60,167 nucleotides of DNA from contig JALVFK010000218.1 of assembly GCA_027030065.1 (NCBI GenBank), positions 1-60,167 of the forward strand. Reading direction: 5' to 3'. This document shows, in pieces, positions 1 through 60,167 of this stretch. The DNA is from Desulfurococcales archaeon. GTDB taxonomy: Archaea > Thermoproteota > Thermoprotei_A > Sulfolobales > WANQ01. The position numbers and the translations under genes were made by a program. Below the pieces are notes generated by a model that saw only the letters and a program-made list of their open reading frames with translations, was not told the origin of the DNA and ran no database searches. The first letter of the stretch is position 1, and every line of letters begins with the position of its first letter.

Positions 1-42
1 AGTATATAGACTGTAAGGTAGAGTGTAAACTTACTTTAGTAA

Positions 43-774
43 TTGAAAGATTTGGTGACTACACTGATTTCTAACAAACTGACATTAATTATTATTATTT
101 TTACAATTATTATTGTACTAGTCGTCTCTATTATACTATTGAATGTCTTCAACCATGGGCATCCTCTTATGACTAAATATACTGTCACAAATACTAGTAG
201 CGGACAATCCAGAGCCGCAACTAATATCAGCATAGTTGGTGAGAACCATACTTATAGACTCGCAGTAGAGGAGTTGAAGAAGATACTTGAAGAAGCTAGG
301 GATGCCTATTTAAATGCATTAAGGAAGAATGAGGCCTGGACTATCTTTATCTCTGAGCCCTACTCTAACTTTTCAAAAACGTTTATATTAAACACTACTA
401 TTGTGAATGAGACTATATTACTCATAGACCATACAGCCTACAATTACATAATTATACATATCTATAATGCTGAATCCAAGATAGACTTTATGCCTCAAAG
501 AATTAAAGTTAACAATATCTTTATCGAACTTCTACCAAGAAATAACTCAATAACCTACACGGGCATAATACCCTACAATTACCTAGTAAAATACAGATGT
601 AAAACATATAGAGTATCATTTTCATCTATAGGCTTCATCGAAACATCATACCATCTCACAGTCTCCACAGACAAAATAGACGACAACATATACAAAGTAA
701 AGATAACAGTAACCAAGAAGCTAGGAAACACAGCATACGTTAGCGTAGCATGGCTCATACTGGTGAAAAATTAA
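43..774 (+). CDS. hypothetical membrane-anchored/secreted protein
   Basis: 243-aa ORF. N-terminal hydrophobic anchor (LTLIIIIFTIIIVLVVSIILL) followed by an Asn/Thr-rich domain with many N-x-S/T sequons. No family recognised. Confidence 0.45.
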   Translation: MKDLVTTLISNKLTLIIIIFTIIIVLVVSIILLNVFNHGHPLMTKYTVTNTSSGQSRAATNISIVGENHTYRLAVEELKKILEEARDAYLNALRKNEAWTIFISEPYSNFSKTFILNTTIVNETILLIDHTAYNYIIIHIYNAESKIDFMPQRIKVNNIFIELLPRNNSITYTGIIPYNYLVKYRCKTYRVSFSSIGFIETSYHLTVSTDKIDDNIYKVKITVTKKLGNTAYVSVAWLILVKN

Positions 775-927
775 TAACTACGCAATAGGAGACTAGAATA
801 ATGATTTTTAGGTAACCGCATTTGAATGTAGTAGAAAGTATGTTTATAGAAAACATAGTTATTTGGAAAGAGATATTCAATGTAGGCATTGACTTAAAAT
901 GCTTTTAAATACATAGAGAGTAAGGGG

Positions 928-1106
928 ATGCGTTACCAGTTGAGTTTTCCATAAAGTATGATAGCGCAGGAGATGTCCTATATATTAAGCTTAGAGATGA
1001 TAAAATTGTTGAGTCTGAGGAGATTGAGCCAGGAGTTATAGTAGATTATAACGAGAAAGGAGAAATCATCGGTATAGAGTACTATGGTTCTCGCGCAGGA
1101 GGATAG
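928..1106 (+). pseudogene. DUF2283-like (antitoxin-type) small gene, frame-disrupted
   Basis: ATG 928 reads MRYQLSFP, then TAA at 952-954. The neighbouring frame (open 924-1106, no start codon) reads IKYDSAGDVLYIKLRDDKIVESEEIEPGVIVDYNEKGEIIGIEYYGSRAGG. That matches the YD..D.LYI ... G.I.GIE pattern I recall for DUF2283. The break coincides with the T4 run at 945-948. Confidence 0.6.
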
Positions 1107-1155
1107 ATCTCTCTAAACTGATCTTAAGGGGACCAGAGGCTTTGGTGGCTGAAGC

Positions 1156-1393
1156 ATGAAAATACGTTACACCTTGCATGCACTAGAGCGACTGCGATAA
1201 CCGGGGCATAAAACGAGAACTTGTTGAGCATTGCTTAAAGAGTCCAGGTAAAGATGAAGAGATAAATGACTTGCGTAGGTGTACTAAAAAGCTTAATGAT
1301 AGGGTCATAGTGGTTGTATACAAACAAGTTAATGACATACTAATAATTATAACAGCATATATAACAACAAAAATTTGCAAATATCTCTCCTAA
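1156..1393 (+). pseudogene. DUF4258-like (toxin-type) small gene, interrupted by stop plus frame change
   Basis: ATG 1156 reads MKIRYTLHALERLR, then TAA at 1198-1200. The frame starting at 1202 continues RGIKRELVEHCLKSPGKDEEINDLRRCTKKLNDRVIVVVYKQVNDILIIITAYITTKICKYLS to TAA 1391-1393. Joined, this matches the HA..R...RGI ... VV ... IITAY pattern of DUF4258. Confidence 0.6.
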
Positions 1394-1549
1394 ATACTCT
1401 TACCAATAGTAACGAGAACAGTGCATCAAGCAGTGGATCCATTAACTTCTTCCCGAAACTTGAATACCTCTTAAGCCATAGCACATTCCGTCTCCTCTAA
1501 CCTCTCTAAAGCGGCTATCTTGACGTCTTGTAAATAAGGGTCCTGCTCA

Positions 1550-2365
1550 TCAGTCGGCTACTAGGACTGCATTTATGCTGGTACGACCGGGTATGAACGG
1601 GTCTTGGTTTAGGCCTCCGTAGAGGGCTTCGAGTTTCCAGCCAGCTTTAGAGGCTATGTCTATTAGTTCTGTTACGGTGTATATTCTTATCTTAAAGCCT
1701 TGTTTGCCGAGGAACTCGAGTTCATCGCCTTTCTTCTTATAGTATGTCCAAGTGTTCTCTAGGATTGAGGTTACTGGATCAAAACGAGGTTTCTCTATGA
1801 CGAATAAGTCTCCGAGGTCGCTGGCTATAGTGTCCATTCTACACTGAGCATTTCTAGCCACTATTGTGTCTCTATCAGTATGCCTCAGTATGAATAGTTT
1901 GCCTCCAGGAACTATTATCTTACGTATTCTTGACAGCAATTCGATATCAGTCTCTGGAGAACCCTTATAGCCTATAAGAGTTGTCCACACCATGAGAGCA
2001 GCACTATAACCTCCTTCTACTAGCTCGTCAACTTTCCAAGCATCCCCTACTACTCCTTCAACCCTTTCTTTCACACCCATATTTTGCGCATACTCTAACG
2101 CCTCCTCTACGTACTCCGAAGATATATCAAGACAAGTCACCTTATAGCCCTCTCTAGCCAAGGGGACGCTTATCCTCCCACTACCACACCCCAACTCTAT
2201 TATACGAGAACCTCTAGGAACACCATGTTTTTCTAGAAGCATTGCAATGAGATGAGCCTCCTTTACTCCACGCTCTCTATAGGCTTGTAGTACCCGTCCG
2301 AAAAGCCGACCCTTACGTATAAAGAACTCTGTTATCCAGTCATCCACAGATCCCATGTATATCAA
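1550..2365 (-). CDS. class I SAM-dependent methyltransferase
   Basis: 271 aa. Motif I IIELGCGSGRIS, followed by an acidic residue after beta-2 (CLDIS). Confidence 0.8.
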   Translation of the reverse strand: MIYMGSVDDWITEFFIRKGRLFGRVLQAYRERGVKEAHLIAMLLEKHGVPRGSRIIELGCGSGRISVPLAREGYKVTCLDISSEYVEEALEYAQNMGVKERVEGVVGDAWKVDELVEGGYSAALMVWTTLIGYKGSPETDIELLSRIRKIIVPGGKLFILRHTDRDTIVARNAQCRMDTIASDLGDLFVIEKPRFDPVTSILENTWTYYKKKGDELEFLGKQGFKIRIYTVTELIDIASKAGWKLEALYGGLNQDPFIPGRTSINAVLVAD

Positions 2366-2602
2366 CTCGACTATCTACTAGTTATTAACTTAAAACAGTA
2401 TATAATGGTTGCTTAATCCCCTATTCACTTACCTGTTTTATCTGGCAAGAGACTTTGTAGCTCTTAAGGGAGGGACCTAATACATCATATCTGTTAGGTA
2501 AGAGTTAGTTACATTAACTACAAAACACTTTTGCTTTATCACAAATTTTCGATGAGAACAAAAGCATTTATTTTTTAACATATTAGGTCTTAGGATTAAT
2601 AA

Positions 2603-2608
2603 GGAGGT
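2603..2608 (+). promoter_or_regulatory. Shine-Dalgarno GGAGGT, 5 nt upstream of ATG 2614
   Basis: Sequence aaGGAGGTttgaaATG read directly. Confidence 0.5.
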
Positions 2609-2613
2609 TTGAA

Positions 2614-3495
2614 ATGGTGTTTGGGTCATTATTTGGGAATCCGGTAAGGCTTTCCTTAGTGGTTGATAAGGGTTCGTATGTGCCTGGAGAGGATTTAGTC
2701 TATAGAGTTGAGGTTGAGGCGAAGAAGGATGTTGATTTGAAGGAGTTAAAGGCTGAACTTGTAGGGGTTTTGAGGGGTAGGGCTACTTGCTGGTATGAGG
2801 AGGATGATGAAAGGTATTCAAGGGATGTTGATTTTTCGTTGACCTTGTTTAGGAGAGAGCAGGTTTTAGTCAGTAATGTGAAGTTGCATAAGGGGAGGTA
2901 TGTTTATTCTGGGAGATTCAATATACCAGTAGATGCTGCTCATTCTGGGAAGAGAGGCATTGTTGAGAGTGAGTGGTTTTTAAGAGTAGAGGCTAAGAGG
3001 ACTTTTAGGTCTTCTCGTAGCGAGGCTAAGATAAATGTTATTAATAGTGGCGTTAACGGCGCTGTTATTGCCAAGAATTTAAGGTTCGGTAATGGAGCTG
3101 TAGTGGTAAGGTTGCCTGAGTATATTAGAGCTGGTACGAGAGTTAGAGGAGTTTTACAAATAGGAGTTGTCGGTGAAAGGAGTCCTAATGAGTATTGTAG
3201 AGAGTTGTTGATCGAGGTTGTGAATAGTGTTCGTATTGATAGATACACTATTGACGTACATGCCGATAATTGTGATGAAACCATGTTTACAAAAACATTA
3301 GTAAAGAAGAAACTAGCTGAGAACATTGCGCTAAGTTCACAGTTATATGAACTGCCTTTCGAGTTCTATCTGCCTGGTGACGTGGTGCCCTCTTTTGATG
3401 TAGGGAGAGCATATTCTAAGTGGTTATTAACGGTGACTTGCAGTAAGGGTTTGTTGAAGAAGGAGAGGTCTTCGATCCCGTTAAAGGTTGTCTGA
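2614..3495 (+). CDS. arrestin-fold / Spo0M-like two-domain protein (hypothetical)
   Basis: 293 aa. The N-terminus (LSLVVDKGSYVPGEDLVYRVEVEAKKDVDLKELKAELVG) resembles the Spo0M/arrestin-N beta-sandwich opening. A second similar half begins around VVVRLPEYIRAGTRVRGVLQIGV. Assignment is by pattern recognition only. Confidence 0.45.
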   Translation: MVFGSLFGNPVRLSLVVDKGSYVPGEDLVYRVEVEAKKDVDLKELKAELVGVLRGRATCWYEEDDERYSRDVDFSLTLFRREQVLVSNVKLHKGRYVYSGRFNIPVDAAHSGKRGIVESEWFLRVEAKRTFRSSRSEAKINVINSGVNGAVIAKNLRFGNGAVVVRLPEYIRAGTRVRGVLQIGVVGERSPNEYCRELLIEVVNSVRIDRYTIDVHADNCDETMFTKTLVKKKLAENIALSSQLYELPFEFYLPGDVVPSFDVGRAYSKWLLTVTCSKGLLKKERSSIPLKVV

Positions 3496-3520
3496 TCGGG
3501 AAACTTATAGTAGAATTATG

Positions 3521-4348
3521 CTACGTGTATGCATAGGTTGCAAAGATCCATGCAATAATACCTAGCAAAATGAAAATAGGGAGTAAGGTTGCTAGGAACG
3601 GGTAATTGAGTATATGTTCTGGTTCAATAGGTTCTAATGGTGTTCCTGGTAGATGTAGTAGAGGGCCTAAGAGATAGTAGGATAGAGTTAAAGCTATTGC
3701 AGAACCTAAAAGGTGAAGTATACCCGAAGCCTTAGCCAGTCTACTGTTTTCGGATAGCATGATTATTCCTAAACCAGTCTTTCCTATAGATAATAAGATT
3801 CCGAGAATAGCTGCTATTGTATCTATTTCGAGGCTCCCTATTTCAATAGTTCTTGTCTGAAGAGGTGTTAACAAAGGCGTTGACCCTATAATTAATATGA
3901 TTATAGCAATTATGAATAATATCGCAAGAATAGTGTATGAAGCCCCTGAAATACCCAATAATATCCTTAGGGAACCATGAGCATGCTTTGATGCCTCCCT
4001 AAGAATTTTCCCGTTGGTCCAAAGATGATAAATTACAATACCAGCAATCGTGAAGAAAATTATTGAGGCGAAAACAGTATCAATACCCACCTTGAAGCCT
4101 AATAGGTATAGAAAACCAACTACAACAATAGATACAATAAACAATACAAAAGCATAAATTATCATAAGATACCAGAATAAAACAACAATAACAAAAAGAC
4201 CGAGTATTGGGATAAAAACCCATTCTCCACCTATGAGAGGTGAATTCGAAGACGTAATATCAAAGAATAATATAAAAGCAAGGACAACGTAAACAAGAAT
4301 ACCCGTATAATACACATAGTTTTCAGAGAATCGGGTGAGATAACCCAA
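3521..4348 (-). CDS. polytopic integral membrane protein, unknown function
   Basis: 275 aa, about 8 hydrophobic helices, no motif recognised. Confidence 0.55.
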   Translation of the reverse strand: MGYLTRFSENYVYYTGILVYVVLAFILFFDITSSNSPLIGGEWVFIPILGLFVIVVLFWYLMIIYAFVLFIVSIVVVGFLYLLGFKVGIDTVFASIIFFTIAGIVIYHLWTNGKILREASKHAHGSLRILLGISGASYTILAILFIIAIIILIIGSTPLLTPLQTRTIEIGSLEIDTIAAILGILLSIGKTGLGIIMLSENSRLAKASGILHLLGSAIALTLSYYLLGPLLHLPGTPLEPIEPEHILNYPFLATLLPIFILLGIIAWIFATYAYT

Positions 4349-4521
4349 AAAATCTCACCCACTCTGATCTAGATTATCTGACACTAGTCTCTATTATAAT
4401 AAATTTACTTTGATCAGTGTTATCAATAATCCTTTTAACACCATACATACTCATTCCATACTAAGCAGTTTTTAGAATTTATTTCTCGGCCTACTGTATA
4501 ATTCTTTTGGTGTAAGATTTA

Positions 4522-5436
4522 GTGATTTCTAAAAGCTATCGTAGGAAAGAATCAGTAGCAATAATTAAACCAAACCCACCATACATGATAACACCACACC
4601 TAAGAAAATTCACGTTAAAGGATAAGCCAACACCATGTATATATGATAATTTATCTAGAACTTGTATGCGACTTGTAACATGGGGTGTCAAGGAAGAAGT
4701 AGCATATGAGGTAACAGTGATTAGTGAAGGATGGAAACCATTAATAAGGATACGCGTATTCAAGGGCTCCCTTGAAACTGCTGTGAGAATAATTGAGCAT
4801 GTCTTGAACGTAAAGTACATGTATCCAGATATATCATTACTCATAAATGCGTGCCCCGGGCTAAGAGAAGTCGTTGAAAGATATCCTGGCTTAAGACCAG
4901 CTTTAAATCCAAGTGTATGGGAGTCTTTGGTTAAAACTATAGTGAATCAACAAATACCTATACACTTGGCCCTACGAATAATCTCGAAACTCGTTGAGTA
5001 TCTCGGCAGAAAGATAACCATTGATAACAGCAGAAGAATATTCTATGACTTTCCAACACCAGAAGCAATATTGAATGCAGGAGTAGACGAGCTTAGAGGT
5101 ATGGGACTTAGTAGAAGAAAGGCCGAATATTTGACTGGTATAGCCGAAGCTATTGTTAAACGAGGATACAACATAGAAAGAATAGGTAAACTGATACCTC
5201 AAGAGGCAATAGAGGAATTAATGACATTTAGAGGTATAGGGCCCTGGACGGCAAAACTAGCCTATATGGCTTATACAGGTAATTTGAACCTACTTCTCTC
5301 TGAAGACCTATCTGTGAACAGAGGGCTTAGACTAGCCAATTGCCGTAAGAAATTTATGATCGACGTTGCAGACTACGTTGGTTTGATATCATACTTAGCT
5401 GCAATACTATATGAACGTGTATCTCATAATCATTAA
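4522..5436 (+). CDS. HhH-GPD DNA glycosylase (AlkA / 3-methyladenine glycosylase II-like)
   Basis: 304 aa with GTG start. Helix-hairpin-helix LRGMGLSRRKAEYL, Gly/Pro loop FRGIGPWTAKLAYM, then the catalytic-Asp region LLLSEDLSVNRGL. Confidence 0.75.
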   Translation: MISKSYRRKESVAIIKPNPPYMITPHLRKFTLKDKPTPCIYDNLSRTCMRLVTWGVKEEVAYEVTVISEGWKPLIRIRVFKGSLETAVRIIEHVLNVKYMYPDISLLINACPGLREVVERYPGLRPALNPSVWESLVKTIVNQQIPIHLALRIISKLVEYLGRKITIDNSRRIFYDFPTPEAILNAGVDELRGMGLSRRKAEYLTGIAEAIVKRGYNIERIGKLIPQEAIEELMTFRGIGPWTAKLAYMAYTGNLNLLLSEDLSVNRGLRLANCRKKFMIDVADYVGLISYLAAILYERVSHNH

Positions 5437-5660
5437 TAGGACAACAAGTATGATAACTTGTTATTTATATTTGAAAACGTCTATGGTCTCACTAAGATAT
5501 GTTTTGTGGAAAGCTAATGATGAATTCCTTAATATTACCGTATAAATTACGCTTACACTAAATGTTAGTCTTATTTTGGATCTTAGACTAGTGTATTATA
5601 CTATTAAACCTTCACCTTTATTATTTCCCACATAAATACCAGCTACACGGTTGAGCGAAC

Positions 5661-6020
5661 ATGTCTACAACAACTAACCATAATATTGACCGATCAAAAA
5701 ACACTGACAATATCTTTATTTGGCAACTCATAGCATGGATTTTCAGTATAGTTGGTGCATTGATAGCATATCTAGCTGGCCCTAGAGATCCGAAAGTAAC
5801 TCATTGGGAAAAGCTCTCTATAGCGTTCTTTATAGTATACGTAATAGCGTACGTTGTATCCTCCGCACTAGAGTTAATACCGTTTATAGGACATATACTC
5901 TCTATCCTAATATGGCTAGCAATAATAGCGATATGGATTATCGGCATCATTAAGGTAATTCAAAGAGAAGAATGGAAACCACCAATACTCTGGGATATAG
6001 CCGAGAAAATACCACTTTAG
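5661..6020 (+). CDS. small membrane protein, unknown function
   Basis: 119 aa with three hydrophobic helices. Confidence 0.5.
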   Translation: MSTTTNHNIDRSKNTDNIFIWQLIAWIFSIVGALIAYLAGPRDPKVTHWEKLSIAFFIVYVIAYVVSSALELIPFIGHILSILIWLAIIAIWIIGIIKVIQREEWKPPILWDIAEKIPL

Positions 6021-6165
6021 TTTCCAGTAGTATCTTTTTAACAACATATACGACCATATAAATTTACATAAACAATTTATATGAGAGTACAAATATCCTC
6101 CACGAGATAATAGTATTGAACATAGGTTAAATTATTCAGATTAAAAATCTAGTTAGGAATGCATC

Positions 6166-7029
6166 ATGACTAGTCTACGTAGAGCATCAACTGCGCTGAG
6201 AATTCTAGGAGTACAAATCATGTTAAGGGAAATTTTTAGAAGATTGACCGGAAGACCTTATTCCTACAACGATATTGTTAATATAAGCAGTGATGTTGAT
6301 TTTATCACATTATTTTATCTTTTAGAAAAAGGAATCAAGTTGAGAAGAGAGAAAGAGTTTATTGTCGCTGAAACACGTTACGGTGATTTCTATGTACGGG
6401 ATCAAGACTTTACATTACTGCTATCATTGATATATGATCCAGAGGAAGATTATAGTTTCATAGAATATCGAGGAAAGAGTGTTTTAGATCTCGGTGCTTA
6501 TTATGGTGATACTGCTTTGTTCTTTCTAAAGAAGGGGGCAAGATTTCTTTATCTTTATGAGCCTGTTAAAACTATTTATGATTACTTACTGATAAATCTT
6601 GAAAAGAACGAAATTGACCCAAATAAATATAGGGCTTTTAATATTGGCGCCTGGATTGACAACGGTATAGTGTATACTAGGTTTAATATGCAGGGAACAG
6701 GGTTAACACCACTCATTAATTATGATGTGTGTAAGAGTTTATCCGACTGTGTTGAACTTAAGTTGAAATCTTTAAGGGAAATCCTAGAGGAAAGCTTGGC
6801 TGGAAGAGACAGTAGTGAGAATATAGTTAAGATTGACTGCGAGGGATGCGAATACAGTATACTTACCGTTTCATGCAATACTATATCTCTAGCAGATAAC
6901 TATATAGTTGAGATCCATGGCGCCCCGAATCCGATAGTGTATAAGTATGATAAATGCGGTTTTAAAGCCGAATTAAAGAAAAAACAGAACACAGACTATA
7001 TAACTCTATGGCATTTCTATAAAGAATAA
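6166..7029 (+). CDS. FkbM-family methyltransferase
   Basis: 287 aa. VLDLGAYYGDTALFF (SAM motif) and KIDCEGCEYSIL, typical of the FkbM family. Confidence 0.7.
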   Translation: MTSLRRASTALRILGVQIMLREIFRRLTGRPYSYNDIVNISSDVDFITLFYLLEKGIKLRREKEFIVAETRYGDFYVRDQDFTLLLSLIYDPEEDYSFIEYRGKSVLDLGAYYGDTALFFLKKGARFLYLYEPVKTIYDYLLINLEKNEIDPNKYRAFNIGAWIDNGIVYTRFNMQGTGLTPLINYDVCKSLSDCVELKLKSLREILEESLAGRDSSENIVKIDCEGCEYSILTVSCNTISLADNYIVEIHGAPNPIVYKYDKCGFKAELKKKQNTDYITLWHFYKE

Positions 7030-7036
7030 AATTAGG

Positions 7037-8137
7037 TTAAGTTTGTGTAACGTTTTCGAGAAATCCATCCTCTCTTACTATAAATGTGTCTTCGTGTTTT
7101 ACTTGACCTAGTCCTTCTATTAGTAGTGGTGCATGTATGAAGGCTAGAGCCATATTTGGTTTTACTTCAACGAAACGGTCTTTGGGTAATATTGTTGTTA
7201 TTGGTGGCTCTTCTATTTGAAGTCCTACGCTGTGAGCATACCCTACTACACGGTATTCGAGCATACCATATTTACGATATATATTGTCTAGTTCTTTTAT
7301 TACTGATATAAACCTTGTTCCAGGCTTAGTTTTCTCTATTGCTGTTCTATAGACCTCATTCATGCAGTCTAATGCTTTCTTCGCAGTACCCTTGGGTTCT
7401 CCTACGTATATTGTTCTAGCTATGTTTGAATAGTATCTATTATAGTCTACCCCGAGAACAATGTTAACGAATACGCCTTCCCGTACTTTTACGTCTCGGA
7501 AAGGCTCGGCGTGTACACGTGGATGAGGTCCGACATTTACGTAGACGAGGGGTTCTTCTGAACCATACTTGTATAGTAGGCGATATGCTTCGCCAGCGAT
7601 TTCTGTTTCTGATAACCCTGGCTTTATCATATCTATTATTTCGTTTATTGTTCTTGAAGCTATTTTACCTGCCATACGTATAGCGTTTAACTCGTATTCG
7701 TCTTTTATCATACGCATGGTGTAAAGTATGTTAGATATATCTACAACTTTTGTTTTAGGGTTTAAGCGCTTGAACATTTCAAAGAATATTATGTAGGCGT
7801 CTCGCTCTATACCGTATTCTAAGCCTACTACTCGGTAATTATTGTTTCTTATAGTGCTTGATACCTTTGCCATAAGGTCTCCTCCATCGGTAAAGGTTAC
7901 CACGTTGTGTATCCACGTCCTTTCCTTTATTCCCTCTTCTTCACCTCTTGCTACAAATAGTGTTGGTTCACCATGTGCTGGAATCAATATAGCGGGACGT
8001 AGCCATTTTGTTCCCGTGAAGTATATGAAGCTTGAGAGAGTACGTATCATGGCTGCATCTATATTGTTCTCGGAGAGCTTTTCTTGGAATCTGCGAAGTC
8101 TTTTCTCAAGTATTTCACGTGGGAATCTTATTTTCAT
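7037..8137 (-). CDS. M24-family Xaa-Pro aminopeptidase/prolidase
   Basis: Creatinase-like N-domain plus pita-bread C-domain (HSVGLQIEEPP, metal-ligand pattern). ATG 8137 is preceded by AGGTG 6 nt upstream. The open frame extends to GTG 8146. Confidence 0.85.
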   Translation of the reverse strand: MKIRFPREILEKRLRRFQEKLSENNIDAAMIRTLSSFIYFTGTKWLRPAILIPAHGEPTLFVARGEEEGIKERTWIHNVVTFTDGGDLMAKVSSTIRNNNYRVVGLEYGIERDAYIIFFEMFKRLNPKTKVVDISNILYTMRMIKDEYELNAIRMAGKIASRTINEIIDMIKPGLSETEIAGEAYRLLYKYGSEEPLVYVNVGPHPRVHAEPFRDVKVREGVFVNIVLGVDYNRYYSNIARTIYVGEPKGTAKKALDCMNEVYRTAIEKTKPGTRFISVIKELDNIYRKYGMLEYRVVGYAHSVGLQIEEPPITTILPKDRFVEVKPNMALAFIHAPLLIEGLGQVKHEDTFIVREDGFLENVTQT

Positions 8138-8213
8138 GAAGCACACCTATATGACGCGTGTCATATATATGTTAACACGGTATATATACCTTACTATAAT
8201 CGCTAACAAAGAG

Positions 8214-8627
8214 CTAAGAATGTGAACTCTTCGTATAGGGTTCAAATAATACTATGCAAGTCCTACACTTCCCCAGATCAATATCCTTGTCCAACTTAGC
8301 GTGGAGAAAACATGCATATCCTTTACCTAAGAAAACCATGGTTATTCTAGATAGCTCTAACTGTATGTCATATATACTAATCTTCTTACCTGCTATCCTA
8401 TGTGCAAGGATTCTAAGTTCTCTGTCTATATCTTTGTACTTTGATACGTCTATGTAGACCCCTCTATTGCCCTCAACATACCTTGATACCGCTGACTGCG
8501 ATATGCCTAGTAGTTTGGCTATTTCTATCTGACTCATTTTCTTTTCGTAATATAGTATCTCAACGAGTCTTCTCCTTAATGCTGGGTATACGTATTTTGC
8601 CGCTAGTTGTGGTACTGAGATCCTCAT
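8214..8627 (-). CDS. HTH transcriptional regulator (archaeal, C-terminal Cys motif)
   Basis: 137 aa. HTH MSQIEIAKLLGISQSAVSRYVEG. C-terminal CFLH...CRTC. Confidence 0.65.
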   Translation of the reverse strand: MRISVPQLAAKYVYPALRRRLVEILYYEKKMSQIEIAKLLGISQSAVSRYVEGNRGVYIDVSKYKDIDRELRILAHRIAGKKISIYDIQLELSRITMVFLGKGYACFLHAKLDKDIDLGKCRTCIVLFEPYTKSSHS

Positions 8628-8689
8628 AGACTATCCTCATAGATAAGAAATATGACAAGCGTCATTAATAAGCTTGACTAAAAATACCG

Positions 8690-9361
8690 TTATTTGAGAA
8701 CCCCTCTCCGATACAATACCGATACTTCTACAAGCCTAACAACTACGTAAGTATAGGATAGGATGGATATTAGTATTAGAGTCTCTAAAGGCCTCTGTAA
8801 TAATCCACCAATAAATAAAACGAATAATCGTACATCTCTAGAAGCAAATACTGGTACTCGGCATATCTTATGTAGGCTTACACCAAGACTTGCTTCTGCT
8901 CTAGCATGAATATAGCTTACTAAGATGTCACCACTTAGAGAAAATATTATAACTAGTAATAGATATTGTACTGACAGTACATTCCAGTATCCATTATACG
9001 TTAACATTACTAAACTTAGTCCAGTAATAACCGATATATCTGCCAACCTATCCAATACTGCGTCAAAAAATCCACCAAACTTACTTGTCTTATTTAGGGC
9101 CCGCGCTAGTTCTCCATCAACTCCATCTATTATTGAAGATATCTGTACTAGAATCCCCCCTATTATTAGATTATTTAATGCAAAGAGTACCCCAGAAAAT
9201 ACTCCTAGTAGAAAACTTATAATTGAGACTTGATTCGGAGTTAAAGGAATATTATGTTCTATTATTATATGCGTAATCCTAGTAGATATCTTTCGGTTAA
9301 TATACTTTGATACTGGTCCATCAGTAGACTTTACCAGAATCCTTCCATTATACGTCTTCAT
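8690..9361 (-). CDS. CDP-alcohol phosphatidyltransferase, probable di-myo-inositol-phosphate-phosphate synthase (DIPPS)
   Basis: 223 aa, multi-TM. Signature DGVDGELARALNKTSKFGGFFDAVLDRLAD = D-x2-DG-x2-AR-x8-G-x3-D-x3-D. It lies 3 nt downstream of a cytidylyltransferase-type gene. Confidence 0.65.
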   Translation of the reverse strand: MKTYNGRILVKSTDGPVSKYINRKISTRITHIIIEHNIPLTPNQVSIISFLLGVFSGVLFALNNLIIGGILVQISSIIDGVDGELARALNKTSKFGGFFDAVLDRLADISVITGLSLVMLTYNGYWNVLSVQYLLLVIIFSLSGDILVSYIHARAEASLGVSLHKICRVPVFASRDVRLFVLFIGGLLQRPLETLILISILSYTYVVVRLVEVSVLYRRGVLK

Positions 9362-9364
9362 TCT

Positions 9365-10129
9365 CTAATCCCAGCCTATTTCTTCTAATACCTTCTTTAA
9401 TACCAGGCTTCTTTTTCCGCCGAATAACTCGTAGTAATCGTCTTCTGTATCTATCTCTGTCCAGTAGCATCCAGTTACATCAGCTACTTTAACTTTCTTC
9501 TCAGCCCCCAATGTTCGTATTATTGTACTCATAGATAATACTTCTTCTTTACTTGCTAGCTCCTCTATATAGCCTAGTACCTGTGGTCTTATTGCCATAA
9601 CACCTATGTCTATGTAGTTATAGTTTACTAGCTTCTTCCCTATATCAATTACTATATTATCATCTGCTAATATTTTAGTTGCTTCACTATGATCTATAAA
9701 TAATGCTCTAGAATCACCGCCTACTACGAATAATGCATCCTTACTAGTTTCTATAGTTGATAATATTTTTGAAACTATTCTCGTAGTATATAAGTGGTCT
9801 ACCATTGAGATTACTATTATATCGCTTTTACCGTATAATTGTCTTAATGCTAGGAGGAGGCTATAACCGTTTTCTCTCCAGAACCTACTATTCTCGATAA
9901 CCATCACATTGTATTTGCTGATATCCTGCAGTATTTGGATAGCTTCATTAATCCATCCTCCTGGAACAACGACTACAATATTGTTAATGCCTGCTTTTTC
10001 TAGTACTTTTATTGGATAAGCAAGTAGTGGTTTCATTTTAACTTGTACTAGAAACTTAGGCTTTCCTTGGCTTATTTTTTGTAGACGTTTGCCTTGTCCA
10101 GCAGCGAGTATTATGGCACTAATATCCAC
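9365..10129 (-). CDS. sugar-phosphate nucleotidyltransferase, probable inositol-1-phosphate cytidylyltransferase (IPCT)
   Basis: 254 aa. N-terminal AIILAAGQGKRL NTP-transferase motif. Adjacent to the CDP-alcohol transferase gene. Confidence 0.65.
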   Translation of the reverse strand: MDISAIILAAGQGKRLQKISQGKPKFLVQVKMKPLLAYPIKVLEKAGINNIVVVVPGGWINEAIQILQDISKYNVMVIENSRFWRENGYSLLLALRQLYGKSDIIVISMVDHLYTTRIVSKILSTIETSKDALFVVGGDSRALFIDHSEATKILADDNIVIDIGKKLVNYNYIDIGVMAIRPQVLGYIEELASKEEVLSMSTIIRTLGAEKKVKVADVTGCYWTEIDTEDDYYELFGGKRSLVLKKVLEEIGWD

Positions 10130-10227
10130 TATGATCGCCTCTCGTCTAGTGGTTAGAATCCTCTAACTTTATACAAGTGTTTATATAAATGTATTTAATT
10201 GAGGAAAAGATCGTATCTATGTAAACT

Positions 10228-12021
10228 TTAGTCTTCAAAATCCATAGCGTGATATATTTCTGGCGGGAGACCTGGTACGTCTCTATCTAACCAGTATTTG
10301 CTTTCCTCTATCTGTGCTTTTAGGAGCGCTTTGAATTCCTCCATAGATACATAGGTTGTTGGGTCTAGTTCTTTGAGTCTTTCCTGGCTTATTCCTGGTA
10401 CCTCCACTGGCACTAGTACCTTTTCACCCCAGACTGGATGAGGCTTGTACTTTACTGCCCCTCTAGCTGCTTGGAGTATGAAGAGTTCTGTTTCCTCTAT
10501 TGTTGGTCTTGTTCCTCCAACTGCTTTTGGTATTCCATTCTTTTCCACTAATATTGGTTCAGGAGCCATTATTGTTTTGTCTCCCAATTTCTTTTCAACC
10601 CACCTATACTTTGCTATTATCCTACCCGTAGTATTGAACTGATATACTTCTACGGGATCGCCTTTTTCTATTCTCTTCTTTAGGTACTCATAGAATCTTA
10701 CAACATGAGCAGTATTTGTCACCCCCATCGTAAAGGGTTTAGCATAACGGGCTACATATCTAACCTTTCCTACAACTTCTTTAGCTTGTGCGGGATGACC
10801 AATTGTTCTTCCATCAGCTAATACTTTTGCGGCTAGAGCTGGATCAACAATCTTCACCCAAGCATAATCGGTAAAGTACCCTGGTGATAGGAATATTGCT
10901 GTATTGAGTGGTCCACTAGAAGCAACATCGCCATCAAAGTAGCCAGTGTCTTCTAGGTAGAGTACGCTACGCGAATTACGATTAGGTCTGCCAAAGTATT
11001 GGAATAGTTCTCCCTTAAAGCTTGGATACCCGTTTTCATCGAACTCAGTGTTTTCGTGTAATGCTCTTGGACTTGTCGCTGCATTCCACATGGCTACTTG
11101 TTCTGGTGTTAGATCTTCTGTTTTAGTCCATGACCCCCTCTCGGATCCTATTACACGATCCTCGCACACCGCTACTATGTCATCATTCTTTATTACCTGG
11201 TCTTTCACGTAGTCTAAGGGATTGATACCGAATTGCTCAATGTATACTTTAGCGTTTTGAGGAGTCCACACGTATAACCCGTGAGTTGACTTACCTGTCC
11301 CAGTTAAACCCCATACAGACATTACTACACGTTTCCATTTTCCGTCAACTGTTTTAACAGAGAACTCTCTAAGAGAGGCATGTTCGCCCGTGCAGCCACG
11401 TTTGTAGACATGGAATATCCAGTGTGTTAGAACAGCTTTCTTAACCTCTCCCTGATATGATGATACTGTTATTATAGTAAAGTTGTGGTGGGGGAACCTC
11501 ATAACCATTAACATACGGTCTGTTCCAGGTATTTTCGGGTTACCGAGATAGTGGGGTATCACGAAGACCTCCACGTCTGGTTTCTCGTTGGGAGGTGCGG
11601 GGAAGACTAGTTGGCTCCAACGATATGCTATGTCAGGGAATTGTGGGTCAACATAAACTGCTGCGTGCATTTGTACTCTTGTACCTGGTTTGCCTACGTA
11701 ACCGTCAACTTTTATTAATGGACCTTGGGCAAGAATATGCTCCAATACTCTTAGCATGAGGAGTTTGTGCTCATACTTTAATTCATAATCTCTTTCTATA
11801 ACCACGGTATTAGCTGCAGACCTACTCCATATATTAGATGCCCAACCCCATGAACCATTCCTATATCTTGTACCATACATTTTAGCTCTTTCAAACAGAT
11901 CTGGAGGATTATCTCTTAGTGCTATCAGCCCCGCTTTCTTCTTAAGCTCTATTATTTTTCTAAAAGTCTCCTTGAACTTCTCTGGCGTTAATTCTTCAAG
12001 TGGAGGAATAATTCGAGGCAA
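10228..12021 (-). CDS. phosphoenolpyruvate carboxykinase (ATP)-like protein, divergent
   Basis: 597 aa. YQGEVKKAVL..GEHAS aligns with PckA YAGEMKKG..MHCSAN. Kinase-1a loop WGLTGTGKSTHGL aligns with GLSGTGKTTLS. A degenerate IKNDDIV stands in for LIGDDEH after an extra ~30-aa spacer. Confidence 0.6.
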   Translation of the reverse strand: MPRIIPPLEELTPEKFKETFRKIIELKKKAGLIALRDNPPDLFERAKMYGTRYRNGSWGWASNIWSRSAANTVVIERDYELKYEHKLLMLRVLEHILAQGPLIKVDGYVGKPGTRVQMHAAVYVDPQFPDIAYRWSQLVFPAPPNEKPDVEVFVIPHYLGNPKIPGTDRMLMVMRFPHHNFTIITVSSYQGEVKKAVLTHWIFHVYKRGCTGEHASLREFSVKTVDGKWKRVVMSVWGLTGTGKSTHGLYVWTPQNAKVYIEQFGINPLDYVKDQVIKNDDIVAVCEDRVIGSERGSWTKTEDLTPEQVAMWNAATSPRALHENTEFDENGYPSFKGELFQYFGRPNRNSRSVLYLEDTGYFDGDVASSGPLNTAIFLSPGYFTDYAWVKIVDPALAAKVLADGRTIGHPAQAKEVVGKVRYVARYAKPFTMGVTNTAHVVRFYEYLKKRIEKGDPVEVYQFNTTGRIIAKYRWVEKKLGDKTIMAPEPILVEKNGIPKAVGGTRPTIEETELFILQAARGAVKYKPHPVWGEKVLVPVEVPGISQERLKELDPTTYVSMEEFKALLKAQIEESKYWLDRDVPGLPPEIYHAMDFED

Positions 12022-12218
12022 AGGTTCACCCGTAGAAGAAAACTTTTCTGTGGAATTTAAACAATACTGTACTCTTTTGAACCATAAAATATAGTGATTA
12101 TATATAATATGTCAATAATAAGGTGAGATAGACTTAAATCAATGACATTGAGTGTTAAGAGAAGGATAAGATGTTAATAAAAAATATTAATTAAGTTATG
12201 TTATTAGTGTAAAAGGTG

Positions 12219-12722
12219 TTATTGTTTTTGTTTATCTTGCTTATAGTATTTTGCTGCCGCTTTTATTGCTTCAATTATCTGTTTGTAGCCTGTGCACCTA
12301 CATATCAGTCCACTTAATACTTCCTTGATTTCCTCTTCAGTTGCATCAGGCTTGTTTGTTAATAGCCAGTGGGCTGTTAGTATGAATCCTGGTGTACAGA
12401 ATCCACACTGGAATGCTCCGTGCTCTATGAAGGCCTTCTGTATTGGGGCTAGTGTTCCGAAAGGTGCTAGTCCTTCTAGCGTGATTATTTCTGCTCCATC
12501 GGCTTCAGCTGCTAGTACTAAACATGATTTTACTGGTTTGCCATTTAGTAAGACTGTACATACACCACATTCTCCTCTATAACATGTTCCTTTAACGCTC
12601 TTTATGTTTAACTTGTTTCTCAATACGAACAGCAGTGTTTCGTTTGGCTTTACTTCAACTTTGTATTCCTTACCGTTTACTTTTAATGTAATAGGTATGA
12701 GCTTCTCCGCCATGACCATCAC
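12219..12722 (-). CDS. Mo-hydroxylase small subunit, [2Fe-2S]-binding (CoxS/XdhC-iron-sulfur type)
   Basis: 167 aa. Plant-type cluster C-x4-C-x2-C (CYRGECGVCTV) and second cluster QCGFCTPG...CRCTGY. Confidence 0.93.
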   Translation of the reverse strand: MMVMAEKLIPITLKVNGKEYKVEVKPNETLLFVLRNKLNIKSVKGTCYRGECGVCTVLLNGKPVKSCLVLAAEADGAEIITLEGLAPFGTLAPIQKAFIEHGAFQCGFCTPGFILTAHWLLTNKPDATEEEIKEVLSGLICRCTGYKQIIEAIKAAAKYYKQDKQKQ

Positions 12723-13624
12723 CCTTCAAGTAGTGTTTTTAATAGATATCTTGTTCCAAATTCCACCATGTGTTCTCTGAGTTCCTTTGTTGCTCTCACA
12801 TCAGTTATCGGTGAGACCTTAGACATCACAAGCTTAACTGCTTCTTCCGCTAGCTCACTTAATGGTTTATCTTGTTTGAACAGTTCCTCTACCTCCTCGA
12901 CTATTACAGGTGTTGGCGCGACAGATGATAATGCTATTCTAACAATACGTTTTGCTGGATCCTTAGGATTCGCAACTAATGCTGCAATACCTACTAGTGC
13001 AAGATCCTCAGCACTGCGTACGAATTTTAGGTATCTACCCTTTGCTCCCTCGGGTGGCTCTGGTATGAATATTGAGGTAACCATTTCGTTTGGCTCAAGT
13101 ATGGTTTTCTTAACCCATTTGAAGAAGTCCTTTATCTCAACTGTTCTCGTTCCATTCACGCTCGCAATATTCACTTTCGCCTTCAATACTAGTAGAGCTG
13201 GCGCACTATCAGCTGCTGGCGAAGCGTTACATATGTTTCCTACAAGAGTTGCCTTCATTCTCAAGTGTGTGTCGGCTAGCTGTCTTATTGCATCCCATAG
13301 TACATAATATTTTTCTTTTACTATCTTATTGTTTAACAGTTCATCTAATGTGACGGTTGCACCAATAGTTAAACCTTTACCTTCCTCGTATTTTAACGTG
13401 TGAAGCTCATCTATGCCCTTTATATCAATCACATATTTTGGCTGCTTAATCCTCATCCTCATGTCTACTAGCAAGTCTGTTCCGCCTGCTAGTATCCTAG
13501 CATCTCCCTTGTACTTGTCTAGTAGTTCCAGTGCTTCTTGAAGAGTCTTTGGTCTAAAGTATTCAAATTCGGGAAGTAGTGTATGGAATACTAGTACAGA
13601 CTTAGATGCCGCCATGATTCTCAC
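12719..13624 (-). CDS. Mo-hydroxylase medium subunit, FAD-binding (CoxM type)
   Basis: 301 aa. ILAGGTDLLVDM FAD-binding motif. 4-nt overlaps with both neighbouring subunit genes. Confidence 0.9.
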   Translation of the reverse strand: MRIMAASKSVLVFHTLLPEFEYFRPKTLQEALELLDKYKGDARILAGGTDLLVDMRMRIKQPKYVIDIKGIDELHTLKYEEGKGLTIGATVTLDELLNNKIVKEKYYVLWDAIRQLADTHLRMKATLVGNICNASPAADSAPALLVLKAKVNIASVNGTRTVEIKDFFKWVKKTILEPNEMVTSIFIPEPPEGAKGRYLKFVRSAEDLALVGIAALVANPKDPAKRIVRIALSSVAPTPVIVEEVEELFKQDKPLSELAEEAVKLVMSKVSPITDVRATKELREHMVEFGTRYLLKTLLEG

Positions 13625-15990
13625 CCTTTAACTTTTAATGCTTCTCTAACTTTTTCTAATAGCTCAGGTCTCTGCTTCTTTACCTCCTCAATTATCTTGT
13701 CCGGTTTCATTGGTAGTTCGTAGAGTTCTACTCCTATTGCATTCGCTATAGCATTTGCTATGGCTGCAGGCCATGGAAGCATTGTTAGCTCACCTACACC
13801 CTTAGCACCATAAGGTGCGTCCTTCTGGCCTACTCCGAGACACTTGAATATCATTTCCTCTGGTATGTCTGCAGCTCTTGCAAGCTTATAGTCTGTGAAG
13901 TTGGGGTTCATTAATCTACCATTCTTGTCGAATTTGAGTTCCTCGAGCAAGCCTATGTTGATGCCCATAACTGTTCCACCGTATACTTGTCCTGCAACAA
14001 GCAGTGGATTAATTGCTGGCGTGTCTAGAACCATTACTGCTTTGAGAACCTTTACACGCCCGGTGATTAAGTCTACCTCTACTTCAACAGCACCTGCACC
14101 AAATGTGTAGAATGGTGCTGGTACGCTCTTTCCAGTCTCTGGGTCTGGTATAGATGTTCTAACTGGTACGTGGCTACCACGACCAATTAGTGGACCGCCA
14201 ATAGTGTTTCCATTAGGATACATATAGCCCAGAGCCATTTCCGCTAATGATATACACTCCCATGGTTCACCTACTACACATGCCTTACCATCTCTAATCT
14301 CTATTTGATCCTCAAATACTCTGAATACCTGGGCCGCTACTTTCTTTATCTGACTCTTCAAGTCCTCTAAAGCCCTAATTAATGCTTGACCTTCGCTAAA
14401 GAGTCCTCTACTACCAACAGTTTGCCACGTATATGGCACCATGTCGGTTCTTCTCTCCGGAGATATCCTTATTTTCTCTACTGGTATACCTAGTTCCTCC
14501 GCAACTATTTGCGCAAGAGACGTTATAGTGCCTTGACCCATTTCGCCTGTTCCTACTAAAACATCAACGGAGCCATCATCGTTTAACTTTACAATTGCAG
14601 ATGATGCCGCATTAGAGGGCTGTACCGGACCTTTCCAGAAAGCCGCAATACCCTTCCCACGGAACTTCCAAGGCTCCTTGGGTTGCTCGGGAGGCTTACC
14701 CCACTCTATGAGTTTCGCGGCCTCCTTAATTGCACCTGCAGGATCGCCAGCGTCTTCTCTTAATCTTTCTTGTGTATGTGTTATTGATTTTCCAGGTATA
14801 AGTACGTTCTTTAATCTGAATTCTACTGGATCCATTCCTAACTTTTTAGCTAACAGATCCATTTGTCTTTCTGATGCAAAGTAGAGCTCCATTAATCCAA
14901 AGCCACGGAAGGCCGTAGTTGGTATCTTATTTGTATAAACGGCGTATGCATCGGTGTGTACGTGTTCTATTTCATAGGGGCCGAAGGGCTTTAGTCCTAC
15001 AGATCTCGCCACATTTACTGTATAATCAGCGTATGCTCCTGCATCCAGTATGTATTCTCCCCAATGAGCAATTAGTTTGCCGTCTTTTGTCGCACCAGTC
15101 TTCATCTTAAAGTAATAGCCTGCTCTTTGCGCCATGTAGAAGTAGTTTTCTTCACGGTTTAGTTCTAGTCTTACTGGTCTGCCTCCGAGCTTCATTGAGA
15201 AGAGTACTGGTATGTGCTCTAATAGTAAGCCAGCCTTACCTCCGAAACCACCACCAATGTACATATGATGAACTACTACTTTATGTATTGGTAATCCTAG
15301 AGATGTTGCCAGCAAGTTTCTTACAGCAAAAGGTGATTGGTGGCTTGACCATATCTCTACTGTTCCATCGCTTTTCACTCTTGCTACTCCAACCCAGTTT
15401 TCAAGATATCCTTGGCTTATTAATGGTTCATAATAAGTATTCTCTACCACTACATCTGCCTTAGAAAATCCTTCCTCTATATTACCCTTTCTAAGCTTTA
15501 AATGAGTAGCTATATTTGTTCCAGGCTTCGGGTATATGAATGGTGCATGTTTATACTCATGTAGTTTCTCGTGAACTAGAGGTGCGTCTGGTTTCAAGGC
15601 TTCTAGTGCATCAAGAACTGGTGGTAGCGGCTCATATTCAACCTCGATTAGCTCTGCTGCTTTTTCTGCTGCTTCAAGGGTTTCTGCTACTACAGCTGCA
15701 ACAGGGTGGCCATAATATAGTACTTTCTCTCGGGCTAAGACATCTCTATCTGCAGCATATATACCTACTTTGAATGGAAAGTCTGCACCAGTAAATACTG
15801 CTAGAACTCCTGGTACTTTTAATGCCTCATCGTATTTTATTTTAAGTATTTTTGCATGCGCATAGGGTGCTGCAACAAGTTTTGCGTAGACCATTCCAGG
15901 TAGTGTGAAATCATATGGGTATTCAGCATCGCCAGCAACTTTATCTATGTCTATTCTAGGAATAGGTTTACCTACATATTTTGTACCCAT
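13621..15990 (-). CDS. Mo-hydroxylase large subunit, molybdopterin-binding (xanthine dehydrogenase/aldehyde oxidase family)
   Basis: 789 aa. IGGGFGGK motif and a/b-hammerhead N-domain. Lacks the VAYRCSFR CO-dehydrogenase signature. Confidence 0.93.
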   Translation of the reverse strand: MGTKYVGKPIPRIDIDKVAGDAEYPYDFTLPGMVYAKLVAAPYAHAKILKIKYDEALKVPGVLAVFTGADFPFKVGIYAADRDVLAREKVLYYGHPVAAVVAETLEAAEKAAELIEVEYEPLPPVLDALEALKPDAPLVHEKLHEYKHAPFIYPKPGTNIATHLKLRKGNIEEGFSKADVVVENTYYEPLISQGYLENWVGVARVKSDGTVEIWSSHQSPFAVRNLLATSLGLPIHKVVVHHMYIGGGFGGKAGLLLEHIPVLFSMKLGGRPVRLELNREENYFYMAQRAGYYFKMKTGATKDGKLIAHWGEYILDAGAYADYTVNVARSVGLKPFGPYEIEHVHTDAYAVYTNKIPTTAFRGFGLMELYFASERQMDLLAKKLGMDPVEFRLKNVLIPGKSITHTQERLREDAGDPAGAIKEAAKLIEWGKPPEQPKEPWKFRGKGIAAFWKGPVQPSNAASSAIVKLNDDGSVDVLVGTGEMGQGTITSLAQIVAEELGIPVEKIRISPERRTDMVPYTWQTVGSRGLFSEGQALIRALEDLKSQIKKVAAQVFRVFEDQIEIRDGKACVVGEPWECISLAEMALGYMYPNGNTIGGPLIGRGSHVPVRTSIPDPETGKSVPAPFYTFGAGAVEVEVDLITGRVKVLKAVMVLDTPAINPLLVAGQVYGGTVMGINIGLLEELKFDKNGRLMNPNFTDYKLARAADIPEEMIFKCLGVGQKDAPYGAKGVGELTMLPWPAAIANAIANAIGVELYELPMKPDKIIEEVKKQRPELLEKVREALKVKG

Positions 15991-16102
15991 TTATCTCCCC
16001 AAAATAAAGTCACTCGTGAACAAGTGAATTATTATTGGGGGAGGCTATTTAAGTATAACGATAATGTATTAATAGCGAAATACTTATTTTCAGTGTTAAA
16101 GA

Positions 16103-16411
16103 TTAGCCCCCACCGAACCATTCCATTACTTCGATATTATCAACACTAACTTCTCTAACATTAGATAAGGGTGCATCTAGTCCTCCACGTAATTTTATAC
16201 TGAAACCATCTATCAGTATAACAAGTCTTGACCTAGGCTGTAACAAGTCTTCGGGTTTTTCTATCTCGAATTCTTTTCTTGCTTTATCGCCTAGCTGTTT
16301 CAGCAACTCTTCTAAGAGATCTCTAACTGTCTTCACTTCCTTATCTATAATTATTTCTTCCTTACCTACAAGATCCTTTAGTCTTCCATGGAGGCGTACT
16401 CTTATCGGCAT
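16103..16411 (-). CDS. MoaD/ThiS-family ubiquitin-like beta-grasp protein ending in GGG
   Basis: 102 aa. MPIRVRLHGRLKDLVG... with a C-terminus ...IEVMEWFGGG immediately before the stop. Confidence 0.6.
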   Translation of the reverse strand: MPIRVRLHGRLKDLVGKEEIIIDKEVKTVRDLLEELLKQLGDKARKEFEIEKPEDLLQPRSRLVILIDGFSIKLRGGLDAPLSNVREVSVDNIEVMEWFGGG

Positions 16412-16481
16412 TATAGTTCACAATAATAGTGTTATTGGAAGTGAGGTTAAAAATATATTGTGGGTTAAAAAGATTTTTTCT

Positions 16482-16655
16482 TTACAATATCTTATCCAAT
16501 ATGTCTTGGAGATCCTTTTCTATCTTTGGCGGAGGTTGCCACACTACGTGTACTGCTTTAACATTCTGGTCTTTAAGCGATTTATAGAAGAACTCTAGTC
16601 CTATGTTTATTACCTTTAGTTCGGATTTGAATAATTTGAGTATTTTTTCAACCAT
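16482..16655 (-). CDS. stand-alone FdrA/AllF C-terminal segment
   Basis: 57 aa from ATG 16655 (GTG 16664 also in frame). VINIGLEFFYKSLKDQNVKAVHVVWQPP matches the C-terminal tail of E. coli FdrA as I recall it (VINIGLRSFALELQS..KPVVHYQWSP). GGTGA lies 5 nt upstream. Confidence 0.6.
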   Translation of the reverse strand: MVEKILKLFKSELKVINIGLEFFYKSLKDQNVKAVHVVWQPPPKIEKDLQDILDKIL

Positions 16656-16660
16656 TTCTC

Positions 16661-16665
16661 TCACC
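16661..16665 (-). promoter_or_regulatory. Shine-Dalgarno GGTGA for the small FdrA-tail ORF
   Basis: Minus strand reads TAA CCA AGA AAA TAG GTG AGA GAA ATG. GGTGA is 5 nt before ATG 16655. Confidence 0.5.
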
Positions 16666-16676
16666 TATTTTCTTGG

Positions 16677-18299
16677 TTAATATTTTCCTACAAGGAATTC
16701 GTTGTAGAACTTGTCTATTTTTGCTTCATCTATTTTCTTCTCAGCTATTAGTGCTGCTGTTAAAGCCATTAATGCATTCGTTGGTAAGACTATTACACCT
16801 GCGCTCCTTAGTATTTCTTCTTGTTTTTTCGCGTTTTGGGGGTCTTTTTCTGTTCCAGTTATGTGTGCTAGTATTGTTAGATGTCTCCCATCTTCTTCGG
16901 CTATCTTCTTTGCCTTCTTTATTGCGTCTAGATGTGCTGTTGCGGGATCTGGGTGACTTCCATATCCTATTACGAAATCCAGTAGTATTACTGCTACTTC
17001 AGGGTCTTTTGCTTCATCTACTAGCCTTAGTAGGCGTATTGTTGGGTCAATCATTGGATGTGCCCTACCAGCAGTGAACTCTTCTTCTCCTAGATCTATT
17101 ACTGTGTGCTTTATGCTCTTGTGTACGTCGGGTAACTGGTATTCTGGATTCAATGGTGTGTTTGAATAAACGTCTCCAATGAGTTCTTTGAATATCACTT
17201 GTGTTTCGAAGGTGAGTGTTCCTCCAGTAAACAAGCCTCTTATGTATTTCTGCCTCTCGCCGAGTTTTGCGATTTCTGCTTCTGCTATCTTTATTATCTC
17301 TTCCTTTGGTAAGAACAACTTCTTCTTGGCTTCCTCATAGAGTTTTTCGTCAACTAGCTTTACTGCTTCAAGAGCTGCAGCATGTAGTGTTTTTGTCTGT
17401 ACTAGTCTACCCTTGAGTTTTTCTGGGATTTCAAAGGTCTTACCGCCAATAAAGCATGTAACATATTTCTTCTTAGTATTCTCTACTATATAGTTGATTA
17501 TTTTGTCTTGTACGTCGGGTGAGGGTGGTTTTGATACTATTGCTATTACCTTTGTCTCGGGGTCTGCTTCAAAAGCTTTGATTGATAGTAGAGTCATTAA
17601 TCCACCAACGGGTGATTTGACATCTCTACCTCCAACACCAATACCTTGTGTGATACCCGAGCCAGCCTGGCTTACGAGTACAGTGAATTCTTGAAGTCCT
17701 GTGCCAGCCGCTGCTACAACTCCTATTGGTCCACGGTTTACAACATTAGCGAAGCCTAGTGCAACTCCATTTATTATCGCTGTACCAGCTTCAGGACCCA
17801 TTACTAGTAGTCCTTTCTCATACGCTATTTTCTTTAACTCTATTTCATGTTCTAGTGGTACGTGGTCGCTGAATAAGTGGACATGTATGTCTCTTTCTAG
17901 TAGTTTTAGTACAACGTCTCTAGCATATTGTCCCGGTATTGACACAACTGCTATATTAGCATCCTTTAATGCCTCTAAGGCTGATTCTAGACTATAATAG
18001 TAGGTTTCTGCAGCGGTTTCTCCCGGTGCTGTGAGTAGTTTTTCAACCTTCTCTAATATTTCATCAATATTTGCTGAATCTTCAACCTTTAATGCTATGA
18101 TCATATCGTTATCTGTTGCTGCTCTTCCCTCGTCAGTCAGTAGTCCTTGTTTCTCTAATAGTTCTTTGTTGAGATCCGTTCCCATTACGATGGCAGCATC
18201 AAGCACTCCTTCTATCTTCTTTGCCTCTTCACTTAGGTGTAGGAGTTGTACTGAGTCTCTGTAAAAGTTCTTTTTAACGAAGTTTTTTACAATAACCAA
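16677..18299 (-). CDS. fdrA: FdrA/AllF-like protein (succinyl-CoA-synthetase-alpha-like; oxamate carbamoyltransferase subunit family)
   Basis: 540 aa, collinear with E. coli FdrA from memory. Matching blocks: FYRDSVQLL, VSIPGQYA, LLVMGPEAGTAII, GTGLQE, GGRD, VSKPP, RAHPMIDP and TGTEKDPQ. Confidence 0.85.
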   Translation of the reverse strand: MVIVKNFVKKNFYRDSVQLLHLSEEAKKIEGVLDAAIVMGTDLNKELLEKQGLLTDEGRAATDNDMIIALKVEDSANIDEILEKVEKLLTAPGETAAETYYYSLESALEALKDANIAVVSIPGQYARDVVLKLLERDIHVHLFSDHVPLEHEIELKKIAYEKGLLVMGPEAGTAIINGVALGFANVVNRGPIGVVAAAGTGLQEFTVLVSQAGSGITQGIGVGGRDVKSPVGGLMTLLSIKAFEADPETKVIAIVSKPPSPDVQDKIINYIVENTKKKYVTCFIGGKTFEIPEKLKGRLVQTKTLHAAALEAVKLVDEKLYEEAKKKLFLPKEEIIKIAEAEIAKLGERQKYIRGLFTGGTLTFETQVIFKELIGDVYSNTPLNPEYQLPDVHKSIKHTVIDLGEEEFTAGRAHPMIDPTIRLLRLVDEAKDPEVAVILLDFVIGYGSHPDPATAHLDAIKKAKKIAEEDGRHLTILAHITGTEKDPQNAKKQEEILRSAGVIVLPTNALMALTAALIAEKKIDEAKIDKFYNEFLVGKY

Positions 18300-18398
18300 C
18301 TAGTTATCACCTAGGATCTTACAGCTTAAGCATAAGGGGGGTAGAGAGTAAAAAAGATGTCTTAGAAAGACTGTTTGTTTTTACTATAATTTATTTGA

Positions 18399-19304
18399 TT
18401 AGTCAGAGCAGAATGCTACTAGTCTACAGAACGCTGATTCACCGCCCATGAACTTGAATGGGAATGCTGAGATTACACATCTTCTGTTAAGTACTTGCTC
18501 TATTTCACCGCCAGCGTTCTCCACGTGTAGTATGCCCTTGGGGAATAGGTATGTGTGCATTAACTGGTAGTTCTCCGGCCATGGCATGGCTTCGTCTACT
18601 GATACACCATACTTCTTCTTGAATTCCTCCGCTATATCCGGTCTTACTCTCCTAATCACAGTATTTAGTGGATGGTCTTGTGATACAGCGTCTACAGCTG
18701 TCCACTTTATCTTCTTCTTGATTAACCAGTCTGCAAACTCTTTCTTAGGGCCTGGATGCTTTAGCATGTATCTTACTGTATCTGCTCCGGGCTGATACCA
18801 TGCATACTTGCTATAGCCAGTATATATTACTAGTACGTCTCCCTCCTTTATCTCTAGGTTGTATTCCTTTGCTCTCTTCTCAATCATTTCTGACGTATAT
18901 ATTCCTAGGTCATCAACCATGTCACTTATATCAATTATTACTCCCTCGCTGATCCAGTACTCAATAGGAATACTGCCAATGTCCAAACCTGCTGGATCAA
19001 AGTGTAATGGACCATCCATGTGTGTGCCTATGTGGAGTGGTGTTTGTATGTATTGTGCCTGTACTCCGTGCTCTGTTACTACCTTAATCCACTTGAACTC
19101 AAATGGAGGATATGTTGGGAATGGTGGTGTTAGGTTGCTCAGGGGCTGTGAAAGATCGTATACCTTTACATTTGACCAGTCAACGTATTTTGTCCAATCG
19201 AATTTCGGTTTACCCTCTTTCTCTATTTTCTCAACGAATTCCTCAAGAATGTTACCTACTCTAGCCTTCCATTTTTTATTTGATGGAGGATATAGGTATG
19301 CCAT
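18399..19304 (-). CDS. cyclase-family metal-dependent hydrolase (kynurenine formamidase-like)
   Basis: 301 aa. HIGTHMDGPLHF = H-x-G-T-H-x-D-x-P-x-H cyclase-family motif. Confidence 0.75.
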   Translation of the reverse strand: MAYLYPPSNKKWKARVGNILEEFVEKIEKEGKPKFDWTKYVDWSNVKVYDLSQPLSNLTPPFPTYPPFEFKWIKVVTEHGVQAQYIQTPLHIGTHMDGPLHFDPAGLDIGSIPIEYWISEGVIIDISDMVDDLGIYTSEMIEKRAKEYNLEIKEGDVLVIYTGYSKYAWYQPGADTVRYMLKHPGPKKEFADWLIKKKIKWTAVDAVSQDHPLNTVIRRVRPDIAEEFKKKYGVSVDEAMPWPENYQLMHTYLFPKGILHVENAGGEIEQVLNRRCVISAFPFKFMGGESAFCRLVAFCSD

Positions 19305-19409
19305 AAGAACGCACCTACGTGGAATAAGTGGTTCTATCTTTGCTTTTAAGTTTTACTTATTTCGTAATTGAGTGTACCGTAATAAATAATTATTTACGTT
19401 ACTTTACGA

Positions 19410-20357
19410 TTAATTTTCAAAAAACAATTTAAAATATTCTTCGATAAATTCTCCCCTATGGATAGATTCTAGAATTACAGCTAAAGCAGCTAAAACACCT
19501 AAAGCCATATCTAGCCCGGAGGTATGACCCACGGATAACAATGAAAGAAAGTAATTTATGGTGTCTTTGTATTCCATTTTAAAAATGCTTTCTATAAAAC
19601 CTTCTAGAATATTACTAAACAACCCCAAGTGATTATAATACAATAAATATCCGCTTACCCAATTAGTCTTCTTAAAGACTAAGTTTTTATTAAGAATCAA
19701 TGGCTTCAAAGTATTGCACGAAAGATAAATGTTAACTGTGCCAAGTAGTCCTCCAAAAAAGTCGTCTGTTGAGGGTGTTACTCCATAACCCAATCCAAGC
19801 ATTGAATACATCTCTTGCATAATTACACTATCTTTTTCAATTATATATTTTTTAATCCCATATAGTATGTCAAGTATTTTTGTCTCCATATTCATTTTTT
19901 CAACTAGTTCTAAAATATTGTTTGGTTTATCAATAATATCTAGGAAGAAACTAACCCTATTATACAAATCCGCTAGAAATCCCATGAGCTCCCGTTTTCT
20001 AACATTACTAACTAGTTTGCAGATACCGCAAACACGTGGAGTAGCTATTTTTTCTCTACGTAGCTCTATACGTATTTTGAGATCACCACCGACAATGATG
20101 AATGGTTTATCGAAAAATACATTTTCATAAGGTCTCACATATTCTTGAAAGTTCACAAACCATATTTGATTATAATTTACATTCACATATATGGGTGAGG
20201 AATAATTTAATGCTGTAATTGAGAGAAGCTTGTTATTTATGTCACGTATGTTTATTGTTCTGCGAAATACGTTTACGACCTCGCCTACAATACTTTTATC
20301 CTTTATAACAAATGGGATCCATAGAGAACCTATTTTACCAGCATTAAACTCTGTCAA
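19410..20357 (-). CDS. allH: DUF2877 / AllH (YlbF)-like protein
   Basis: 315 aa. GLGYGVTPSTDDFFGGLLG resembles the G.G.GLTPSGDD motif I associate with DUF2877. It sits between fdrA and the DUF1116 gene, as in the E. coli fdrA-ylbE-ylbF cluster. Confidence 0.6.
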   Translation of the reverse strand: MTEFNAGKIGSLWIPFVIKDKSIVGEVVNVFRRTINIRDINNKLLSITALNYSSPIYVNVNYNQIWFVNFQEYVRPYENVFFDKPFIIVGGDLKIRIELRREKIATPRVCGICKLVSNVRKRELMGFLADLYNRVSFFLDIIDKPNNILELVEKMNMETKILDILYGIKKYIIEKDSVIMQEMYSMLGLGYGVTPSTDDFFGGLLGTVNIYLSCNTLKPLILNKNLVFKKTNWVSGYLLYYNHLGLFSNILEGFIESIFKMEYKDTINYFLSLLSVGHTSGLDMALGVLAALAVILESIHRGEFIEEYFKLFFEN

Positions 20358-20436
20358 GAATATAATGCCTTTGCTAAACTATGTAATTATTGTTTAAAAA
20401 GAATAGTTATATTTATTAGATGTTTTGCTTTTGCGA

Positions 20437-21741
20437 TCATATTCCGTAGACTTCTGCGAATCTTCTTAGTGCTGCTTTGAAGTGATCTATAGGGAATACT
20501 ACTATACCTGCGCCTATTTGTCCTACTCCTGGTTCTTTGTGTGCTATACCAGTGTTTATTGTTGGTGTTATACCCGTGGCTACTACTTTTCTAATGTCTA
20601 CTCCTGTTGGCGTACCCTGGAAGTTTAGGTAGGGTATTGTGAAGTATTTGTGCTTGGTATATGTTATCTGGTACATTTTCTTAGTATTCTCGATCGCGAA
20701 TTCTACTGATCCACCAACCCATGACACTATTGCTGGTGCCGCAGCCATAGCGAAGCCTCCGAATCCTGCTGTCTCCGTTATACTGCTGTCTCCTATGTCT
20801 GGGTTAGCGTCTTTCTCTGAGTATCCTGGGAACCATACTCCCTTGGGTACTGGTGCTGGTGCTGTAAACCATTCGTTGCCTAGACCGCTTACCCATATGG
20901 CTGTGTCGGTACCGTTTCTGGTCATCACAGTTACTATTGTGCTATACTTTATGTTGTGGGCTGCTAGGGTCATTGCCTTAGCTGAAGCCATACCTAAGTT
21001 TAGTGTTGTGAACGGATTGCGCGCCATGAAGTCGTATGCTTCTAGTATCATCTTTTTGTCTAGGTCTGTCTTAACTAGGTATGGTGCTATTTCTTTTAGG
21101 AAGAGAGTTGTAGTTGCAACGTATCTGTTGTGGCACTCGTCTCCCATGTGGAGGGCTTGAGCAATTAAGGGTTTAAACTCTAAACCGGGCTTACCATCTT
21201 TCTTTATCTCTTCTATAACTGCCTTGAGAACTGGGTATAGGACATCCCTCATCCAGTTGAGTCTATCGATAACCTCCTTACTGTATGCACCATATCTCAG
21301 AACCTTACCTATACCCTCATTCATGTTACTATAAGCATAGTTGCCGAACTTTTTATCATAAACTATATATACAGGCATTGAAGGTGATACAACGCCAGCC
21401 ATAGGACCGACTACATTATGAGGGTGCGTGGGCTCGAAGACAACCTCGCCTGTTCTCAGAAGCCTCTCAGCTTCCTCAGGCGTACTTGCCCATCCCTCAT
21501 AAATACAAGCACCAATTAGTGCACCCTTGAGCGGGCCAGAAGCTCTCTCCCATGTTACTGGGGGTCCCGCGTGTAAGAGCATTCTATCTTTCATGCCAGG
21601 TATTACTTTAATAGCTAGATCCATGTCAACCCAAACGGGTTCGGCCTCCATCATGTTTTCAACAGCTTTCTTGTTTGCCTTTTCTATTTCTTCTTTAATA
21701 CTAGAAGATTTTTCTATTTTCTTAGCTTCTTTATTAGACAT
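20437..21741 (-). CDS. allG: DUF1116 / AllG (YlbE)-like protein
   Basis: 434 aa. LLHAGPPVTWERASGPLKGALIGACIYEGWA, NVVGPMAGV, NEGIGKVLRYGAY, GDSSITETAGFGG and INTGIAHKEPGVGQIGAG follow the E. coli YlbE sequence closely (from memory). Confidence 0.85.
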   Translation of the reverse strand: MSNKEAKKIEKSSSIKEEIEKANKKAVENMMEAEPVWVDMDLAIKVIPGMKDRMLLHAGPPVTWERASGPLKGALIGACIYEGWASTPEEAERLLRTGEVVFEPTHPHNVVGPMAGVVSPSMPVYIVYDKKFGNYAYSNMNEGIGKVLRYGAYSKEVIDRLNWMRDVLYPVLKAVIEEIKKDGKPGLEFKPLIAQALHMGDECHNRYVATTTLFLKEIAPYLVKTDLDKKMILEAYDFMARNPFTTLNLGMASAKAMTLAAHNIKYSTIVTVMTRNGTDTAIWVSGLGNEWFTAPAPVPKGVWFPGYSEKDANPDIGDSSITETAGFGGFAMAAAPAIVSWVGGSVEFAIENTKKMYQITYTKHKYFTIPYLNFQGTPTGVDIRKVVATGITPTINTGIAHKEPGVGQIGAGIVVFPIDHFKAALRRFAEVYGI

Positions 21742-21809
21742 AAGAACACCACACTCTACTATTATGATAAACGCATAAATAAAAACTTTACCAACAACTA
21801 CGACAAGGA

Positions 21810-22331
21810 GTGCCAGTAAAAGAGTCTTGGGGTTCGAAGAAGTTGTGGAATGAGATTATACATAACTTAAAGAATATACTTATAGAACATGGTTTCACGA
21901 TAAGAGAACTTGAAAACCAAGATGTAACTGCTGTAAAGAAACTGAAGAGAATAGGGTTAAAGAGGCGCTTAATATTCTTCTACATAACTAAGACCGATCT
22001 TCTAACATTGAAGGAAGCAAAGAGGATAAACAAATTATTTAATAAATATAAGCCGGGAGGGGTGAGTATGTTCTTTTACTATAATATCGTGATAGTTGCA
22101 AAAGATTTTGAACGTGAGGCTCTCCAGTTCATAAGGGAGAAAATGACTGAGGCCTGGAATATAGAGGGTGCTTTTACATGGAATGTCCTAGCGTCTTCCT
22201 ATACTAAGGTGACACATTTATTCGATACCAGTAGGCAAACAGTATTGTATCCTTATGATTATGAATATATGAAGATGCTTATGCATCCAGAAGTTGTTGT
22301 GATAATAAACGAGTTATTAGAAAAAATATAA
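21810..22331 (+). CDS. hypothetical protein (possible restriction-endonuclease-like fold)
   Basis: 173 aa with GTG start. It is the only plus-strand gene in the array and shares a pattern with the N-domain of the 25322-26566 product (GF.I ... hydrophobic strand ... IVIVAK ... EA..F). Confidence 0.45.
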   Translation: MPVKESWGSKKLWNEIIHNLKNILIEHGFTIRELENQDVTAVKKLKRIGLKRRLIFFYITKTDLLTLKEAKRINKLFNKYKPGGVSMFFYYNIVIVAKDFEREALQFIREKMTEAWNIEGAFTWNVLASSYTKVTHLFDTSRQTVLYPYDYEYMKMLMHPEVVVIINELLEKI

Positions 22332-22376
22332 TAGTATGTGAAAATGATTTAACTTTGTACTAAACTCTTATCAGCC

Positions 22377-23993
22377 TTAGCCTAGCCAGTCGGGATGCGT
22401 TATACCTCTCTCCTCTGGCGTGCCTGGTATTATGTTATCCAGTAGTATTCCTAGTATAGCACCAACAGCCATACCAGTCCTTAGTATGATTACAATTATC
22501 TGCGCCAGCCACTCCCAGCCCGGTGGAAACGCTGCCATTACTAAGTCTGCTCCGGTTTGTCCGCCCCAGTTAGCATTGTCCATTATATACGGTATTGCTA
22601 GTCCCGAGAATGACGATATACCTACTATGAATAGGTTTCTAGCCGACTTTAGATCGGCTAGCGATAGTAATGATATACCTACTGCTGCAATTAGACCGAA
22701 AGTGGCAAAGTACATTCCGGCAATTATTGGGAAGGGCATCGTTGCCATAAAGGCGCCCCAGACGTATAGGATACCGCCTAGGAATAGTATTATTAGACCT
22801 CCTGTCTGGAAGACTATTCTGCTGGCAACTCTTGTTAGACCGATAGCACCAATGTTCTCTGAATAGCTTGTTGTACCAGCTTGTGCACCGAAGATACCAC
22901 CTATGAAGCAACCGAGACCCTCTGCTCCAAGTCCTTTGCTTATCATCTTCTCTGTTGGAGGTGGCGCTTCTGACATTCTACATACTGAGTGATAGTCTCC
23001 TATGGATTCAACCATGCTTGCCAGGTATCCAGCAAGCATACCTAGTGTAAATGCTGGTACAAACTTTGGTGGACCCCATGGGAATGGTATTGGTGCTCTG
23101 ATATATGTGCCCGTTCTAACCATTTCTGTTATAGTATATGTGTTTATAGCACAGAAACCTCCAATAGCACCAGTAAACGTTAATATTGCTGCAACCAACC
23201 ATGCCAGAAGAATTGATGTTAGTATCGAGAACATTTGTATCTTAACATACTTGCTGCCTATAATCTGGTTTAATAATACTATCAATACTATTACTAATAC
23301 ACCCTCCCACCAGCAGCCGTGGAAGTTCGTGCCTCCAGGTGCCCCATATAGTGTTAGACCTATTAGCATGACAGTAGGTCCTATAGAGACTGGCGTTATA
23401 ACACGTTTTACCTTACCCATTATGCCAGAGTATCCTAGGAAGATCTCGAACAATGCACCAGTGAATACCGCTGTACTTACATAGTTTGCAACTGTCGTAG
23501 CACGCGTCCATGGATCCGTATTAGCTATGAAATCGTCAAGGCTAGCATAGCCTTCTAGCTGAGCTATTACGGCACCAGCTGTTATGATGCTTATTGCAGG
23601 GCCGAGGAATGAGAACGATGACCCTTGAATGATTGGTAGACCGCTTCCTGTCTTAGGCCATGTCTGCAATAATGTTGCAATACCAGCCACGAAGAAGGTT
23701 ATTGTCACTAATTCTGCTATAAACCGTCTTGTAACTTCTTCCGGTAGCTGATACGTGTTCGCGACAATACCGGATAGAATCATTGGTACTGCTATTGTAG
23801 CACCGAACATTATAAGATATTGCTGTATACCTAGTGCTATTGTGAGCGCCCAAGATTCTGGCTTATCTTCAATTCCATAGATTAACCATTTTCTTTTGGC
23901 TTTCTTAGCTAACTCCTGCCATTCTTCAAAAGTAGTTATTCTTTTCCTTTGAGGTTGAGCCTCGGCACTCACAGAATACCCCCTTTTTAACAT
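22377..23993 (-). CDS. NCS2/NAT-family nucleobase:cation symporter
   Basis: 538 aa, about 13-14 TM. N-terminal YGIEDKPESWALTIALGIQQYLIMFGATIAVP. NAT signature SENIGAIGLTRVASR. Confidence 0.88.
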   Translation of the reverse strand: MLKRGYSVSAEAQPQRKRITTFEEWQELAKKAKRKWLIYGIEDKPESWALTIALGIQQYLIMFGATIAVPMILSGIVANTYQLPEEVTRRFIAELVTITFFVAGIATLLQTWPKTGSGLPIIQGSSFSFLGPAISIITAGAVIAQLEGYASLDDFIANTDPWTRATTVANYVSTAVFTGALFEIFLGYSGIMGKVKRVITPVSIGPTVMLIGLTLYGAPGGTNFHGCWWEGVLVIVLIVLLNQIIGSKYVKIQMFSILTSILLAWLVAAILTFTGAIGGFCAINTYTITEMVRTGTYIRAPIPFPWGPPKFVPAFTLGMLAGYLASMVESIGDYHSVCRMSEAPPPTEKMISKGLGAEGLGCFIGGIFGAQAGTTSYSENIGAIGLTRVASRIVFQTGGLIILFLGGILYVWGAFMATMPFPIIAGMYFATFGLIAAVGISLLSLADLKSARNLFIVGISSFSGLAIPYIMDNANWGGQTGADLVMAAFPPGWEWLAQIIVIILRTGMAVGAILGILLDNIIPGTPEERGITHPDWLG

Positions 23994-24180
23994 TTATTAT
24001 AGCTAATGCGATCATTTATAAGCTTTCCTAAATTTATTACTGTGGAGCAGTTTTATAGGACGGTAATAACTTAGTCTTATCTTTTAGAAGGTCGACTATT
24101 AAATGATTTATGTATAAGATTGATTAGGGTACACCACAAAAAATAGAGGTAGCTAACCATATACTGGGTGTTACCTAGTA

Positions 24181-24837
24181 TTGTCTGAAAAAGAGAAAAA
24201 GAAATTGAGGGCGATAGTTTACGACATTGTCCCCAGCGGCAGTGAGAGTCGTATGAGAGAGCTTGTCGAAAAAACTTTTGATGAATACATAGTCGTGAAA
24301 GAATATGTTGAAAAGGAGGGAGTTGTTGAAACATATGGACGTATGCCCGTTCTAAGTGAGATGCTTACAGATATAATAAGAGATAAAGTTAGAGCTGATG
24401 TTGTTATTATTAAGAGTATTAAGTCGTTGAAGGGTAGCGATAAACTATTATTTGTTAAGAGAATATTGGAACTTAAGAATATGAAACTCGTATCATTGTC
24501 ATCTAGAGATAATAAATTGCTTAAGCTTTCAACAAGGGATTTATTTAATAGGATTATGTATGCCAAAATCTATGATATAGCTGGCTACTTCATAATAGTG
24601 TTGTCAACACTTTTAATGTGGTTTCTATTCAGAAATCTTGTATTCACATTATTGTTTCTTGCAGTGGCGACAGTCGTATCGGTATTTCATTACCGTAGAG
24701 GGTTAAAGGCACGAAGATATACCGAAAAACTCCTACGGAAACTACTTGAAATGAAACTACCTAAAGATACTAGAAGAATACGTATACGTATAAGCGAGTT
24801 TGGTGCAGAAATGATAGAAGAAAAAGGAGAAACATAG
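24181..24837 (+). CDS. hypothetical membrane protein with resolvase-like N-terminal domain
   Basis: 218 aa with TTG start. Residues 10-105 follow a serine-recombinase-like beta/alpha pattern (AIVYDIV.S..E ... GRMPVLSEML ... ADVVIIKSIKSLKG ... LELKNMKLVSLS). Two TM helices and a basic tail follow. Confidence 0.45.
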   Translation: MSEKEKKKLRAIVYDIVPSGSESRMRELVEKTFDEYIVVKEYVEKEGVVETYGRMPVLSEMLTDIIRDKVRADVVIIKSIKSLKGSDKLLFVKRILELKNMKLVSLSSRDNKLLKLSTRDLFNRIMYAKIYDIAGYFIIVLSTLLMWFLFRNLVFTLLFLAVATVVSVFHYRRGLKARRYTEKLLRKLLEMKLPKDTRRIRIRISEFGAEMIEEKGET

Positions 24838-24872
24838 TAATAAAAACCTTACGTTAGTCAGAGACATATTAC

Positions 24873-25226
24873 TCACTTTATTGCTTTTGAACCTCTCTCC
24901 CCGGTTCTAATTCTTATTACATCTTCTACTGGTATTATGAATATCTTTCCGTCTCCTGGAACACCTCTTCTAACAGTCCTCATAATAATGTCTATTATCT
25001 TATTGACCTCATTGTCATCTACGACTATTTCAACCTTTACTCTTGGTAAAAGATCGTAATACTCGACTCCCTCAGGCCATTTATATCTTATTCCTCCTTG
25101 TCTCCCCCTTCCCCGAACAGAGTAAGCTGTAAGGGGAGAGAGGCCAGCTTCGCTTAGCGCCTTCTTGAGGGAGTCTAATGCTTCTTCTCTTATTATTACT
25201 TCTATTTTCTTCACAATAAAACCCAA
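24873..25226 (-). CDS. PII nitrogen regulatory protein (GlnB/GlnK family)
   Basis: 117 aa. KIEVIIREEALDSLKKAL, T-loop RGRGRQGG, C-terminal GDGKIFIIPVEDVIRIRTGERG. Confidence 0.9.
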   Translation of the reverse strand: MGFIVKKIEVIIREEALDSLKKALSEAGLSPLTAYSVRGRGRQGGIRYKWPEGVEYYDLLPRVKVEIVVDDNEVNKIIDIIMRTVRRGVPGDGKIFIIPVEDVIRIRTGERGSKAIK

Positions 25227-25321
25227 GTATTGATTAATGTCTTCAATACGTAATATATTTTTTGTATGAATAAAATATTATTTTAGCCGAACTACTATAT
25301 AAGTACTATATATGAAAAACT

Positions 25322-26566
25322 CTACGGTATAAGTCCTTTTTCTTTGATTTTTTCGAGTATATCAAGATTCGAGAATATCTTGTAGAAGGAATTCTTCTCT
25401 TCAAGTGTTATTCCATCAAGAATCAATAACTTTGATGTTTTCTCACCATTCTCAGATTTTATAGCCGCATAAAACGGGTAATACACTATGTATATTTTTT
25501 CAGTTTTTCCGTTTAACGCTTCAACTAAATCTACAAAACGCGTAATACATGTTCTCAGCGGTAATAAGATTCTCCCCTTAGACTCTGTAGGAGCGCCACG
25601 ATGTATTGGAGCGTTTTTAACTTTTGCTATTGTTAATGGGTCTACGAATTTACTCAGTATCGAGTACCTTACCTCTACCATGTCACCAAAGATGTCAAGC
25701 AATGATTTATTTGATAGCCTACCAAGTATAGTACGTAATTTTTCTTTAGATACCCCTAAGCCTTCCTCAATATCAGTTATAGCTACAGTACCTTCCTCTG
25801 ATATCTTTTTTAATACAGTTATAGCTTCAGTTGAGAAATCGGAAAACTTTCCTAGTACCTCATCTAGCCCAATAGAGAACCCCTCCTTTACCACTGCATA
25901 ACCTTCCAGTCCATCAAATACTAGTTTGCCTTTTACCACACTTACTTCTTCCCTTACTATGTCTTTCTCTGCTATATGAATGTCTAAGACTACGAGTGGA
26001 ACGAATATGAGGGTATAATGTGTTATTCTCGACTTGTTTCTACGTAGAATAGATGATTTATTGGTTTTCTTATAGAATATTTTTAATGCTTGTTCTGGTC
26101 CTATTACTGGCTCTATATGATACTCTTCGTAGAATCTTTCTTTACTCCAAATACTTTTATCAATATTTAGGTCTTCAGTAGGTCTCACGATATCTATGCC
26201 GTATCTCTTCGCTAATTCAAAGGCTTCAGAATCTACTTCTTTAAGAGCCACAATAACTATTTTGTCTAAGGGGAGTTCGCTTTTCCATGCAATATATTTC
26301 TCCACTGTATCTAGATTGATATTATCTCTTATAAGAATGAAACCTATCCTAAGTAGAGCACCGGGTATAGGTGCAAATTCCGCTACTATGTCAAAGATAT
26401 GACTAACACGACCTTCACCTAACACAGGGTAATTTGTATGAATACTAAATCCCTGACTCTTTAACCTGGATATGATCCAAGTCCTTACATACTCGTACCC
26501 ATTTCTATGAACGCGTTCCCCTATAACATTTTTATGATCAATTGTATCCTCAACGTTTGATGCCAT
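25322..26566 (-). CDS. hypothetical protein: restriction-endonuclease-like N-domain plus winged-helix region
   Basis: 414 aa. The N-domain (SHIFDIVAEF ... RIGFILIRD ... IVIVALKEVDSEAFELAKRYGIDIV) is Mrr-like by pattern. The central ITVLKKISEEGTVAITDIEEGLGVSKEKLRTILGRLSNKSLL is wHTH-like. Confidence 0.45.
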   Translation of the reverse strand: MASNVEDTIDHKNVIGERVHRNGYEYVRTWIISRLKSQGFSIHTNYPVLGEGRVSHIFDIVAEFAPIPGALLRIGFILIRDNINLDTVEKYIAWKSELPLDKIVIVALKEVDSEAFELAKRYGIDIVRPTEDLNIDKSIWSKERFYEEYHIEPVIGPEQALKIFYKKTNKSSILRRNKSRITHYTLIFVPLVVLDIHIAEKDIVREEVSVVKGKLVFDGLEGYAVVKEGFSIGLDEVLGKFSDFSTEAITVLKKISEEGTVAITDIEEGLGVSKEKLRTILGRLSNKSLLDIFGDMVEVRYSILSKFVDPLTIAKVKNAPIHRGAPTESKGRILLPLRTCITRFVDLVEALNGKTEKIYIVYYPFYAAIKSENGEKTSKLLILDGITLEEKNSFYKIFSNLDILEKIKEKGLIP

Positions 26567-26689
26567 CAGTCTCTACCCCACTCCAGTTATACCTGCTCCT
26601 ATCTCCTTCTAACGGTGAAATGCTTACGCAAACCGCCCTTTTAAATAATGTTTTTCTAGTATTACCTTATCTGTTTATAGTAATTTTGT

Positions 26690-27865
26690 TTACACAGTAG
26701 TTTTTCTCGAATACAAAGTCTTCAATAATATTGGGACAATTAGTGAGGTTACTGGCAATACCATTAGTATACCCGTATAAATGTGTGTTTGAATGAGCCC
26801 TAATTGAAGACTTAGAGTTGCGGAAGTTAACATTACTTCTGCCCTAGGCATCATACCGATACCTATTATTAGAGAATCTATATTGGAGAATCCAGCTATA
26901 CGTGCCGCTATATAGCAACCGAATACCTTAGAGACCATTGCTAAGAGAATTAATGTTACTACTATGTAAGTATAATGGCCTATTTCGTATTCTACTAGTT
27001 CTTCAAGTTCCACGATAACGCCTGCATAGACGAAAAACAAAGGTGTAAATAGGGCTACTACTGGTGCTATGTCTTGGCTTAAACGGTGAGCTAGATAGGG
27101 ATAGCTTGCTAAACCTAGGCCGAAAGCGTATGCCAGTAGTATAGCACTTAGCTTAATGTATGATGCAAGATACGATAATAGCATGAGGATTATGAAGATT
27201 ATAGTTATTAATGGGGCTTCCATTCTCGTCCGCATGAGAGTCTTAAATAGAGGTCTTGACATAAATTGAAATCCAAAGGAAACTGCTAACCAGAAGGCGA
27301 AAGCTAGTGCTGAGACACCTATAATGCTATCCAGAGATATTATACCTTCCTTAATTCCTGGAAGAGTACTTAGAAGAGCTAGGCCTAAAACGTCGTCAAC
27401 AACTGCTGCTCCCACAATTGCGTTTGCTTCACGACTATTTAGAGAACCTAATTCTTCTAGAGTTTTAACCGTTAGGCTAACTGATGTAGCTGAGAGTATA
27501 ACTCCTATAGCGATAGCTTCTGTAAAAGAAACATGAAGTAAGGGAATTGTTGCTAGGCCAGCGAGAATAGCTCCAACTACACCCCCTACAGCTATTATAC
27601 CAGAACTTTTTAGTCCCCGGAAAAACTCTCGAGTCGAACTCTCAAGTCCTGCATTAAATAAAAGAGTTATAATGCCTAAGAGAGCTAGGGCATGTATAAC
27701 ATCCGATACTGTAAAATCTATTGCCGATAGTAACAGACCTACTATTACATATCCGAGGACTCTTGGAAGCCCTATCTTTACGAAGAATATCTCCGAGAGC
27801 TTAGCTAAGCCTAGGAGTATAGCGAACTCCAGCATCCAGGAAGCCGTTAGTCCTTCGGCAACCAT
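26690..27865 (-). CDS. cation:proton antiporter (CPA2 / Kef-NapA type)
   Basis: 391 aa, about 12 TM. Typical N-terminus LLGLAKLSEIFFVKIGLPRVLGYVIVGLLL and an internal VVDDVLGL motif. Confidence 0.85.
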   Translation of the reverse strand: MVAEGLTASWMLEFAILLGLAKLSEIFFVKIGLPRVLGYVIVGLLLSAIDFTVSDVIHALALLGIITLLFNAGLESSTREFFRGLKSSGIIAVGGVVGAILAGLATIPLLHVSFTEAIAIGVILSATSVSLTVKTLEELGSLNSREANAIVGAAVVDDVLGLALLSTLPGIKEGIISLDSIIGVSALAFAFWLAVSFGFQFMSRPLFKTLMRTRMEAPLITIIFIILMLLSYLASYIKLSAILLAYAFGLGLASYPYLAHRLSQDIAPVVALFTPLFFVYAGVIVELEELVEYEIGHYTYIVVTLILLAMVSKVFGCYIAARIAGFSNIDSLIIGIGMMPRAEVMLTSATLSLQLGLIQTHIYTGILMVLPVTSLIVPILLKTLYSRKTTV

Positions 27866-27976
27866 TCATTGGCACCAGTATTGGACATATTGGATACTAG
27901 GTTATTATCTATGCTAACTATGAAGAGCGGGAAAAATACAAGTTACGGTTCCAGAAAACATTATTTTATATAAGTA

Positions 27977-28522
27977 TTATTCTAGTTCTCTACTTCTCTC
28001 ACGTCCAATCTTTTTCCACTGATAGACAGTGCCAGCGACCAACACAATTAATGCTATGACTAGAGAAATGGTCCATGGAAACCAGTACGTCAAGCCCTGG
28101 AACACGAGTGTTGAAGCAACAACTGCTATGCCTAGAGCTAATACATAATCGAATACGATGTACACTATTACGGTAGCCAACACTGTTAATACAAATAATG
28201 CTAATTTCTCATATCCACTAATACTTACCAAATTTCTCTCCACTAATACTGCAAGAGCTAGTGATGCAATAATATAGCCAGCTGTAATAGATAGTCCTAT
28301 TTTGAATACTATAAAGCCTATTATTAGACCTAATACGAATAGCAGTATACCTATTATAAAGCCCAATATGACTCCTCCACCTGCTGAAATGACAAACCCG
28401 AATCCCAAGAGCCCTATGAATCCACCAAAGATCAGTGATGCTAAGATTCTTACCATTGTTCGACCTGCAAAGATCAGCAATATACCAAACAATACTAATA
28501 GTACTGCATCCACCGGACCCAT
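27977..28522 (-). CDS. integral membrane protein, unknown function
   Basis: 181 aa, five Gly/Ile-rich TM helices. Confidence 0.5.
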   Translation of the reverse strand: MGPVDAVLLVLFGILLIFAGRTMVRILASLIFGGFIGLLGFGFVISAGGGVILGFIIGILLFVLGLIIGFIVFKIGLSITAGYIIASLALAVLVERNLVSISGYEKLALFVLTVLATVIVYIVFDYVLALGIAVVASTLVFQGLTYWFPWTISLVIALIVLVAGTVYQWKKIGRERSRELE

Positions 28523-28618
28523 TGTTCTTTTACCCTTGCATTATCTTTGCTAGTAAACTTAGATAAACATATTGTGTAATCTATTAAAGTCTAGGGTACT
28601 CCACAAATAAAACTACAA

Positions 28619-29998
28619 TTAAATAATCGAATAATAAACGAACTCTGAAGGCGAAGGTATTCCTTGAAGAAGCCGACTTTCCTTTCTCTTAACCTCAATA
28701 TATGATTCTAGTAAATCATTATTGAATATTGATTTAAGATACTCATTATCGGATTCTAATTCGTCCAATGCCTCCTCTAGTGATCGCGGTAGCTCTATTA
28801 TACCGAGTTCTCGACGCTTACTTTTACTTAGCTTATATACATTTATGTCAACAGGATCTCCCGGATCCATTTTCTTATTTATCCCGTCAATACCAGCAAG
28901 AACTATTGCTGGTATAGCTAGGTACGGGTTTGCTAACGGATCGGGCGGTCTATATTCTATTCGTTTAGACGTTTTTGTGAGAGATGCTGGTATTCTAATT
29001 GCAGCACTCCTATTACTCTTCCCCCAGGTTAGGTATATAGGTGCTTCATAGCCTGGTATTAGTCTTCTATAACTATTGACTGTTGGTGATACGAGAGCGC
29101 TGAGACTTCTTCCATGTTCTATTAAGCCTCCTATAAAATATCTTGCCAGTTGACTTAGATGAGCATACTCGTCGTTCTCATCATAGAAGAGGTTATGGGA
29201 GTTATCCCATAGACTTAAGTGGACGTGCATTCCACTACCGTTATCGCCCATTACTGGTTTTGGTAGGAAAACTGCTACTTTGCCTTGCTGCACTGCAATA
29301 TTCTTTGCAACATATTTAGTTGTCTGTATATGATCAGATATTGTTAGGGGAGTAGAAGCTTCTATGTTTACCTCTATTTGACCTGCCGAGGCGACCTCAT
29401 GATGATGATTCTTTACGAATACATTAAAATATTCTCTTAAAATCCTACTCAGAGTCAAACGATATCCTACAAATCTATCATAGGGTTCCACCACATAATA
29501 TCCGCTTTTAACTGGTACCCTAATACCATCGTGAGCCTCCATTGAAACTATTTTCAAGTCCTGTCCATAGCTAGCCGCATTATAGCCTATTTCATCGAAG
29601 ACGAAGAACTCTATCTCAACACCCACGAGAGCTCTAAGCCCATTATTTTCAAGAAAAGCTTCTAGTTTCTCCGCCATATATCTAGGATCCTTGGAAAAAC
29701 GCTTTCCAGAGTAGGGATCATATATTGTTGATAAAACTCTAGCAACTTTCTCATGCCAGGGGATTTTAGCTAGTGTCTGGATAATGGGTTTTAACAGTAG
29801 ATCACTATACTCTATTGGTGAAAAACCCTTAATACTAGAACCGTCAAGCTTGACAAAACCCTTCCCTAAGTTTTTGTTGAAATCTCTGGAATTGACTGCT
29901 ACCCCGTGTAGACTTCCTACTAGGTCTGTAAACTGTAGCTCTATCCAGTCTAAGTCGCTGAAATAATGTTTAGAAATTGAGGTTCCCATTTTTATCAC
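28619..29998 (-). CDS. glnA: glutamine synthetase, type I
   Basis: 459 aa. KLDGSSIKGF, GSGMHVHLSLW and NRSAAIRIP motifs. Confidence 0.95.
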   Translation of the reverse strand: MIKMGTSISKHYFSDLDWIELQFTDLVGSLHGVAVNSRDFNKNLGKGFVKLDGSSIKGFSPIEYSDLLLKPIIQTLAKIPWHEKVARVLSTIYDPYSGKRFSKDPRYMAEKLEAFLENNGLRALVGVEIEFFVFDEIGYNAASYGQDLKIVSMEAHDGIRVPVKSGYYVVEPYDRFVGYRLTLSRILREYFNVFVKNHHHEVASAGQIEVNIEASTPLTISDHIQTTKYVAKNIAVQQGKVAVFLPKPVMGDNGSGMHVHLSLWDNSHNLFYDENDEYAHLSQLARYFIGGLIEHGRSLSALVSPTVNSYRRLIPGYEAPIYLTWGKSNRSAAIRIPASLTKTSKRIEYRPPDPLANPYLAIPAIVLAGIDGINKKMDPGDPVDINVYKLSKSKRRELGIIELPRSLEEALDELESDNEYLKSIFNNDLLESYIEVKRKESRLLQGIPSPSEFVYYSII

Positions 29999-30138
29999 TC
30001 TTCAGTTTGTAGAACTATAATATTGAACACTTATTATACTATACCACTATTAGGTATATACGTTAATTAGGCCCACTCATGTGGTAGAAAACCTTATACC
30101 TATGTAAATGTGTTTTCTTGAAGTAGGAGGATATTAAA

Positions 30139-30399
30139 ATGAGTTTGGATAGCACACTTCCATCAAGGTATAGTGGTAACATAAAACTTGCTATATTGTC
30201 GTTGCTAAACTCTCTTGGAGCTGTAAATGATAAAAGAACTGTTAGTCTTGAAGAGCTTGCCAAGTACTTAGCAGTACCAGTAAATATCGTCGAGAATACG
30301 TTAAATGAATTATTACAGGAGAAATACGTTGAGAGAAAGAGTGACGGTTACTATATATCAAATAAGGGTATAGCAGTTGTAGTGGGCTTTATAAGCTAA
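30139..30399 (+). CDS. small winged-helix DNA-binding protein
   Basis: 86 aa. VSLEELAKYLAVPVNIVENTLNELLQEKYVERKSDGYYISNKG. Divergent from glnA. Confidence 0.5.
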   Translation: MSLDSTLPSRYSGNIKLAILSLLNSLGAVNDKRTVSLEELAKYLAVPVNIVENTLNELLQEKYVERKSDGYYISNKGIAVVVGFIS

Positions 30400-30421
30400 C
30401 TAGTTAAATGGGGCAAGCTAA

Positions 30422-30973
30422 ATGAAGACTGTAGTGACCGTATACGCTGATAAACCGGATTTCAACCAAAGTAATGCGCTAATAATCTATTCAATCACTT
30501 ATCTGGCAAGCCATAGGGGGTTTAATACAATAGTAATAGGAGGAGATCATATACCCGGTGTATTGGAGAAAATAGATGTTGTATCATATGTAAATAGTAT
30601 ACCAAACGTTATCGTTGAGAAATGGGTTCGTGCAACTGATATTGCTATAGTTTTGTCAGAGATTCTTCACGAGAACTTTCCTAGAGTAATTCTTTGCTAC
30701 GGCATCTCATGTGTTTTAGCCGCTATACCCATTAAAAAATACATAACATTGAAAGTAGTTTATGTTCCGTCAGTAAATGATTTCCTAGTACTCGAGGGAG
30801 GCGATAAGCTTCTATCGGAAACCTATAGTAGTCTAATTAGGTATTCATTAGACTATACTGATCTAGTTTTCGATTCTGAAACACGTATACAAAACCTTAT
30901 CGATAAGAAGGTTGAGAAAAAGAGCCTATTTACTGGTGATTTAAGAGTCTTGGAAAAATTTGTGCTCAGCTGA
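30422..30973 (+). CDS. hypothetical protein (GT-B N-half-like), translationally coupled to GT4 gene
   Basis: 183 aa. Its stop TGA overlaps the next ATG (TGATG at 30971-30975). Confidence 0.45.
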   Translation: MKTVVTVYADKPDFNQSNALIIYSITYLASHRGFNTIVIGGDHIPGVLEKIDVVSYVNSIPNVIVEKWVRATDIAIVLSEILHENFPRVILCYGISCVLAAIPIKKYITLKVVYVPSVNDFLVLEGGDKLLSETYSSLIRYSLDYTDLVFDSETRIQNLIDKKVEKKSLFTGDLRVLEKFVLS

Positions 30974-32190
30974 TGATAGAAATGCGCATATTAATGCTTT
31001 CCTGGGAGTATCCGCCACGGATAGTAGGTGGGTTGGCAAGACATGTTTACTGGCTTTCTAAAAGTATTGTTGAACACAATCATCAAGTAATTGTTGGAAC
31101 CCTATCAAATAATAGTGATAGTGTTATTGAGAGACAAGGTAATTTAACTATCATTAGGATTAACCCCTATAAGATACCTTCACCCGATTTTATAAGCTGG
31201 GTTTACCAGTTCAATCAGACTCTGATAGAAGATATTGTTGACGCTGTAGGGCCAGATATTGATATAGTTCATGCCCATGACTGGCTCGTAGCTCGTGCTG
31301 GAATAATATTAAAACACCTGTATAGGAAACCGTTAATTGCAACTATCCATTCAACAGAATATGGTAGGAGAAATGGCCTTCATAACGTCTTTGAGAGACA
31401 TATCCATGAGGTAGAGTGGCTCTTAACTTATGAGGCGTGGAAGGTTATAGTATGTAGTCGTTACATGAGGGAGGAAGTTCAAAGAATATTTGCTATTCCT
31501 TCAGATAAAATACATGTTATACCTAATGGTGTTAATCCCATTAAGAAAATGAACTTTAATGAAGTATTAAGAGTACTAGAGAAATATCGTATTCCACCAA
31601 ACATGAGAATAGTATTGTTTGTTGGTAGACTTGTTTATGAGAAGGGAGCACAAATACTTATTGAGGCTATACCCTATATAGCACGAATAGTCAATGACGT
31701 GTTTTTTGTAATTGTTGGAACAGGACCTATGAGAGAAGAATTGGAAAGGAGGAGCATAGAGTTAGGTGTTCGAAACAGAATTGTATTTACTGGTTTTGTT
31801 ACAGATCAAGAGCTACACGCTCTTTATAATGCAGCTTATGTTGCCGTATTTCCAAGTCTATATGAGCCTTTCGGGATAGTTGCTCTTGAAGCTATGAGTA
31901 TAGGTAAACCAGTTGTAGTATCTAATGTAGGTGGATTAAGCGAAATAGTTGAACATGGTAAGAATGGGCTTAAGGTGCCTCCAGGAGACGTTAAAGCATT
32001 GGCCAATGCAATAATTGAGTTACTCCTAAGACCCGAGAAAGCTGAAGAACTAGGTAAGAAGGGATATACTGATGTTTATAGAAAATATACTTGGGATAAA
32101 ATTGCCAAAGAAACCCTAAAGGTCTATGAGAAAGTATTAGACGAATACTATGCAGGTTTATGGAAACCTAAGGTCTTTCCCACTAGGTAA
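30973..32190 (+). CDS. GT4-family glycosyltransferase (glycogen-synthase/GlgM-like N-terminus)
   Basis: 405 aa. SWEYPPRIVGGLARHV. E-x7-E region EPFGIVALEAMSIGKPVVVSNVGGLSEIV. Confidence 0.8.
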   Translation: MIEMRILMLSWEYPPRIVGGLARHVYWLSKSIVEHNHQVIVGTLSNNSDSVIERQGNLTIIRINPYKIPSPDFISWVYQFNQTLIEDIVDAVGPDIDIVHAHDWLVARAGIILKHLYRKPLIATIHSTEYGRRNGLHNVFERHIHEVEWLLTYEAWKVIVCSRYMREEVQRIFAIPSDKIHVIPNGVNPIKKMNFNEVLRVLEKYRIPPNMRIVLFVGRLVYEKGAQILIEAIPYIARIVNDVFFVIVGTGPMREELERRSIELGVRNRIVFTGFVTDQELHALYNAAYVAVFPSLYEPFGIVALEAMSIGKPVVVSNVGGLSEIVEHGKNGLKVPPGDVKALANAIIELLLRPEKAEELGKKGYTDVYRKYTWDKIAKETLKVYEKVLDEYYAGLWKPKVFPTR

Positions 32191-32268
32191 CTATGGTAAT
32201 ATTATTAGTATAAAAAATCGGTATTTGTACTCTATCAGTTTTATACTTATTTAGACTCGGTTAATTAT

Positions 32269-33207
32269 TTAATCTGGTACTACAATTGTACCTGTTTTTT
32301 CTTCGAGGATTTCTAGGGCCTTGTATAGATGGCCTATAGCGGCTTTCTTTCCTCCGTGTTTTATGAACCTTATGCACGCTAGTACTTTAGGTCCCATAGA
32401 GCCGGGTGGGAAGTGTCCCTCATTGTATAGCTTTTCTAGTTCACTAACCTTTATCTTTCTTATAACTTTTTGATCGGGTTTTCCAAAGTTTAACATCGCT
32501 CCTTCAACATCTGTTAATATTATGAAGTAGTCTGCTCTTAGTTCTGATGCCAGTACTTCTCCCGCTAGGTCTTTGTCTATTACAGCCTCAACGCCCTTTA
32601 TTGTATCGTCTTCTTTTATTACGGGTATTCCTCCTCCACCGCTCGCTACTACTATATAGCCTGCATCTACCAGTGTCTTTATAGCGTCTATTTCTAGGTT
32701 AGCTTTAGGATCAGGTGAAGGTACTACTCTTCTCCAGCCTCCACGTGGATCAGGTTTCATTATCCAACCTTTCTCTTTAGCTATCTGCTTTGCTTCTTCT
32801 TCCGTATAGTATGGTCCTACATATTTTGTCGGGTTCTGGAATGCTGGATCATTTTTATCTACTAATACTCTATTCACTATTGCTACTACCTTTTTGTCAA
32901 TACCTCTCTTCTTTAGTTCGTTTGATAGAGCTTGCATTATCATGTAGCCTAGCCATCCCTGGGTCATCGCACCAGCTATGTCCATTGGTAGTGGCGGCAC
33001 CTTTTCTTTTCCAGCTTCCATCCACACTAGAATGTTTCCTACTTGCGGACCATTACCGTGTGTTAAGACCACTCGGTATCCTCTTTCGATAATGTCTGCT
33101 ATTTGTTTCATTGCCCTTATAACATTGTTCCATTGATCTTCTGCTGTACCTTTTTGCCCCTTTTGTAAGAAGGCGTTCCCTCCTAGGGCAATAACTATTG
33201 TCTCCAT
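32269..33207 (-). CDS. arcC: carbamate kinase
   Basis: 312 aa. [19 protein letters not shown] and ASGGGGIPV motifs. Confidence 0.92.
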
Positions 33208-33362
33208 AATTCTTCCACCTATGGTTTAATTGTTGAAATACAGTGTTGTAGTAAAAGGGGTGTGATATTTAAGTATTCCCGAAAGAAATTCTTGGAGACT
33301 ATATTTGTGTGATAGGAAAAAGAATATTTTAGTTAAAATAGGAGTGCTGAGAATTTTATTTT

Positions 33363-35237
33363 TTAGCCTGGTAAGAGCCCCTCTTCTTCTAATCTGTCTG
33401 CAAGCCATCGTAGTCCTAGTTCTTCTAGTTTAGCTCTACTAGGTCTTCCGTCAATCCATCCTCTTAGCCTGTAGTATTCGTCTAACATCTCATTGAGTCT
33501 AACAACATGGCCTTTTGCTGGTCCTTCGGGCATTGGTTCCTCTAATAGTCTCTTTGGTAAGGTGTCATATTCTCTACCATCACCAAACGATAATACATTA
33601 AATGCTCTTTCAGCGTTGTATATTCTCTCACCGATTATCTCTATGTCTTTAGCAGTGACATCCCAACCAGTCACAGCACTGAGCATTGCTGCATAGTCCT
33701 CGGCCCAGACAGCAAAAGAGGTGAACTTACATAATATTAGGCTGTCTATTACCCCGAATACGTCTTGGAAGTGTTTAACTAGTTCTGCCTTACCTTTCGT
33801 CTCAAATCTGTCTACCAGTTTTGGTACTCCAAGGATTTCTGGTGAGATCATGTAAGCTCTTAGGTGACAGCCTCCACGATTGCTCGTAGCATAAGCTAGT
33901 CCGTGACCTTGCGCTCCTCTAGGATCATAGGCTGGTAGTTCTTGTTTTCTAACTACCATTGCTACTTCGGGTGCACCGTACTTTAATGCAAGCCTGTAAG
34001 CGCCTTCAGCTAGGTCGTTGCCTATTCCAGAACGATAGGCTGTTCTCCATACAAGTTCTACTATTGCCTCCGGTGAACCCCACTTAGCATTTAAGCCTCT
34101 CAATTTCTCCTCTGGTATTTTGCCTAACTCTACTAGCTCCATTAGCGTACCAATAGTGTGTCCCATTGAAATGGTGTCTAATCCAAGCTCGTTACACAGG
34201 AAGTTTGCTTTAGTTATTGCTTTAAGATCAGCCGTACCCGTTTGTGCACCAAAGGCCCAGATTGTTTCATATTCTGGTCCTCCACCTTCACCTGAGAACG
34301 GGGAGTCTTTTACGACAGAGTATCTTGCGCAGGTCATCTGGCAGCCCCAGCATGCTTCCTCTAGAGATTTCTTCTTGTCCAGCAATGTTTCTGCTAATGT
34401 CTCACCACTTATCTTATCGGCGTGTTCAAATACGCCAGTACGGAAGTTCCGCGTTGGGAATATACCAGCTTTATTAATTATGTTTACTAAGACAGCTGTA
34501 CCGTATTTTGGTAATGCTTGACTTGTTACAGGGTTCTTTCTATGCTTCTCCATTATCTGTGCTGAAACTTCTCTAAACATGTCTAGTTTGGCTATCTTTG
34601 GTTTCATATGTCCTCGTACCGCGATCGCCTTGAGTTTCTTAGAGCCCCAAACAGCTCCATGACCACCACGTCCCGCTGCACGGTTTTTATCATTCATAAT
34701 CGCTGCAAACTTGACTAGTTTTTCTCCAGCGGGACCTATTGCTGCTACCTTTATTTGCCGTGCTTCATCACTTCCTACTTCGTTTGCAAGTTCTTCTTGA
34801 ATAGCCTCGGTGGTGTGGTGTACGTCCATGCCCCATAGGTGTTTCGCGTCACGTATCTCAACCTTGCCGTCGTGAACCCATAGATAAACTGGTGAATCAG
34901 ATATATCCTCTATTATTATTGCATCGATTCCAGCGAATTTTAGTTCTGGGCCAAATTTTCCACCACTTTGAGAGTCATGTATAGTTTCAGTTAGAGGTGA
35001 CTTTGTTACTGAGCACCAGCGTCCTGGAGAATATAGTCCCGCTATACCTGTTAAGGGGCCAGTTAATACTATGGCCTTGTTAGACGGGCCTAGGGGGTTC
35101 ACCTTGGGGTTTACTTCCTTTAGCATCAAGTATACTCCTAGGCCTCGTCCACCAATCCATTTTTTCAGGATCTCTTCTGGTAGAGTTTCGTAGGTTATCT
35201 TACCGTTCCATAAGTTTACGCGAACTATTTTACCCAT
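33363..35237 (-). CDS. aor: tungsten-containing aldehyde:ferredoxin oxidoreductase (AOR family)
   Basis: MGKIVRVNLWNG start with GGAGG 4 nt upstream. DSQSGG. Cluster ligands CWGCQMTC (C-x2-C-x3-C) plus a distal ILCKF Cys. The ORF is open to 35255. Confidence 0.93.
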   Translation of the reverse strand: MGKIVRVNLWNGKITYETLPEEILKKWIGGRGLGVYLMLKEVNPKVNPLGPSNKAIVLTGPLTGIAGLYSPGRWCSVTKSPLTETIHDSQSGGKFGPELKFAGIDAIIIEDISDSPVYLWVHDGKVEIRDAKHLWGMDVHHTTEAIQEELANEVGSDEARQIKVAAIGPAGEKLVKFAAIMNDKNRAAGRGGHGAVWGSKKLKAIAVRGHMKPKIAKLDMFREVSAQIMEKHRKNPVTSQALPKYGTAVLVNIINKAGIFPTRNFRTGVFEHADKISGETLAETLLDKKKSLEEACWGCQMTCARYSVVKDSPFSGEGGGPEYETIWAFGAQTGTADLKAITKANFLCNELGLDTISMGHTIGTLMELVELGKIPEEKLRGLNAKWGSPEAIVELVWRTAYRSGIGNDLAEGAYRLALKYGAPEVAMVVRKQELPAYDPRGAQGHGLAYATSNRGGCHLRAYMISPEILGVPKLVDRFETKGKAELVKHFQDVFGVIDSLILCKFTSFAVWAEDYAAMLSAVTGWDVTAKDIEIIGERIYNAERAFNVLSFGDGREYDTLPKRLLEEPMPEGPAKGHVVRLNEMLDEYYRLRGWIDGRPSRAKLEELGLRWLADRLEEEGLLPG

Positions 35238-35403
35238 GTATCCTCCGAGAACCATGTATTTGCACCTTCTCTGTAAATAATAGTTGATTTGCGTTTAAAT
35301 AAGTCTTATGAATTGAATAATACTGTTTAACTTTTCGAACCATAAAGTTAAACTACATGTTTTAACACAGACACAAAACAGTGCAAAGAAAGGTAGACGT
35401 CAA

Positions 35404-36516
35404 TTGACATCTCTGAGAATACATGAATGGAATATCACTCTAGATAAGAGAAGTACTCCTCGTGAATTAATGGTCGAAACAACAATGAAATGCAACTATG
35501 ATTGCATACATTGTTTTAGAAGACTACTTATTGGCGAAGAACTAGGAGAGATGTCTTCTAAAACCTTTGACAAGCTATTAAAACAATCGATAGAAGCTAG
35601 GGTGGAGAAATTCTCGTTTTCCGGTTGGGGTGAACCACTAGTTCATCCAAAAATAATAGACTTTATAGGTAAAGCAAAATCAAGTGGAATAAAGGTTTTA
35701 TTGAATACTAATGGATCTTTGCTTGAACACTACAGCGAAGAATTATTCAAGTTAAATGTCGATGAAATTGTTGTAAGCATGGATGCAGCCGAAGAGAGCG
35801 TGTATGCGTCCATACGCAGAGGCGGACACCTGGCTCTTGTGGTTAAAGGATTAAAACAAATAAACGAGTTGAAAAAGAAGTATTCAACAACTAATCCTAT
35901 ATTGAAATTCCAGTTCACTATTAACACATTAAACTACAAACAACTTCCAAAACTAGTAAAACTCGCTAGAGAACTAGGAGTAATAGAGATAACTGTATCA
36001 AATATTGTACCTTTATCAGAAGAATACGAGAAAAACCTTGCATGCTACATAAACTGTGGTGAAGACAGCGAAGAAATAGAGAAACTAAAACATGAAATAT
36101 CTTTGCTTGTCCTTGAAAACAATGTAAACGTTATACTACCGAACTTTAGTTTAAGAACAGAACGCCTATGCCCATTTATCGATAAAACTGCAGCCTTTAT
36201 ACGCTGGGATGGTGGAGTATCTCCATGTATTTACTACGCACATAACTGGAAACCCGTTCTCTATGGGATAAGAAGAGAGATAAAAGCTGTAGTTTTCGGC
36301 AATATTAATAATAGACACTTAATTGATATTTGGAGATCGCCAGATTACGCCTTGTTTAGGTTTAGAGCAAAATTCTTCCACATGCCCTCTTGCCTCGACT
36401 GCCCAGTACAAGAATACTGTATCCTATCTAGATCCAATGATAGTGACTGTTGGGGTGGAAGTCCTACATGCGCCCATTGCCCTTACTCACGCGACTATGT
36501 TAGATGCCCACTATGA
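35404..36516 (+). CDS. radical SAM / SPASM-domain enzyme, probable tungsten-cofactor oxidoreductase maturase (Cmo-like)
   Basis: 370 aa with TTG start. CNYDCIHC (C-x3-C-x2-C) and a Cys-rich C-terminal SPASM-like region (CLDCPVQEYC ... CAHCP). Divergently adjacent to aor. Confidence 0.75.
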   Translation: MTSLRIHEWNITLDKRSTPRELMVETTMKCNYDCIHCFRRLLIGEELGEMSSKTFDKLLKQSIEARVEKFSFSGWGEPLVHPKIIDFIGKAKSSGIKVLLNTNGSLLEHYSEELFKLNVDEIVVSMDAAEESVYASIRRGGHLALVVKGLKQINELKKKYSTTNPILKFQFTINTLNYKQLPKLVKLARELGVIEITVSNIVPLSEEYEKNLACYINCGEDSEEIEKLKHEISLLVLENNVNVILPNFSLRTERLCPFIDKTAAFIRWDGGVSPCIYYAHNWKPVLYGIRREIKAVVFGNINNRHLIDIWRSPDYALFRFRAKFFHMPSCLDCPVQEYCILSRSNDSDCWGGSPTCAHCPYSRDYVRCPL

Positions 36517-36537
36517 ACTCACTTAGGGAGATACATC

Positions 36538-36813
36538 ATGGTTGCTAGAGTTAAGATTTCAATATATTCCTCACTCAGAGAAGAACTCGGATGGAAAGAA
36601 AAAGAGGTTTTAGTTGAAGATAATGCAACACTTATGGAAGTACTTAAAAAGGAGCCTTCCCTATACGAGCGTCTCGTTAATGAGAAAGAACAACTACGAA
36701 GTGATTACATGATACTAGTAAACGGAATACATTTACAATTCAAGGATGGAACTAGAACTCGTATCCGTGACGGAGATGAGATAGCTATCTTTCCGCCAGG
36801 AGGTGGTGGGTAA
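36538..36813 (+). CDS. MoaD-family ubiquitin-like protein ending in GGGG
   Basis: 91 aa. ...DGDEIAIFPPGGGG directly followed by the stop. Confidence 0.75.
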   Translation: MVARVKISIYSSLREELGWKEKEVLVEDNATLMEVLKKEPSLYERLVNEKEQLRSDYMILVNGIHLQFKDGTRTRIRDGDEIAIFPPGGGG

Positions 36814-36816
36814 GAA

Positions 36817-37248
36817 TTGAGAAAACGCTATGATCATACTTTCTTTACCGAGGAACAAGTAAAAGTACTAAGGCTGCGAGCCGAAGGCTATACTCTTGAA
36901 CAGATAGCAAGTATTCTCGGAACATCTAAATCAAACATACACTCCATATTGAAAAAAGCTAAGGAGACTCTGGAAAGAGCAAAAAGGACCATAGACTTAT
37001 ACCGCGAAATATATTCAACTATATCGTTTATATTTAACCGTGGAGATAGTTTAGCAAATATAATCACACATATCTACAATACTGCAGATATTTATGGAAT
37101 AAAAATAAAAATGCGCAGCCTTGAACTGCTATACTATTTGAGAGAAATATTATGGAATTGTCTAGAGCCACGAAAGGATCTATTACTCTGCGATATACAT
37201 GTAAAAATAGATAGAGATGGACATGTAATAGTTTCAACTAAACAATAA
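36817..37248 (+). CDS. tfx: Tfx-family DNA-binding transcriptional regulator
   Basis: 143 aa with TTG start. FFTEEQVKVLRLRAEGYTLEQIASILGTSKSNIHSILKKAKETLERAKRTI parallels Methanothermobacter Tfx (from memory), plus a TFX_C-like tail. Confidence 0.7.
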   Translation: MRKRYDHTFFTEEQVKVLRLRAEGYTLEQIASILGTSKSNIHSILKKAKETLERAKRTIDLYREIYSTISFIFNRGDSLANIITHIYNTADIYGIKIKMRSLELLYYLREILWNCLEPRKDLLLCDIHVKIDRDGHVIVSTKQ

Positions 37249-37251
37249 ATA

Positions 37252-38508
37252 TTACAGTATCTCGGCATAGATACCAGTAGTTTTTGCAAAGCTTTTTAGC
37301 TCTTCAGCATAATCTCCTATTACTAGTGCGTAATGATTGCCCATACTCTTCTCTAAAAGTATTGATGCTTCTACGTTTAATTCTATTGTGACCTGGGTTC
37401 TACAGTGCATATTGCTCTCTGGTTCACCTTTTACAATAAGTCCCCTCAAGACTCTCATTCTGTCGAGACTAGGAGAGAATCTTAGAAGTGTTACTGGAGA
37501 CTTTTCAGGATAATTCACGGCTATACCGACCCCCCTACCTGTTTCAAAATGTGTTCTTAATATATAGCTACCTATTGACATAGGAGCTGTACAGTGCGCT
37601 ATCATTAATTTATTGCCCTCTATCTTCGACGGATTTCCCATAAATACTGGCTTATTTGATAACTTATTTAATACAATCATCGCAATAGCTGAAGGAACAT
37701 CTCCCTCACATCCAGCAACTATTCCTTCACTATTAAGCATGCTCAACGGCAAGCAAGCTGTAGTGTCTAGTGAGAATATTATATCGAAGCATTTAATTGT
37801 GATAGCATTTAGATTCTTTTCTTTAATTACGTTTCTCAGTGCCATGTAGAGCTTTAATGCATCTATTATTCTTTTATTATTAACCTCTATTTTCTCTGCA
37901 TTACCTTTAACTTTTTCCATTAAATTTATAACTTGTTCTTCACTGGTAATATTATATGTTTTATATATTTCTTCTAATGGTACTTCCACTATATTTATTC
38001 CTAGTTTCTTCTTAGCCGTTATTGGATCTATTCTACTGTACACTAACCATGGACTTATACCGCCAATTAACCCTAGGTTATAATTGTATAGAGATAGCGC
38101 TACTTCTATTCCTCTTATAGTTTTCGCTAATCGACTTATAGTCTCCGGATTTTTCTCCACATCAAGGTAAATAGACCATACCTTGCTGTTAAGTTCCTCT
38201 GCAAGAGGCTTTGCCTCAAGAAGAGCAGGTAAACTATTCATCGTTGGATGAGCTATGAATATTGTTGGCTTTCTCAACGCACTCGTTTCTATTATTAATT
38301 CTTCGGAGCCGCCAGTTACAACTAGACCAATAATAATATCACATTCAGCAAGCAGCAACGATATCTTCTGTTTGTCTGTTATAAGGCCCTTGTTTACAAG
38401 TTCAAGTTCTACTCCACTATTTATTTTTGAAAGTATTCTTCCAATAACATTATTTACCAATACCTTATCATGTATAGGTGAAGCTAGTGAGACAAAGCAT
38501 CTCCTCAA
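37252..38508 (-). CDS. L-fucose/L-arabinose isomerase-family-like protein (COG2407-like)
   Basis: 418 aa. C-terminal region (MIAHCTAP ... FETGRGVGI ... VTLLRF ... GNHYALVIGDYAEELKSFAKTTGI) resembles sugar-isomerase C-domains. Weak, pattern-based. Confidence 0.4.
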   Translation of the reverse strand: MRRCFVSLASPIHDKVLVNNVIGRILSKINSGVELELVNKGLITDKQKISLLLAECDIIIGLVVTGGSEELIIETSALRKPTIFIAHPTMNSLPALLEAKPLAEELNSKVWSIYLDVEKNPETISRLAKTIRGIEVALSLYNYNLGLIGGISPWLVYSRIDPITAKKKLGINIVEVPLEEIYKTYNITSEEQVINLMEKVKGNAEKIEVNNKRIIDALKLYMALRNVIKEKNLNAITIKCFDIIFSLDTTACLPLSMLNSEGIVAGCEGDVPSAIAMIVLNKLSNKPVFMGNPSKIEGNKLMIAHCTAPMSIGSYILRTHFETGRGVGIAVNYPEKSPVTLLRFSPSLDRMRVLRGLIVKGEPESNMHCRTQVTIELNVEASILLEKSMGNHYALVIGDYAEELKSFAKTTGIYAEIL

Positions 38509-38582
38509 GACATATGACCCTCTAATCTAAGCTTTATTAGATACAGCACGAATTTAAGTAAATACCCCTTAAGGGTGTGTTT

Positions 38583-39398
38583 ATGGAAGAGTTGTTTAAC
38601 AAGATAATAAAAGAGATAAAAAATAATAGAAAAGTTGCACTAGTCATAGTTGTAAGCAAACTGGGCTCAGCACCAAGAGAACCCGGAGCAAAAATGCTAG
38701 TATTCGAAGATGGTACTACTTTTGGAACTATAGGTGGCGGTAGCTTTGAGCGACAGGTAGTCTCTGAAGCCCTAAAGGCTATAAGAGAAGAAAAAACACG
38801 TAAAATAAAATATGTTTTTAGAAGAGACCACATTCCAAAGGACGCTGTTCCCACGGGCCTAGAATGTGGAGGAGAATTAGAAGTGTTTATTGATGTAATA
38901 TCACCCACACCAAGAATAATCATTGTTGGTGCAGGACACATAGGAAAGCCTCTAGCCGATCTAGCAAATTTAATGAACTTTAGGGTCACAATAATAGATG
39001 ATAACAGCGAGATAGCTTCCAAAGAGAGATTCCCGTATGCAGAGGAGATAATTGTAGATGAATTAGCAAAAGGATTACTCAAGGCTAATGTAACACCAAA
39101 CGATTTTGTAGCTATAGTGTATGGTGGATTAGAAGAAGACTACGAGGTTTTTAAGCAAGCCATTCTCGCAAAGCCTAGATATGTAGGTTTACTTGGGAGC
39201 AAGAGAAAAGTAACCCTATTTAAGAAAAGGCTACTTGAAGAAGGTCTAAACCTCGATGACTACAAGGGAAGAGTCTACGCTCCAATAGGACTAGATATTG
39301 GTGCAAAAACACCAGAGGAGATAGCTGTTAGCATAATGGCTGAGATAACAAGTGTTATTCGTGGAGCAAAAAACGTGAAACATCTATCAATTATATAG
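38583..39398 (+). CDS. xdhC: XdhC/CoxI-family Mo-cofactor insertion chaperone
   Basis: ALVIVVSKLGSAPREPGAKMLVFEDGTTFGTIGGG plus Rossmann IIIVGAGHIGKPLADLA. ATG 38583 is preceded by GGGTG. The frame is open to GTG 38577. Confidence 0.85.
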   Translation: MEELFNKIIKEIKNNRKVALVIVVSKLGSAPREPGAKMLVFEDGTTFGTIGGGSFERQVVSEALKAIREEKTRKIKYVFRRDHIPKDAVPTGLECGGELEVFIDVISPTPRIIIVGAGHIGKPLADLANLMNFRVTIIDDNSEIASKERFPYAEEIIVDELAKGLLKANVTPNDFVAIVYGGLEEDYEVFKQAILAKPRYVGLLGSKRKVTLFKKRLLEEGLNLDDYKGRVYAPIGLDIGAKTPEEIAVSIMAEITSVIRGAKNVKHLSII

Positions 39399-39401
39399 AG
39401 T

Positions 39402-39986
39402 TTACAGTAAACCCAGTTTTTTCAAGTCCTCAATAGTATCTATATCCACTGCAACCTCCTTATAATCTGTATCAACGATAACTGTTCTATCCCTATACTT
39501 CCTCGTAACAGCCTTTAAGCCAAAAGTCTCCTCACTTATTTTAAGTATTTCACCAAAAAGCTCCCCGGAAAACAGTATCGGATGACCCTTCTCACCCCTA
39601 TATGATGCTACCACTATAGGGGCCTGCTTTTCCTCATACTTGTCTATTACCTTATCAAACACCGTTGAGGGGACAAAAGCTACATCTGCCGGATGAATAA
39701 TAGCAGCCTTAGCCCATTTATATACAGCTCTAATGCCGCGTTTAACCGAATACGACATCCCCTTCTCGTATTCAGGATTATACACCAATACTACATCATA
39801 GTTTGATATAACTCTAGCTATTTCCTCTGATTTATAGCCTAATACCACGAGTACTTCATCAGCTTTAGAGTCTAAAGCTGCTTCAACAACATGCTTTATT
39901 AGGGGTTTTCCTCTGACATTATAGAGTAACTTGTTCCCAGGAAAACGAGTACTCATACCAGCTGCAAGAATTATTATTGGTATCAT
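39402..39986 (-). CDS. mocA: MobA/MocA-like molybdenum cofactor nucleotidyltransferase
   Basis: 194 aa. MIPIIILAAGMSTRFPGNKLL, typical of the MocA/MobA-like NTP-transferase fold. Confidence 0.75.
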   Translation of the reverse strand: MIPIIILAAGMSTRFPGNKLLYNVRGKPLIKHVVEAALDSKADEVLVVLGYKSEEIARVISNYDVVLVYNPEYEKGMSYSVKRGIRAVYKWAKAAIIHPADVAFVPSTVFDKVIDKYEEKQAPIVVASYRGEKGHPILFSGELFGEILKISEETFGLKAVTRKYRDRTVIVDTDYKEVAVDIDTIEDLKKLGLL

Positions 39987-40002
39987 ATTATTACCCGTCC
40001 AG

Positions 40003-40809
40003 CTATTTCATGTAAACGTATTTTTCAGAGTATTTTAGTATTGCTCGTGTGCCCCCCGCTCTTCTAACAACTTCGGCTGTTTTCCAGACATCATTTACCT
40101 TTACGCTACCTATTATATCTAAATCGTATGTACTCAGTATTTGAGGCAGGACTTGGGCGCTAGGACCAACTATTACCTTTTTTGCCTTCTCGGTGTATCT
40201 TAATATATTATCTATAGTATCATTAACTAATACTGAGCCTGTTATGAAAACTATATCTATGCTTTCTGATATTCTTGGAAGAACAAGATCACTATAGATT
40301 GATTCAAATCGTGTAGGCGGCTCTCTTTCAATTACATAAATGTTTCTGAATCCCCTCTCTCTTAGCCTATTGATCACAGGTCTTATGTATCCTATTATGA
40401 GGACCCTTGAGTCTGGGGACATTTGTATAGAGTCCAATATGTCTCTGCCGAATGATATCTTGCCTGGAAGATTCTTATATAATTGCTTATTAAATAGTAG
40501 GTACTGTGAAATAGCGTTCAATAAAGCCAAACCTACTGTCTTCTCAATAAGTTTCCATGAGGAGAGTAATCTCGGAATCTCATCTATACTCGGTAGGGAA
40601 CTATCCCTTAACCCGTGAAACACTTTATCATAAGTAGTATGTGCTAAACCGAGAGCAAAACCCCTCCTACCTTTAACAATACAATATGTATAACTCAGAC
40701 TTATGCCCAGGTCAACTACGCTTAAATATTCATCCAATAAATTCAACGTATTATGTGCAATCTCATCGATTATCATGGAGAACCCCTTAAATAGTCTAAT
40801 AAGAGCCAA
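40003..40809 (-). CDS. DUF4213/DUF364 Rossmann-like (putative heavy-metal chelation) protein
   Basis: 268 aa. GLAHT, VLIIGYIRPVINRL, DIVFITGSVLVNDTIDNIL, VIVGPSAQVLP and AGGTR follow the DUF364 pattern. Confidence 0.6.
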   Translation of the reverse strand: MALIRLFKGFSMIIDEIAHNTLNLLDEYLSVVDLGISLSYTYCIVKGRRGFALGLAHTTYDKVFHGLRDSSLPSIDEIPRLLSSWKLIEKTVGLALLNAISQYLLFNKQLYKNLPGKISFGRDILDSIQMSPDSRVLIIGYIRPVINRLRERGFRNIYVIEREPPTRFESIYSDLVLPRISESIDIVFITGSVLVNDTIDNILRYTEKAKKVIVGPSAQVLPQILSTYDLDIIGSVKVNDVWKTAEVVRRAGGTRAILKYSEKYVYMK

Positions 40810-40860
40810 AATAAAATATGAGTACCTATAACAAAATTATAGTGTAATTAGGAGAGGCTA

Positions 40861-41340
40861 TTGAAAATGAAACTAAACGCTTGGATTATCATAGCAGTAT
40901 TACTAGTAATCATTATCGGAATATATGTACATCAATATTATATTATGCGGAACACATCAGCTGAACCGATGCCTGAGAAAGGAATATTCATAATTGAAAA
41001 CGGGCGTCTCAAACCAACAAATATCACAAAGATTCCGCCCTCTAACAATACTGTAATAATAGCCTTATTATCGAGTACTTGTCCGCACTGCCGCGCTTTT
41101 TGGCCCACGCTATATAAAGTTGCAAGAGAACTTGAGGGAAAAATAGAAATCTATTTTGTGATCCTTGATCCAGCATTATCGGAGCCCATGCGTGATATTG
41201 CTTTTTACTTTTATAATAACAAACTATGGGATGGAAGTGTACCAGCACTAATAGTCTACAAGAATGGCTCTTATGTTACTACTTGGATTGGTCGTATGAG
41301 TGAAGAAGAACTTCTAAACAGAATCGAGGAGGTGACTTAG
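40861..41340 (+). CDS. membrane-anchored thioredoxin-fold protein
   Basis: 159 aa. N-terminal TM helix and a CPHC active-site motif. Confidence 0.7.
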   Translation: MKMKLNAWIIIAVLLVIIIGIYVHQYYIMRNTSAEPMPEKGIFIIENGRLKPTNITKIPPSNNTVIIALLSSTCPHCRAFWPTLYKVARELEGKIEIYFVILDPALSEPMRDIAFYFYNNKLWDGSVPALIVYKNGSYVTTWIGRMSEEELLNRIEEVT

Positions 41341-41392
41341 AAGGGAAAATTAAATTGTCTAGGTGTAATCCATTAGTGGAAAAACCGTTTAC

Positions 41393-42250
41393 ATGTTAAT
41401 CTTTATTGCTGTTTTTAATGTCTCCTGGGCTTCTATATTTGTTCGATTGGCTAACGCACCAGGAGTTGTGTGTGCTACATGGCGGCTTATTTTCTCAACT
41501 ATAATCACTTTATCCATATCAGTATTATTCAATGGGCTGGGAGAACTTGTATCATTGAATAAGAAGACTATCCTATTGGCAATAGTATCTGGTGCATCTT
41601 TAGCAATACATTTTGCTACTTGGATGGAGTCTCTTTTTCTACTAACTATCGCAGTTAGTGTTACACTTGTAGTAACATATCCACTGATAACCGCATTAAT
41701 AGAGCATTTTATTTTAAAGGAAAAGATAAAAATCATCCAATGGATAGGCATTACAGTAGCCTTTATTGGTGCATCAGCACTATCTTTTTCAACAATAAAT
41801 GATAATCCTCTATCACATACATCAAATACTATATTAGGACTCGTATTAGCATTAGTGGGGGCTTTGGCTGCTGCAATATATTTCGTTATAGGTAGAATTA
41901 TTCGTCAAGAAACTAGTATGATAACCTATACGAGCATAACGTATACTTCTGCTTCAATAGTCTTATTATTAACCTCCATCTTACTAGGATATAATTTAGT
42001 AAAATATGATGCCTCTACGTGGTTATACTTTGTACTGTTAGCCGTTGTACCTATGTTGGGGGGACATAGTGTATTGAATTATTTGTTAAGGTACATTAAG
42101 GCATCTGTAATCACGGCTACAGTACTAGGTGAGCCCATTGGTGCTAGTATATTAGCGGCAATTATATTGGGTGAGGTATTGCCTATACAATCATATATCT
42201 ATATTGCTATTACGTTAATAGGGATATTCATAGTGCTATATTTTAAGTGA
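41393..42250 (+). CDS. EamA/DMT-superfamily transporter
   Basis: 285 aa, 10 TM in two EamA-like halves. Confidence 0.75.
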   Translation: MLIFIAVFNVSWASIFVRLANAPGVVCATWRLIFSTIITLSISVLFNGLGELVSLNKKTILLAIVSGASLAIHFATWMESLFLLTIAVSVTLVVTYPLITALIEHFILKEKIKIIQWIGITVAFIGASALSFSTINDNPLSHTSNTILGLVLALVGALAAAIYFVIGRIIRQETSMITYTSITYTSASIVLLLTSILLGYNLVKYDASTWLYFVLLAVVPMLGGHSVLNYLLRYIKASVITATVLGEPIGASILAAIILGEVLPIQSYIYIAITLIGIFIVLYFK

Positions 42251-42300
42251 AAAGCTAGGTACAAATACTACAGTGTAAAGTAAAGTTATGGAGATAAGTT

Positions 42301-42651
42301 ATGGTGAGAGAGAAAGTAGTGCATTATACTCAAGTGGAGAGGGAAAGAGTAGAAAACGCTAATGGTACATGGATTAGATGGTTGATAACCGATAGAGACG
42401 GAGCACCTAATTTCGCTATGAGATTGTTCGAAGTAGAGCCCGGGGGTCATATTCCAGCACATAAGCATCCATGGGAGCATGAGATCTTTGTATTAGAGGG
42501 TGAAGGACGTATACGTATAGGCGAGAATAACTATGTTGTTAAACCAGGCTACGTGGTCTTCATACCACCAGGTATAGTACACGAGTACTGGAATACAGGT
42601 AAAACCTTTTTGAAGTTCATTTGCGTAATACCCTTGAAGTATAGAAAATAA
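42301..42651 (+). CDS. cupin-domain protein
   Basis: 116 aa. GGHIPAHKHPWEHEIFVLEG ... IPPGIVHEYWN (cupin motifs 1 and 2). Confidence 0.8.
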   Translation: MVREKVVHYTQVERERVENANGTWIRWLITDRDGAPNFAMRLFEVEPGGHIPAHKHPWEHEIFVLEGEGRIRIGENNYVVKPGYVVFIPPGIVHEYWNTGKTFLKFICVIPLKYRK

Positions 42652-42672
42652 ACTGGTGGATCAAATATTATT

Positions 42673-43314
42673 CTAGGCTAAACTATGTTTTCTTAATACA
42701 CTCATTAAGTCTTTGAGAGTTATAGGACCTTCACGTAATATCCTTATCTCTCTATTTACTATTTCGACTACAGTAGAAGGAACACCACCGGGCGTTGGCC
42801 CTGCATCAAGTACTATATCAACGAGATCATCTAGCTCCCTTAACGCTTCTTCAGCGCTACGCGGTGCGGGATGACCTGAGATGTTAGCACTAGTACCTAT
42901 AATTGCTCCCCCCAGCCCTTCAGCCAATAGTAGTGGTATTTTATGATTAGGCATACGTACTCCTATTTTTCCCGTACCAAAAGTTATCTTGAACGGAAAC
43001 TTCTTCTTTACGGGAAGTATTATTGTGAGAGGCCCTGGCCAGAAATTCTCCATTAATTGAAGAGCGGTATCCGAGACGTATGCTATCTCCATTACATCTT
43101 TGATAGAGGAGACAAGTAGTGGTAATGGTTTATCACCTCGTCTCTTTATTGAGAATATTCTTTCTACAACATCCTCATTAAAAGGATCTCCTCCAACACC
43201 GTAAACAGTATCAGTCGGATAGACCGCTATTCCACCTTTTCTTAATACGTTGATCACGTAATCAATTATGTTCCTTTGAGGATTATCTTGCGACACTTTA
43301 AATACTTTCACCAT
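42673..43314 (-). CDS. YrdC/TsaC-domain L-threonylcarbamoyladenylate synthase (no Sua5 C-domain)
   Basis: 213 aa. VYPTDTVYGVGGDP, KRRGDKPLPLLV and GTSANISG motifs. Confidence 0.85.
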   Translation of the reverse strand: MVKVFKVSQDNPQRNIIDYVINVLRKGGIAVYPTDTVYGVGGDPFNEDVVERIFSIKRRGDKPLPLLVSSIKDVMEIAYVSDTALQLMENFWPGPLTIILPVKKKFPFKITFGTGKIGVRMPNHKIPLLLAEGLGGAIIGTSANISGHPAPRSAEEALRELDDLVDIVLDAGPTPGGVPSTVVEIVNREIRILREGPITLKDLMSVLRKHSLA

Positions 43315-43414
43315 AAGACCCTACCTCCCATTATTACATAGACTACTAGCTACATTAATCATTTTAAGCAACACTAATCTACTATCTACTCAGCATAAAA
43401 TGAGATGATGAAGA

Positions 43415-43978
43415 ATGAATGAGAGAAACATTAAGACCTTATATAAAGCTATTAGTTCACTAAAAAACATGCCTAGACAGGGATGGGTTATAGAAGGCGT
43501 ACCCAAGGCCTTTGCCGAAGATGTAGCGCAACACTCATATGAGGTCGCCTTAACCTCATTGATAATAGCCTTAGATTTAGAAAAGAAAGGAATACGGTTA
43601 GATCTAGGAAAGCTATTATCTATGGCTTTAATACACGATCTTCCAGAAGCCTTTATAGGCGATATAATAAAATACATGCAAAAATACATAGGTAGACTAA
43701 AAGAAAAGGCAGAAATACAGTCTCTTAATGAGTTTATAGGAGTAGATTATATTGTTAAAATTCATAGTGAGTACGTTAAAGGAGAAAGCATTGAGGCATT
43801 AATTGTTAAATTATCAGATTTAACGGCCACGGCCGTTCAAGCAATGAGATATTACAGTCTAGGTTATACTAATGTAAAGCGTATACTTGATAATACTAGA
43901 GAAAAAGCATTGAAACTAGCAAGAGAAAAAATTCCAGAAGCAGAAGAAACAATTGTGAAAATATTTAATAATATATAA
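43415..43978 (+). CDS. HD-domain phosphohydrolase (YfbR-like 5'-nucleotidase family)
   Basis: 187 aa. PRQGW, VAQHSYEVAL and LIHDLPEAFIGDI motifs. Confidence 0.8.
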   Translation: MNERNIKTLYKAISSLKNMPRQGWVIEGVPKAFAEDVAQHSYEVALTSLIIALDLEKKGIRLDLGKLLSMALIHDLPEAFIGDIIKYMQKYIGRLKEKAEIQSLNEFIGVDYIVKIHSEYVKGESIEALIVKLSDLTATAVQAMRYYSLGYTNVKRILDNTREKALKLAREKIPEAEETIVKIFNNI

Positions 43979-44050
43979 TATAGCGGTTATTATGATTAAG
44001 AGATTAATATTTAAATAACAAAGTTGCTTAAACATTAGTGCGGGTACTTA

Positions 44051-44716
44051 GTGGAGACAACGAAAGTTCACACATTAGAGAATCCCTATATTAATGAGAA
44101 ACTCACGATTCTAAGAGACAAAAATACACCTTATCCTGTTTTCAGAAGTATCCTTGAGGAACTAGGTTTTCTTATTGGAGTTGAAATGAGTAAGTCACTA
44201 CCAATAGTTGAAAAGAGAATAATCACTCCATTGAATGTTGAGGTTAAGGGTATTTCTATAATGAATAGAGATAAGATTATCTTGATACCGATATTGAGAG
44301 CTTCAATACCACTTGCATGGGGTATGCTAAAGGCTTATCCGGAGGCCAAGATGGGTCTTATTGTTGCAAAGAGAATTGAGGAATCCATAAAAACAGATGA
44401 AAAGGGTATACGTTTTGACATAGAATTAAGTTATAAGAAGCTACCAAGAATAGATGATGACTCTATAGTCGTAATAATTGATCCTATGATAGCAACTGGG
44501 TCAACTATCATAAAAGTGCTTGACGAAATACTTGTATACAATCCCTCAAAAATAATCATTGTCGGAATAATAGCTACACCTTACGCAATAAACCGTATAT
44601 TAAGCAGGGCAAAAAATATAGAATTCTATCTGCTTGCAATAGACGAAAAGCTTGACGAAAGAGGATATATAGTGCCTGGCTTAGGTGATGCAGGTGATAG
44701 AGTTTTTGGAACCTAA
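44051..44716 (+). CDS. upp: uracil phosphoribosyltransferase
   Basis: 221 aa with GTG start. ILRASIPL, PRPP loop IIDPMIATGSTI, C-terminal YIVPGLGDAGDRVFGT. Confidence 0.92.
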   Translation: METTKVHTLENPYINEKLTILRDKNTPYPVFRSILEELGFLIGVEMSKSLPIVEKRIITPLNVEVKGISIMNRDKIILIPILRASIPLAWGMLKAYPEAKMGLIVAKRIEESIKTDEKGIRFDIELSYKKLPRIDDDSIVVIIDPMIATGSTIIKVLDEILVYNPSKIIIVGIIATPYAINRILSRAKNIEFYLLAIDEKLDERGYIVPGLGDAGDRVFGT

Positions 44717-44718
44717 AG

Positions 44719-44988
44719 CTATTTCCCAATTATGCCGCGATCTAACATATATGTAATTAGACTAGTAAATATCATTGTAAGAAGAGATGTAGAGCCAAGT
44801 AATAATAGTGTAGATGACGCATAGGCTGAGATAGTATAGGTTTTAGCATACAGTATAACGTTTACTAAGACTAATGTGAAAGACCATATAATCATGTGAC
44901 CCCTTCTTAATACTACACCTACTAAAATCATTATTATAGCTGATACGTACACTATTAATTCTAGTATTGAGAGAGGATATTCTAACAC
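44719..44988 (-). CDS. small membrane protein
   Basis: 89 aa, three TM helices. Confidence 0.4.
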   Translation of the reverse strand: MLEYPLSILELIVYVSAIIMILVGVVLRRGHMIIWSFTLVLVNVILYAKTYTISAYASSTLLLLGSTSLLTMIFTSLITYMLDRGIIGK

Positions 44989-45096
44989 TTTTATACAGTC
45001 CTGGTTAAGAAGTACTCTGTATCCGATTATTAACCGGGAACGATATTACTTGTAGCCAGTATTATACCCTAAATTTATATATGGCTATATTCATCA

Positions 45097-45840
45097 TTAT
45101 CTTCTATTATATAGCCATTTTAGTATGGGTATACTATTTATCTTTTCCTTATCTAATAGTTCCCAGTAAATTCCTTTCGGCTTGGGATGAGGTTTAATCG
45201 TTTTAATTGTACGTGTAGGCGTTACTATTATGTCGACCGGTAGATCATGTATTTCTCTTGGAAGTTTTTTATCCAATAATTGAAGATCATGTATTGTTGT
45301 AACTACTGGTGTGTTTTCATTAATCTTGCCTATTTCTCGTAATATAGCGTATTCTAATTCAGCGTATCCTCCTCCCTTACCGATACGTGAACCATATCTA
45401 TCGACTGCTACACTACCAGTAACTATAAAGTCTATTTTCGGTAATTCTAAGATTCTTTCTCTATCAAATAATTTTCCTAAAATAAATGCCCCCTTAATAG
45501 TTGAAGCCTTTCTCATCATGTTTTGCGGTATGGTTTTTGGATCAAGTAGAATGAATCCTTTCCTGATTTTTGGAGTAGGCATTATGAGGATCTTACCTTG
45601 CAATAGTGCTTGTAGCCTTACTGGTTGCTGGGGGGCATCTGGATTCACTTTAACTACTCTAGACCTACGCCAAATAGGTATTTGAGATAAATTGTAGGCT
45701 GCTCTTTCGGCTCCGACAAAATTAGGTATTCTCCCATGTACGGGCCTGGGGAAACGTGCAATATTTTTCTCTTCTAATAGGTTCCAGATATATTCTCTAA
45801 TTTTCTTTTTCAGCTCCTTTACATTGTTTTTATCTTGCAA
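45097..45840 (-). CDS. 5-formyltetrahydrofolate cyclo-ligase-family protein
   Basis: 247 aa. [14 protein letters not shown] and [12 protein letters not shown] fit the archaeal COG0212-type pattern (from memory). Confidence 0.55.
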
Positions 45841-45915
45841 TATTATGGTCCCTAATGCTTGTTTTTCAATATAATCTATTAATCTTATGTCTTAATCAAA
45901 AATTGGGGAGAGGTT

Positions 45916-46551
45916 TTGGAGAAAATTGTTATTGACTTGATTCTAGGCATGCTAGGTATTCCTTCATTTGATAAGCTTAGAGAACTAGTAAAAAAGCACA
46001 GTGGTAAAGTTGATGTGGTATTAGTTTATAAGGATAGAAAACCTGATAATATAGTAAGAATATTAAAGGAGTTCAATCATATCGTTAATATAAGAGAAAA
46101 TGAAGGTCTACCTAGTGGGATAAAAGAGCTGTACCCTATTACAATTATATATGGACTATTTAATGGAAGAATAAAAATATATGGCGATATGCCTTGTCCC
46201 CTATCCTATGTTTTTGGCGAAATATTGGGGCTAGCAAATGGTACCTTAGAATCCGAAGTACCTAGGGAGGTATTGAAAGAACTCGAGGAAAAGGTTAAAA
46301 GAGAGATAAATATTACTATATTTGTTGTCCCTGGTATACCGTGTGTTAAGGCGTGTCACATGTTCTCCCATATTGCTTCAAGAGTCAATAAGATCTATAT
46401 AGAAATAATTGATGTCGACATGCATCAAGAATACTTTGAGAAACACTCTAATGGATCATTACCATTAATAATCATTAATAATAGGGTAAAGAAGACTGGT
46501 AGCCCGCGAAATTATAGAGAAATACTAAGGCTATTAGAGAAAGCTAATTAG
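45916..46551 (+). CDS. hypothetical protein with thioredoxin-fold-like C-terminal half
   Basis: 211 aa with TTG start. ITIFVVPGIPCVKAC...IDVD...LPLIIINN. Confidence 0.4.
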   Translation: MEKIVIDLILGMLGIPSFDKLRELVKKHSGKVDVVLVYKDRKPDNIVRILKEFNHIVNIRENEGLPSGIKELYPITIIYGLFNGRIKIYGDMPCPLSYVFGEILGLANGTLESEVPREVLKELEEKVKREINITIFVVPGIPCVKACHMFSHIASRVNKIYIEIIDVDMHQEYFEKHSNGSLPLIIINNRVKKTGSPRNYREILRLLEKAN

Positions 46552-46925
46552 ATATTAATGAATTCTAATGGAAGATTTATTAAATGGAATACAAAAATAA
46601 CATAACCAGCATAAACACATGCCATACTCTGCGAATAATGTATTAATAATAAACCGCAAATTAGGAGCCAGTATGGTGCTATAGCTATAATCATGTAGCG
46701 TACTTTTTCCTCACGTTTTAGCTCGCTAAAACTTTGGGTCTTATCATATCTTTTGAGTTCAAGGCGGAAACCCCATAATATGTACTTCTTGGAAAACACT
46801 TTGATTGAACCATTCTCATTTAAGATTTTGGCTGCGATGTAGTGCGATAACTCGTGGAGCAGCATGGAGGCAAATACTATGAGAGCATATACTGTGAACT
46901 CTACTATAACTTTTGTTACCAGCAT
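46548..46925 (-). CDS. small membrane protein with HExxH motif (DUF3267-like putative zincin)
   Basis: 125 aa. LLHELSHYIAA within the first TM region. Confidence 0.45.
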   Translation of the reverse strand: MLVTKVIVEFTVYALIVFASMLLHELSHYIAAKILNENGSIKVFSKKYILWGFRLELKRYDKTQSFSELKREEKVRYMIIAIAPYWLLICGLLLIHYSQSMACVYAGYVIFVFHLINLPLEFINI

Positions 46926-47147
46926 TATTTATCATTTAATAGTTTCACTCACGGCTCTTTTAATATCTTACTATGTTAGTTTCGGCGAACTCTATGTAAA
47001 CCATGAGTATTTATAGCCATGTAATAGAAGTAATACACTTTTCCAAAAGTTTCGCTTAACCCCGTTTAAAATACGCCGAGTATTATGTTAGAATGTTTTA
47101 TCAATAAATTGTTTAGAAAATAATTCCTATTGTGCTGTAGGATGAAA

Positions 47148-47417
47148 TTACTCTATACCGAGAATGCGGTAACGCCCATCCGGCAATGATAATACTCTGC
47201 CTTGTTCTACGAGTATTGATAGAGCTCTTCTTATCTTATCCTCGCTTGCGATACCTGATAATATTTCGTGGAGTTCCTTAAGATTTCGTGGTTTTTCCTT
47301 CAATAATTCTATTAAGATATTCTTTAATTCCTCCTCGTTAGGGGCCATCATCACTACTACGTCGGGATCTTCATATACAACTCTTAGTCTTACCTTAGTA
47401 TTTAACTCCTCACTCAT
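47148..47417 (-). CDS. small winged-helix protein, hypothetical
   Basis: 89 aa. LKELHEILSGIASEDKIRRALSILVEQGRVLSLPDGRY. Confidence 0.45.
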   Translation of the reverse strand: MSEELNTKVRLRVVYEDPDVVVMMAPNEEELKNILIELLKEKPRNLKELHEILSGIASEDKIRRALSILVEQGRVLSLPDGRYRILGIE

Positions 47418-47527
47418 ATTTTACTGACCTCTGCGTAGGAGTTTTTAAATTCCTGCAGATAAGTGTTGCGGAAAAAGTTTTAAACATACGATAATCGGGT
47501 AGCAATGTTAATCTGGGTTAACCAATA

Positions 47528-47863
47528 GTGTCGCCTAGAGAGGATGTTAAGCAACGCTACTTGTTGAGTATTATTGAAGTACGGCGTCAAAGACTTAGGA
47601 GAATCGCTGATAACTTATTTCAATCATATATAAGGCATGTTATATTAGCATACACTAGACCTCCTACATTAAGATTTTGCTACGATACGTTAAGGGAACT
47701 AGACAATATACTCGGTCAACTCGAAGTAGAGATAACTAGAAGAGGGATGGGATCCCATATTAATAGAATATTAGTTAAAGCGAGGAAACTAGCCTCCCAG
47801 ATCGGTGGTGAGGCTCAAGTTATCATAGAGGATTTAGTTGAGACGATGCAGAAGTTCTACTAA
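47528..47863 (+). CDS. hypothetical protein
   Basis: 111 aa with GTG start, helical and charged. No family recognised. Confidence 0.4.
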   Translation: MSPREDVKQRYLLSIIEVRRQRLRRIADNLFQSYIRHVILAYTRPPTLRFCYDTLRELDNILGQLEVEITRRGMGSHINRILVKARKLASQIGGEAQVIIEDLVETMQKFY

Positions 47864-47989
47864 GCATTGAATCATGCATGGAGAAATAAAAATCTATATC
47901 TTTTTAACACGATAAGGATAAAGTCTTATTTCAGTGTAGAATCTTCTGAAAGAATACCAGCTCTTTTCGAGAAATAGGAGGGATCAGCT

Positions 47990-48355
47990 ATGGAACTCCA
48001 TGAAGTGGTATCGAAGATCTTGAAGACAGGTGGCTGCCATCCCGTTGGCTCGAGAAAACTTGTAGCTCTTATAAAGAAGTTCGTTAAGGAGAACCCTCGA
48101 GAATCTATTAATGAATTACCTGAATGGAGCGTATGGCTGACTTTTATAAAAAATTTTGTAATACCAGTGATGAAGGAATTAGAAAAAATGGACTGTTGCC
48201 ATACTGCCGCAATGATTGTTGGTGCAATAATATATGAGTACCCTGAGCTAGAGGAACTAATAGACAAATGGATAAGCGATAAATGTGTTAGAGAAAACCA
48301 TCGATATTGTTGCAAAGAGCTACGGGAGTACCTCAACTTGAAGAATAAGAAATAA
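47990..48355 (+). CDS. hypothetical Cys-containing helical protein
   Basis: 121 aa. Preferred over the Ser-rich antisense ORF 47926-48336 on composition. Confidence 0.4.
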   Translation: MELHEVVSKILKTGGCHPVGSRKLVALIKKFVKENPRESINELPEWSVWLTFIKNFVIPVMKELEKMDCCHTAAMIVGAIIYEYPELEELIDKWISDKCVRENHRYCCKELREYLNLKNKK

Positions 48356-48439
48356 AGCTCACTCGCACACGTTTTAAGTTTTTATATCAGAGTATAATAC
48401 TTATATATAGTAGTTGAAACATAGTAGGAGGAGGATATC

Positions 48440-49174
48440 ATGAGCGTACAAATAGATAAAATAGAAATAGACCTAACACACGTGCCCGTAAGGCCGACAA
48501 GTAGAAAGGAAATTCAACAACTAGAGACAGCCCTAATCATAGGAACACTCTATAGACCCGAGGTAGTTGAATTAATCCGAGATCCTCTAGAACGTGCAAC
48601 ATGGGTGGACAGCTTAGCAGTTGCTGCAGCAGCCCTAGCACGAGAAAAGGCTGGATATACTATTTCTCAAATAGCAGAAGAGGTAGGAAGAAGTGAAGCT
48701 ATGATAAGAGCACACTTACAAGGAAAGACGAAAGCAGGTAGACTAGTAAAAGAAACTTATGAGCTTCTTGTAAGAGGACAATTAAAGCTTGTAGTACCAT
48801 TTACTGGCGTTAATCTAACGTTAGAAGAATATGAGAGACTAAAGAGTGCTGAAGAGGAACTTAGGAAGTTGAAGGAGAAAATAAGAGAGTTAGAAAAAGA
48901 AAACGAAGAACTTAAGAAGAAGTTGAAAGAAGCGGTTGCCGCCGAAGAAATACAAGAGAGAATAAAGGAATTTGAAGAAACTTTGAGAGAACTAGAAAAA
49001 GAGAACAGCGAACTTAGAAAGAAGCTAAAAGAATATGAAGAGAAAGTTGCAAAAGCCGATGAACTTGAAAAGAGGGTCTCAGAATTAGAAAGTGAAGTCG
49101 AGAAGTTAAAGGAGGAGTTATCAAATAAGGATAATATAATAAAGCAGATAAAAATGCTACTTGGCTGTCAGTAG
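48440..49174 (+). CDS. HTH plus long coiled-coil protein
   Basis: 244 aa with GGAGGAGG upstream. HTH-like YTISQIAEEVGRSEAMIRAHLQG. C-terminal half carries repeated (I/L)RELEKEN(E/S)EL(K/R)KKLKE heptad blocks. Confidence 0.55.
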   Translation: MSVQIDKIEIDLTHVPVRPTSRKEIQQLETALIIGTLYRPEVVELIRDPLERATWVDSLAVAAAALAREKAGYTISQIAEEVGRSEAMIRAHLQGKTKAGRLVKETYELLVRGQLKLVVPFTGVNLTLEEYERLKSAEEELRKLKEKIRELEKENEELKKKLKEAVAAEEIQERIKEFEETLRELEKENSELRKKLKEYEEKVAKADELEKRVSELESEVEKLKEELSNKDNIIKQIKMLLGCQ

Positions 49175-49252
49175 AAATAATATAGTCTCTTTTTGAGTAA
49201 GAGTCTTTTGCGGAGATAGCTTTTTATTTAGCCATGTATTAGGAGACAGTTA

Positions 49253-49669
49253 TTGTGGAGATACTTTATGCCTTGCCCATATTATCAGAACGGGGTTTGT
49301 ACTTCTCCTAAGGTACCAAAGCCTACATCAACTGTAGTGAACCCAAGTAGGTGTTTAAGTGATAGTGAATATAAGACATGTAAATATTACGTAGAACAAG
49401 AGGAGCAAAAGAATCTTGAATACTTTGGAGATAAAATAAAGAAGGAGTTGAAGCCTTACCCGCCTATACATTACCTTGAGAGACCCTTGAAGTCTGATTG
49501 TCCATATTATCAGTTGCTTAGCTTTGGTGGATACTATATAGCGAAATGTGAGATTCTTGGACGACTACTAACAAAACATGAGGTATTAATTTGCTCTAAA
49601 TATTGGGAGAGCTGCCCGATAGCTAAGTACACGCAACTATTCAGCAAAACCGCTGAAACAACTACTTAG
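49253..49669 (+). CDS. Cys-rich protein with duplicated CPYYQ motif
   Basis: 138 aa. TTG 49253 has GGAG 7 nt upstream, and there is an internal ATG at 49268. CPYYQNGVC...C...C and CPYYQ...C...C...C arrangement. Confidence 0.5.
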   Translation: MWRYFMPCPYYQNGVCTSPKVPKPTSTVVNPSRCLSDSEYKTCKYYVEQEEQKNLEYFGDKIKKELKPYPPIHYLERPLKSDCPYYQLLSFGGYYIAKCEILGRLLTKHEVLICSKYWESCPIAKYTQLFSKTAETTT

Positions 49670-49687
49670 TATTTTAGGGTTTAAAAA

Positions 49688-49984
49688 TTAAGCAGTAGAA
49701 ATAGCGTGCGAATAGCTTGGGGTATATGAGTTGAAACTACTTTGAGCTAATATCATTCTGGATACAATCTCCGAAACATCTAGTGTATCAAATAGTGTTT
49801 CATTTACGAGTACTGCTGGAGTTTTAACTTCAGGTGAAGAGCTTGGCAATATTATTAGAGTTAAACGCGTCTTCTTACCAGTATAATATGATAGGAGGAG
49901 TGCTAGTTCCTTAGCCTTTACTTCTACTTCTTCGATACCTATATCAAGTGATGTGTAAACAGTTATACTCAGCACTTGGATCAC
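49688..49984 (-). CDS. hypothetical protein
   Basis: 98-aa ORF in a gap between plus-strand genes. No family recognised. Confidence 0.3.
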   Translation of the reverse strand: MIQVLSITVYTSLDIGIEEVEVKAKELALLLSYYTGKKTRLTLIILPSSSPEVKTPAVLVNETLFDTLDVSEIVSRMILAQSSFNSYTPSYSHAISTA

Positions 49985-50050
49985 GTTTAAAGTGCTTGTT
50001 AAAGCAATGTTTTTAAGTAGATAGGCACTTCCCTGTTAGGGGTAGCTGAT

Positions 50051-50851
50051 TTGAGTTCTTTTATCAAGGAGGGAACTTTCTGGTGTAATGAAAAACCCTT
50101 ATCGCTAGCACTTCTAAATTTCGCGAAAATACGGGGTTTTTACCCTATATTGGGTATTGACGGGTTCCTTACATATAGTAGGAGAGAACTCTTAGAAGCT
50201 GATGCAAGACTCCCATATAACCTTATTCAAGGAAAAGGTGAAGTCGACATAGCTTTTTTCGATGAAAGAGTTTTAGCTATAGGTGCTGCCGCTACAACCA
50301 CATACGCATTCATAGAGTACATGAGGTTTCCTCCCAAGACCTTTGACCTTTATACGAGAATAGTCTTCGCAGATCCAGACAATGTTATAGACGCATACAA
50401 GGAGCTAACTGGTATCGGGCTGAGGTTACCAGCCCCTATTGTGGGAAAGATGTATAAAACTCTATTGCTTGTTAAATCTAATGCAAGGTTAAGAAGACTG
50501 TATCAAGAGGGTCGCAAAATAATTCTATTATCTATTGTGCCGTTTTATGCTCCAAAAAATGTTTTGAGATCCTTGCCTATTTACTTGAATAATTTAGTAA
50601 AATACATTGCAACACAACATGGAATACATGTCGATGATTTCAATATTTTTGTGATGTATCCCAACGAGTTAGGGGATAAGCCTCCAGACAAGATATACTT
50701 TAAGTGTATTACTCGCCTAAAGGAGTATGTATTGGGTGAAGAGATAATCATTGAAGATTTAATCAAAATTGTAGGTGAACTAAGAGGTTGTAGGGGTTGT
50801 CGATATATTGATATTTGTAGAAAGGCTTTCATGAAGCCCTCTAACATATAA
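50051..50851 (+). CDS. hypothetical protein
   Basis: 266 aa with TTG start. C-terminal CRGCRYIDIC. Confidence 0.45.
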   Translation: MSSFIKEGTFWCNEKPLSLALLNFAKIRGFYPILGIDGFLTYSRRELLEADARLPYNLIQGKGEVDIAFFDERVLAIGAAATTTYAFIEYMRFPPKTFDLYTRIVFADPDNVIDAYKELTGIGLRLPAPIVGKMYKTLLLVKSNARLRRLYQEGRKIILLSIVPFYAPKNVLRSLPIYLNNLVKYIATQHGIHVDDFNIFVMYPNELGDKPPDKIYFKCITRLKEYVLGEEIIIEDLIKIVGELRGCRGCRYIDICRKAFMKPSNI

Positions 50852-51784
50852 CATGAAAACTGGTAAACCAAGGATTATTGTTGTAAAGAAGGCTACTGCT
50901 CTAACAACAATCACTTGTTCGGGCGATAACACCATACTTAGACCGTATTCTGCTCCACCAGCCGCTCCTGGCGTAGGTATAGGACCCATAGCGTTGTAAA
51001 AGACTAATGCTTCTAGAGTTTGCTGTAGACTCACTTTACCAATACTGCGGGCTGCTAGTAGAAATGAGGAGAAAACTATTGTATATTTTGCTAGTGTAAC
51101 ACCGATTACCTTTATAGCAGTTCTCGTGTTAAGAGATGTAGATACGTGTTCCACCGAGCTAACCATTATGAGTAAAAGATCTAGAAACTTTCTTATAATA
51201 CCAATAGACTTATCTCTTAACCTTGAGAGAAAACCCCTTACGCTCTTTCTTCTTACCGCCAGAAATAGTATATTCCACGCAACTATATTATAAATTGAAG
51301 AAAGCAAAACAAATATAGTTATAGGAAGCCTCATTACTGCAAAGAATAATGCTGGAATATTTATGATAATTATGTCCCAGTAGTCTTCAAACAATGTAAC
51401 AGCTATGGCTCTCGACAACCTTATACCATATGATGCTAGTATTAGTGCCCTAACTGGCTCTCCTCCAACAGAGGAAGGTGTTGCTAAAGCAACTACGTTA
51501 CCCATTATCCTAGCCTTAAAAGCATCAACTATATTCATACGATATCCAACGTTCTTAAACAATATCTTTAGTCTTATAGCATCAATAACGTTAGAAAAAC
51601 CATACAATATCATTGATGCTAGCAATAGGATTGGGTCTACATGTAATAGAATATTAATATCTACATGCATAATTAACATATAAATAATCATAACAACTAC
51701 GACGACGAGGACGACGAGTAGAAGATCACGGTAGAACTTCTTGCTACGAAGAGTTTTAATAAAAACGCGTTCTAGGTCTTCCAA
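50780..51784 (-). CDS. flippase-like / LPG-synthase-TM (UPF0104) family membrane protein
   Basis: 334 aa, 8 TM. ATPSSVGGEPVRA and PTPGAAGGAEYG motifs, typical of the family. Confidence 0.65.
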   Translation of the reverse strand: MEDLERVFIKTLRSKKFYRDLLLVVLVVVVVMIIYMLIMHVDINILLHVDPILLLASMILYGFSNVIDAIRLKILFKNVGYRMNIVDAFKARIMGNVVALATPSSVGGEPVRALILASYGIRLSRAIAVTLFEDYWDIIIINIPALFFAVMRLPITIFVLLSSIYNIVAWNILFLAVRRKSVRGFLSRLRDKSIGIIRKFLDLLLIMVSSVEHVSTSLNTRTAIKVIGVTLAKYTIVFSSFLLAARSIGKVSLQQTLEALVFYNAMGPIPTPGAAGGAEYGLSMVLSPEQVIVVRAVAFFTTIILGLPVFMLYVRGLHESLSTNINISTTPTTS

Positions 51785-51789
51785 CTATA

Positions 51790-52897
51790 TTATCCTATTC
51801 TAAATCTTAGTATTCCGACTATTCCTCCAAATGTTTTCTTTATCCATTCTCCTTCGGGTATGTCATCACTTATGAAGTACACTTTTGCTCCATATTTCTT
51901 TGCTTCCTCTGCAAGCCTGTCTGCATCAATTCTATCCTCATCAATGATTAACGCCTTTAGGGCCCCCATTTTTAAAGCCTCTAATACCTCTCTTTCCCCA
52001 TATACAGCCAAACCATCATCTTTTGCTAAGTGATATTTGAATTCTTCAACTGCTTTCAACGCCTCCACATACATTTGCCCCTGTATTATATCATAGGCTT
52101 TCATTACAAGCTCTCGTAGACCCGCCTCACCTTGATACGATACATCAACTAATTGTGGCAGTATCTTCTGCTTCAATCTATATTCTAGGTAATCTCCTTT
52201 AACGAAGTCTTGTTTAGCATAACCAGGTCCGCCAACTATTATCCCCTTCAATATCCCCTTCTCCAGTAGCGGTAGGAAGTGTTTCTTAGCGTGCTCAGCT
52301 ACCCTCTTAAAGAACTCGTCAACTAGTTGCTCAATTATTCTATCATAACGTCTCTGACTCTGTCCTCCCTTATGATGTTTTCCTGGTACATATCCTTCTA
52401 ATTCCTCAAGCACCTTTAATCTAGTGCCCTGTAACAATCCTATGGTTGCAGCATCTCTTTCAATAATTAGTATACCAAAGGCTTCTCTCTCCTCAACCAT
52501 TTCTTCGAGGAATTCTATATGGAACCATTTATCAGTTCTATAGAAGAATACTGGAACTGGATCAGGTGGCGAGAATACATAACATATGAAATCTCTTGTC
52601 TGCATATCCTCTCCACAGAATACTACAAGGCCTGTGTCTGGTACTTTGGGTATTTTTGAGAGTCTATCCATAGCTGCGGTTAGTGCTCGTTGAACAGCAT
52701 CTTTAGTCCTCTTTAGCTTAATGTTATCAGTTATTGAGAGTTCTTGTCTCAATAAGTTCATAACATCGCTTATAGGTCTACCTGGAGGAATGTAGAGGCT
52801 TAACAATACTGTCGCTGGTGCTGTCCAGGTTTTAAGCTCCTTTAATATCTCCTTTAACTGCCTACGCGTTACCTTTAATCTCTCGCTAAATACTCAT
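51790..52897 (-). CDS. prf1: peptide chain release factor aRF1; full length requires a +1 frame change after codon 3
   Basis: GGQ motif ([11 protein letters not shown]), [19 protein letters not shown] (variant of NIKS). The long frame is open 51790-52893 but has no ATG/GTG/TTG before TTG 52806. ATG 52897 is one frame away and hits TAG at 52888-52886. Confidence 0.9.
52885..52891 (-). promoter_or_regulatory. candidate +1 recoding site AUU UAG C (or site of a T-run indel)
   Basis: Minus strand reads GAGGG ATG AGT ATT TAG CGA GAG. Skipping T 52888 gives [22 protein letters not shown]... Confidence 0.35.
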
Positions 52898-52931
52898 CCC
52901 TCAAACCCGGCTAGGTATGAAATAATACTTG

Positions 52932-52944
52932 CTTAAAAATTAAA
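52932..52944 (-). promoter_or_regulatory. TATA-like box upstream of prf1
   Basis: Minus strand TTTAATTTTTAAG lies 35-47 nt upstream of ATG 52897. Confidence 0.4.
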
Positions 52945-52993
52945 CTCTCCTAGAAGCAGAGCTTGCATACAAGTGTAGTGTTTTTGTCATCTA

Positions 52994-53428
52994 TTAGGGC
53001 TCGGATAGTAGTCTTAGAGAGAACACGTATTGAGTTGTAGTTGGTAGTTTTTGTCTAAGAATAGCTACTTGAGGCCTATATATTATTATTTGAGACTCGT
53101 TATTCCATTCGAGTTCAAGTATCTTTGAAACCACCATTGATTCGATCTTACCTTTTACAACTACTGCTCCCTCCCCATATTCAGGGCTTACTTCTAACAG
53201 TATTGGTAGGTAAAGTTCCTTCCATAAATGCCTCGGCGTAATTGATGCGAGTAACTCAAGCTCTCTACGCTTAAAATAATGTGTAGAGCCATCACGTAAA
53301 ACTATATGAGGAAAATCTTCTTGGAGTAGCTCTGCAAGACTACGCTTCTTATATGGTAAGTGAAGGTTCACTAAACGTAGCTCTTTTTGTAGATACTCCT
53401 CTAAGCGTGCTTCCTTTTCTGTCTTCAT
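52994..53428 (-). CDS. UPF0216/DUF61-family protein
   Basis: 144 aa. NLHLPYKKRSLAELLQEDFPHIVLRDGSTHYFKRRELELLA resembles the archaeal DUF61 signature (from memory). Confidence 0.55.
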   Translation of the reverse strand: MKTEKEARLEEYLQKELRLVNLHLPYKKRSLAELLQEDFPHIVLRDGSTHYFKRRELELLASITPRHLWKELYLPILLEVSPEYGEGAVVVKGKIESMVVSKILELEWNNESQIIIYRPQVAILRQKLPTTTQYVFSLRLLSEP

Positions 53429-53432
53429 TTTT

Positions 53433-54083
53433 TCACTCTTGTCTTCTCCTACTTAGTACTGCTTTTACTCTCTTAAGCCTTGTTTTCTCTTCTCTTTCCC
53501 TCTCATCGAACATCATTTCGAGGTACTTTATCGTTGCCTCAAGCCTAGGTATTATCACGTGTTCAAGAATGTTGACACGTCTCCTCGTACGGGCTATCTC
53601 CTTGCTTAAAAGATCTAGGGTCTTCTCATGTTCTGCTAATTCTAGAACTTTCTCTAAGATTTCCATGAACGTTTTTCTCGTTATTTCTAAGGCTATACTT
53701 GTTGAGCCTAGGGAAATAGGTGTTTTTAGTTCTTCGTATTCTTCTACTCTCCTGTAATCTATAAATGGTGCACGTACACCCATAATATTCTTCATTGCCG
53801 CATATACTTCTATTACTTTAGGTGATGTCCTCGCTATATTATCTAGCTCTCCCGCACTATGGAATATCCTTATTAGTGATTCACTAGCGTAGCCTCTCTC
53901 CAATAATTTTACAATATCCTTTCTCTCGTTAACAACTTGTCTAACACTATTAAGGAACTCTGCTACAAGAATTGTTAAACGCTCACGTAGAATTCTGTGT
54001 ATTCTCTTAGCTAGCTTTAGCCGCCGTCTAAGTCTTATTAACTCTATTTTTGTTGGTCGTACTTTTAGTATTTGCTGTGACAT
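53433..54083 (-). CDS. atpD: A/V-type ATP synthase subunit D
   Basis: 216 aa. VRPTKIELIRLRRRLKLAKR start and coiled-coil central stalk pattern. Confidence 0.9.
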   Translation of the reverse strand: MSQQILKVRPTKIELIRLRRRLKLAKRIHRILRERLTILVAEFLNSVRQVVNERKDIVKLLERGYASESLIRIFHSAGELDNIARTSPKVIEVYAAMKNIMGVRAPFIDYRRVEEYEELKTPISLGSTSIALEITRKTFMEILEKVLELAEHEKTLDLLSKEIARTRRRVNILEHVIIPRLEATIKYLEMMFDEREREEKTRLKRVKAVLSRRRQE

Positions 54084-54088
54084 TTCTC

Positions 54089-55519
54089 TTAGCCTTCACT
54101 CTTACGTTTACGGTATTTGGGATGATACTTCTTTATTATATGGCTTCTAATCTGTTTTAGTTCTTCTTCTGGTAGAATCGCTAGGAGCTCCCATGCTAGG
54201 TCTAATGTCTGCTCTATTGTTCTACGCTCGTATTCACCTTGCCTTATGAACTCGCGCTCGAATCTATCGGCAAAGGTTAGGTATTTTCTTTCTCTTTCAC
54301 TAAGGCTTTCGGCCCCCACTATTATCGAGAGTTCTCTTGCGTGGAGTCCCTCAGCATAGGCTGCGTAGAGCTGCATGAATACATCGCGGTGGTCTTCTCT
54401 AGTCTTTCCTGGACCTATACCGTCTTTCATTAGACGTGATAGAGATAATAGTACATCGAATGGTGGGTAGATGCCTTTGCGGTGGAGATCTCTTGATAGT
54501 ACTAATTGTCCCTCGGTAATATAGCCTGTTAGATCAGGTATTGGGTGCGTTATATCATCGTTGGGCATTGTTAGTATAGGCATTTGTGTAACGCTACCCT
54601 TCTTACCCCATATCCTACCCGCGCGCTCATATATTGTAGCTAAGTCCGTGTACATGTAGCCTGGATATCCTCTACGGCCTGGTACTTCTTCTCTAGCCGC
54701 GCTTAGCTCTCTGAGAGCTTCACAGTAGTTGGTCATGTCTGTTAGTATTACTAGTACGTGCATATCGTATCTCCATGCTAGGAATTCGGCTGCTGTTAAT
54801 GCTACTCTCGGTACTGCTATACGCTCTATGACCGGATCTGATGCAGTATTTATGAAGGCTATTGTACGTTCCATTGCGCCAGTTCTCCTAAAGTTTTCTA
54901 TGAAGAATCTTGCGTCGTCAAAAGTTACGCCTATTGCCGCGAAGACTACTGAGAATCTCTCCCCTTCACCTCTAACTCTTGCCTGTCTTACTATCTGCGC
55001 AGCTATACGGTTGTGAGGGAGTCCTGATCCACTGAATATTGGAAGCTTCTGGCCTCGGACAAGTGAGTTCATACCATCTATAGCTGATATACCTGTTTCT
55101 ATGAACTCTGAGGGAGGCATACGTGAAGCCGGGTTAATGGGTGAGCCATGGATATCCATGTAGTCTTCGGGAACTATCTCGGGTCCTCCATCAATGGGTC
55201 TCGCCATACCATCGAATATTCTCCCTAGCATATCTATTGATACAGGGATCTTTAGTGTCTCTCCCTTAAATCTCACACGTGATGCAGTAAGGTTTACCTC
55301 GCTTACGCCTCCAAATACTTGGATTACCGTTACCTCTCTACTTACATCTATTACTTGCCCGAGTCTTCGCTCACCGCTTTCGAGTTCTACGTCTACGATT
55401 TCACCGTATTTGACGCCGGGAACGCTTTTAACGAATAATAGTGATCCTCTAGCGCTAGTGAGACCAGTAGTTTCCCTTATGAAGAATTCTTTTTCTAATA
55501 GCCTCTCCACTTCAGCCAC
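54089..55519 (-). CDS. atpB: A/V-type ATP synthase subunit B
   Basis: 476 aa. [23 protein letters not shown] and [15 protein letters not shown] motifs. Confidence 0.97.
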
Positions 55520-57287
55520 TTATCTGCACCTCCTTTATTAATTCGTCAAACTCACGGTTGATTTGATTCCATATTTCCGTAAACTGTGATTCAAAGCCTT
55601 CATTTGGTATCTCCTTCATACGGGCTATCTTCTCTCTTACGGGTAGTTTACGTATCCTTTCTACGGGTACGCCCATCTCTATTGCCTCTTTGCCTCTCCT
55701 ATAGAACATTATTATTGATTTCATCATGTAGTGTGCTTTAAGCGGGGGACAATACGTATCTATTTCATGGAAAGCGTTCTGCTGTAAGAAGTCCTCACGT
55801 ATCATTCTCGCTACTTCTAAGACTAGTTTATCCTCTTCTGGTAGTGCTTCAGTACCAACTAGACGAACTATTTCAATTAGTTCAGCTTCCTTCTGTAAGA
55901 TTCTCATAGCTTCTTCACGCAGGCTCTTCCAGTCGTCTTTTACGGTCTTACGCCACCATTCTGCCACAGCGTCAACATATAGGCTGTAACTTATGAGCCA
56001 ATTAATGGCTGGGAAGTGTCTGCGATTAGCTAATGCTACGTCTAGAGCCCAGAACACTCTAACGTATCTTAGAGTGTTTTGTGTCACGGGCTCACTAAAA
56101 TCGGCGCCAGGTGGGCTAACCGCACCAGCAATGGATAACGAGCCTATTCTCTTAGGGGATCCAAGTGTTTCTACTCTACCCGAACGCTCATAGAATTCGG
56201 CTAAACGTGAGCCTAGATAGGCTGGGAATCCTTCTTCACCCGGCATCTCTTCTAGACGACCGCTTATTTCTCTCATTGCTTCGGCCCAACGTGATGTTGA
56301 GTCGGCAACCATTAGTACGTTGTATCCCATATCGCGGAAGTATTCTCCTATAGTGACTCCTATGAAGACGCTTGTTTCTCTAGCGGCTACAGGCATGTTA
56401 CTTGTATTAGCAATAAATACTGCTTTTTCCATTAATGGTCTACCACTTCTAGGCTCTATTAGTTTTCGAAAACTATGTAATGCATCTGCCATCTCGTTTC
56501 CACGTTCACCACAGCCGACATAGATGTTTATGTGGGTGTCCGACCACTTAGCCAATTGTTGTAACGTTACTGTTTTACCAGTACCAAACCCTCCAGGTAT
56601 AGCTGCCTTTCCACCTTTTGCGAGAGGAAACATGTAGTCTAAGACTCTCTGACCCGTAACAAGTAGTTCGCTCGGATCTATCTTCCTTACATAGGGTCTA
56701 GGCTTACGTACAGGCCATTTCTGCAACATTGTAAGATCCTTATCTCCCTCACTTGTCTTCAAGGTGATTATCTTCTCTTCTATCGTATAATCTCCTTCTG
56801 GGGCAATCCATTTCACCTCTCCCTTCACGTCCGGAGGGATCATTATCTTATGCTCTATTAGGGAAGTCTCTTGAACTACGCCTATAATGTCTCCGGGCCC
56901 TACTATATCGCCAGCCTTTACTACTGGTTTAAAGGGCCATTTCTTATCTCTAGGTAATGAGGGTAAACTTATACCTCTACGAATAAACGATCCAGCAACC
57001 TCTTCCAAACGCGTTAGAGGTCTTTGTAGACCATCATATATAGCGCCAATGAGGCCCGGACCTAGTTCGGCTACTAAAGGATTTCCAGTTCCCTCTACTT
57101 TTTCGCCTACTGTTAAACCGCTGGTATCCTCGTATACTTGAATTATTGCTCTATCTCCTTCAAGACCTATTATTTCACCTATTAATCCCTCATTTCCTAC
57201 TCTAACTACCTCATATACCATTGACCCACTCATACCTTCTGCGATCACTAGGGGACCCGAGATCCTCCAAATCCTACCTACTACCAT
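55512..57287 (-). CDS. atpA: A/V-type ATP synthase catalytic subunit A (no intein)
   Basis: 591 aa. P-loop GGFGTGKTV, plus [33 protein letters not shown]. Confidence 0.97.
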
Positions 57288-57311
57288 GATTGAGCACCTT
57301 GAAGTTACACA

Positions 57312-57659
57312 TTATATTTCTATACTTATACCCAACACACCTTTTATTTTATTCAAATAATACGATTTAGGATCATGAGTTTTAACCTCTTGGGGGCCGG
57401 GAAGAGAGATAAATATTGGATAAACGGAATGCTTTGTCTCTTCTATAAGGTCTTGAACTATATCAAGAAACTTATTCTCTACAATGAAGACTATACGTAT
57501 ATTATTCTCTATTAGTTCTTTTATTTTACTTTTAATCTCCTTTACTACGGGCTCACCGATTCTCTCAACTTCGATAACGTCTTTTACTCCAATAATTTTG
57601 AATGCTTTTGTAAAAGCCTCAGACCCTACTACGACTACGTTTGCTTTTTCAGCTTTCAC
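57312..57659 (-). CDS. atpF: A/V-type ATP synthase subunit F
   Basis: 115 aa. VVVVGSEAFTKAFKIIGV. Confidence 0.85.
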   Translation of the reverse strand: MKAEKANVVVVGSEAFTKAFKIIGVKDVIEVERIGEPVVKEIKSKIKELIENNIRIVFIVENKFLDIVQDLIEETKHSVYPIFISLPGPQEVKTHDPKSYYLNKIKGVLGISIEI

Positions 57660-58731
57660 CTTTAGACCCCCTCAGCAACGGTTCAATTAGTTCTCTGGGG
57701 ATATTATTCCATAAGCTCCACAAGACCGTTCTAAGTATTGATACTTCTAACTCCTTGTTAAGGATATAGTCTAATACTGGTTGAGGAGAGAAGAGGCTAC
57801 GCATTAAGTCGCTATGAATTTCTTTAAGAAACTCTTGTAGGAGAACCACTTCTATTAACGTCTCATTACCGCTCGCTACAATAACATCATTTACCCTAGA
57901 TATTATTCTCTCATAGGGTGTACGCGCTAATACTTGGAGGGCTTGTGATGCATTATTTTGTTCTGCCGCTTCTATTAATGTTTCAAGCGATATATACATT
58001 GTAGGTTCTATTAATGAGGAAACTATTATAGACTTTGGAGTAGCTGATAAAATACCTCTTAGTACAACCATTATATTGTATTCGTCTATTAGTTTCTTTA
58101 TAGCTCTCTTTAGCTCTACTCCTCCTCTAACACTAGACACTGTTCTCAACAACGTTCTATAATATATCTTATAGAGATCTGCCTCCATACTACGCAGAGA
58201 TGATAAGTCCTTGCTACGCAAGCCCTCTATATAATCGCTTACAATGCGTGCATAATCATGCAGCGATGCTTTTCTCAACGTGTAAACTATATCTTTGAAG
58301 TCATTGGCATGCAGGAGTTCTTCGTGCAGACTTCTTTCATATAGTAATCCTATCGGCATCAATTCTATATTTTCTTTTTCATAGAAAAGTGCTCTAATAA
58401 TGAAGCATATGTTTTGTAGATCATATTTTAATATGTATGAATCAATTAATCTATTTACTTCGTTAATCTTATTGCTCTTTATAAAGTATATCTCAGACCG
58501 TAAATAATCATAGAGTAGGCGTTCAGCATCCGCTAGTGTTATGTCTGGACTTATCTTATTCCGCATAAACTCTCCTATATCGGTATCTGATATAGAAACC
58601 AGAGCATCATATATGCTTTTTTTATCAAGCATAGATAGAAACTGATCCCTACGTATACTTCTAGTAAGCTTGGCTTCAATAGCTGAGATGAGAAAAGCAT
58701 ACCGTGTTATCGGCATTAATTGGGGTTTCAA
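57649..58731 (-). CDS. atpC: A/V-type ATP synthase subunit C
   Basis: 360 aa helical protein in the canonical position between E and F. 11-nt and 4-nt overlaps with its neighbours. Confidence 0.85.
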   Translation of the reverse strand: MKPQLMPITRYAFLISAIEAKLTRSIRRDQFLSMLDKKSIYDALVSISDTDIGEFMRNKISPDITLADAERLLYDYLRSEIYFIKSNKINEVNRLIDSYILKYDLQNICFIIRALFYEKENIELMPIGLLYERSLHEELLHANDFKDIVYTLRKASLHDYARIVSDYIEGLRSKDLSSLRSMEADLYKIYYRTLLRTVSSVRGGVELKRAIKKLIDEYNIMVVLRGILSATPKSIIVSSLIEPTMYISLETLIEAAEQNNASQALQVLARTPYERIISRVNDVIVASGNETLIEVVLLQEFLKEIHSDLMRSLFSPQPVLDYILNKELEVSILRTVLWSLWNNIPRELIEPLLRGSKGES

Positions 58732-59324
58732 GGTTTTTGTTCACCAAAAAGATCTCTTTGAATCAATGGTATTAGTCTTGATCTCAAGAGCTCTATGCGT
58801 GCTTCATATGAATTATCTACTTTTGTTGTCTTGTCAAGACTTTCTACTATAACTCCTCCTAGAATTGATGCAGTTTCTATGCTTGTTATTTTAACTTTAT
58901 CGCTTACCTTCTTAGATAATTCTCGTGCTGTATCGAGGTCTTTTTCGGCAACGTATATTCTGACCTCTCCTTCGAAAGGCTTTAAGGCTTCAAGTAATAG
59001 CCTTTCAAGTGAGGTCTTTCTATCATAGCTGCCTTCTTTTACTATCTCTTCAATTCTTCTAAGAACCTCTTCAACAACTTCCTTTTTAGCTTCTGTTACC
59101 TTCATACGAGCCCTTATTTTCGCATCAATTATTATTTCTTCAGCCCTACGCTTAGCGTTTTCTAATATTTGTCTCCTAAGCTGACTACGTTTTCTCTCCC
59201 ATTCCTCTCTAGCCTTTGCTATAATTCTCTCTGCCTCTCTCCTAGCATCTGTGATTATTTTCTCGGCCTCCCTCTTAGCCTTCTCCAGTACTGCTTCACG
59301 GATTTTCTCTTCAACATCACTCAA
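58728..59324 (-). CDS. atpE: A/V-type ATP synthase subunit E
   Basis: 198 aa. Long charged N-terminal helix (EKAKREAEKIITDARREAERIIAKAREE) plus a globular C-domain. Confidence 0.88.
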   Translation of the reverse strand: MSDVEEKIREAVLEKAKREAEKIITDARREAERIIAKAREEWERKRSQLRRQILENAKRRAEEIIIDAKIRARMKVTEAKKEVVEEVLRRIEEIVKEGSYDRKTSLERLLLEALKPFEGEVRIYVAEKDLDTARELSKKVSDKVKITSIETASILGGVIVESLDKTTKVDNSYEARIELLRSRLIPLIQRDLFGEQKP

Positions 59325-59358
59325 TGCTCTGCACCCTTTAAGCTGAAGCCAGCCTTCG

Positions 59359-59829
59359 TTATGCAGGCATTAATATCAATGCCAGTATAGTGAATACTAG
59401 TCCAAGTATACCTATTAACTCTGCATATACAGCTAACATCATAGCATTTACGAAGATCTTTCCCTTAGTTTTAGGTAACATAGCTATACCAGACGCACAT
59501 ATCATTCCTTGGAAAGCTGCTGATGGTCCCTCGGCTGCAACACCTATTAGTGAGGCCGAGAAGACCTTTAACGCTTGCTCAAAGCTCATTGGTGGATGAG
59601 CGGCAAACAATACTATATATATCAATATTATTAGACCATAGAATGTCTGGGTAGTTGGCATTGCAGCGAGTACTAGTACGTTTCTCATCTGTTTGGGGTC
59701 TTCAGCTAGAGTTGCTGTTCCAGCAGATGCAGCAGCACCTATTCCTACTACAGAACCTATCATACCACTCGCGAGTGCGAGAGCTCCTCCAAGAACTGTT
59801 AGCCAGGTAGCATCTATTGCCGGATCCAT
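59359..59829 (-). CDS. atpK: A/V-type ATP synthase proteolipid subunit K/c, duplicated 4-helix (16-kDa, NtpK-like) form
   Basis: 156 aa from ATG 59829 (AGGGGG 7 nt upstream; the frame is open to 59880). Four TM helices: GSVVGIGAAASAG, MPTTQTFYGL, AAFQGMICASG, AVYAELIGILG. Confidence 0.88.
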   Translation of the reverse strand: MDPAIDATWLTVLGGALALASGMIGSVVGIGAAASAGTATLAEDPKQMRNVLVLAAMPTTQTFYGLIILIYIVLFAAHPPMSFEQALKVFSASLIGVAAEGPSAAFQGMICASGIAMLPKTKGKIFVNAMMLAVYAELIGILGLVFTILALILMPA

Positions 59830-59835
59830 AATGAA

Positions 59836-59840
59836 CCCCC
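59836..59840 (-). promoter_or_regulatory. G-rich Shine-Dalgarno-like element upstream of atpK ATG 59829
   Basis: Minus strand reads taaGGGGGttcattATG. Confidence 0.4.
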
Positions 59841-59935
59841 TTAGACCTAATAAAAAACTGGTATAAAAATAAATTGTCACTTAATTACCACATTTTTAAC
59901 TAAATAAAAATATTGGTGAAATTTACAACTTACTT

Positions 59936-60167
59936 TTAAGGCGGTGAGAGAAGTATCTTACGGTAAATAGTTATTTTCAGTGGTTTGAATTCTACACCAT
60001 TACCACTATAGAATTTCGGTAGAAATTCTACGAAGAACAGTCTTAACGAGTGCACGAATCCGCCTAGGGAACTCAATACTATGTTCAATAGATGGCCTAT
60101 GAGGAATACTGGTAGCGACAATATTATTCCTAAAGCTACACCTAGAACACCACCTAAAATCGATACC
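59936..60167 (-). CDS. atpI: A/V-type ATP synthase subunit I, C-terminal part (truncated by window edge)
   Basis: The frame is open to the window end. ...GHLLNIVLSSLGGFVHSLRLFFVEFLPKFYSGNGVEFKPL is the conserved subunit I/a C-terminus. Confidence 0.85.
   Translation of the reverse strand, partial: VSILGGVLGVALGIILSLPVFLIGHLLNIVLSSLGGFVHSLRLFFVEFLPKFYSGNGVEFKPLKITIYRKILLSPP

Follow-up and report, generated by a model that had tools for sequence, protein, structure and literature searches.

We lean towards the reading that a gene cluster of a Desulfurococcales archaeon, in which a three-subunit molybdenum (Mo) hydroxylase, a cyclase-family metallohydrolase, homologues of AllF, AllG and AllH and a nucleobase permease are encoded side by side, constitutes the core catabolic route for a uracil-type pyrimidine, leading from uracil or thymine via barbiturate and ureidomalonate to carbamoyl phosphate and malonamate. 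The gene families, the conservation of the cluster, the states of diagnostic motifs and a predicted AllG-AllH complex are the observations from which we infer every substrate and reaction of this route. The cluster lies on a stretch of 60,167 nucleotides that was analysed at its full length (the window), and all of its elements were located by an ORF list, Pfam and NCBIfam (Table 1). The array runs on the minus strand, except for one 173-aa ORF. A description of this cluster type was not found in the literature searched.

Table 1. Genes of the cluster and associated genes elsewhere in the window, with the profile matches on which their assignment is based.
Feature	Coordinates	Strand	Profile match or other basis
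Mo-hydroxylase 2x[2Fe-2S] subunit (S), 167 aa	12219..12722	-	PF00111, PF01799
Mo-hydroxylase FAD subunit (M), 301 aa	12719..13624	-	PF00941, PF03450
Mo-hydroxylase large (molybdopterin) subunit (L), 789 aa	13621..15990	-	PF01315, PF02738, PF20256
MoaD/ThiS-like beta-grasp protein, 102 aa, GGG C-terminus	16103..16411	-	PF02597, E 1e-6
Free-standing tail gene, 57 aa, counterpart of the E. coli FdrA C-terminal tail	16482..16655	-	FdrA model positions 501-554
AllF/FdrA-like body, 540 aa	16677..18299	-	NF004760, 468 bits (cut-off 433), model positions 2-497
Cyclase-family metal-dependent amidohydrolase, 301 aa	18399..19304	-	PF04199, E 1.5e-35
AllH-like subunit (DUF2877), 315 aa	19410..20357	-	PF11392, 62 bits (cut-off 25)
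AllG-like subunit (DUF1116), 434 aa	20437..21741	-	PF06545, 298 bits
Conserved 173-aa protein, divergent from allG	21810..22331	+	Orthologues in related loci
NCS2/NAT nucleobase permease, 538 aa	22377..23993	-	PF00860, E 2e-64
Carbamate kinase	32269..33207	-	TIGR00746 arcC equivalog, 442 bits (cut-off 358)
XdhC-type molybdenum-cofactor insertion chaperone	38577..39398	+	PF02625, PF13478
MobA/MocA-like nucleotidyltransferase (Moco nucleotide attachment)	39402..39986	-	PF12804, E 3e-35

According to the proposed route, the base would be imported by the NCS2 permease, and the Mo-hydroxylase would hydroxylate the carbon adjoining a ring nitrogen, converting uracil to barbiturate and thymine to 5-methylbarbiturate. 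The cyclic ureide would be opened by the cyclase-fold metallohydrolase to the N-acylurea ureidomalonate, which a complex of AllF (with its tail), AllG and AllH may cleave phosphorolytically, yielding carbamoyl phosphate and malonamate, in parallel to the E. coli homologue acting on oxalurate. Carbamoyl phosphate would be converted to ATP, NH3 and CO2 by carbamate kinase or, alternatively, enter transcarbamoylases, and maturation of the Mo enzyme would involve the XdhC- and MocA-like gene products encoded further along the window. Such a route would amount to the oxidative pyrimidine pathway in a phosphorolytic form, carried out by different enzymes. We see about even chances that the data, read jointly, reveal an undescribed energy-conserving pathway of this kind that is common to TACK archaea and many anaerobic bacteria; the Mo-hydroxylase subfamily would then be a new uracil/thymine dehydrogenase, the cyclase-fold metallohydrolase a non-homologous "barbiturase", and AllFGH a general N-acylurea phosphorylase, not specific for oxalurate.

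Gene neighbourhoods were compared in 80 AllG-centred loci from other public genomes, archaeal as well as bacterial. AllF is present in 70 of these loci, the cyclase in 44-46 and the Mo large subunit in 35. Since the Mo-hydroxylase (L, M and S), the cyclase and AllF/G/H recur jointly in TACK archaea, Chloroflexota, Bacillota and other bacteria, the grouping is beyond chance, and this is true of archaea and bacteria alike. In the AllG tree, Mo/cyclase clusters form coherent clades, including an archaeal clade of 27 entries, 25 of which have the cyclase or the Mo enzyme. Cluster-linked large subunits from bacteria are 40-45% identical to that of the window, as compared to 34-38% for paralogues from its own genome; for the cyclase, the corresponding values are 41-53% and 28%. 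Cultured organisms that carry the cluster include Anaerospora hongkongensis DSM 15969 and Fuchsiella alkaliacetigena Z-7100. The earlier note had envisaged a sequence of hydroxylation, ring opening and N-acylurea cleavage, with carbamoyl phosphate passing to carbamate kinase, and it is this general logic that the conservation across domains backs; the gene families and positions it had assigned are likewise borne out, including the DUF2877 and DUF1116 memberships of the AllH- and AllG-like proteins, the detached FdrA tail and the arcC-type carbamate kinase.

The carbamate kinase gene, the sole copy in the genome (a single tblastn match), is 8 kb off the cluster. Orthologues are found inside the cluster in eight related loci (84% identity in one of them), which strengthens the link between kinase and cluster. 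As no CarB was found in the genome, the kinase may work in the anabolic direction. Homologues of the XdhC-type chaperone adjoin the AllFGH cluster in three loci, those of the MobA/MocA-like protein in four.

In E. coli, AllF, AllG and AllH constitute the oxamic transcarbamylase, which acts with the carbamate kinase AllK (allFGHK; Kim & Kim 2024, PMC11326118) and is the only characterised member. Judged by their sequences, AllF/G/H of the window, which are encoded together, are homologous to these subunits, the BLASTP identities amounting to 38% for the AllF body with FdrA, 47% for AllG with AllG/YlbE and 35% for the C-terminal 103 aa of AllH with YlbF. AllH evolves faster than any other member of the cluster; its motif G-x-G-x-G-x-T-P-x-x-D-D is invariant in 28 orthologues. 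The archaeal and the E. coli system thus have in common three homologous subunits, the FdrA tail and a carbamate kinase in the neighbourhood, and the proposed chemistry is of the same type, with carbamoyl phosphate released from an N-acylurea by phosphorolysis. However, the allantoin genes allB/C/D/E, which lie upstream in E. coli as part of the regulon that supplies oxalurate, are absent from the window cluster, the genes beside AllFGH encode a Mo-hydroxylase and a cyclase-fold hydrolase instead, and the likely substrate would be ureidomalonate rather than oxalurate.

Unlike in E. coli, two genes encode the archaeal AllF, one for the body and one for the tail. Two in-frame stops separate them (TAA, three codons, TAG), and the tail gene, 34% identical to FdrA 511-554, possesses its own Shine-Dalgarno sequence, GGTGA, 5 nt ahead of its ATG. 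Among the loci compared, this module is free in 23, attached to the N-terminus of AllG in about 45, and to the C-terminus of AllF in at least two. AllG and AllH are predicted to form a complex, with a model score of 0.83 (0.00 for the best of three controls), a contact agreement between runs of at least 74% and partner pLDDT values of at least 86. The mark applied to this score is one that 58 of 80 solved complexes attained, against 2 of 110 mismatched pairs; these counts are only approximate because the alignments were self-made. The PDB holds no AllH structure. In the joint pyrimidine reading, the archaeal enzyme would consist of four pieces (AllF, the free tail, AllG and AllH), with the movable tail connecting AllF and AllG.

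The cyclase-family protein carries the metal motif HIGTHMDGPLH (HxGTHxDxPxH), with H90, H94, D96 and H100 invariant in 26 orthologues, and D204, S207, D209 and H210 as family-specific invariant residues. Its AlphaFold2 (AF2) model (pLDDT 87) has isatin hydrolases as the nearest solved folds (E 5e-14, TM 0.62/0.70), and the KynB fold matches as well. Fold and metal site are shared with isatin hydrolase and kynurenine formamidase (PF04199), but sequence identity is only ~20%, ~90 residues are additional, the invariant residues are its own, and the arylformamidase equivalog TIGR03035 is not reached (51 bits, cut-off 223). Isatin hydrolases are lactam-opening enzymes, and by analogy a ring-opening hydrolase is proposed. 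AllFGH-carbamate kinase clusters in which both the Mo-hydroxylase and the cyclase-fold enzyme are missing encode an AtzD/barbiturase-family ring-opening amidohydrolase (546 bits, cut-off 360) or a BiuH-like protein instead; therefore, the slot beside AllFGH is regularly taken by a cyclic-ureide hydrolase. These uncharacterised clusters, known from Bacillota, Bathyarchaeia and nitrifiers (see PMC12625717), resemble the window in that AllFGH and carbamate kinase are accompanied by a hydrolase acting on ureides, cyclic or linear. Within the archaeal genome, which is 97.6% complete, a PF09663 search for an AtzD/TrzD barbiturase came back empty, although it was run without a positive control; an AtzD-family protein used as tblastn query, which matches eight loci, returned nothing below E 0.06.

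The Mo-hydroxylase has the three-component make-up of XdhABC/PucCDE (Moco large subunit, FAD subunit and 2x[2Fe-2S] subunit, by Pfam), and the FAD subunit gene overlaps each of its neighbours by 4 nt. The large subunit represents, by its sequence motifs, a distinct subfamily outside the curated families. In all 29 cluster-linked orthologues, GGGFGGKAG stands where xanthine dehydrogenase (XDH) has GGFGGKE (subfamily motif GGGFG[GSC]KAGxxxE), and the position of bovine Glu802, which is Glu in XDH and Leu in nicotinate dehydrogenase, is occupied by Ala; the catalytic Glu of GVGE is retained, as is the Phe914 equivalent in the window protein. Nicotinate dehydrogenase of Eubacterium barkeri (PDB 3HRD), which belongs to the same XDH/CoxL superfamily and has the same kind of subunits, is the nearest solved relative (192 + 160 bits summed over two chains; 134 bits for the active-site region). 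An identity as xanthine dehydrogenase is disfavoured by the exchange of Glu802 for Ala and by scores below every XDH equivalog cut-off, including that of the best NCBIfam model of the large subunit, XdhA (493 bits, cut-off 780), as well as PucD (415, 784), XdhB (209, 310) and XdhC (181, 217).

Several features of the relatives point to uracil-like bases. In Anaerospora hongkongensis, the first gene of the operon is a uracil permease (UraA) equivalog (701 bits, cut-off 477); all 13 NCS2 permeases of Mo/cyclase-type clusters carry a Glu in the NAT motif, whereas all four of AtzD-type clusters carry a Gln; and cytosine-deaminase-like amidohydrolases are encoded within four of the clusters. The window permease, with the signature S-E-N-I-G-A-I-G-L-T-R, has the uracil-type Glu, too. 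On the opposite side, the window permease attains 63 bits as a uracil permease (cut-off 477) and 168 bits on the xanthine permease model pbuX (cut-off 414), both under cut-off, and some relatives have Bmp/PnrA-type ABC importers, which are best known for purine nucleosides. As for downstream steps, an mmdA-like carboxyltransferase accompanied by BCCP and OAD-beta occurs in 16 loci, and genes for methylmalonyl-CoA mutase, CoA-transferase III and a nitrilase-superfamily amidase are also found in relatives; this gene content would fit malonate or methylmalonate. The CoA-transferase matches CoA:oxalate transferase best (397 bits), ahead of mesaconate (388) and glutarate (385) models, all under cut-off, so that an oxamate/oxalate route would be suited equally well. 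Neither amidase nor CoA-transferase nor decarboxylase is encoded within the window cluster itself; copies on two other contigs of the genome (C46, C109) could serve unrelated metabolism.

The oxidative pyrimidine pathway of Rhodococcus and Mycobacterium, reportedly elucidated by Soong, Ogawa & Shimizu, comprises uracil-thymine dehydrogenase, barbiturase and ureidomalonase. The route proposed here would share with it the intermediates barbiturate and ureidomalonate and a multi-subunit Mo/FAD/Fe-S dehydrogenase as first enzyme. In contrast, the ring would be opened by a cyclase-fold metallohydrolase instead of an AtzD/TrzD "Toblerone" barbiturase, the acylurea would undergo phosphorolysis, yielding carbamoyl phosphate, rather than hydrolysis to urea and malonate, and the hosts of the cluster are anaerobes or hyperthermophile-type archaea. 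The known pathway is mentioned in PMC3758960 and PMC4051656.

A different ring processed by the same enzymology is a less likely candidate, to which we would assign roughly one case in four. Any N-heterocycle or cyclic ureide ending in an N-acylurea split by AllFGH would qualify, e.g., a triazine-like compound, orotate, 5-substituted uracils or other modified pyrimidines, or a five-membered ring of the hydantoin or parabanate type that yields oxalurate. The position of the large subunit outside the curated families and close to nicotinate dehydrogenase would agree with such a substrate, and so would the cyclase, whose nearest fold acts on isatin, which like parabanate is an alpha-keto lactam with a five-membered ring. 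The CoA:oxalate match points in the same direction, as do the AtzD- and BiuH-type enzymes of sister clusters, according to which the module serves several ureides. However, the uracil permease equivalog with the uniform Glu-type NAT motifs and the cytosine-deaminase-like genes speak against another ring, and an oxalurate product leaves the methylmalonyl-CoA decarboxylase and mutase genes unexplained.

The earlier note had emphasised purines, and this part of its interpretation is not favoured. It is improbable that hydroxylation of xanthine or urate starts a degradation to oxalurate, from which AllFGH would release oxamate and carbamoyl phosphate as in E. coli. Given its AllG identity to the oxalurate enzyme, the window AllFGH may share the oxalurate substrate; further, the kinship of all three subunits to the sole characterised member, the XdhA models as best matches of the large subunit and PucR-type regulators in Bacillota versions of the cluster favour a purine. 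Yet, apart from the Ala at the Glu802 position and the low XdhA score, neither uricase nor an Ldh_2/AllD-type dehydrogenase has a homologue in the 97.6%-complete genome, allantoin-pathway genes are absent from the recurrent neighbours of the 80 loci, the linked permeases are of the uracil type, and in the AllG tree E. coli AllG stands apart on a long branch of its own. The cytosine-deaminase-like and (methyl)malonyl-CoA genes of the relatives argue likewise, and a pyrimidine route via ureidomalonate and malonamate would fit these features better than the purine/oxalurate reading. Finally, the S and M subunits have Sulfolobus-type glyceraldehyde dehydrogenase gamma (203 bits) and beta (218 bits) as top NCBIfam models, but a coincidental neighbourhood, in which an aldehyde (e.g., glyceraldehyde) dehydrogenase of central metabolism lies beside a separate AllFGH/cyclase system, is very improbable, considering that these scores and that of the alpha model (416 bits) stay under their cut-offs (290, 350 and 790 for gamma, beta and alpha, respectively), that 35 loci from two domains link the same Mo subfamily with AllFGH and the cyclase, and that two further Mo-hydroxylase paralogue sets in the genome (C26, C192) are available for other roles.

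Two small genes accompany the putative pyrimidine pathway. The MoaD-like protein (TIGR01687, 34 bits, under cut-off), which the earlier note considered a candidate for a non-canonical step, has orthologues within 10 archaeal clusters, all with the GGG end, and in the joint reading it would be cluster-specific. The 173-aa ORF is, from its conservation, a real gene: in five related loci, an orthologue adjoins the gene for AllG or that for the permease. The protein has no Pfam or NCBIfam match, and its AF2 model (pLDDT 88) finds PD-(D/E)xK endonucleases as best PDB match at E 0.011 only; it is possibly a regulator or a nuclease-fold protein.

ORF calling places 11 genes on the minus strand and one on the plus strand at 12219-23993, and profile searches bear out the family that the earlier note had given to each cluster gene, as well as its carbamate kinase. 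XdhC and MobA/MocA-like proteins, which are customary maturation factors for molybdenum (Mo) hydroxylases, are also encoded in the window. No shared regulatory motif was found in the intergenic regions upon inspection by eye. The source genome comprises 1.86 Mb in 272 contigs and is 97.6% complete; its nearest public relatives are MAGs labelled Desulfurococcales archaeon.

Genes of the cluster at 12219-23993 and further genes of the window
Feature	Position	Strand	Basis or remark
NCS2 permease	within 12219-23993	-	profile search
AllG (DUF1116)	within 12219-23993	-	profile search, 298 bits
AllH (DUF2877)	19410-20357	-	profile search, 62 bits (cut-off 25)
PF04199 cyclase-family protein	within 12219-23993	-	profile search; metal motif HIGTHMDGPLH
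FdrA/AllF body	within 12219-23993	-	468 bits (cut-off 433), model positions 2-497
Tail gene, 57 aa	16482-16655	-	matches FdrA model positions 501-554
MoaD/ThiS-like protein	16103-16411	-	profile search
XDH/CoxL-type molybdenum hydroxylase, large, FAD and 2x[2Fe-2S] subunits	within 12219-23993	-	profile search
Carbamate kinase	32269-33207		arcC equivalog
XdhC chaperone	38577-39398		outside the span of the earlier note
MobA/MocA-like transferase	39402-39986		outside the span of the earlier note

For comparison, 80 AllG-centred loci (L008-L087) were taken from one-genome-per-species collections; the window proteins were compared with them and all ORFs were clustered. Of these loci, 70 encode AllF, 35 the Mo large subunit and 24 carbamate kinase; the cyclase protein is found in 44, to which two fused forms can be added. 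The set of three Mo subunits, cyclase and AllF/G/H is present in archaea (Desulfurococcales, Pyrodictiaceae, Caldarchaeales/Aigarchaeota and other Nitrososphaerota) and in bacteria (Chloroflexota, Bacillota and a few Pseudomonadota-labelled MAGs). In the AllG tree, a coherent archaeal clade (27 rows, cyclase or Mo in 25) and a coherent Chloroflexota clade (25 rows, cyclase or Mo in 19) are found, and E. coli AllG forms a long separate branch. The window Mo large subunit is 40–45% identical to bacterial cluster-linked ones, but only 34–38% to paralogues from its own genome; for the cyclase protein, the respective values are 41–53% and 28%, which argues that both belong to orthologous sets moving together. 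Carbamate kinase lies within the cluster in L016-18, L021, L023, L027 (84% identical), L042 and L044, and XdhC and MocA-like genes adjoin the cluster in L019, L020, L023 and L027.

AllF, AllG, AllH (C-terminal domain) and the tail are 38%, 47%, 35% and 34% identical, respectively, to the E. coli proteins. The latter AllF, AllG and AllH were co-purified, and the reaction oxamate + carbamoyl phosphate <-> oxalurate + phosphate was measured (Kim & Kim, PMC11326118). The predicted AllG-AllH complex scores 0.83, compared with 0.00 for the best control (28-row alignment each), with contact agreement between runs of at least 74% and partner pLDDT of at least 86. Among solved complexes, 58 of 80 attained that mark, as did 2 of 110 mismatched pairs; these counts apply only roughly here, since custom alignments were used for the prediction. 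The PDB contains an AllG-like structure (3CLQ) and no AllH relative was found there, so that recall of a solved complex is an unlikely source of the score. This modelling supports binding of AllG to AllH. E. coli FdrA including the tail has already been solved (3DMY, residues 82-555).

At the junction of AllF body and tail, TAA, three codons and TAG follow each other, and GGTGA lies 5 nt upstream of the tail ATG; because of the two stops and the tail's own GGTGA, body and tail are two genes, with no read-through. In 23 of the 80 loci (all sampled TACK archaea, Halobacteroidaceae and L053), the tail module forms a small ORF of its own; it is found in frame at the AllG N-terminus in about 45 (bacterial and Bathyarchaeia), and at the AllF C-terminus in E. 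coli, L038 and L039. These alternative fusions are a Rosetta-stone hint that the tail joins AllF to AllG. A sharp trough of divergence coincides with allH, whose nucleotide sequence is 75–78% identical to that of the close relative L009, versus ~93% in the flanks; its protein is 54% identical to that of L008, versus 97–98% for AllG and the cyclase protein, and family-wide the C-terminal core GxGxGxTPxxDD...TSG is the only invariant part.

Aligned with bovine XDH, the window Mo large subunit contains GGGFGGKA in place of GGFGGKE(802), retains Phe914, and matches the Arg880 position only with an Arg one place off. The motif GGGFG[GSC]KAGxxxE is common to all 29 cluster-linked orthologues, with the catalytic GVGE retained. 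Curated models for XDH and for aldehyde, CO and glyceraldehyde dehydrogenases all stay below cut-off with the window enzyme, and NCBIfam gives no assignment to any Mo-hydroxylase paralogue of the source genome (three in all) or to the bacterial cluster-linked ones. On these grounds, the window enzyme is not a canonical xanthine dehydrogenase. The nearest solved relative of the large subunit is nicotinate dehydrogenase (sum over its two chains). Two more three-subunit Mo-hydroxylase sets are encoded on contigs C26 (locus L098) and C192 (L099) of the source genome. The C26 large subunit, whose GGGFGGKD places an acidic residue where XDH has Glu802 and whose best model is PucD (526 bits, below cut-off), may represent the more XDH-like enzyme of the organism.

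Clusters of the AllH-AllF-AllG-carbamate kinase type that are devoid of Mo and cyclase genes contain a ring-opening amidohydrolase from the AtzD/TrzD/barbiturase family (546 bits, cut-off 360) or a BiuH-like protein. These partners argue that AllFGH is customarily paired with an enzyme opening or trimming a cyclic ureide, a place that the cyclase-fold protein would fill in clusters of the window's type. Its AlphaFold model (pLDDT 87) is best matched by isatin hydrolases (E 5e-14, TM 0.62/0.70), which are Mn-dependent and lactam-opening, with kynurenine formamidases ranking behind. AllFGHK genes next to biuret hydrolase have been reported from nitrifying archaea (PMC12625717).

The NCS2 permeases of Mo/cyclase-type clusters have Glu at the first NAT-motif position in 13 of 13 cases, including that of the window, whereas those of the other AllHFG-carbamate kinase type have Gln in 4 of 4. 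From established transporter work, Glu in this motif is a mark of uracil transporters and Gln of xanthine/urate transporters. The first gene of the Anaerospora hongkongensis operon is a uracil permease equivalog (701 bits, cut-off 477), and cytosine-deaminase-like amidohydrolases lie within clusters L024, L028, L033 and L077. An mmdA-type (methylmalonyl-CoA-decarboxylase) carboxyltransferase is present in 16 loci (mmdA model 765 bits, below cut-off), accompanied in relatives by a biotin carrier and OAD-beta sodium-pump subunits. Further recurrent neighbours in relatives are methylmalonyl-CoA mutase, family-III CoA-transferase, nitrilase-superfamily amidase, thiolase with DUF35, Bmp/PnrA ABC importers and PucR regulators.

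A pyrimidine reading of the cluster, for which we infer all substrates and reactions, is in our view moderately probable. Both oxalurate (HOOC-CO-NH-CO-NH2) and its homologue ureidomalonate (HOOC-CH2-CO-NH-CO-NH2) belong to the N-acylureas, and on this basis a route via ureidomalonate is proposed. Uracil or thymine would be taken in by the permease, hydroxylated at C6 by the Mo enzyme to barbiturate or 5-methylbarbiturate, and ring-opened by the cyclase-fold hydrolase to (methyl)ureidomalonate; phosphorolysis by AllF plus tail, AllG and AllH would yield carbamoyl phosphate and (methyl)malonamate, with carbamate kinase making ATP. In relatives, amidase, CoA-transferase and sodium-pumping decarboxylase or mutase would convert malonate/methylmalonate to acetyl-, propionyl- or succinyl-CoA. 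The proposed intermediates are the same as in the oxidative pyrimidine pathway of Rhodococcus/Mycobacterium; there, the enzymes are an AtzD-family barbiturase and a ureidomalonase that acts hydrolytically and yields urea. In a literature search, with most subscription journals outside its reach, neither a Mo-hydroxylase, cyclase and AllFGH cluster nor a phosphorolytic pyrimidine route was found described.

The same enzymology acting on another heterocycle is rather unlikely. The purine/oxalurate reading, which the earlier note had emphasised, is improbable: E. coli AllFGHK is alike in final chemistry and its acylurea is purine-derived, but neither uricase nor an Ldh_2/AllD-type dehydrogenase, nor an AtzD-family gene, was found in the 97.6%-complete source genome, the Mo enzyme is without Glu802, and the permeases are of the Glu type. 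A merely coincidental gene grouping is very improbable; the neighbourhood comparison that the note had suggested shows the gene set recurring in archaea and bacteria (80 loci).

The energy gain proposed for the pyrimidine route carries a caveat. A CarB-type carbamoyl-phosphate synthetase domain (PF02787) was not found in the 97.6%-complete source genome, while two OTC/ATC-type transcarbamoylases (L096, L097) and a single carbamate kinase are present; because of this combination, the kinase may also work anabolically, supplying carbamoyl phosphate for biosynthesis, as described for Pyrococcus. Equally, carbamoyl phosphate from the route could enter arginine or pyrimidine synthesis by salvage. 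A second nucleobase-type locus of the source genome lies on contig C46 (L093, 23-10824). Besides an NCS2 permease, it encodes a family-III CoA-transferase with 41% identity to that linked to the cluster in L040, an Asparaginase_2-type amidohydrolase, ribose-5-phosphate isomerase, and a Bmp/PnrA binding protein together with an ABC ATPase and permeases. These genes may act downstream of the window cluster or in uptake for it; that they supply the later steps together with genes of contig C109, where the decarboxylase and mutase genes of the source genome are located, is speculative.

If true, pyrimidine catabolism would gain a fourth route next to the reductive, the Rut and the hydrolytic oxidative one, with energy conserved as carbamoyl phosphate and, in relatives, via a sodium-pumping decarboxylase. 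Three poorly understood families would gain functions, namely one clade of Mo-hydroxylases, one of cyclase-fold proteins, and DUF1116/DUF2877 beyond E. coli; AllFGH, which has been known as an enzyme only since 2024, would be an ancient ureide-breakdown module found in archaea and bacteria alike. In an archaeon of Desulfurococcales type, one would then have to ask how carbamoyl phosphate, being heat-labile, is passed on. With bacterial carriers in culture, among them Anaerospora hongkongensis DSM 15969 and Fuchsiella alkaliacetigena Z-7100, the hypothesis is open to direct testing.

Several genes in and around the cluster are less readily placed. A divergent PEPCK-like gene directly downstream of the Mo genes (10228-12021; PF01293 E 8e-16, NF006821 137 bits vs cut-off 369) was rejected as a cluster member and probably lies outside it, since none of the 80 related loci contains a homologue. 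The 173-aa ORF orf173 (21810-22331, +) is kept next to the cluster in five Desulfurococcales loci; a structure search with its confident model (pLDDT 88) gave no significant match among solved structures, the best rows being PD-(D/E)xK endonucleases (E 0.01-0.03). The window ORF at 25322-26566 (-) is listed together with it. Among the Mo/cyclase/AllFGH clusters of archaea and Chloroflexota, 22 contain family c11 (245 aa; L011:5719-6471), which has two homologues elsewhere in the source genome (C244:20402-21154 and C57:4502-5077); it has no Pfam or PDB profile match, and a protein atlas alone gives a weak GNAT hint. Orthologues of the MoaD-like protein, all ending in GGG, adjoin allH, allF or Mo genes within 10 archaeal clusters, and none was seen in bacterial versions; the protein may carry sulfur for the Mo=S ligand or serve as an extra subunit. 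Between cluster and carbamate kinase, a P-II nitrogen regulator (24873-25226) and glutamine synthetase (28619-29998) are encoded, and this stretch is a nitrogen-metabolism neighbourhood.

Follow-up and report, generated by a model that had tools for sequence, protein, structure and literature searches.

The aRF1 gene on the minus strand of the 60,167-nt stretch analysed here (the window) is broken close to its start: a reading frame of three codons and a stop is followed, in the +1 frame, by the long frame that encodes nearly the whole protein. This frame structure is conserved, as are the nucleotides at the break, and the codons beyond it evolve as coding sequence in the +1 frame. Judged on this comparative evidence, it is quite likely that the gene yields aRF1 by way of a programmed +1 ribosomal frameshift at NUU_UAG that is itself conserved and probably autoregulatory. 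We also lean towards a broader proposal, according to which a clade of hyperthermophilic Crenarchaeota (Desulfurococcus, Thermogladius, Staphylothermus-like organisms and the Pyrodictiaceae-related lineage of the window) would autoregulate its single omnipotent aRF1 by a stop-triggered +1 shift three to five codons past the start, helped by a second Shine-Dalgarno (SD)-like block that is spaced as for initiation. It would be the first case in cells other than bacteria of release-factor autoregulation by recoding, convergent with bacterial prfB and the mimivirus factor.

Read along the minus strand, the cassette consists of GAGGG (52902-52898), ATG (52897-52895), AGT (52894-52892), ATT (52891-52889), TAG (52888-52886) and C (52885). 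The zero-frame mini-ORF (52886-52897) thus encodes Met-Ser-Ile and a stop, and the proposed shift site A_UU_U_AG_C (52885-52891) would have AUU as its P-site codon and UAG as its A-site codon, followed by C. The long frame lies +1 relative to ATG 52897; it has a TGA (52896-52894) at its 5' end, would supply aRF1 residues 4-368 (51790-52887, ending ...GILRFRIG) and stops at 51792-51790. Its first ATG, GTG or TTG is the TTG at 52804-52806, which gene callers pick to give a truncated protein of 338 aa (P0002, ORF 51790-52806); this codon falls within the conserved LLSLYIPPG strand and is not credible as the true start. All of this agrees with an earlier reading made from the sequence only, which had described the long frame closed by TGA, its late TTG and the ATG with abutting GAGGG, and had expected a normal-length product of about 369 aa once one T is skipped; deletion of one T yields 368 aa.

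That reading had suggested asking whether an early stop with a +1 continuation is conserved among orthologues, and this is the case. The cassette is present in 44 of 81 sequences (the window and 80 GTDB species representatives, 43 of the carriers being other than the window), and with two Desulfurococcus isolates the total rises to 46 species-level lineages. Cassettes were called by a position-anchored search with manual correction for L031 and L100 and removal of spurious calls in L043, L082, L085 and L094. The common plan is a start codon, one to four codons (mostly RGY), NTT, TAG or TGA, and usually C. All members of a large Desulfurococcaceae clade (28/28 species) and of the window clade (8/8) carry it, and several lineages neighbouring the carriers have in-frame aRF1 genes. 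Upstream of the site, 29 lineages have no main-frame ATG, GTG or TTG at all; a possible in-frame GTG, TTG or ATG occurs there in the other 17 of the 46. Because the same architecture recurs in 46 species-level lineages, it is far beyond chance.

At the junction itself, T-T-T (positions -2, -1 and 0) is invariant in 46/46 lineages, so that every one of them has the slippery P-site codon of the prfB type, NTT_T. The shift codon is TTT in 25, ATT in 14, CTT in five and GTT in two lineages; the stop, always immediately adjacent, is TAG in 44 and TGA in two, never TAA. It is followed by C in 36 of the 46, the weak stop context known from prfB, and otherwise by T (7), G (2) or A (1). Among the gene-end stops of the window, TAA accounts for 30/55 and the TAG-C context for 3/55. 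At other positions of the same genes just 37% of Phe codons are TTT and 56% of Ser codons are AGY, whereas at the site every lineage has TTT-AGY (or TTT-GAG); multiplied naively, with no correction for phylogeny, the probabilities give 1e-33. This contrast argues for nucleotide-level selection at the shift site, and the invariant T's, the free first base of the shift codon, the adjacent TAG or TGA and the following C are what slippage of a P-site tRNA at a stop should leave behind. Re-pairing in the +1 register would be perfect for UUU, the commonest variant; CUU would re-pair with a wobble, and AUU and GUU would each be left with one mismatch. The AUU of the window is a minority variant, and since moving from AUU to UUU leaves a first-position U:U mismatch, simple slippage should be weaker in the window clade than in UUU or CUU lineages, as the sequence-only reading had already pointed out for AUU versus CUU. 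The free first base of NTT is at the same time the synonymous third position of a +1-frame Val codon (GTN), so variation alone cannot pin the frame change to one particular codon.

Upstream of the ATG, an AT-rich TATA-like box (TTTAATTTTTAAGC, 52931-52944) lies at a distance of 34-47 nt, where such a box had been placed at about 40 nt, and TTTTTAAGC is found at the same distance in the related lineages of 87% and 81% protein identity; it is presumed to be the promoter of an independently transcribed aRF1 gene. Two G-rich blocks follow. The first, CCGGG (52906-52910; GGTG in most other lineages according to column counts at -20 to -17), lies about 7 nt upstream of the ATG and is a candidate SD element for initiation; in-frame relatives have a comparable G-block 5-9 nt before their ATG, and SD-like 4-mers in the window peak at a spacing of 5-9 nt. 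The second, GAGGG (52898-52902), sits directly against the ATG, 6-7 nt ahead of the shift codon, and we regard it as a candidate frameshift stimulator. Its G at -12 is present in 45/46 lineages, and a GAGG-like block keeps the fixed distance of 6-7 nt from NTT whatever the length of the mini-ORF, even where the start lies elsewhere (L081, L091, L100 and L101), while it is mostly absent from in-frame relatives. Its role is uncertain because the spacing is initiation-like rather than the 3 nt of the 'compressed spring' of prfB. In view of another AT-rich stretch, about 25 nt before the ATG, the mRNA might be leaderless, in which case the SD-like block would fall outside the transcript. RNA structure was rejected as a stimulator: minimum free energy folds of -22 to +70 and of the downstream 57 nt in eight diverse lineages gave z-scores of -1.5 to +0.7, and no hairpin was common to them. 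Scans of the window for Rfam families and tRNAs returned no match, so no nearby RNA gene accounts for the locus.

From these patterns we infer that the shift is ribosomal, that NUU is the place where it happens, that GAGG stimulates it and that it serves autoregulation. In the proposed mechanism, ribosomes would initiate at ATG 52897 and synthesise Met-Ser-Ile, after which peptidyl-tRNA(Ile) would be paired with the AUU of the P site and the A site would present UAG. If aRF1 reads the UAG, a useless tripeptide would be released; if the A site stays empty, the P-site tRNA may slip +1 onto UUU, upon which AGC (Ser) would be decoded and full-length aRF1 (MSI-SERLKV..., 368 aa) produced. Since the gene product itself reads the stop, the site would act as a negative-feedback sensor of termination capacity, following the logic of bacterial RF2. 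Three other routes to the long frame were considered and rejected: with TAG reassigned to a sense codon, zero-frame readthrough departs from the conserved protein frame; a -2 shift lacks pairing support at AGU_AUU; and termination-reinitiation finds no start codon for reinitiation.

A real +1 frameshift need not sense anything. It might occur constitutively and with very high efficiency, as a frozen peculiarity of how the gene is built that is indifferent to the concentration of aRF1, and this is the alternative we take most seriously, though we consider it unlikely. Peptide release may be inherently inefficient when only a tripeptide has been made, and UUU_U may be extremely slippery, so that the shift could be near-complete at any aRF1 level. 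However, the site belongs specifically to the one gene that encodes the stop-reading factor, which is also true of RF2 and of the mimivirus factor (PMC10798248, PMC3521657), and the stop is retained in 46 lineages, including the whole 28-species clade, although deletion of one base would remove the need for a shift and neighbouring lineages manage with an in-frame gene.

The frame might instead be set at or near initiation, either by a non-canonical start on the +1-frame GUN or GCU or by a shift right after the AUG (M-V-F-S...). Several features favour such a scheme: the variable base is the synonymous third position of a +1-frame Val codon (GTA, GTT, GTC or GTG), GAGG is located 4-5 nt before that codon, L047, L073 and L081 have a real GTG there or nearby, and the in-frame relatives L069, L071 and L072 read A/V/I-F-S-E. 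Yet GUA, GUU, GUC, GCU, AUA and GGA are not near-cognate start codons, and it leaves unexplained why a zero-frame stop directly follows NTT in 46/46 lineages, why TAA is absent and why the codon is TTT and never TTC. In addition, codon 2 varies between T and C (AGT/AGC, GGT/GGC), which is a silent change in the zero frame but would exchange Val and Ala in the +1 frame, and a Met-Ser or Met-Gly start agrees with the in-frame relatives. Taken together, we regard this possibility as improbable.

Loss of one U at the RNA level, by transcriptional slippage or otherwise, could restore the frame in part of the mRNAs. Slippage-based frame correction is known in prokaryotes (review PMC5009743), and the commonest variant of the cassette forms a run of five T's (GGTTTTTAG). 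The 21 lineages that have only T3 (ATT T, CTT T or GTT T), the window among them, are far below known slippage-prone runs, however, and slippage needs neither an adjacent stop nor a following C nor an SD-like block at fixed distance, which renders this explanation very improbable.

The protein encoded beyond the break is aRF1 along its entire length. Residues 3-367 of the repaired 368-aa product align with residues 6-370 of Aeropyrum pernix aRF1 (PDB 3AGK/3VMF, E 4e-155), the region directly after the shift being homologous to residues 6-35 of the crystallised protein, and this alignment shows that the complete N-terminal domain, including its first helix, is obtained only with the +1 shift. 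Against the NCBIfam model TIGR03676 (aRF-1) the repaired protein scores 454 bits (cut-off 234.7) and matches from profile position 3, whereas the annotated truncated form enters the profile only at position 22. The GGQ peptidyl-hydrolase motif (KGGQSQRR) and the NIK(S)-type stop-recognition motif (TDNIKLK) are both present and invariant in alignment A1, and Pfam eRF1_1/2/3 domains are recorded for homologues. Over the 30 codons past the shift, variable sites in the window clade are distributed 13/7/23 over codon positions 1/2/3, and summed entropies in the large clade amount to 23.4/15.2/49.0; the codons downstream of the shift thus evolve as coding sequence in the +1 frame. Many in-frame relatives open with ATG AGT/AGC (Met-Ser), others with Met-Gly, and the former point to the cassette ATG as the ancestral aRF1 start. 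The in-frame protein of L074 (MSLSDKL) resembles the predicted shifted product, as does that of L063 (MSGSIERKL) when set against MSI|EEKL, predicted for shifted L030.

Public annotation has the 27-36 upstream codons untranslated and lets aRF1 begin at a downstream ATG, GTG or TTG (338-363 aa), starts chosen by gene callers and RefSeq alike (P0002, P0116, P0125, P0127). We find this hardly tenable: the chosen starts are non-homologous among close relatives, lying 3, 13, 16, 20, 27 or 30 codons before the LYIPP anchor; nine lineages have no such start at all; and the start in the window would fall within a conserved beta-strand. The skipped region, moreover, shows third-position-biased substitution and aligns with structured 3AGK residues and with TIGR03676 positions 3-21, which bears out the sequence-only claim that the codons upstream of TTG 52806 are coding.

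The break itself is independently replicated. Within a cluster of 96-100% identity, 15 contigs or more, which come from separate samples and assemblers and include many independent Illumina assemblies, share one and the same cassette, and it is kept in an 87% protein-identity cluster (8 contigs) and an 81% cluster although the surrounding sequence has undergone many synonymous changes; the 81% lineage has switched its stop from TAG to TGA with the +1 continuation retained. Among cultured organisms, it reads ATG AGT CTT TAG C in Desulfurococcus mucosus, ATG AGC CTT TAG C in D. amylolyticus and ATG GGC/GGT TTT TAG C in the complete Thermogladius genomes NZ_CP151274.1 and NZ_CP196893.1, and one Desulfurococcus isolate genome carries it on a 1.3-Mb scaffold. 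The indel that had been raised as a serious alternative, an extra T in the T3 run added by sequencing or assembly to a plain ATG AGT ATT AGC ORF, has practically no chance of being correct, even though the break sits in a short homopolymer and two more small ORFs of the window are, as had been noted, interrupted at homopolymers: T3 is not error-prone in Illumina data, the same extra base recurs in 24/24 independently assembled clade contigs and in 46 species-level lineages including isolate genomes, and the change from TAG to TGA in one sub-lineage did not restore the frame.

The closest parallel to the proposed frameshift is bacterial prfB, in which RF2 is autoregulated by a +1 programmed frameshift at CUU_UGA_C with an upstream SD (PMC10798248). 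Both cases concern a class-I release factor gene with a short zero-frame ORF that ends in a stop decoded by its own product, with an N-UU codon in the P site able to re-pair on UUU, C after the stop and a purine-rich SD-like element upstream, and both combine conservation of the site across a large clade with its loss from some lineages. The CUU codon of prfB itself occurs, as CUU_UAG_C, in Desulfurococcus and three MAG species. The likeness in architecture that the sequence-only reading had drawn thus holds for N-UU, the A-site stop, the following C and the upstream G-rich element, all conserved in the 46 lineages; it fails for spacing, since the archaeal GAGG(G/T) lies 6-7 nt and not 3 nt upstream of the shift codon. 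As 6-7 nt equals the usual SD-to-start spacing in this genome, the 'compressed spring' model is not directly transferable. Further differences are a zero-frame ORF of 3, at most 5, codons instead of about 25, a shift codon that is mostly UUU or AUU rather than CUU, and a stop that is UAG, rarely UGA, rather than UGA; UAG can serve here because aRF1 decodes all three stops (PMC3521657). Moreover, aRF1 is not homologous to RF2 and belongs to the aRF1/eRF1/pelota fold family, which would make its regulation an analogue of that of prfB.

Within this protein family, the eRF1-like genes Mimivirus R726 and Megavirus mg280 likewise require a +1 shift at NUU-stop-C (CUU_UAG_C or CUU_UAA_C), which was interpreted as prfB-like autoregulation, and such mechanisms were stated to be absent from eukaryotic and archaeal homologues (PMC3521657). 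The viral genes additionally rely on readthrough of a stop codon, and they shift frame at an internal position (PMC3521657), whereas the archaeal site is cellular, chromosomal, at codon 4 and accompanied by an SD-like element. Known archaeal recoding comprises the -1 frameshift of Saccharolobus solfataricus fucA1, Pyl/Sec redefinition, and frameshifts in Mg-chelatase and haloarchaeal virus tail genes, none of which involves aRF1, a stop-triggered +1 shift or autoregulation; aRF1 is not mentioned (0 occurrences) in the text of either recoding review (PMC8211752, PMC5009743). A full-text literature search, which has most subscription journals outside its scope and in which absence is no proof, yielded no published description of a frameshift or recoding in aRF1 or an archaeal release factor, Desulfurococcus and Desulfurococcales included.

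Stop-dependent +1 frameshifting also exists in eukaryotes (review PMC5009743), where a slowly decoded A-site stop triggers the shift in antizyme (UCC_UGA_U) and in Euplotes (AAA_UAA/UAG). Shifting in Euplotes is genome-wide and tied to altered termination; antizyme is a regulatory sensor, of polyamines rather than of a release factor, and uses a downstream pseudoknot. At the archaeal site no RNA structure is detectable.

Release-factor autoregulation by frameshifting has so far been seen as a bacterial invention with giant viruses as the sole exception; a conserved archaeal case would mean that the same solution has arisen in cells in the unrelated aRF1/eRF1 family. If this is true, Archaea would have a cellular +1 programmed frameshift that is broadly backed by comparative data, and the natural cassette of about 25 nt would offer a compact system in which frameshifting, the kinetics of termination and the function of SD elements could be studied on archaeal ribosomes working at high temperature. 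Gene callers and frameshift finders may well have missed the recoding because so short a mini-ORF escapes them. Annotation pipelines should handle the aRF1 gene like prfB; in RefSeq, GenBank and MAG records of many Desulfurococcales, aRF1 N-termini are mis-annotated, being 5-30 residues short.

The aRF1 gene of the window lies on the minus strand, where GAGGG is directly followed by ATG (52897-52895) AGT ATT TAG (52888-52886) C. Relative to this ATG, the long aRF1 frame is shifted by +1; its upstream limit is TGA 52896-52894 and its first ATG, GTG or TTG is TTG 52806, within the conserved LLSLYIPPG strand. Removal of one T yields an aRF1 of 368 aa, residues 3-367 of which align to residues 6-370 of the Aeropyrum pernix aRF1 crystal structure (3AGK/3VMF; E 4e-155), and its match to NCBIfam TIGR03676 begins at profile position 3; the gene-caller product (338 aa) begins only at position 22. 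The sequence-only reading, which had described this 5' end and expected a normal-length product upon skipping one T, is in full agreement.

That reading had also considered a one-base indel in the T run. In a protein search, gene calls were truncated (338-351 aa) in all six of the nearest clusters (81-100% identity), and clusters at <=74% identity were mostly full length. The corresponding DNA was compared across 24 contigs, drawn from separate NCBI MAGs, ENA assemblies and Logan assemblies. Since GGGATGAGTATTTAG is present in all 24, is retained in an 87%-identity lineage despite many changed synonymous sites nearby, and reads ATG AGT ATT TGA G in an 81% lineage, where the stop switched from TAG to TGA with the +1 frame still continuing, a sequencing or assembly error is excluded. 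Judged by this conservation, the site is a real recoding site and no artefact.

Scanning one genome per GTDB species and taking the 80 closest aRF1 loci, we found the cassette (start codon, one to four codons, an NTT shift codon, TAG or TGA, usually C) far outside the window clade. The comparison of orthologous 5' ends proposed earlier thus revealed an early stop with +1 continuation in 46 species-level lineages. The commonest form, ATG GGT TTT TAG C, occurs in Staphylothermus-like and many Desulfurococcaceae MAGs, and ATG GGC/GGT TTT TAG C in the complete Thermogladius genomes NZ_CP151274.1 and NZ_CP196893.1. Three MAG species have ATG RGT CTT TAG C, two species ATG AGT GTT TAG, and four species slightly longer mini-ORFs, e.g. 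GTG AGT AGG ATT TAG C. Isolates of Desulfurococcus mucosus (ATG AGT CTT TAG C) and D. amylolyticus (ATG AGC CTT TAG C) were fetched separately. In Pyrodictium, Hyperthermus, Pyrolobus, Aeropyrum and the Acidilobaceae, aRF1 starts in frame in the ordinary way. On a neighbour-joining aRF1 protein tree, the cassette is present in 28/28 members of the large Desulfurococcaceae clade and 8/8 of the window clade; a third group contains both states. Two species (L071 and L072) combine an ATG/GTG that lies in frame six codons upstream (MGCCVFSEE...) with a cassette-like TTG CGT/TAT ATT TAG after GGGGTG, and may be intermediates. Two different in-frame aRF1 loci (L044 and L053) were found in the single MAG JALTZF01 (Pyrodictiaceae S141_metabat2_scaf2bin.116), which is either a mixed bin or carries a duplicated gene.

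Public annotations begin aRF1 at an internal GTG, ATG or TTG (P0125, 361 aa; P0127, 363 aa; P0116, 356 aa), RefSeq using GTG or ATG for Desulfurococcus (361 and 363 aa). In D. mucosus (L105, 1458-1470), D. amylolyticus (L107, 1464-1476) and Thermogladius (L089 and L080) they leave out the cassette at the 5' end together with 12-19 conserved N-terminal residues. Translation from such downstream starts is contradicted: the candidates are non-homologous, variable or missing among relatives, and the skipped region shows structural homology and a coding signature. Between shift site and LYIPP anchor, variable sites number 13/7/23 by codon position in the window clade, and column entropies in the large clade sum to 23.4/15.2/49.0, a bias that, as read from the alignments, is the signature of coding sequence. 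No possible main-frame start lies upstream of the cassette in 29/46 lineages; the other 17 have an unconserved GTG, TTG or ATG, mostly a GTG within a GGTG block. In-frame relatives start mostly with Met-Ser (ATG AGT/AGC) or Met-Gly, matching the mini-ORF, and some resemble the predicted shifted product (MSLSDKL in L074; MSGSIERKL in L063 vs shifted MSI followed by EEKL in L030). Because of these likenesses the mini-ORF ATG is, by comparison, the ancestral start of aRF1; the site has the look of a retained one-base insertion after codon 3.

With the stop's initial base taken as position 0, T occupies -2, -1 and 0 in 46/46 lineages. The base that begins the proposed shift codon is unconstrained (T 25, A 14, C 5, G 2) and, in the +1 frame, fills the synonymous third position of a Val codon. 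For the 21 lineages whose run is just three T's, transcriptional slippage is an implausible way of restoring the frame. TAG is the stop in 44 lineages, TGA in two and TAA in none; TAA ends 30/55 long ORFs of the window. C follows the stop in 36 lineages (T 7, G 2, A 1), and RGY precedes the shift codon in 39. The junction always reads TTT and then AGY, or GAG where the stop is TGA; in the rest of the same genes TTT encodes 37% of Phe and AGY 56% of Ser. The nucleotide constraint at the junction is, on this sequence comparison, beyond what the protein requires. If initiation were non-canonical and took place directly in the +1 frame, the start codon would have to be GUA, GUU, GUC, GCU, AUA or GGA, and both the adjacent stop and the TTT constraint would go unexplained; we regard this possibility, together with a shift right after the AUG, as very improbable.

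A GAGG(G/T) block occupies -14 to -10 (G at -12 in 45/46), at unchanged distance from NTT even in four lineages with the start codon elsewhere; there is another G-rich block at -20 to -17 (usually GGTG), about 7 nt 5' of the ATG. SD-like tetramers of 45 long window ORFs peak 5-9 nt ahead of the first ATG (none at 0-2 nt), and in-frame relatives have a G-block at 5-9 nt and mostly lack one abutting the ATG. From these spacings, the upstream block would be a plausible initiation signal and the block next to the ATG appears to belong to the recoding signal. A second AT-rich stretch, about 25 nt upstream of the ATG, would allow a leaderless mRNA, with the G-rich blocks then outside the transcript. 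No conserved RNA structure was found at the shift site. Past the first TAG, large-clade loci (e.g. L040, L058 and L089) read CTA TAG TGA in the zero frame, three stops in four codons, so that any readthrough would be cut off immediately. This is not so in the window clade, where the next stop in the zero frame comes 8 codons further (52864-52862).

These comparisons lend good support to synthesis of aRF1 via a programmed +1 ribosomal frameshift. With peptidyl-tRNA on NUU in the P site and the stop in the A site, either aRF1 would terminate and release a tripeptide, or the tRNA would re-pair on UUU and AGC be read. UUU allows perfect re-pairing, CUU re-pairs with a G:U wobble, and AUU and GUU each leave one mismatch, bearing out the earlier caveat that the AUU of the window is the weaker slipper. 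As aRF1 itself reads the cassette stop, negative feedback is expected, and by analogy autoregulation is likely; a constitutive, non-regulatory shift appears rather unlikely.

By logic the closest analogue is bacterial prfB (RF2; features summarised in PMC10798248), which shares CUU re-pairing with G:U wobble but encodes an unrelated protein family. Its first ORF has roughly 25 codons (three in aRF1), its stop is UGA (UAG in aRF1), and its SD-like block lies 3 nt from the shift codon. The prfB-like architecture suggested earlier holds for NUU, adjacent stop, C and G-rich block, but not for the spacing, which is 6-7 nt. Within the protein family of aRF1, the closest case is the Mimivirus/Megavirus eRF1-like gene, using CUU_UAG_C or CUU_UAA_C; such mechanisms were stated to be lacking in the homologues of archaea and eukaryotes (PMC3521657). 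Reviews of archaeal recoding (2021; PMC8211752) and frameshifting (2016; PMC5009743) make no mention of aRF1. Like the sequence-only reading, we found no published archaeal aRF1 frameshift in a literature coverage that was incomplete, so an earlier account may exist. The site would represent a release-factor frameshift of new form, in Archaea.

The window clade shares a conserved gene order around aRF1 (window 50780-53428; loci L001-L023): V-type ATPase B and D subunits and a DUF61 protein (52994-53428) come first, followed by aRF1 and an LPG_synthase_TM membrane protein (50780-51784). The gene for this membrane protein lies upstream in Desulfurococcus, divergent, beside ribosomal protein L40e. 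G+C of the window is about 38%; across 1-60167, ARAGORN detected no tRNA genes and no Rfam family reached the gathering threshold. At about 920-1400 (plus strand), a small DUF2283-like ORF (...VEFSIKYDSAGDVLYIKLRDDKIVESEEIEPGVIVDYNEKGEIIGIEYY) precedes a DUF4258-like ORF (MKIRYTLHALERLR / NRGIKRELVEHCLKSPGKDEEIN...), both families named by eye. Each is interrupted, the frame breaking near 945-948 (T4 run) and near 1199-1200 (G4 run), and the two may form a decayed toxin-antitoxin-like pair or reflect errors.
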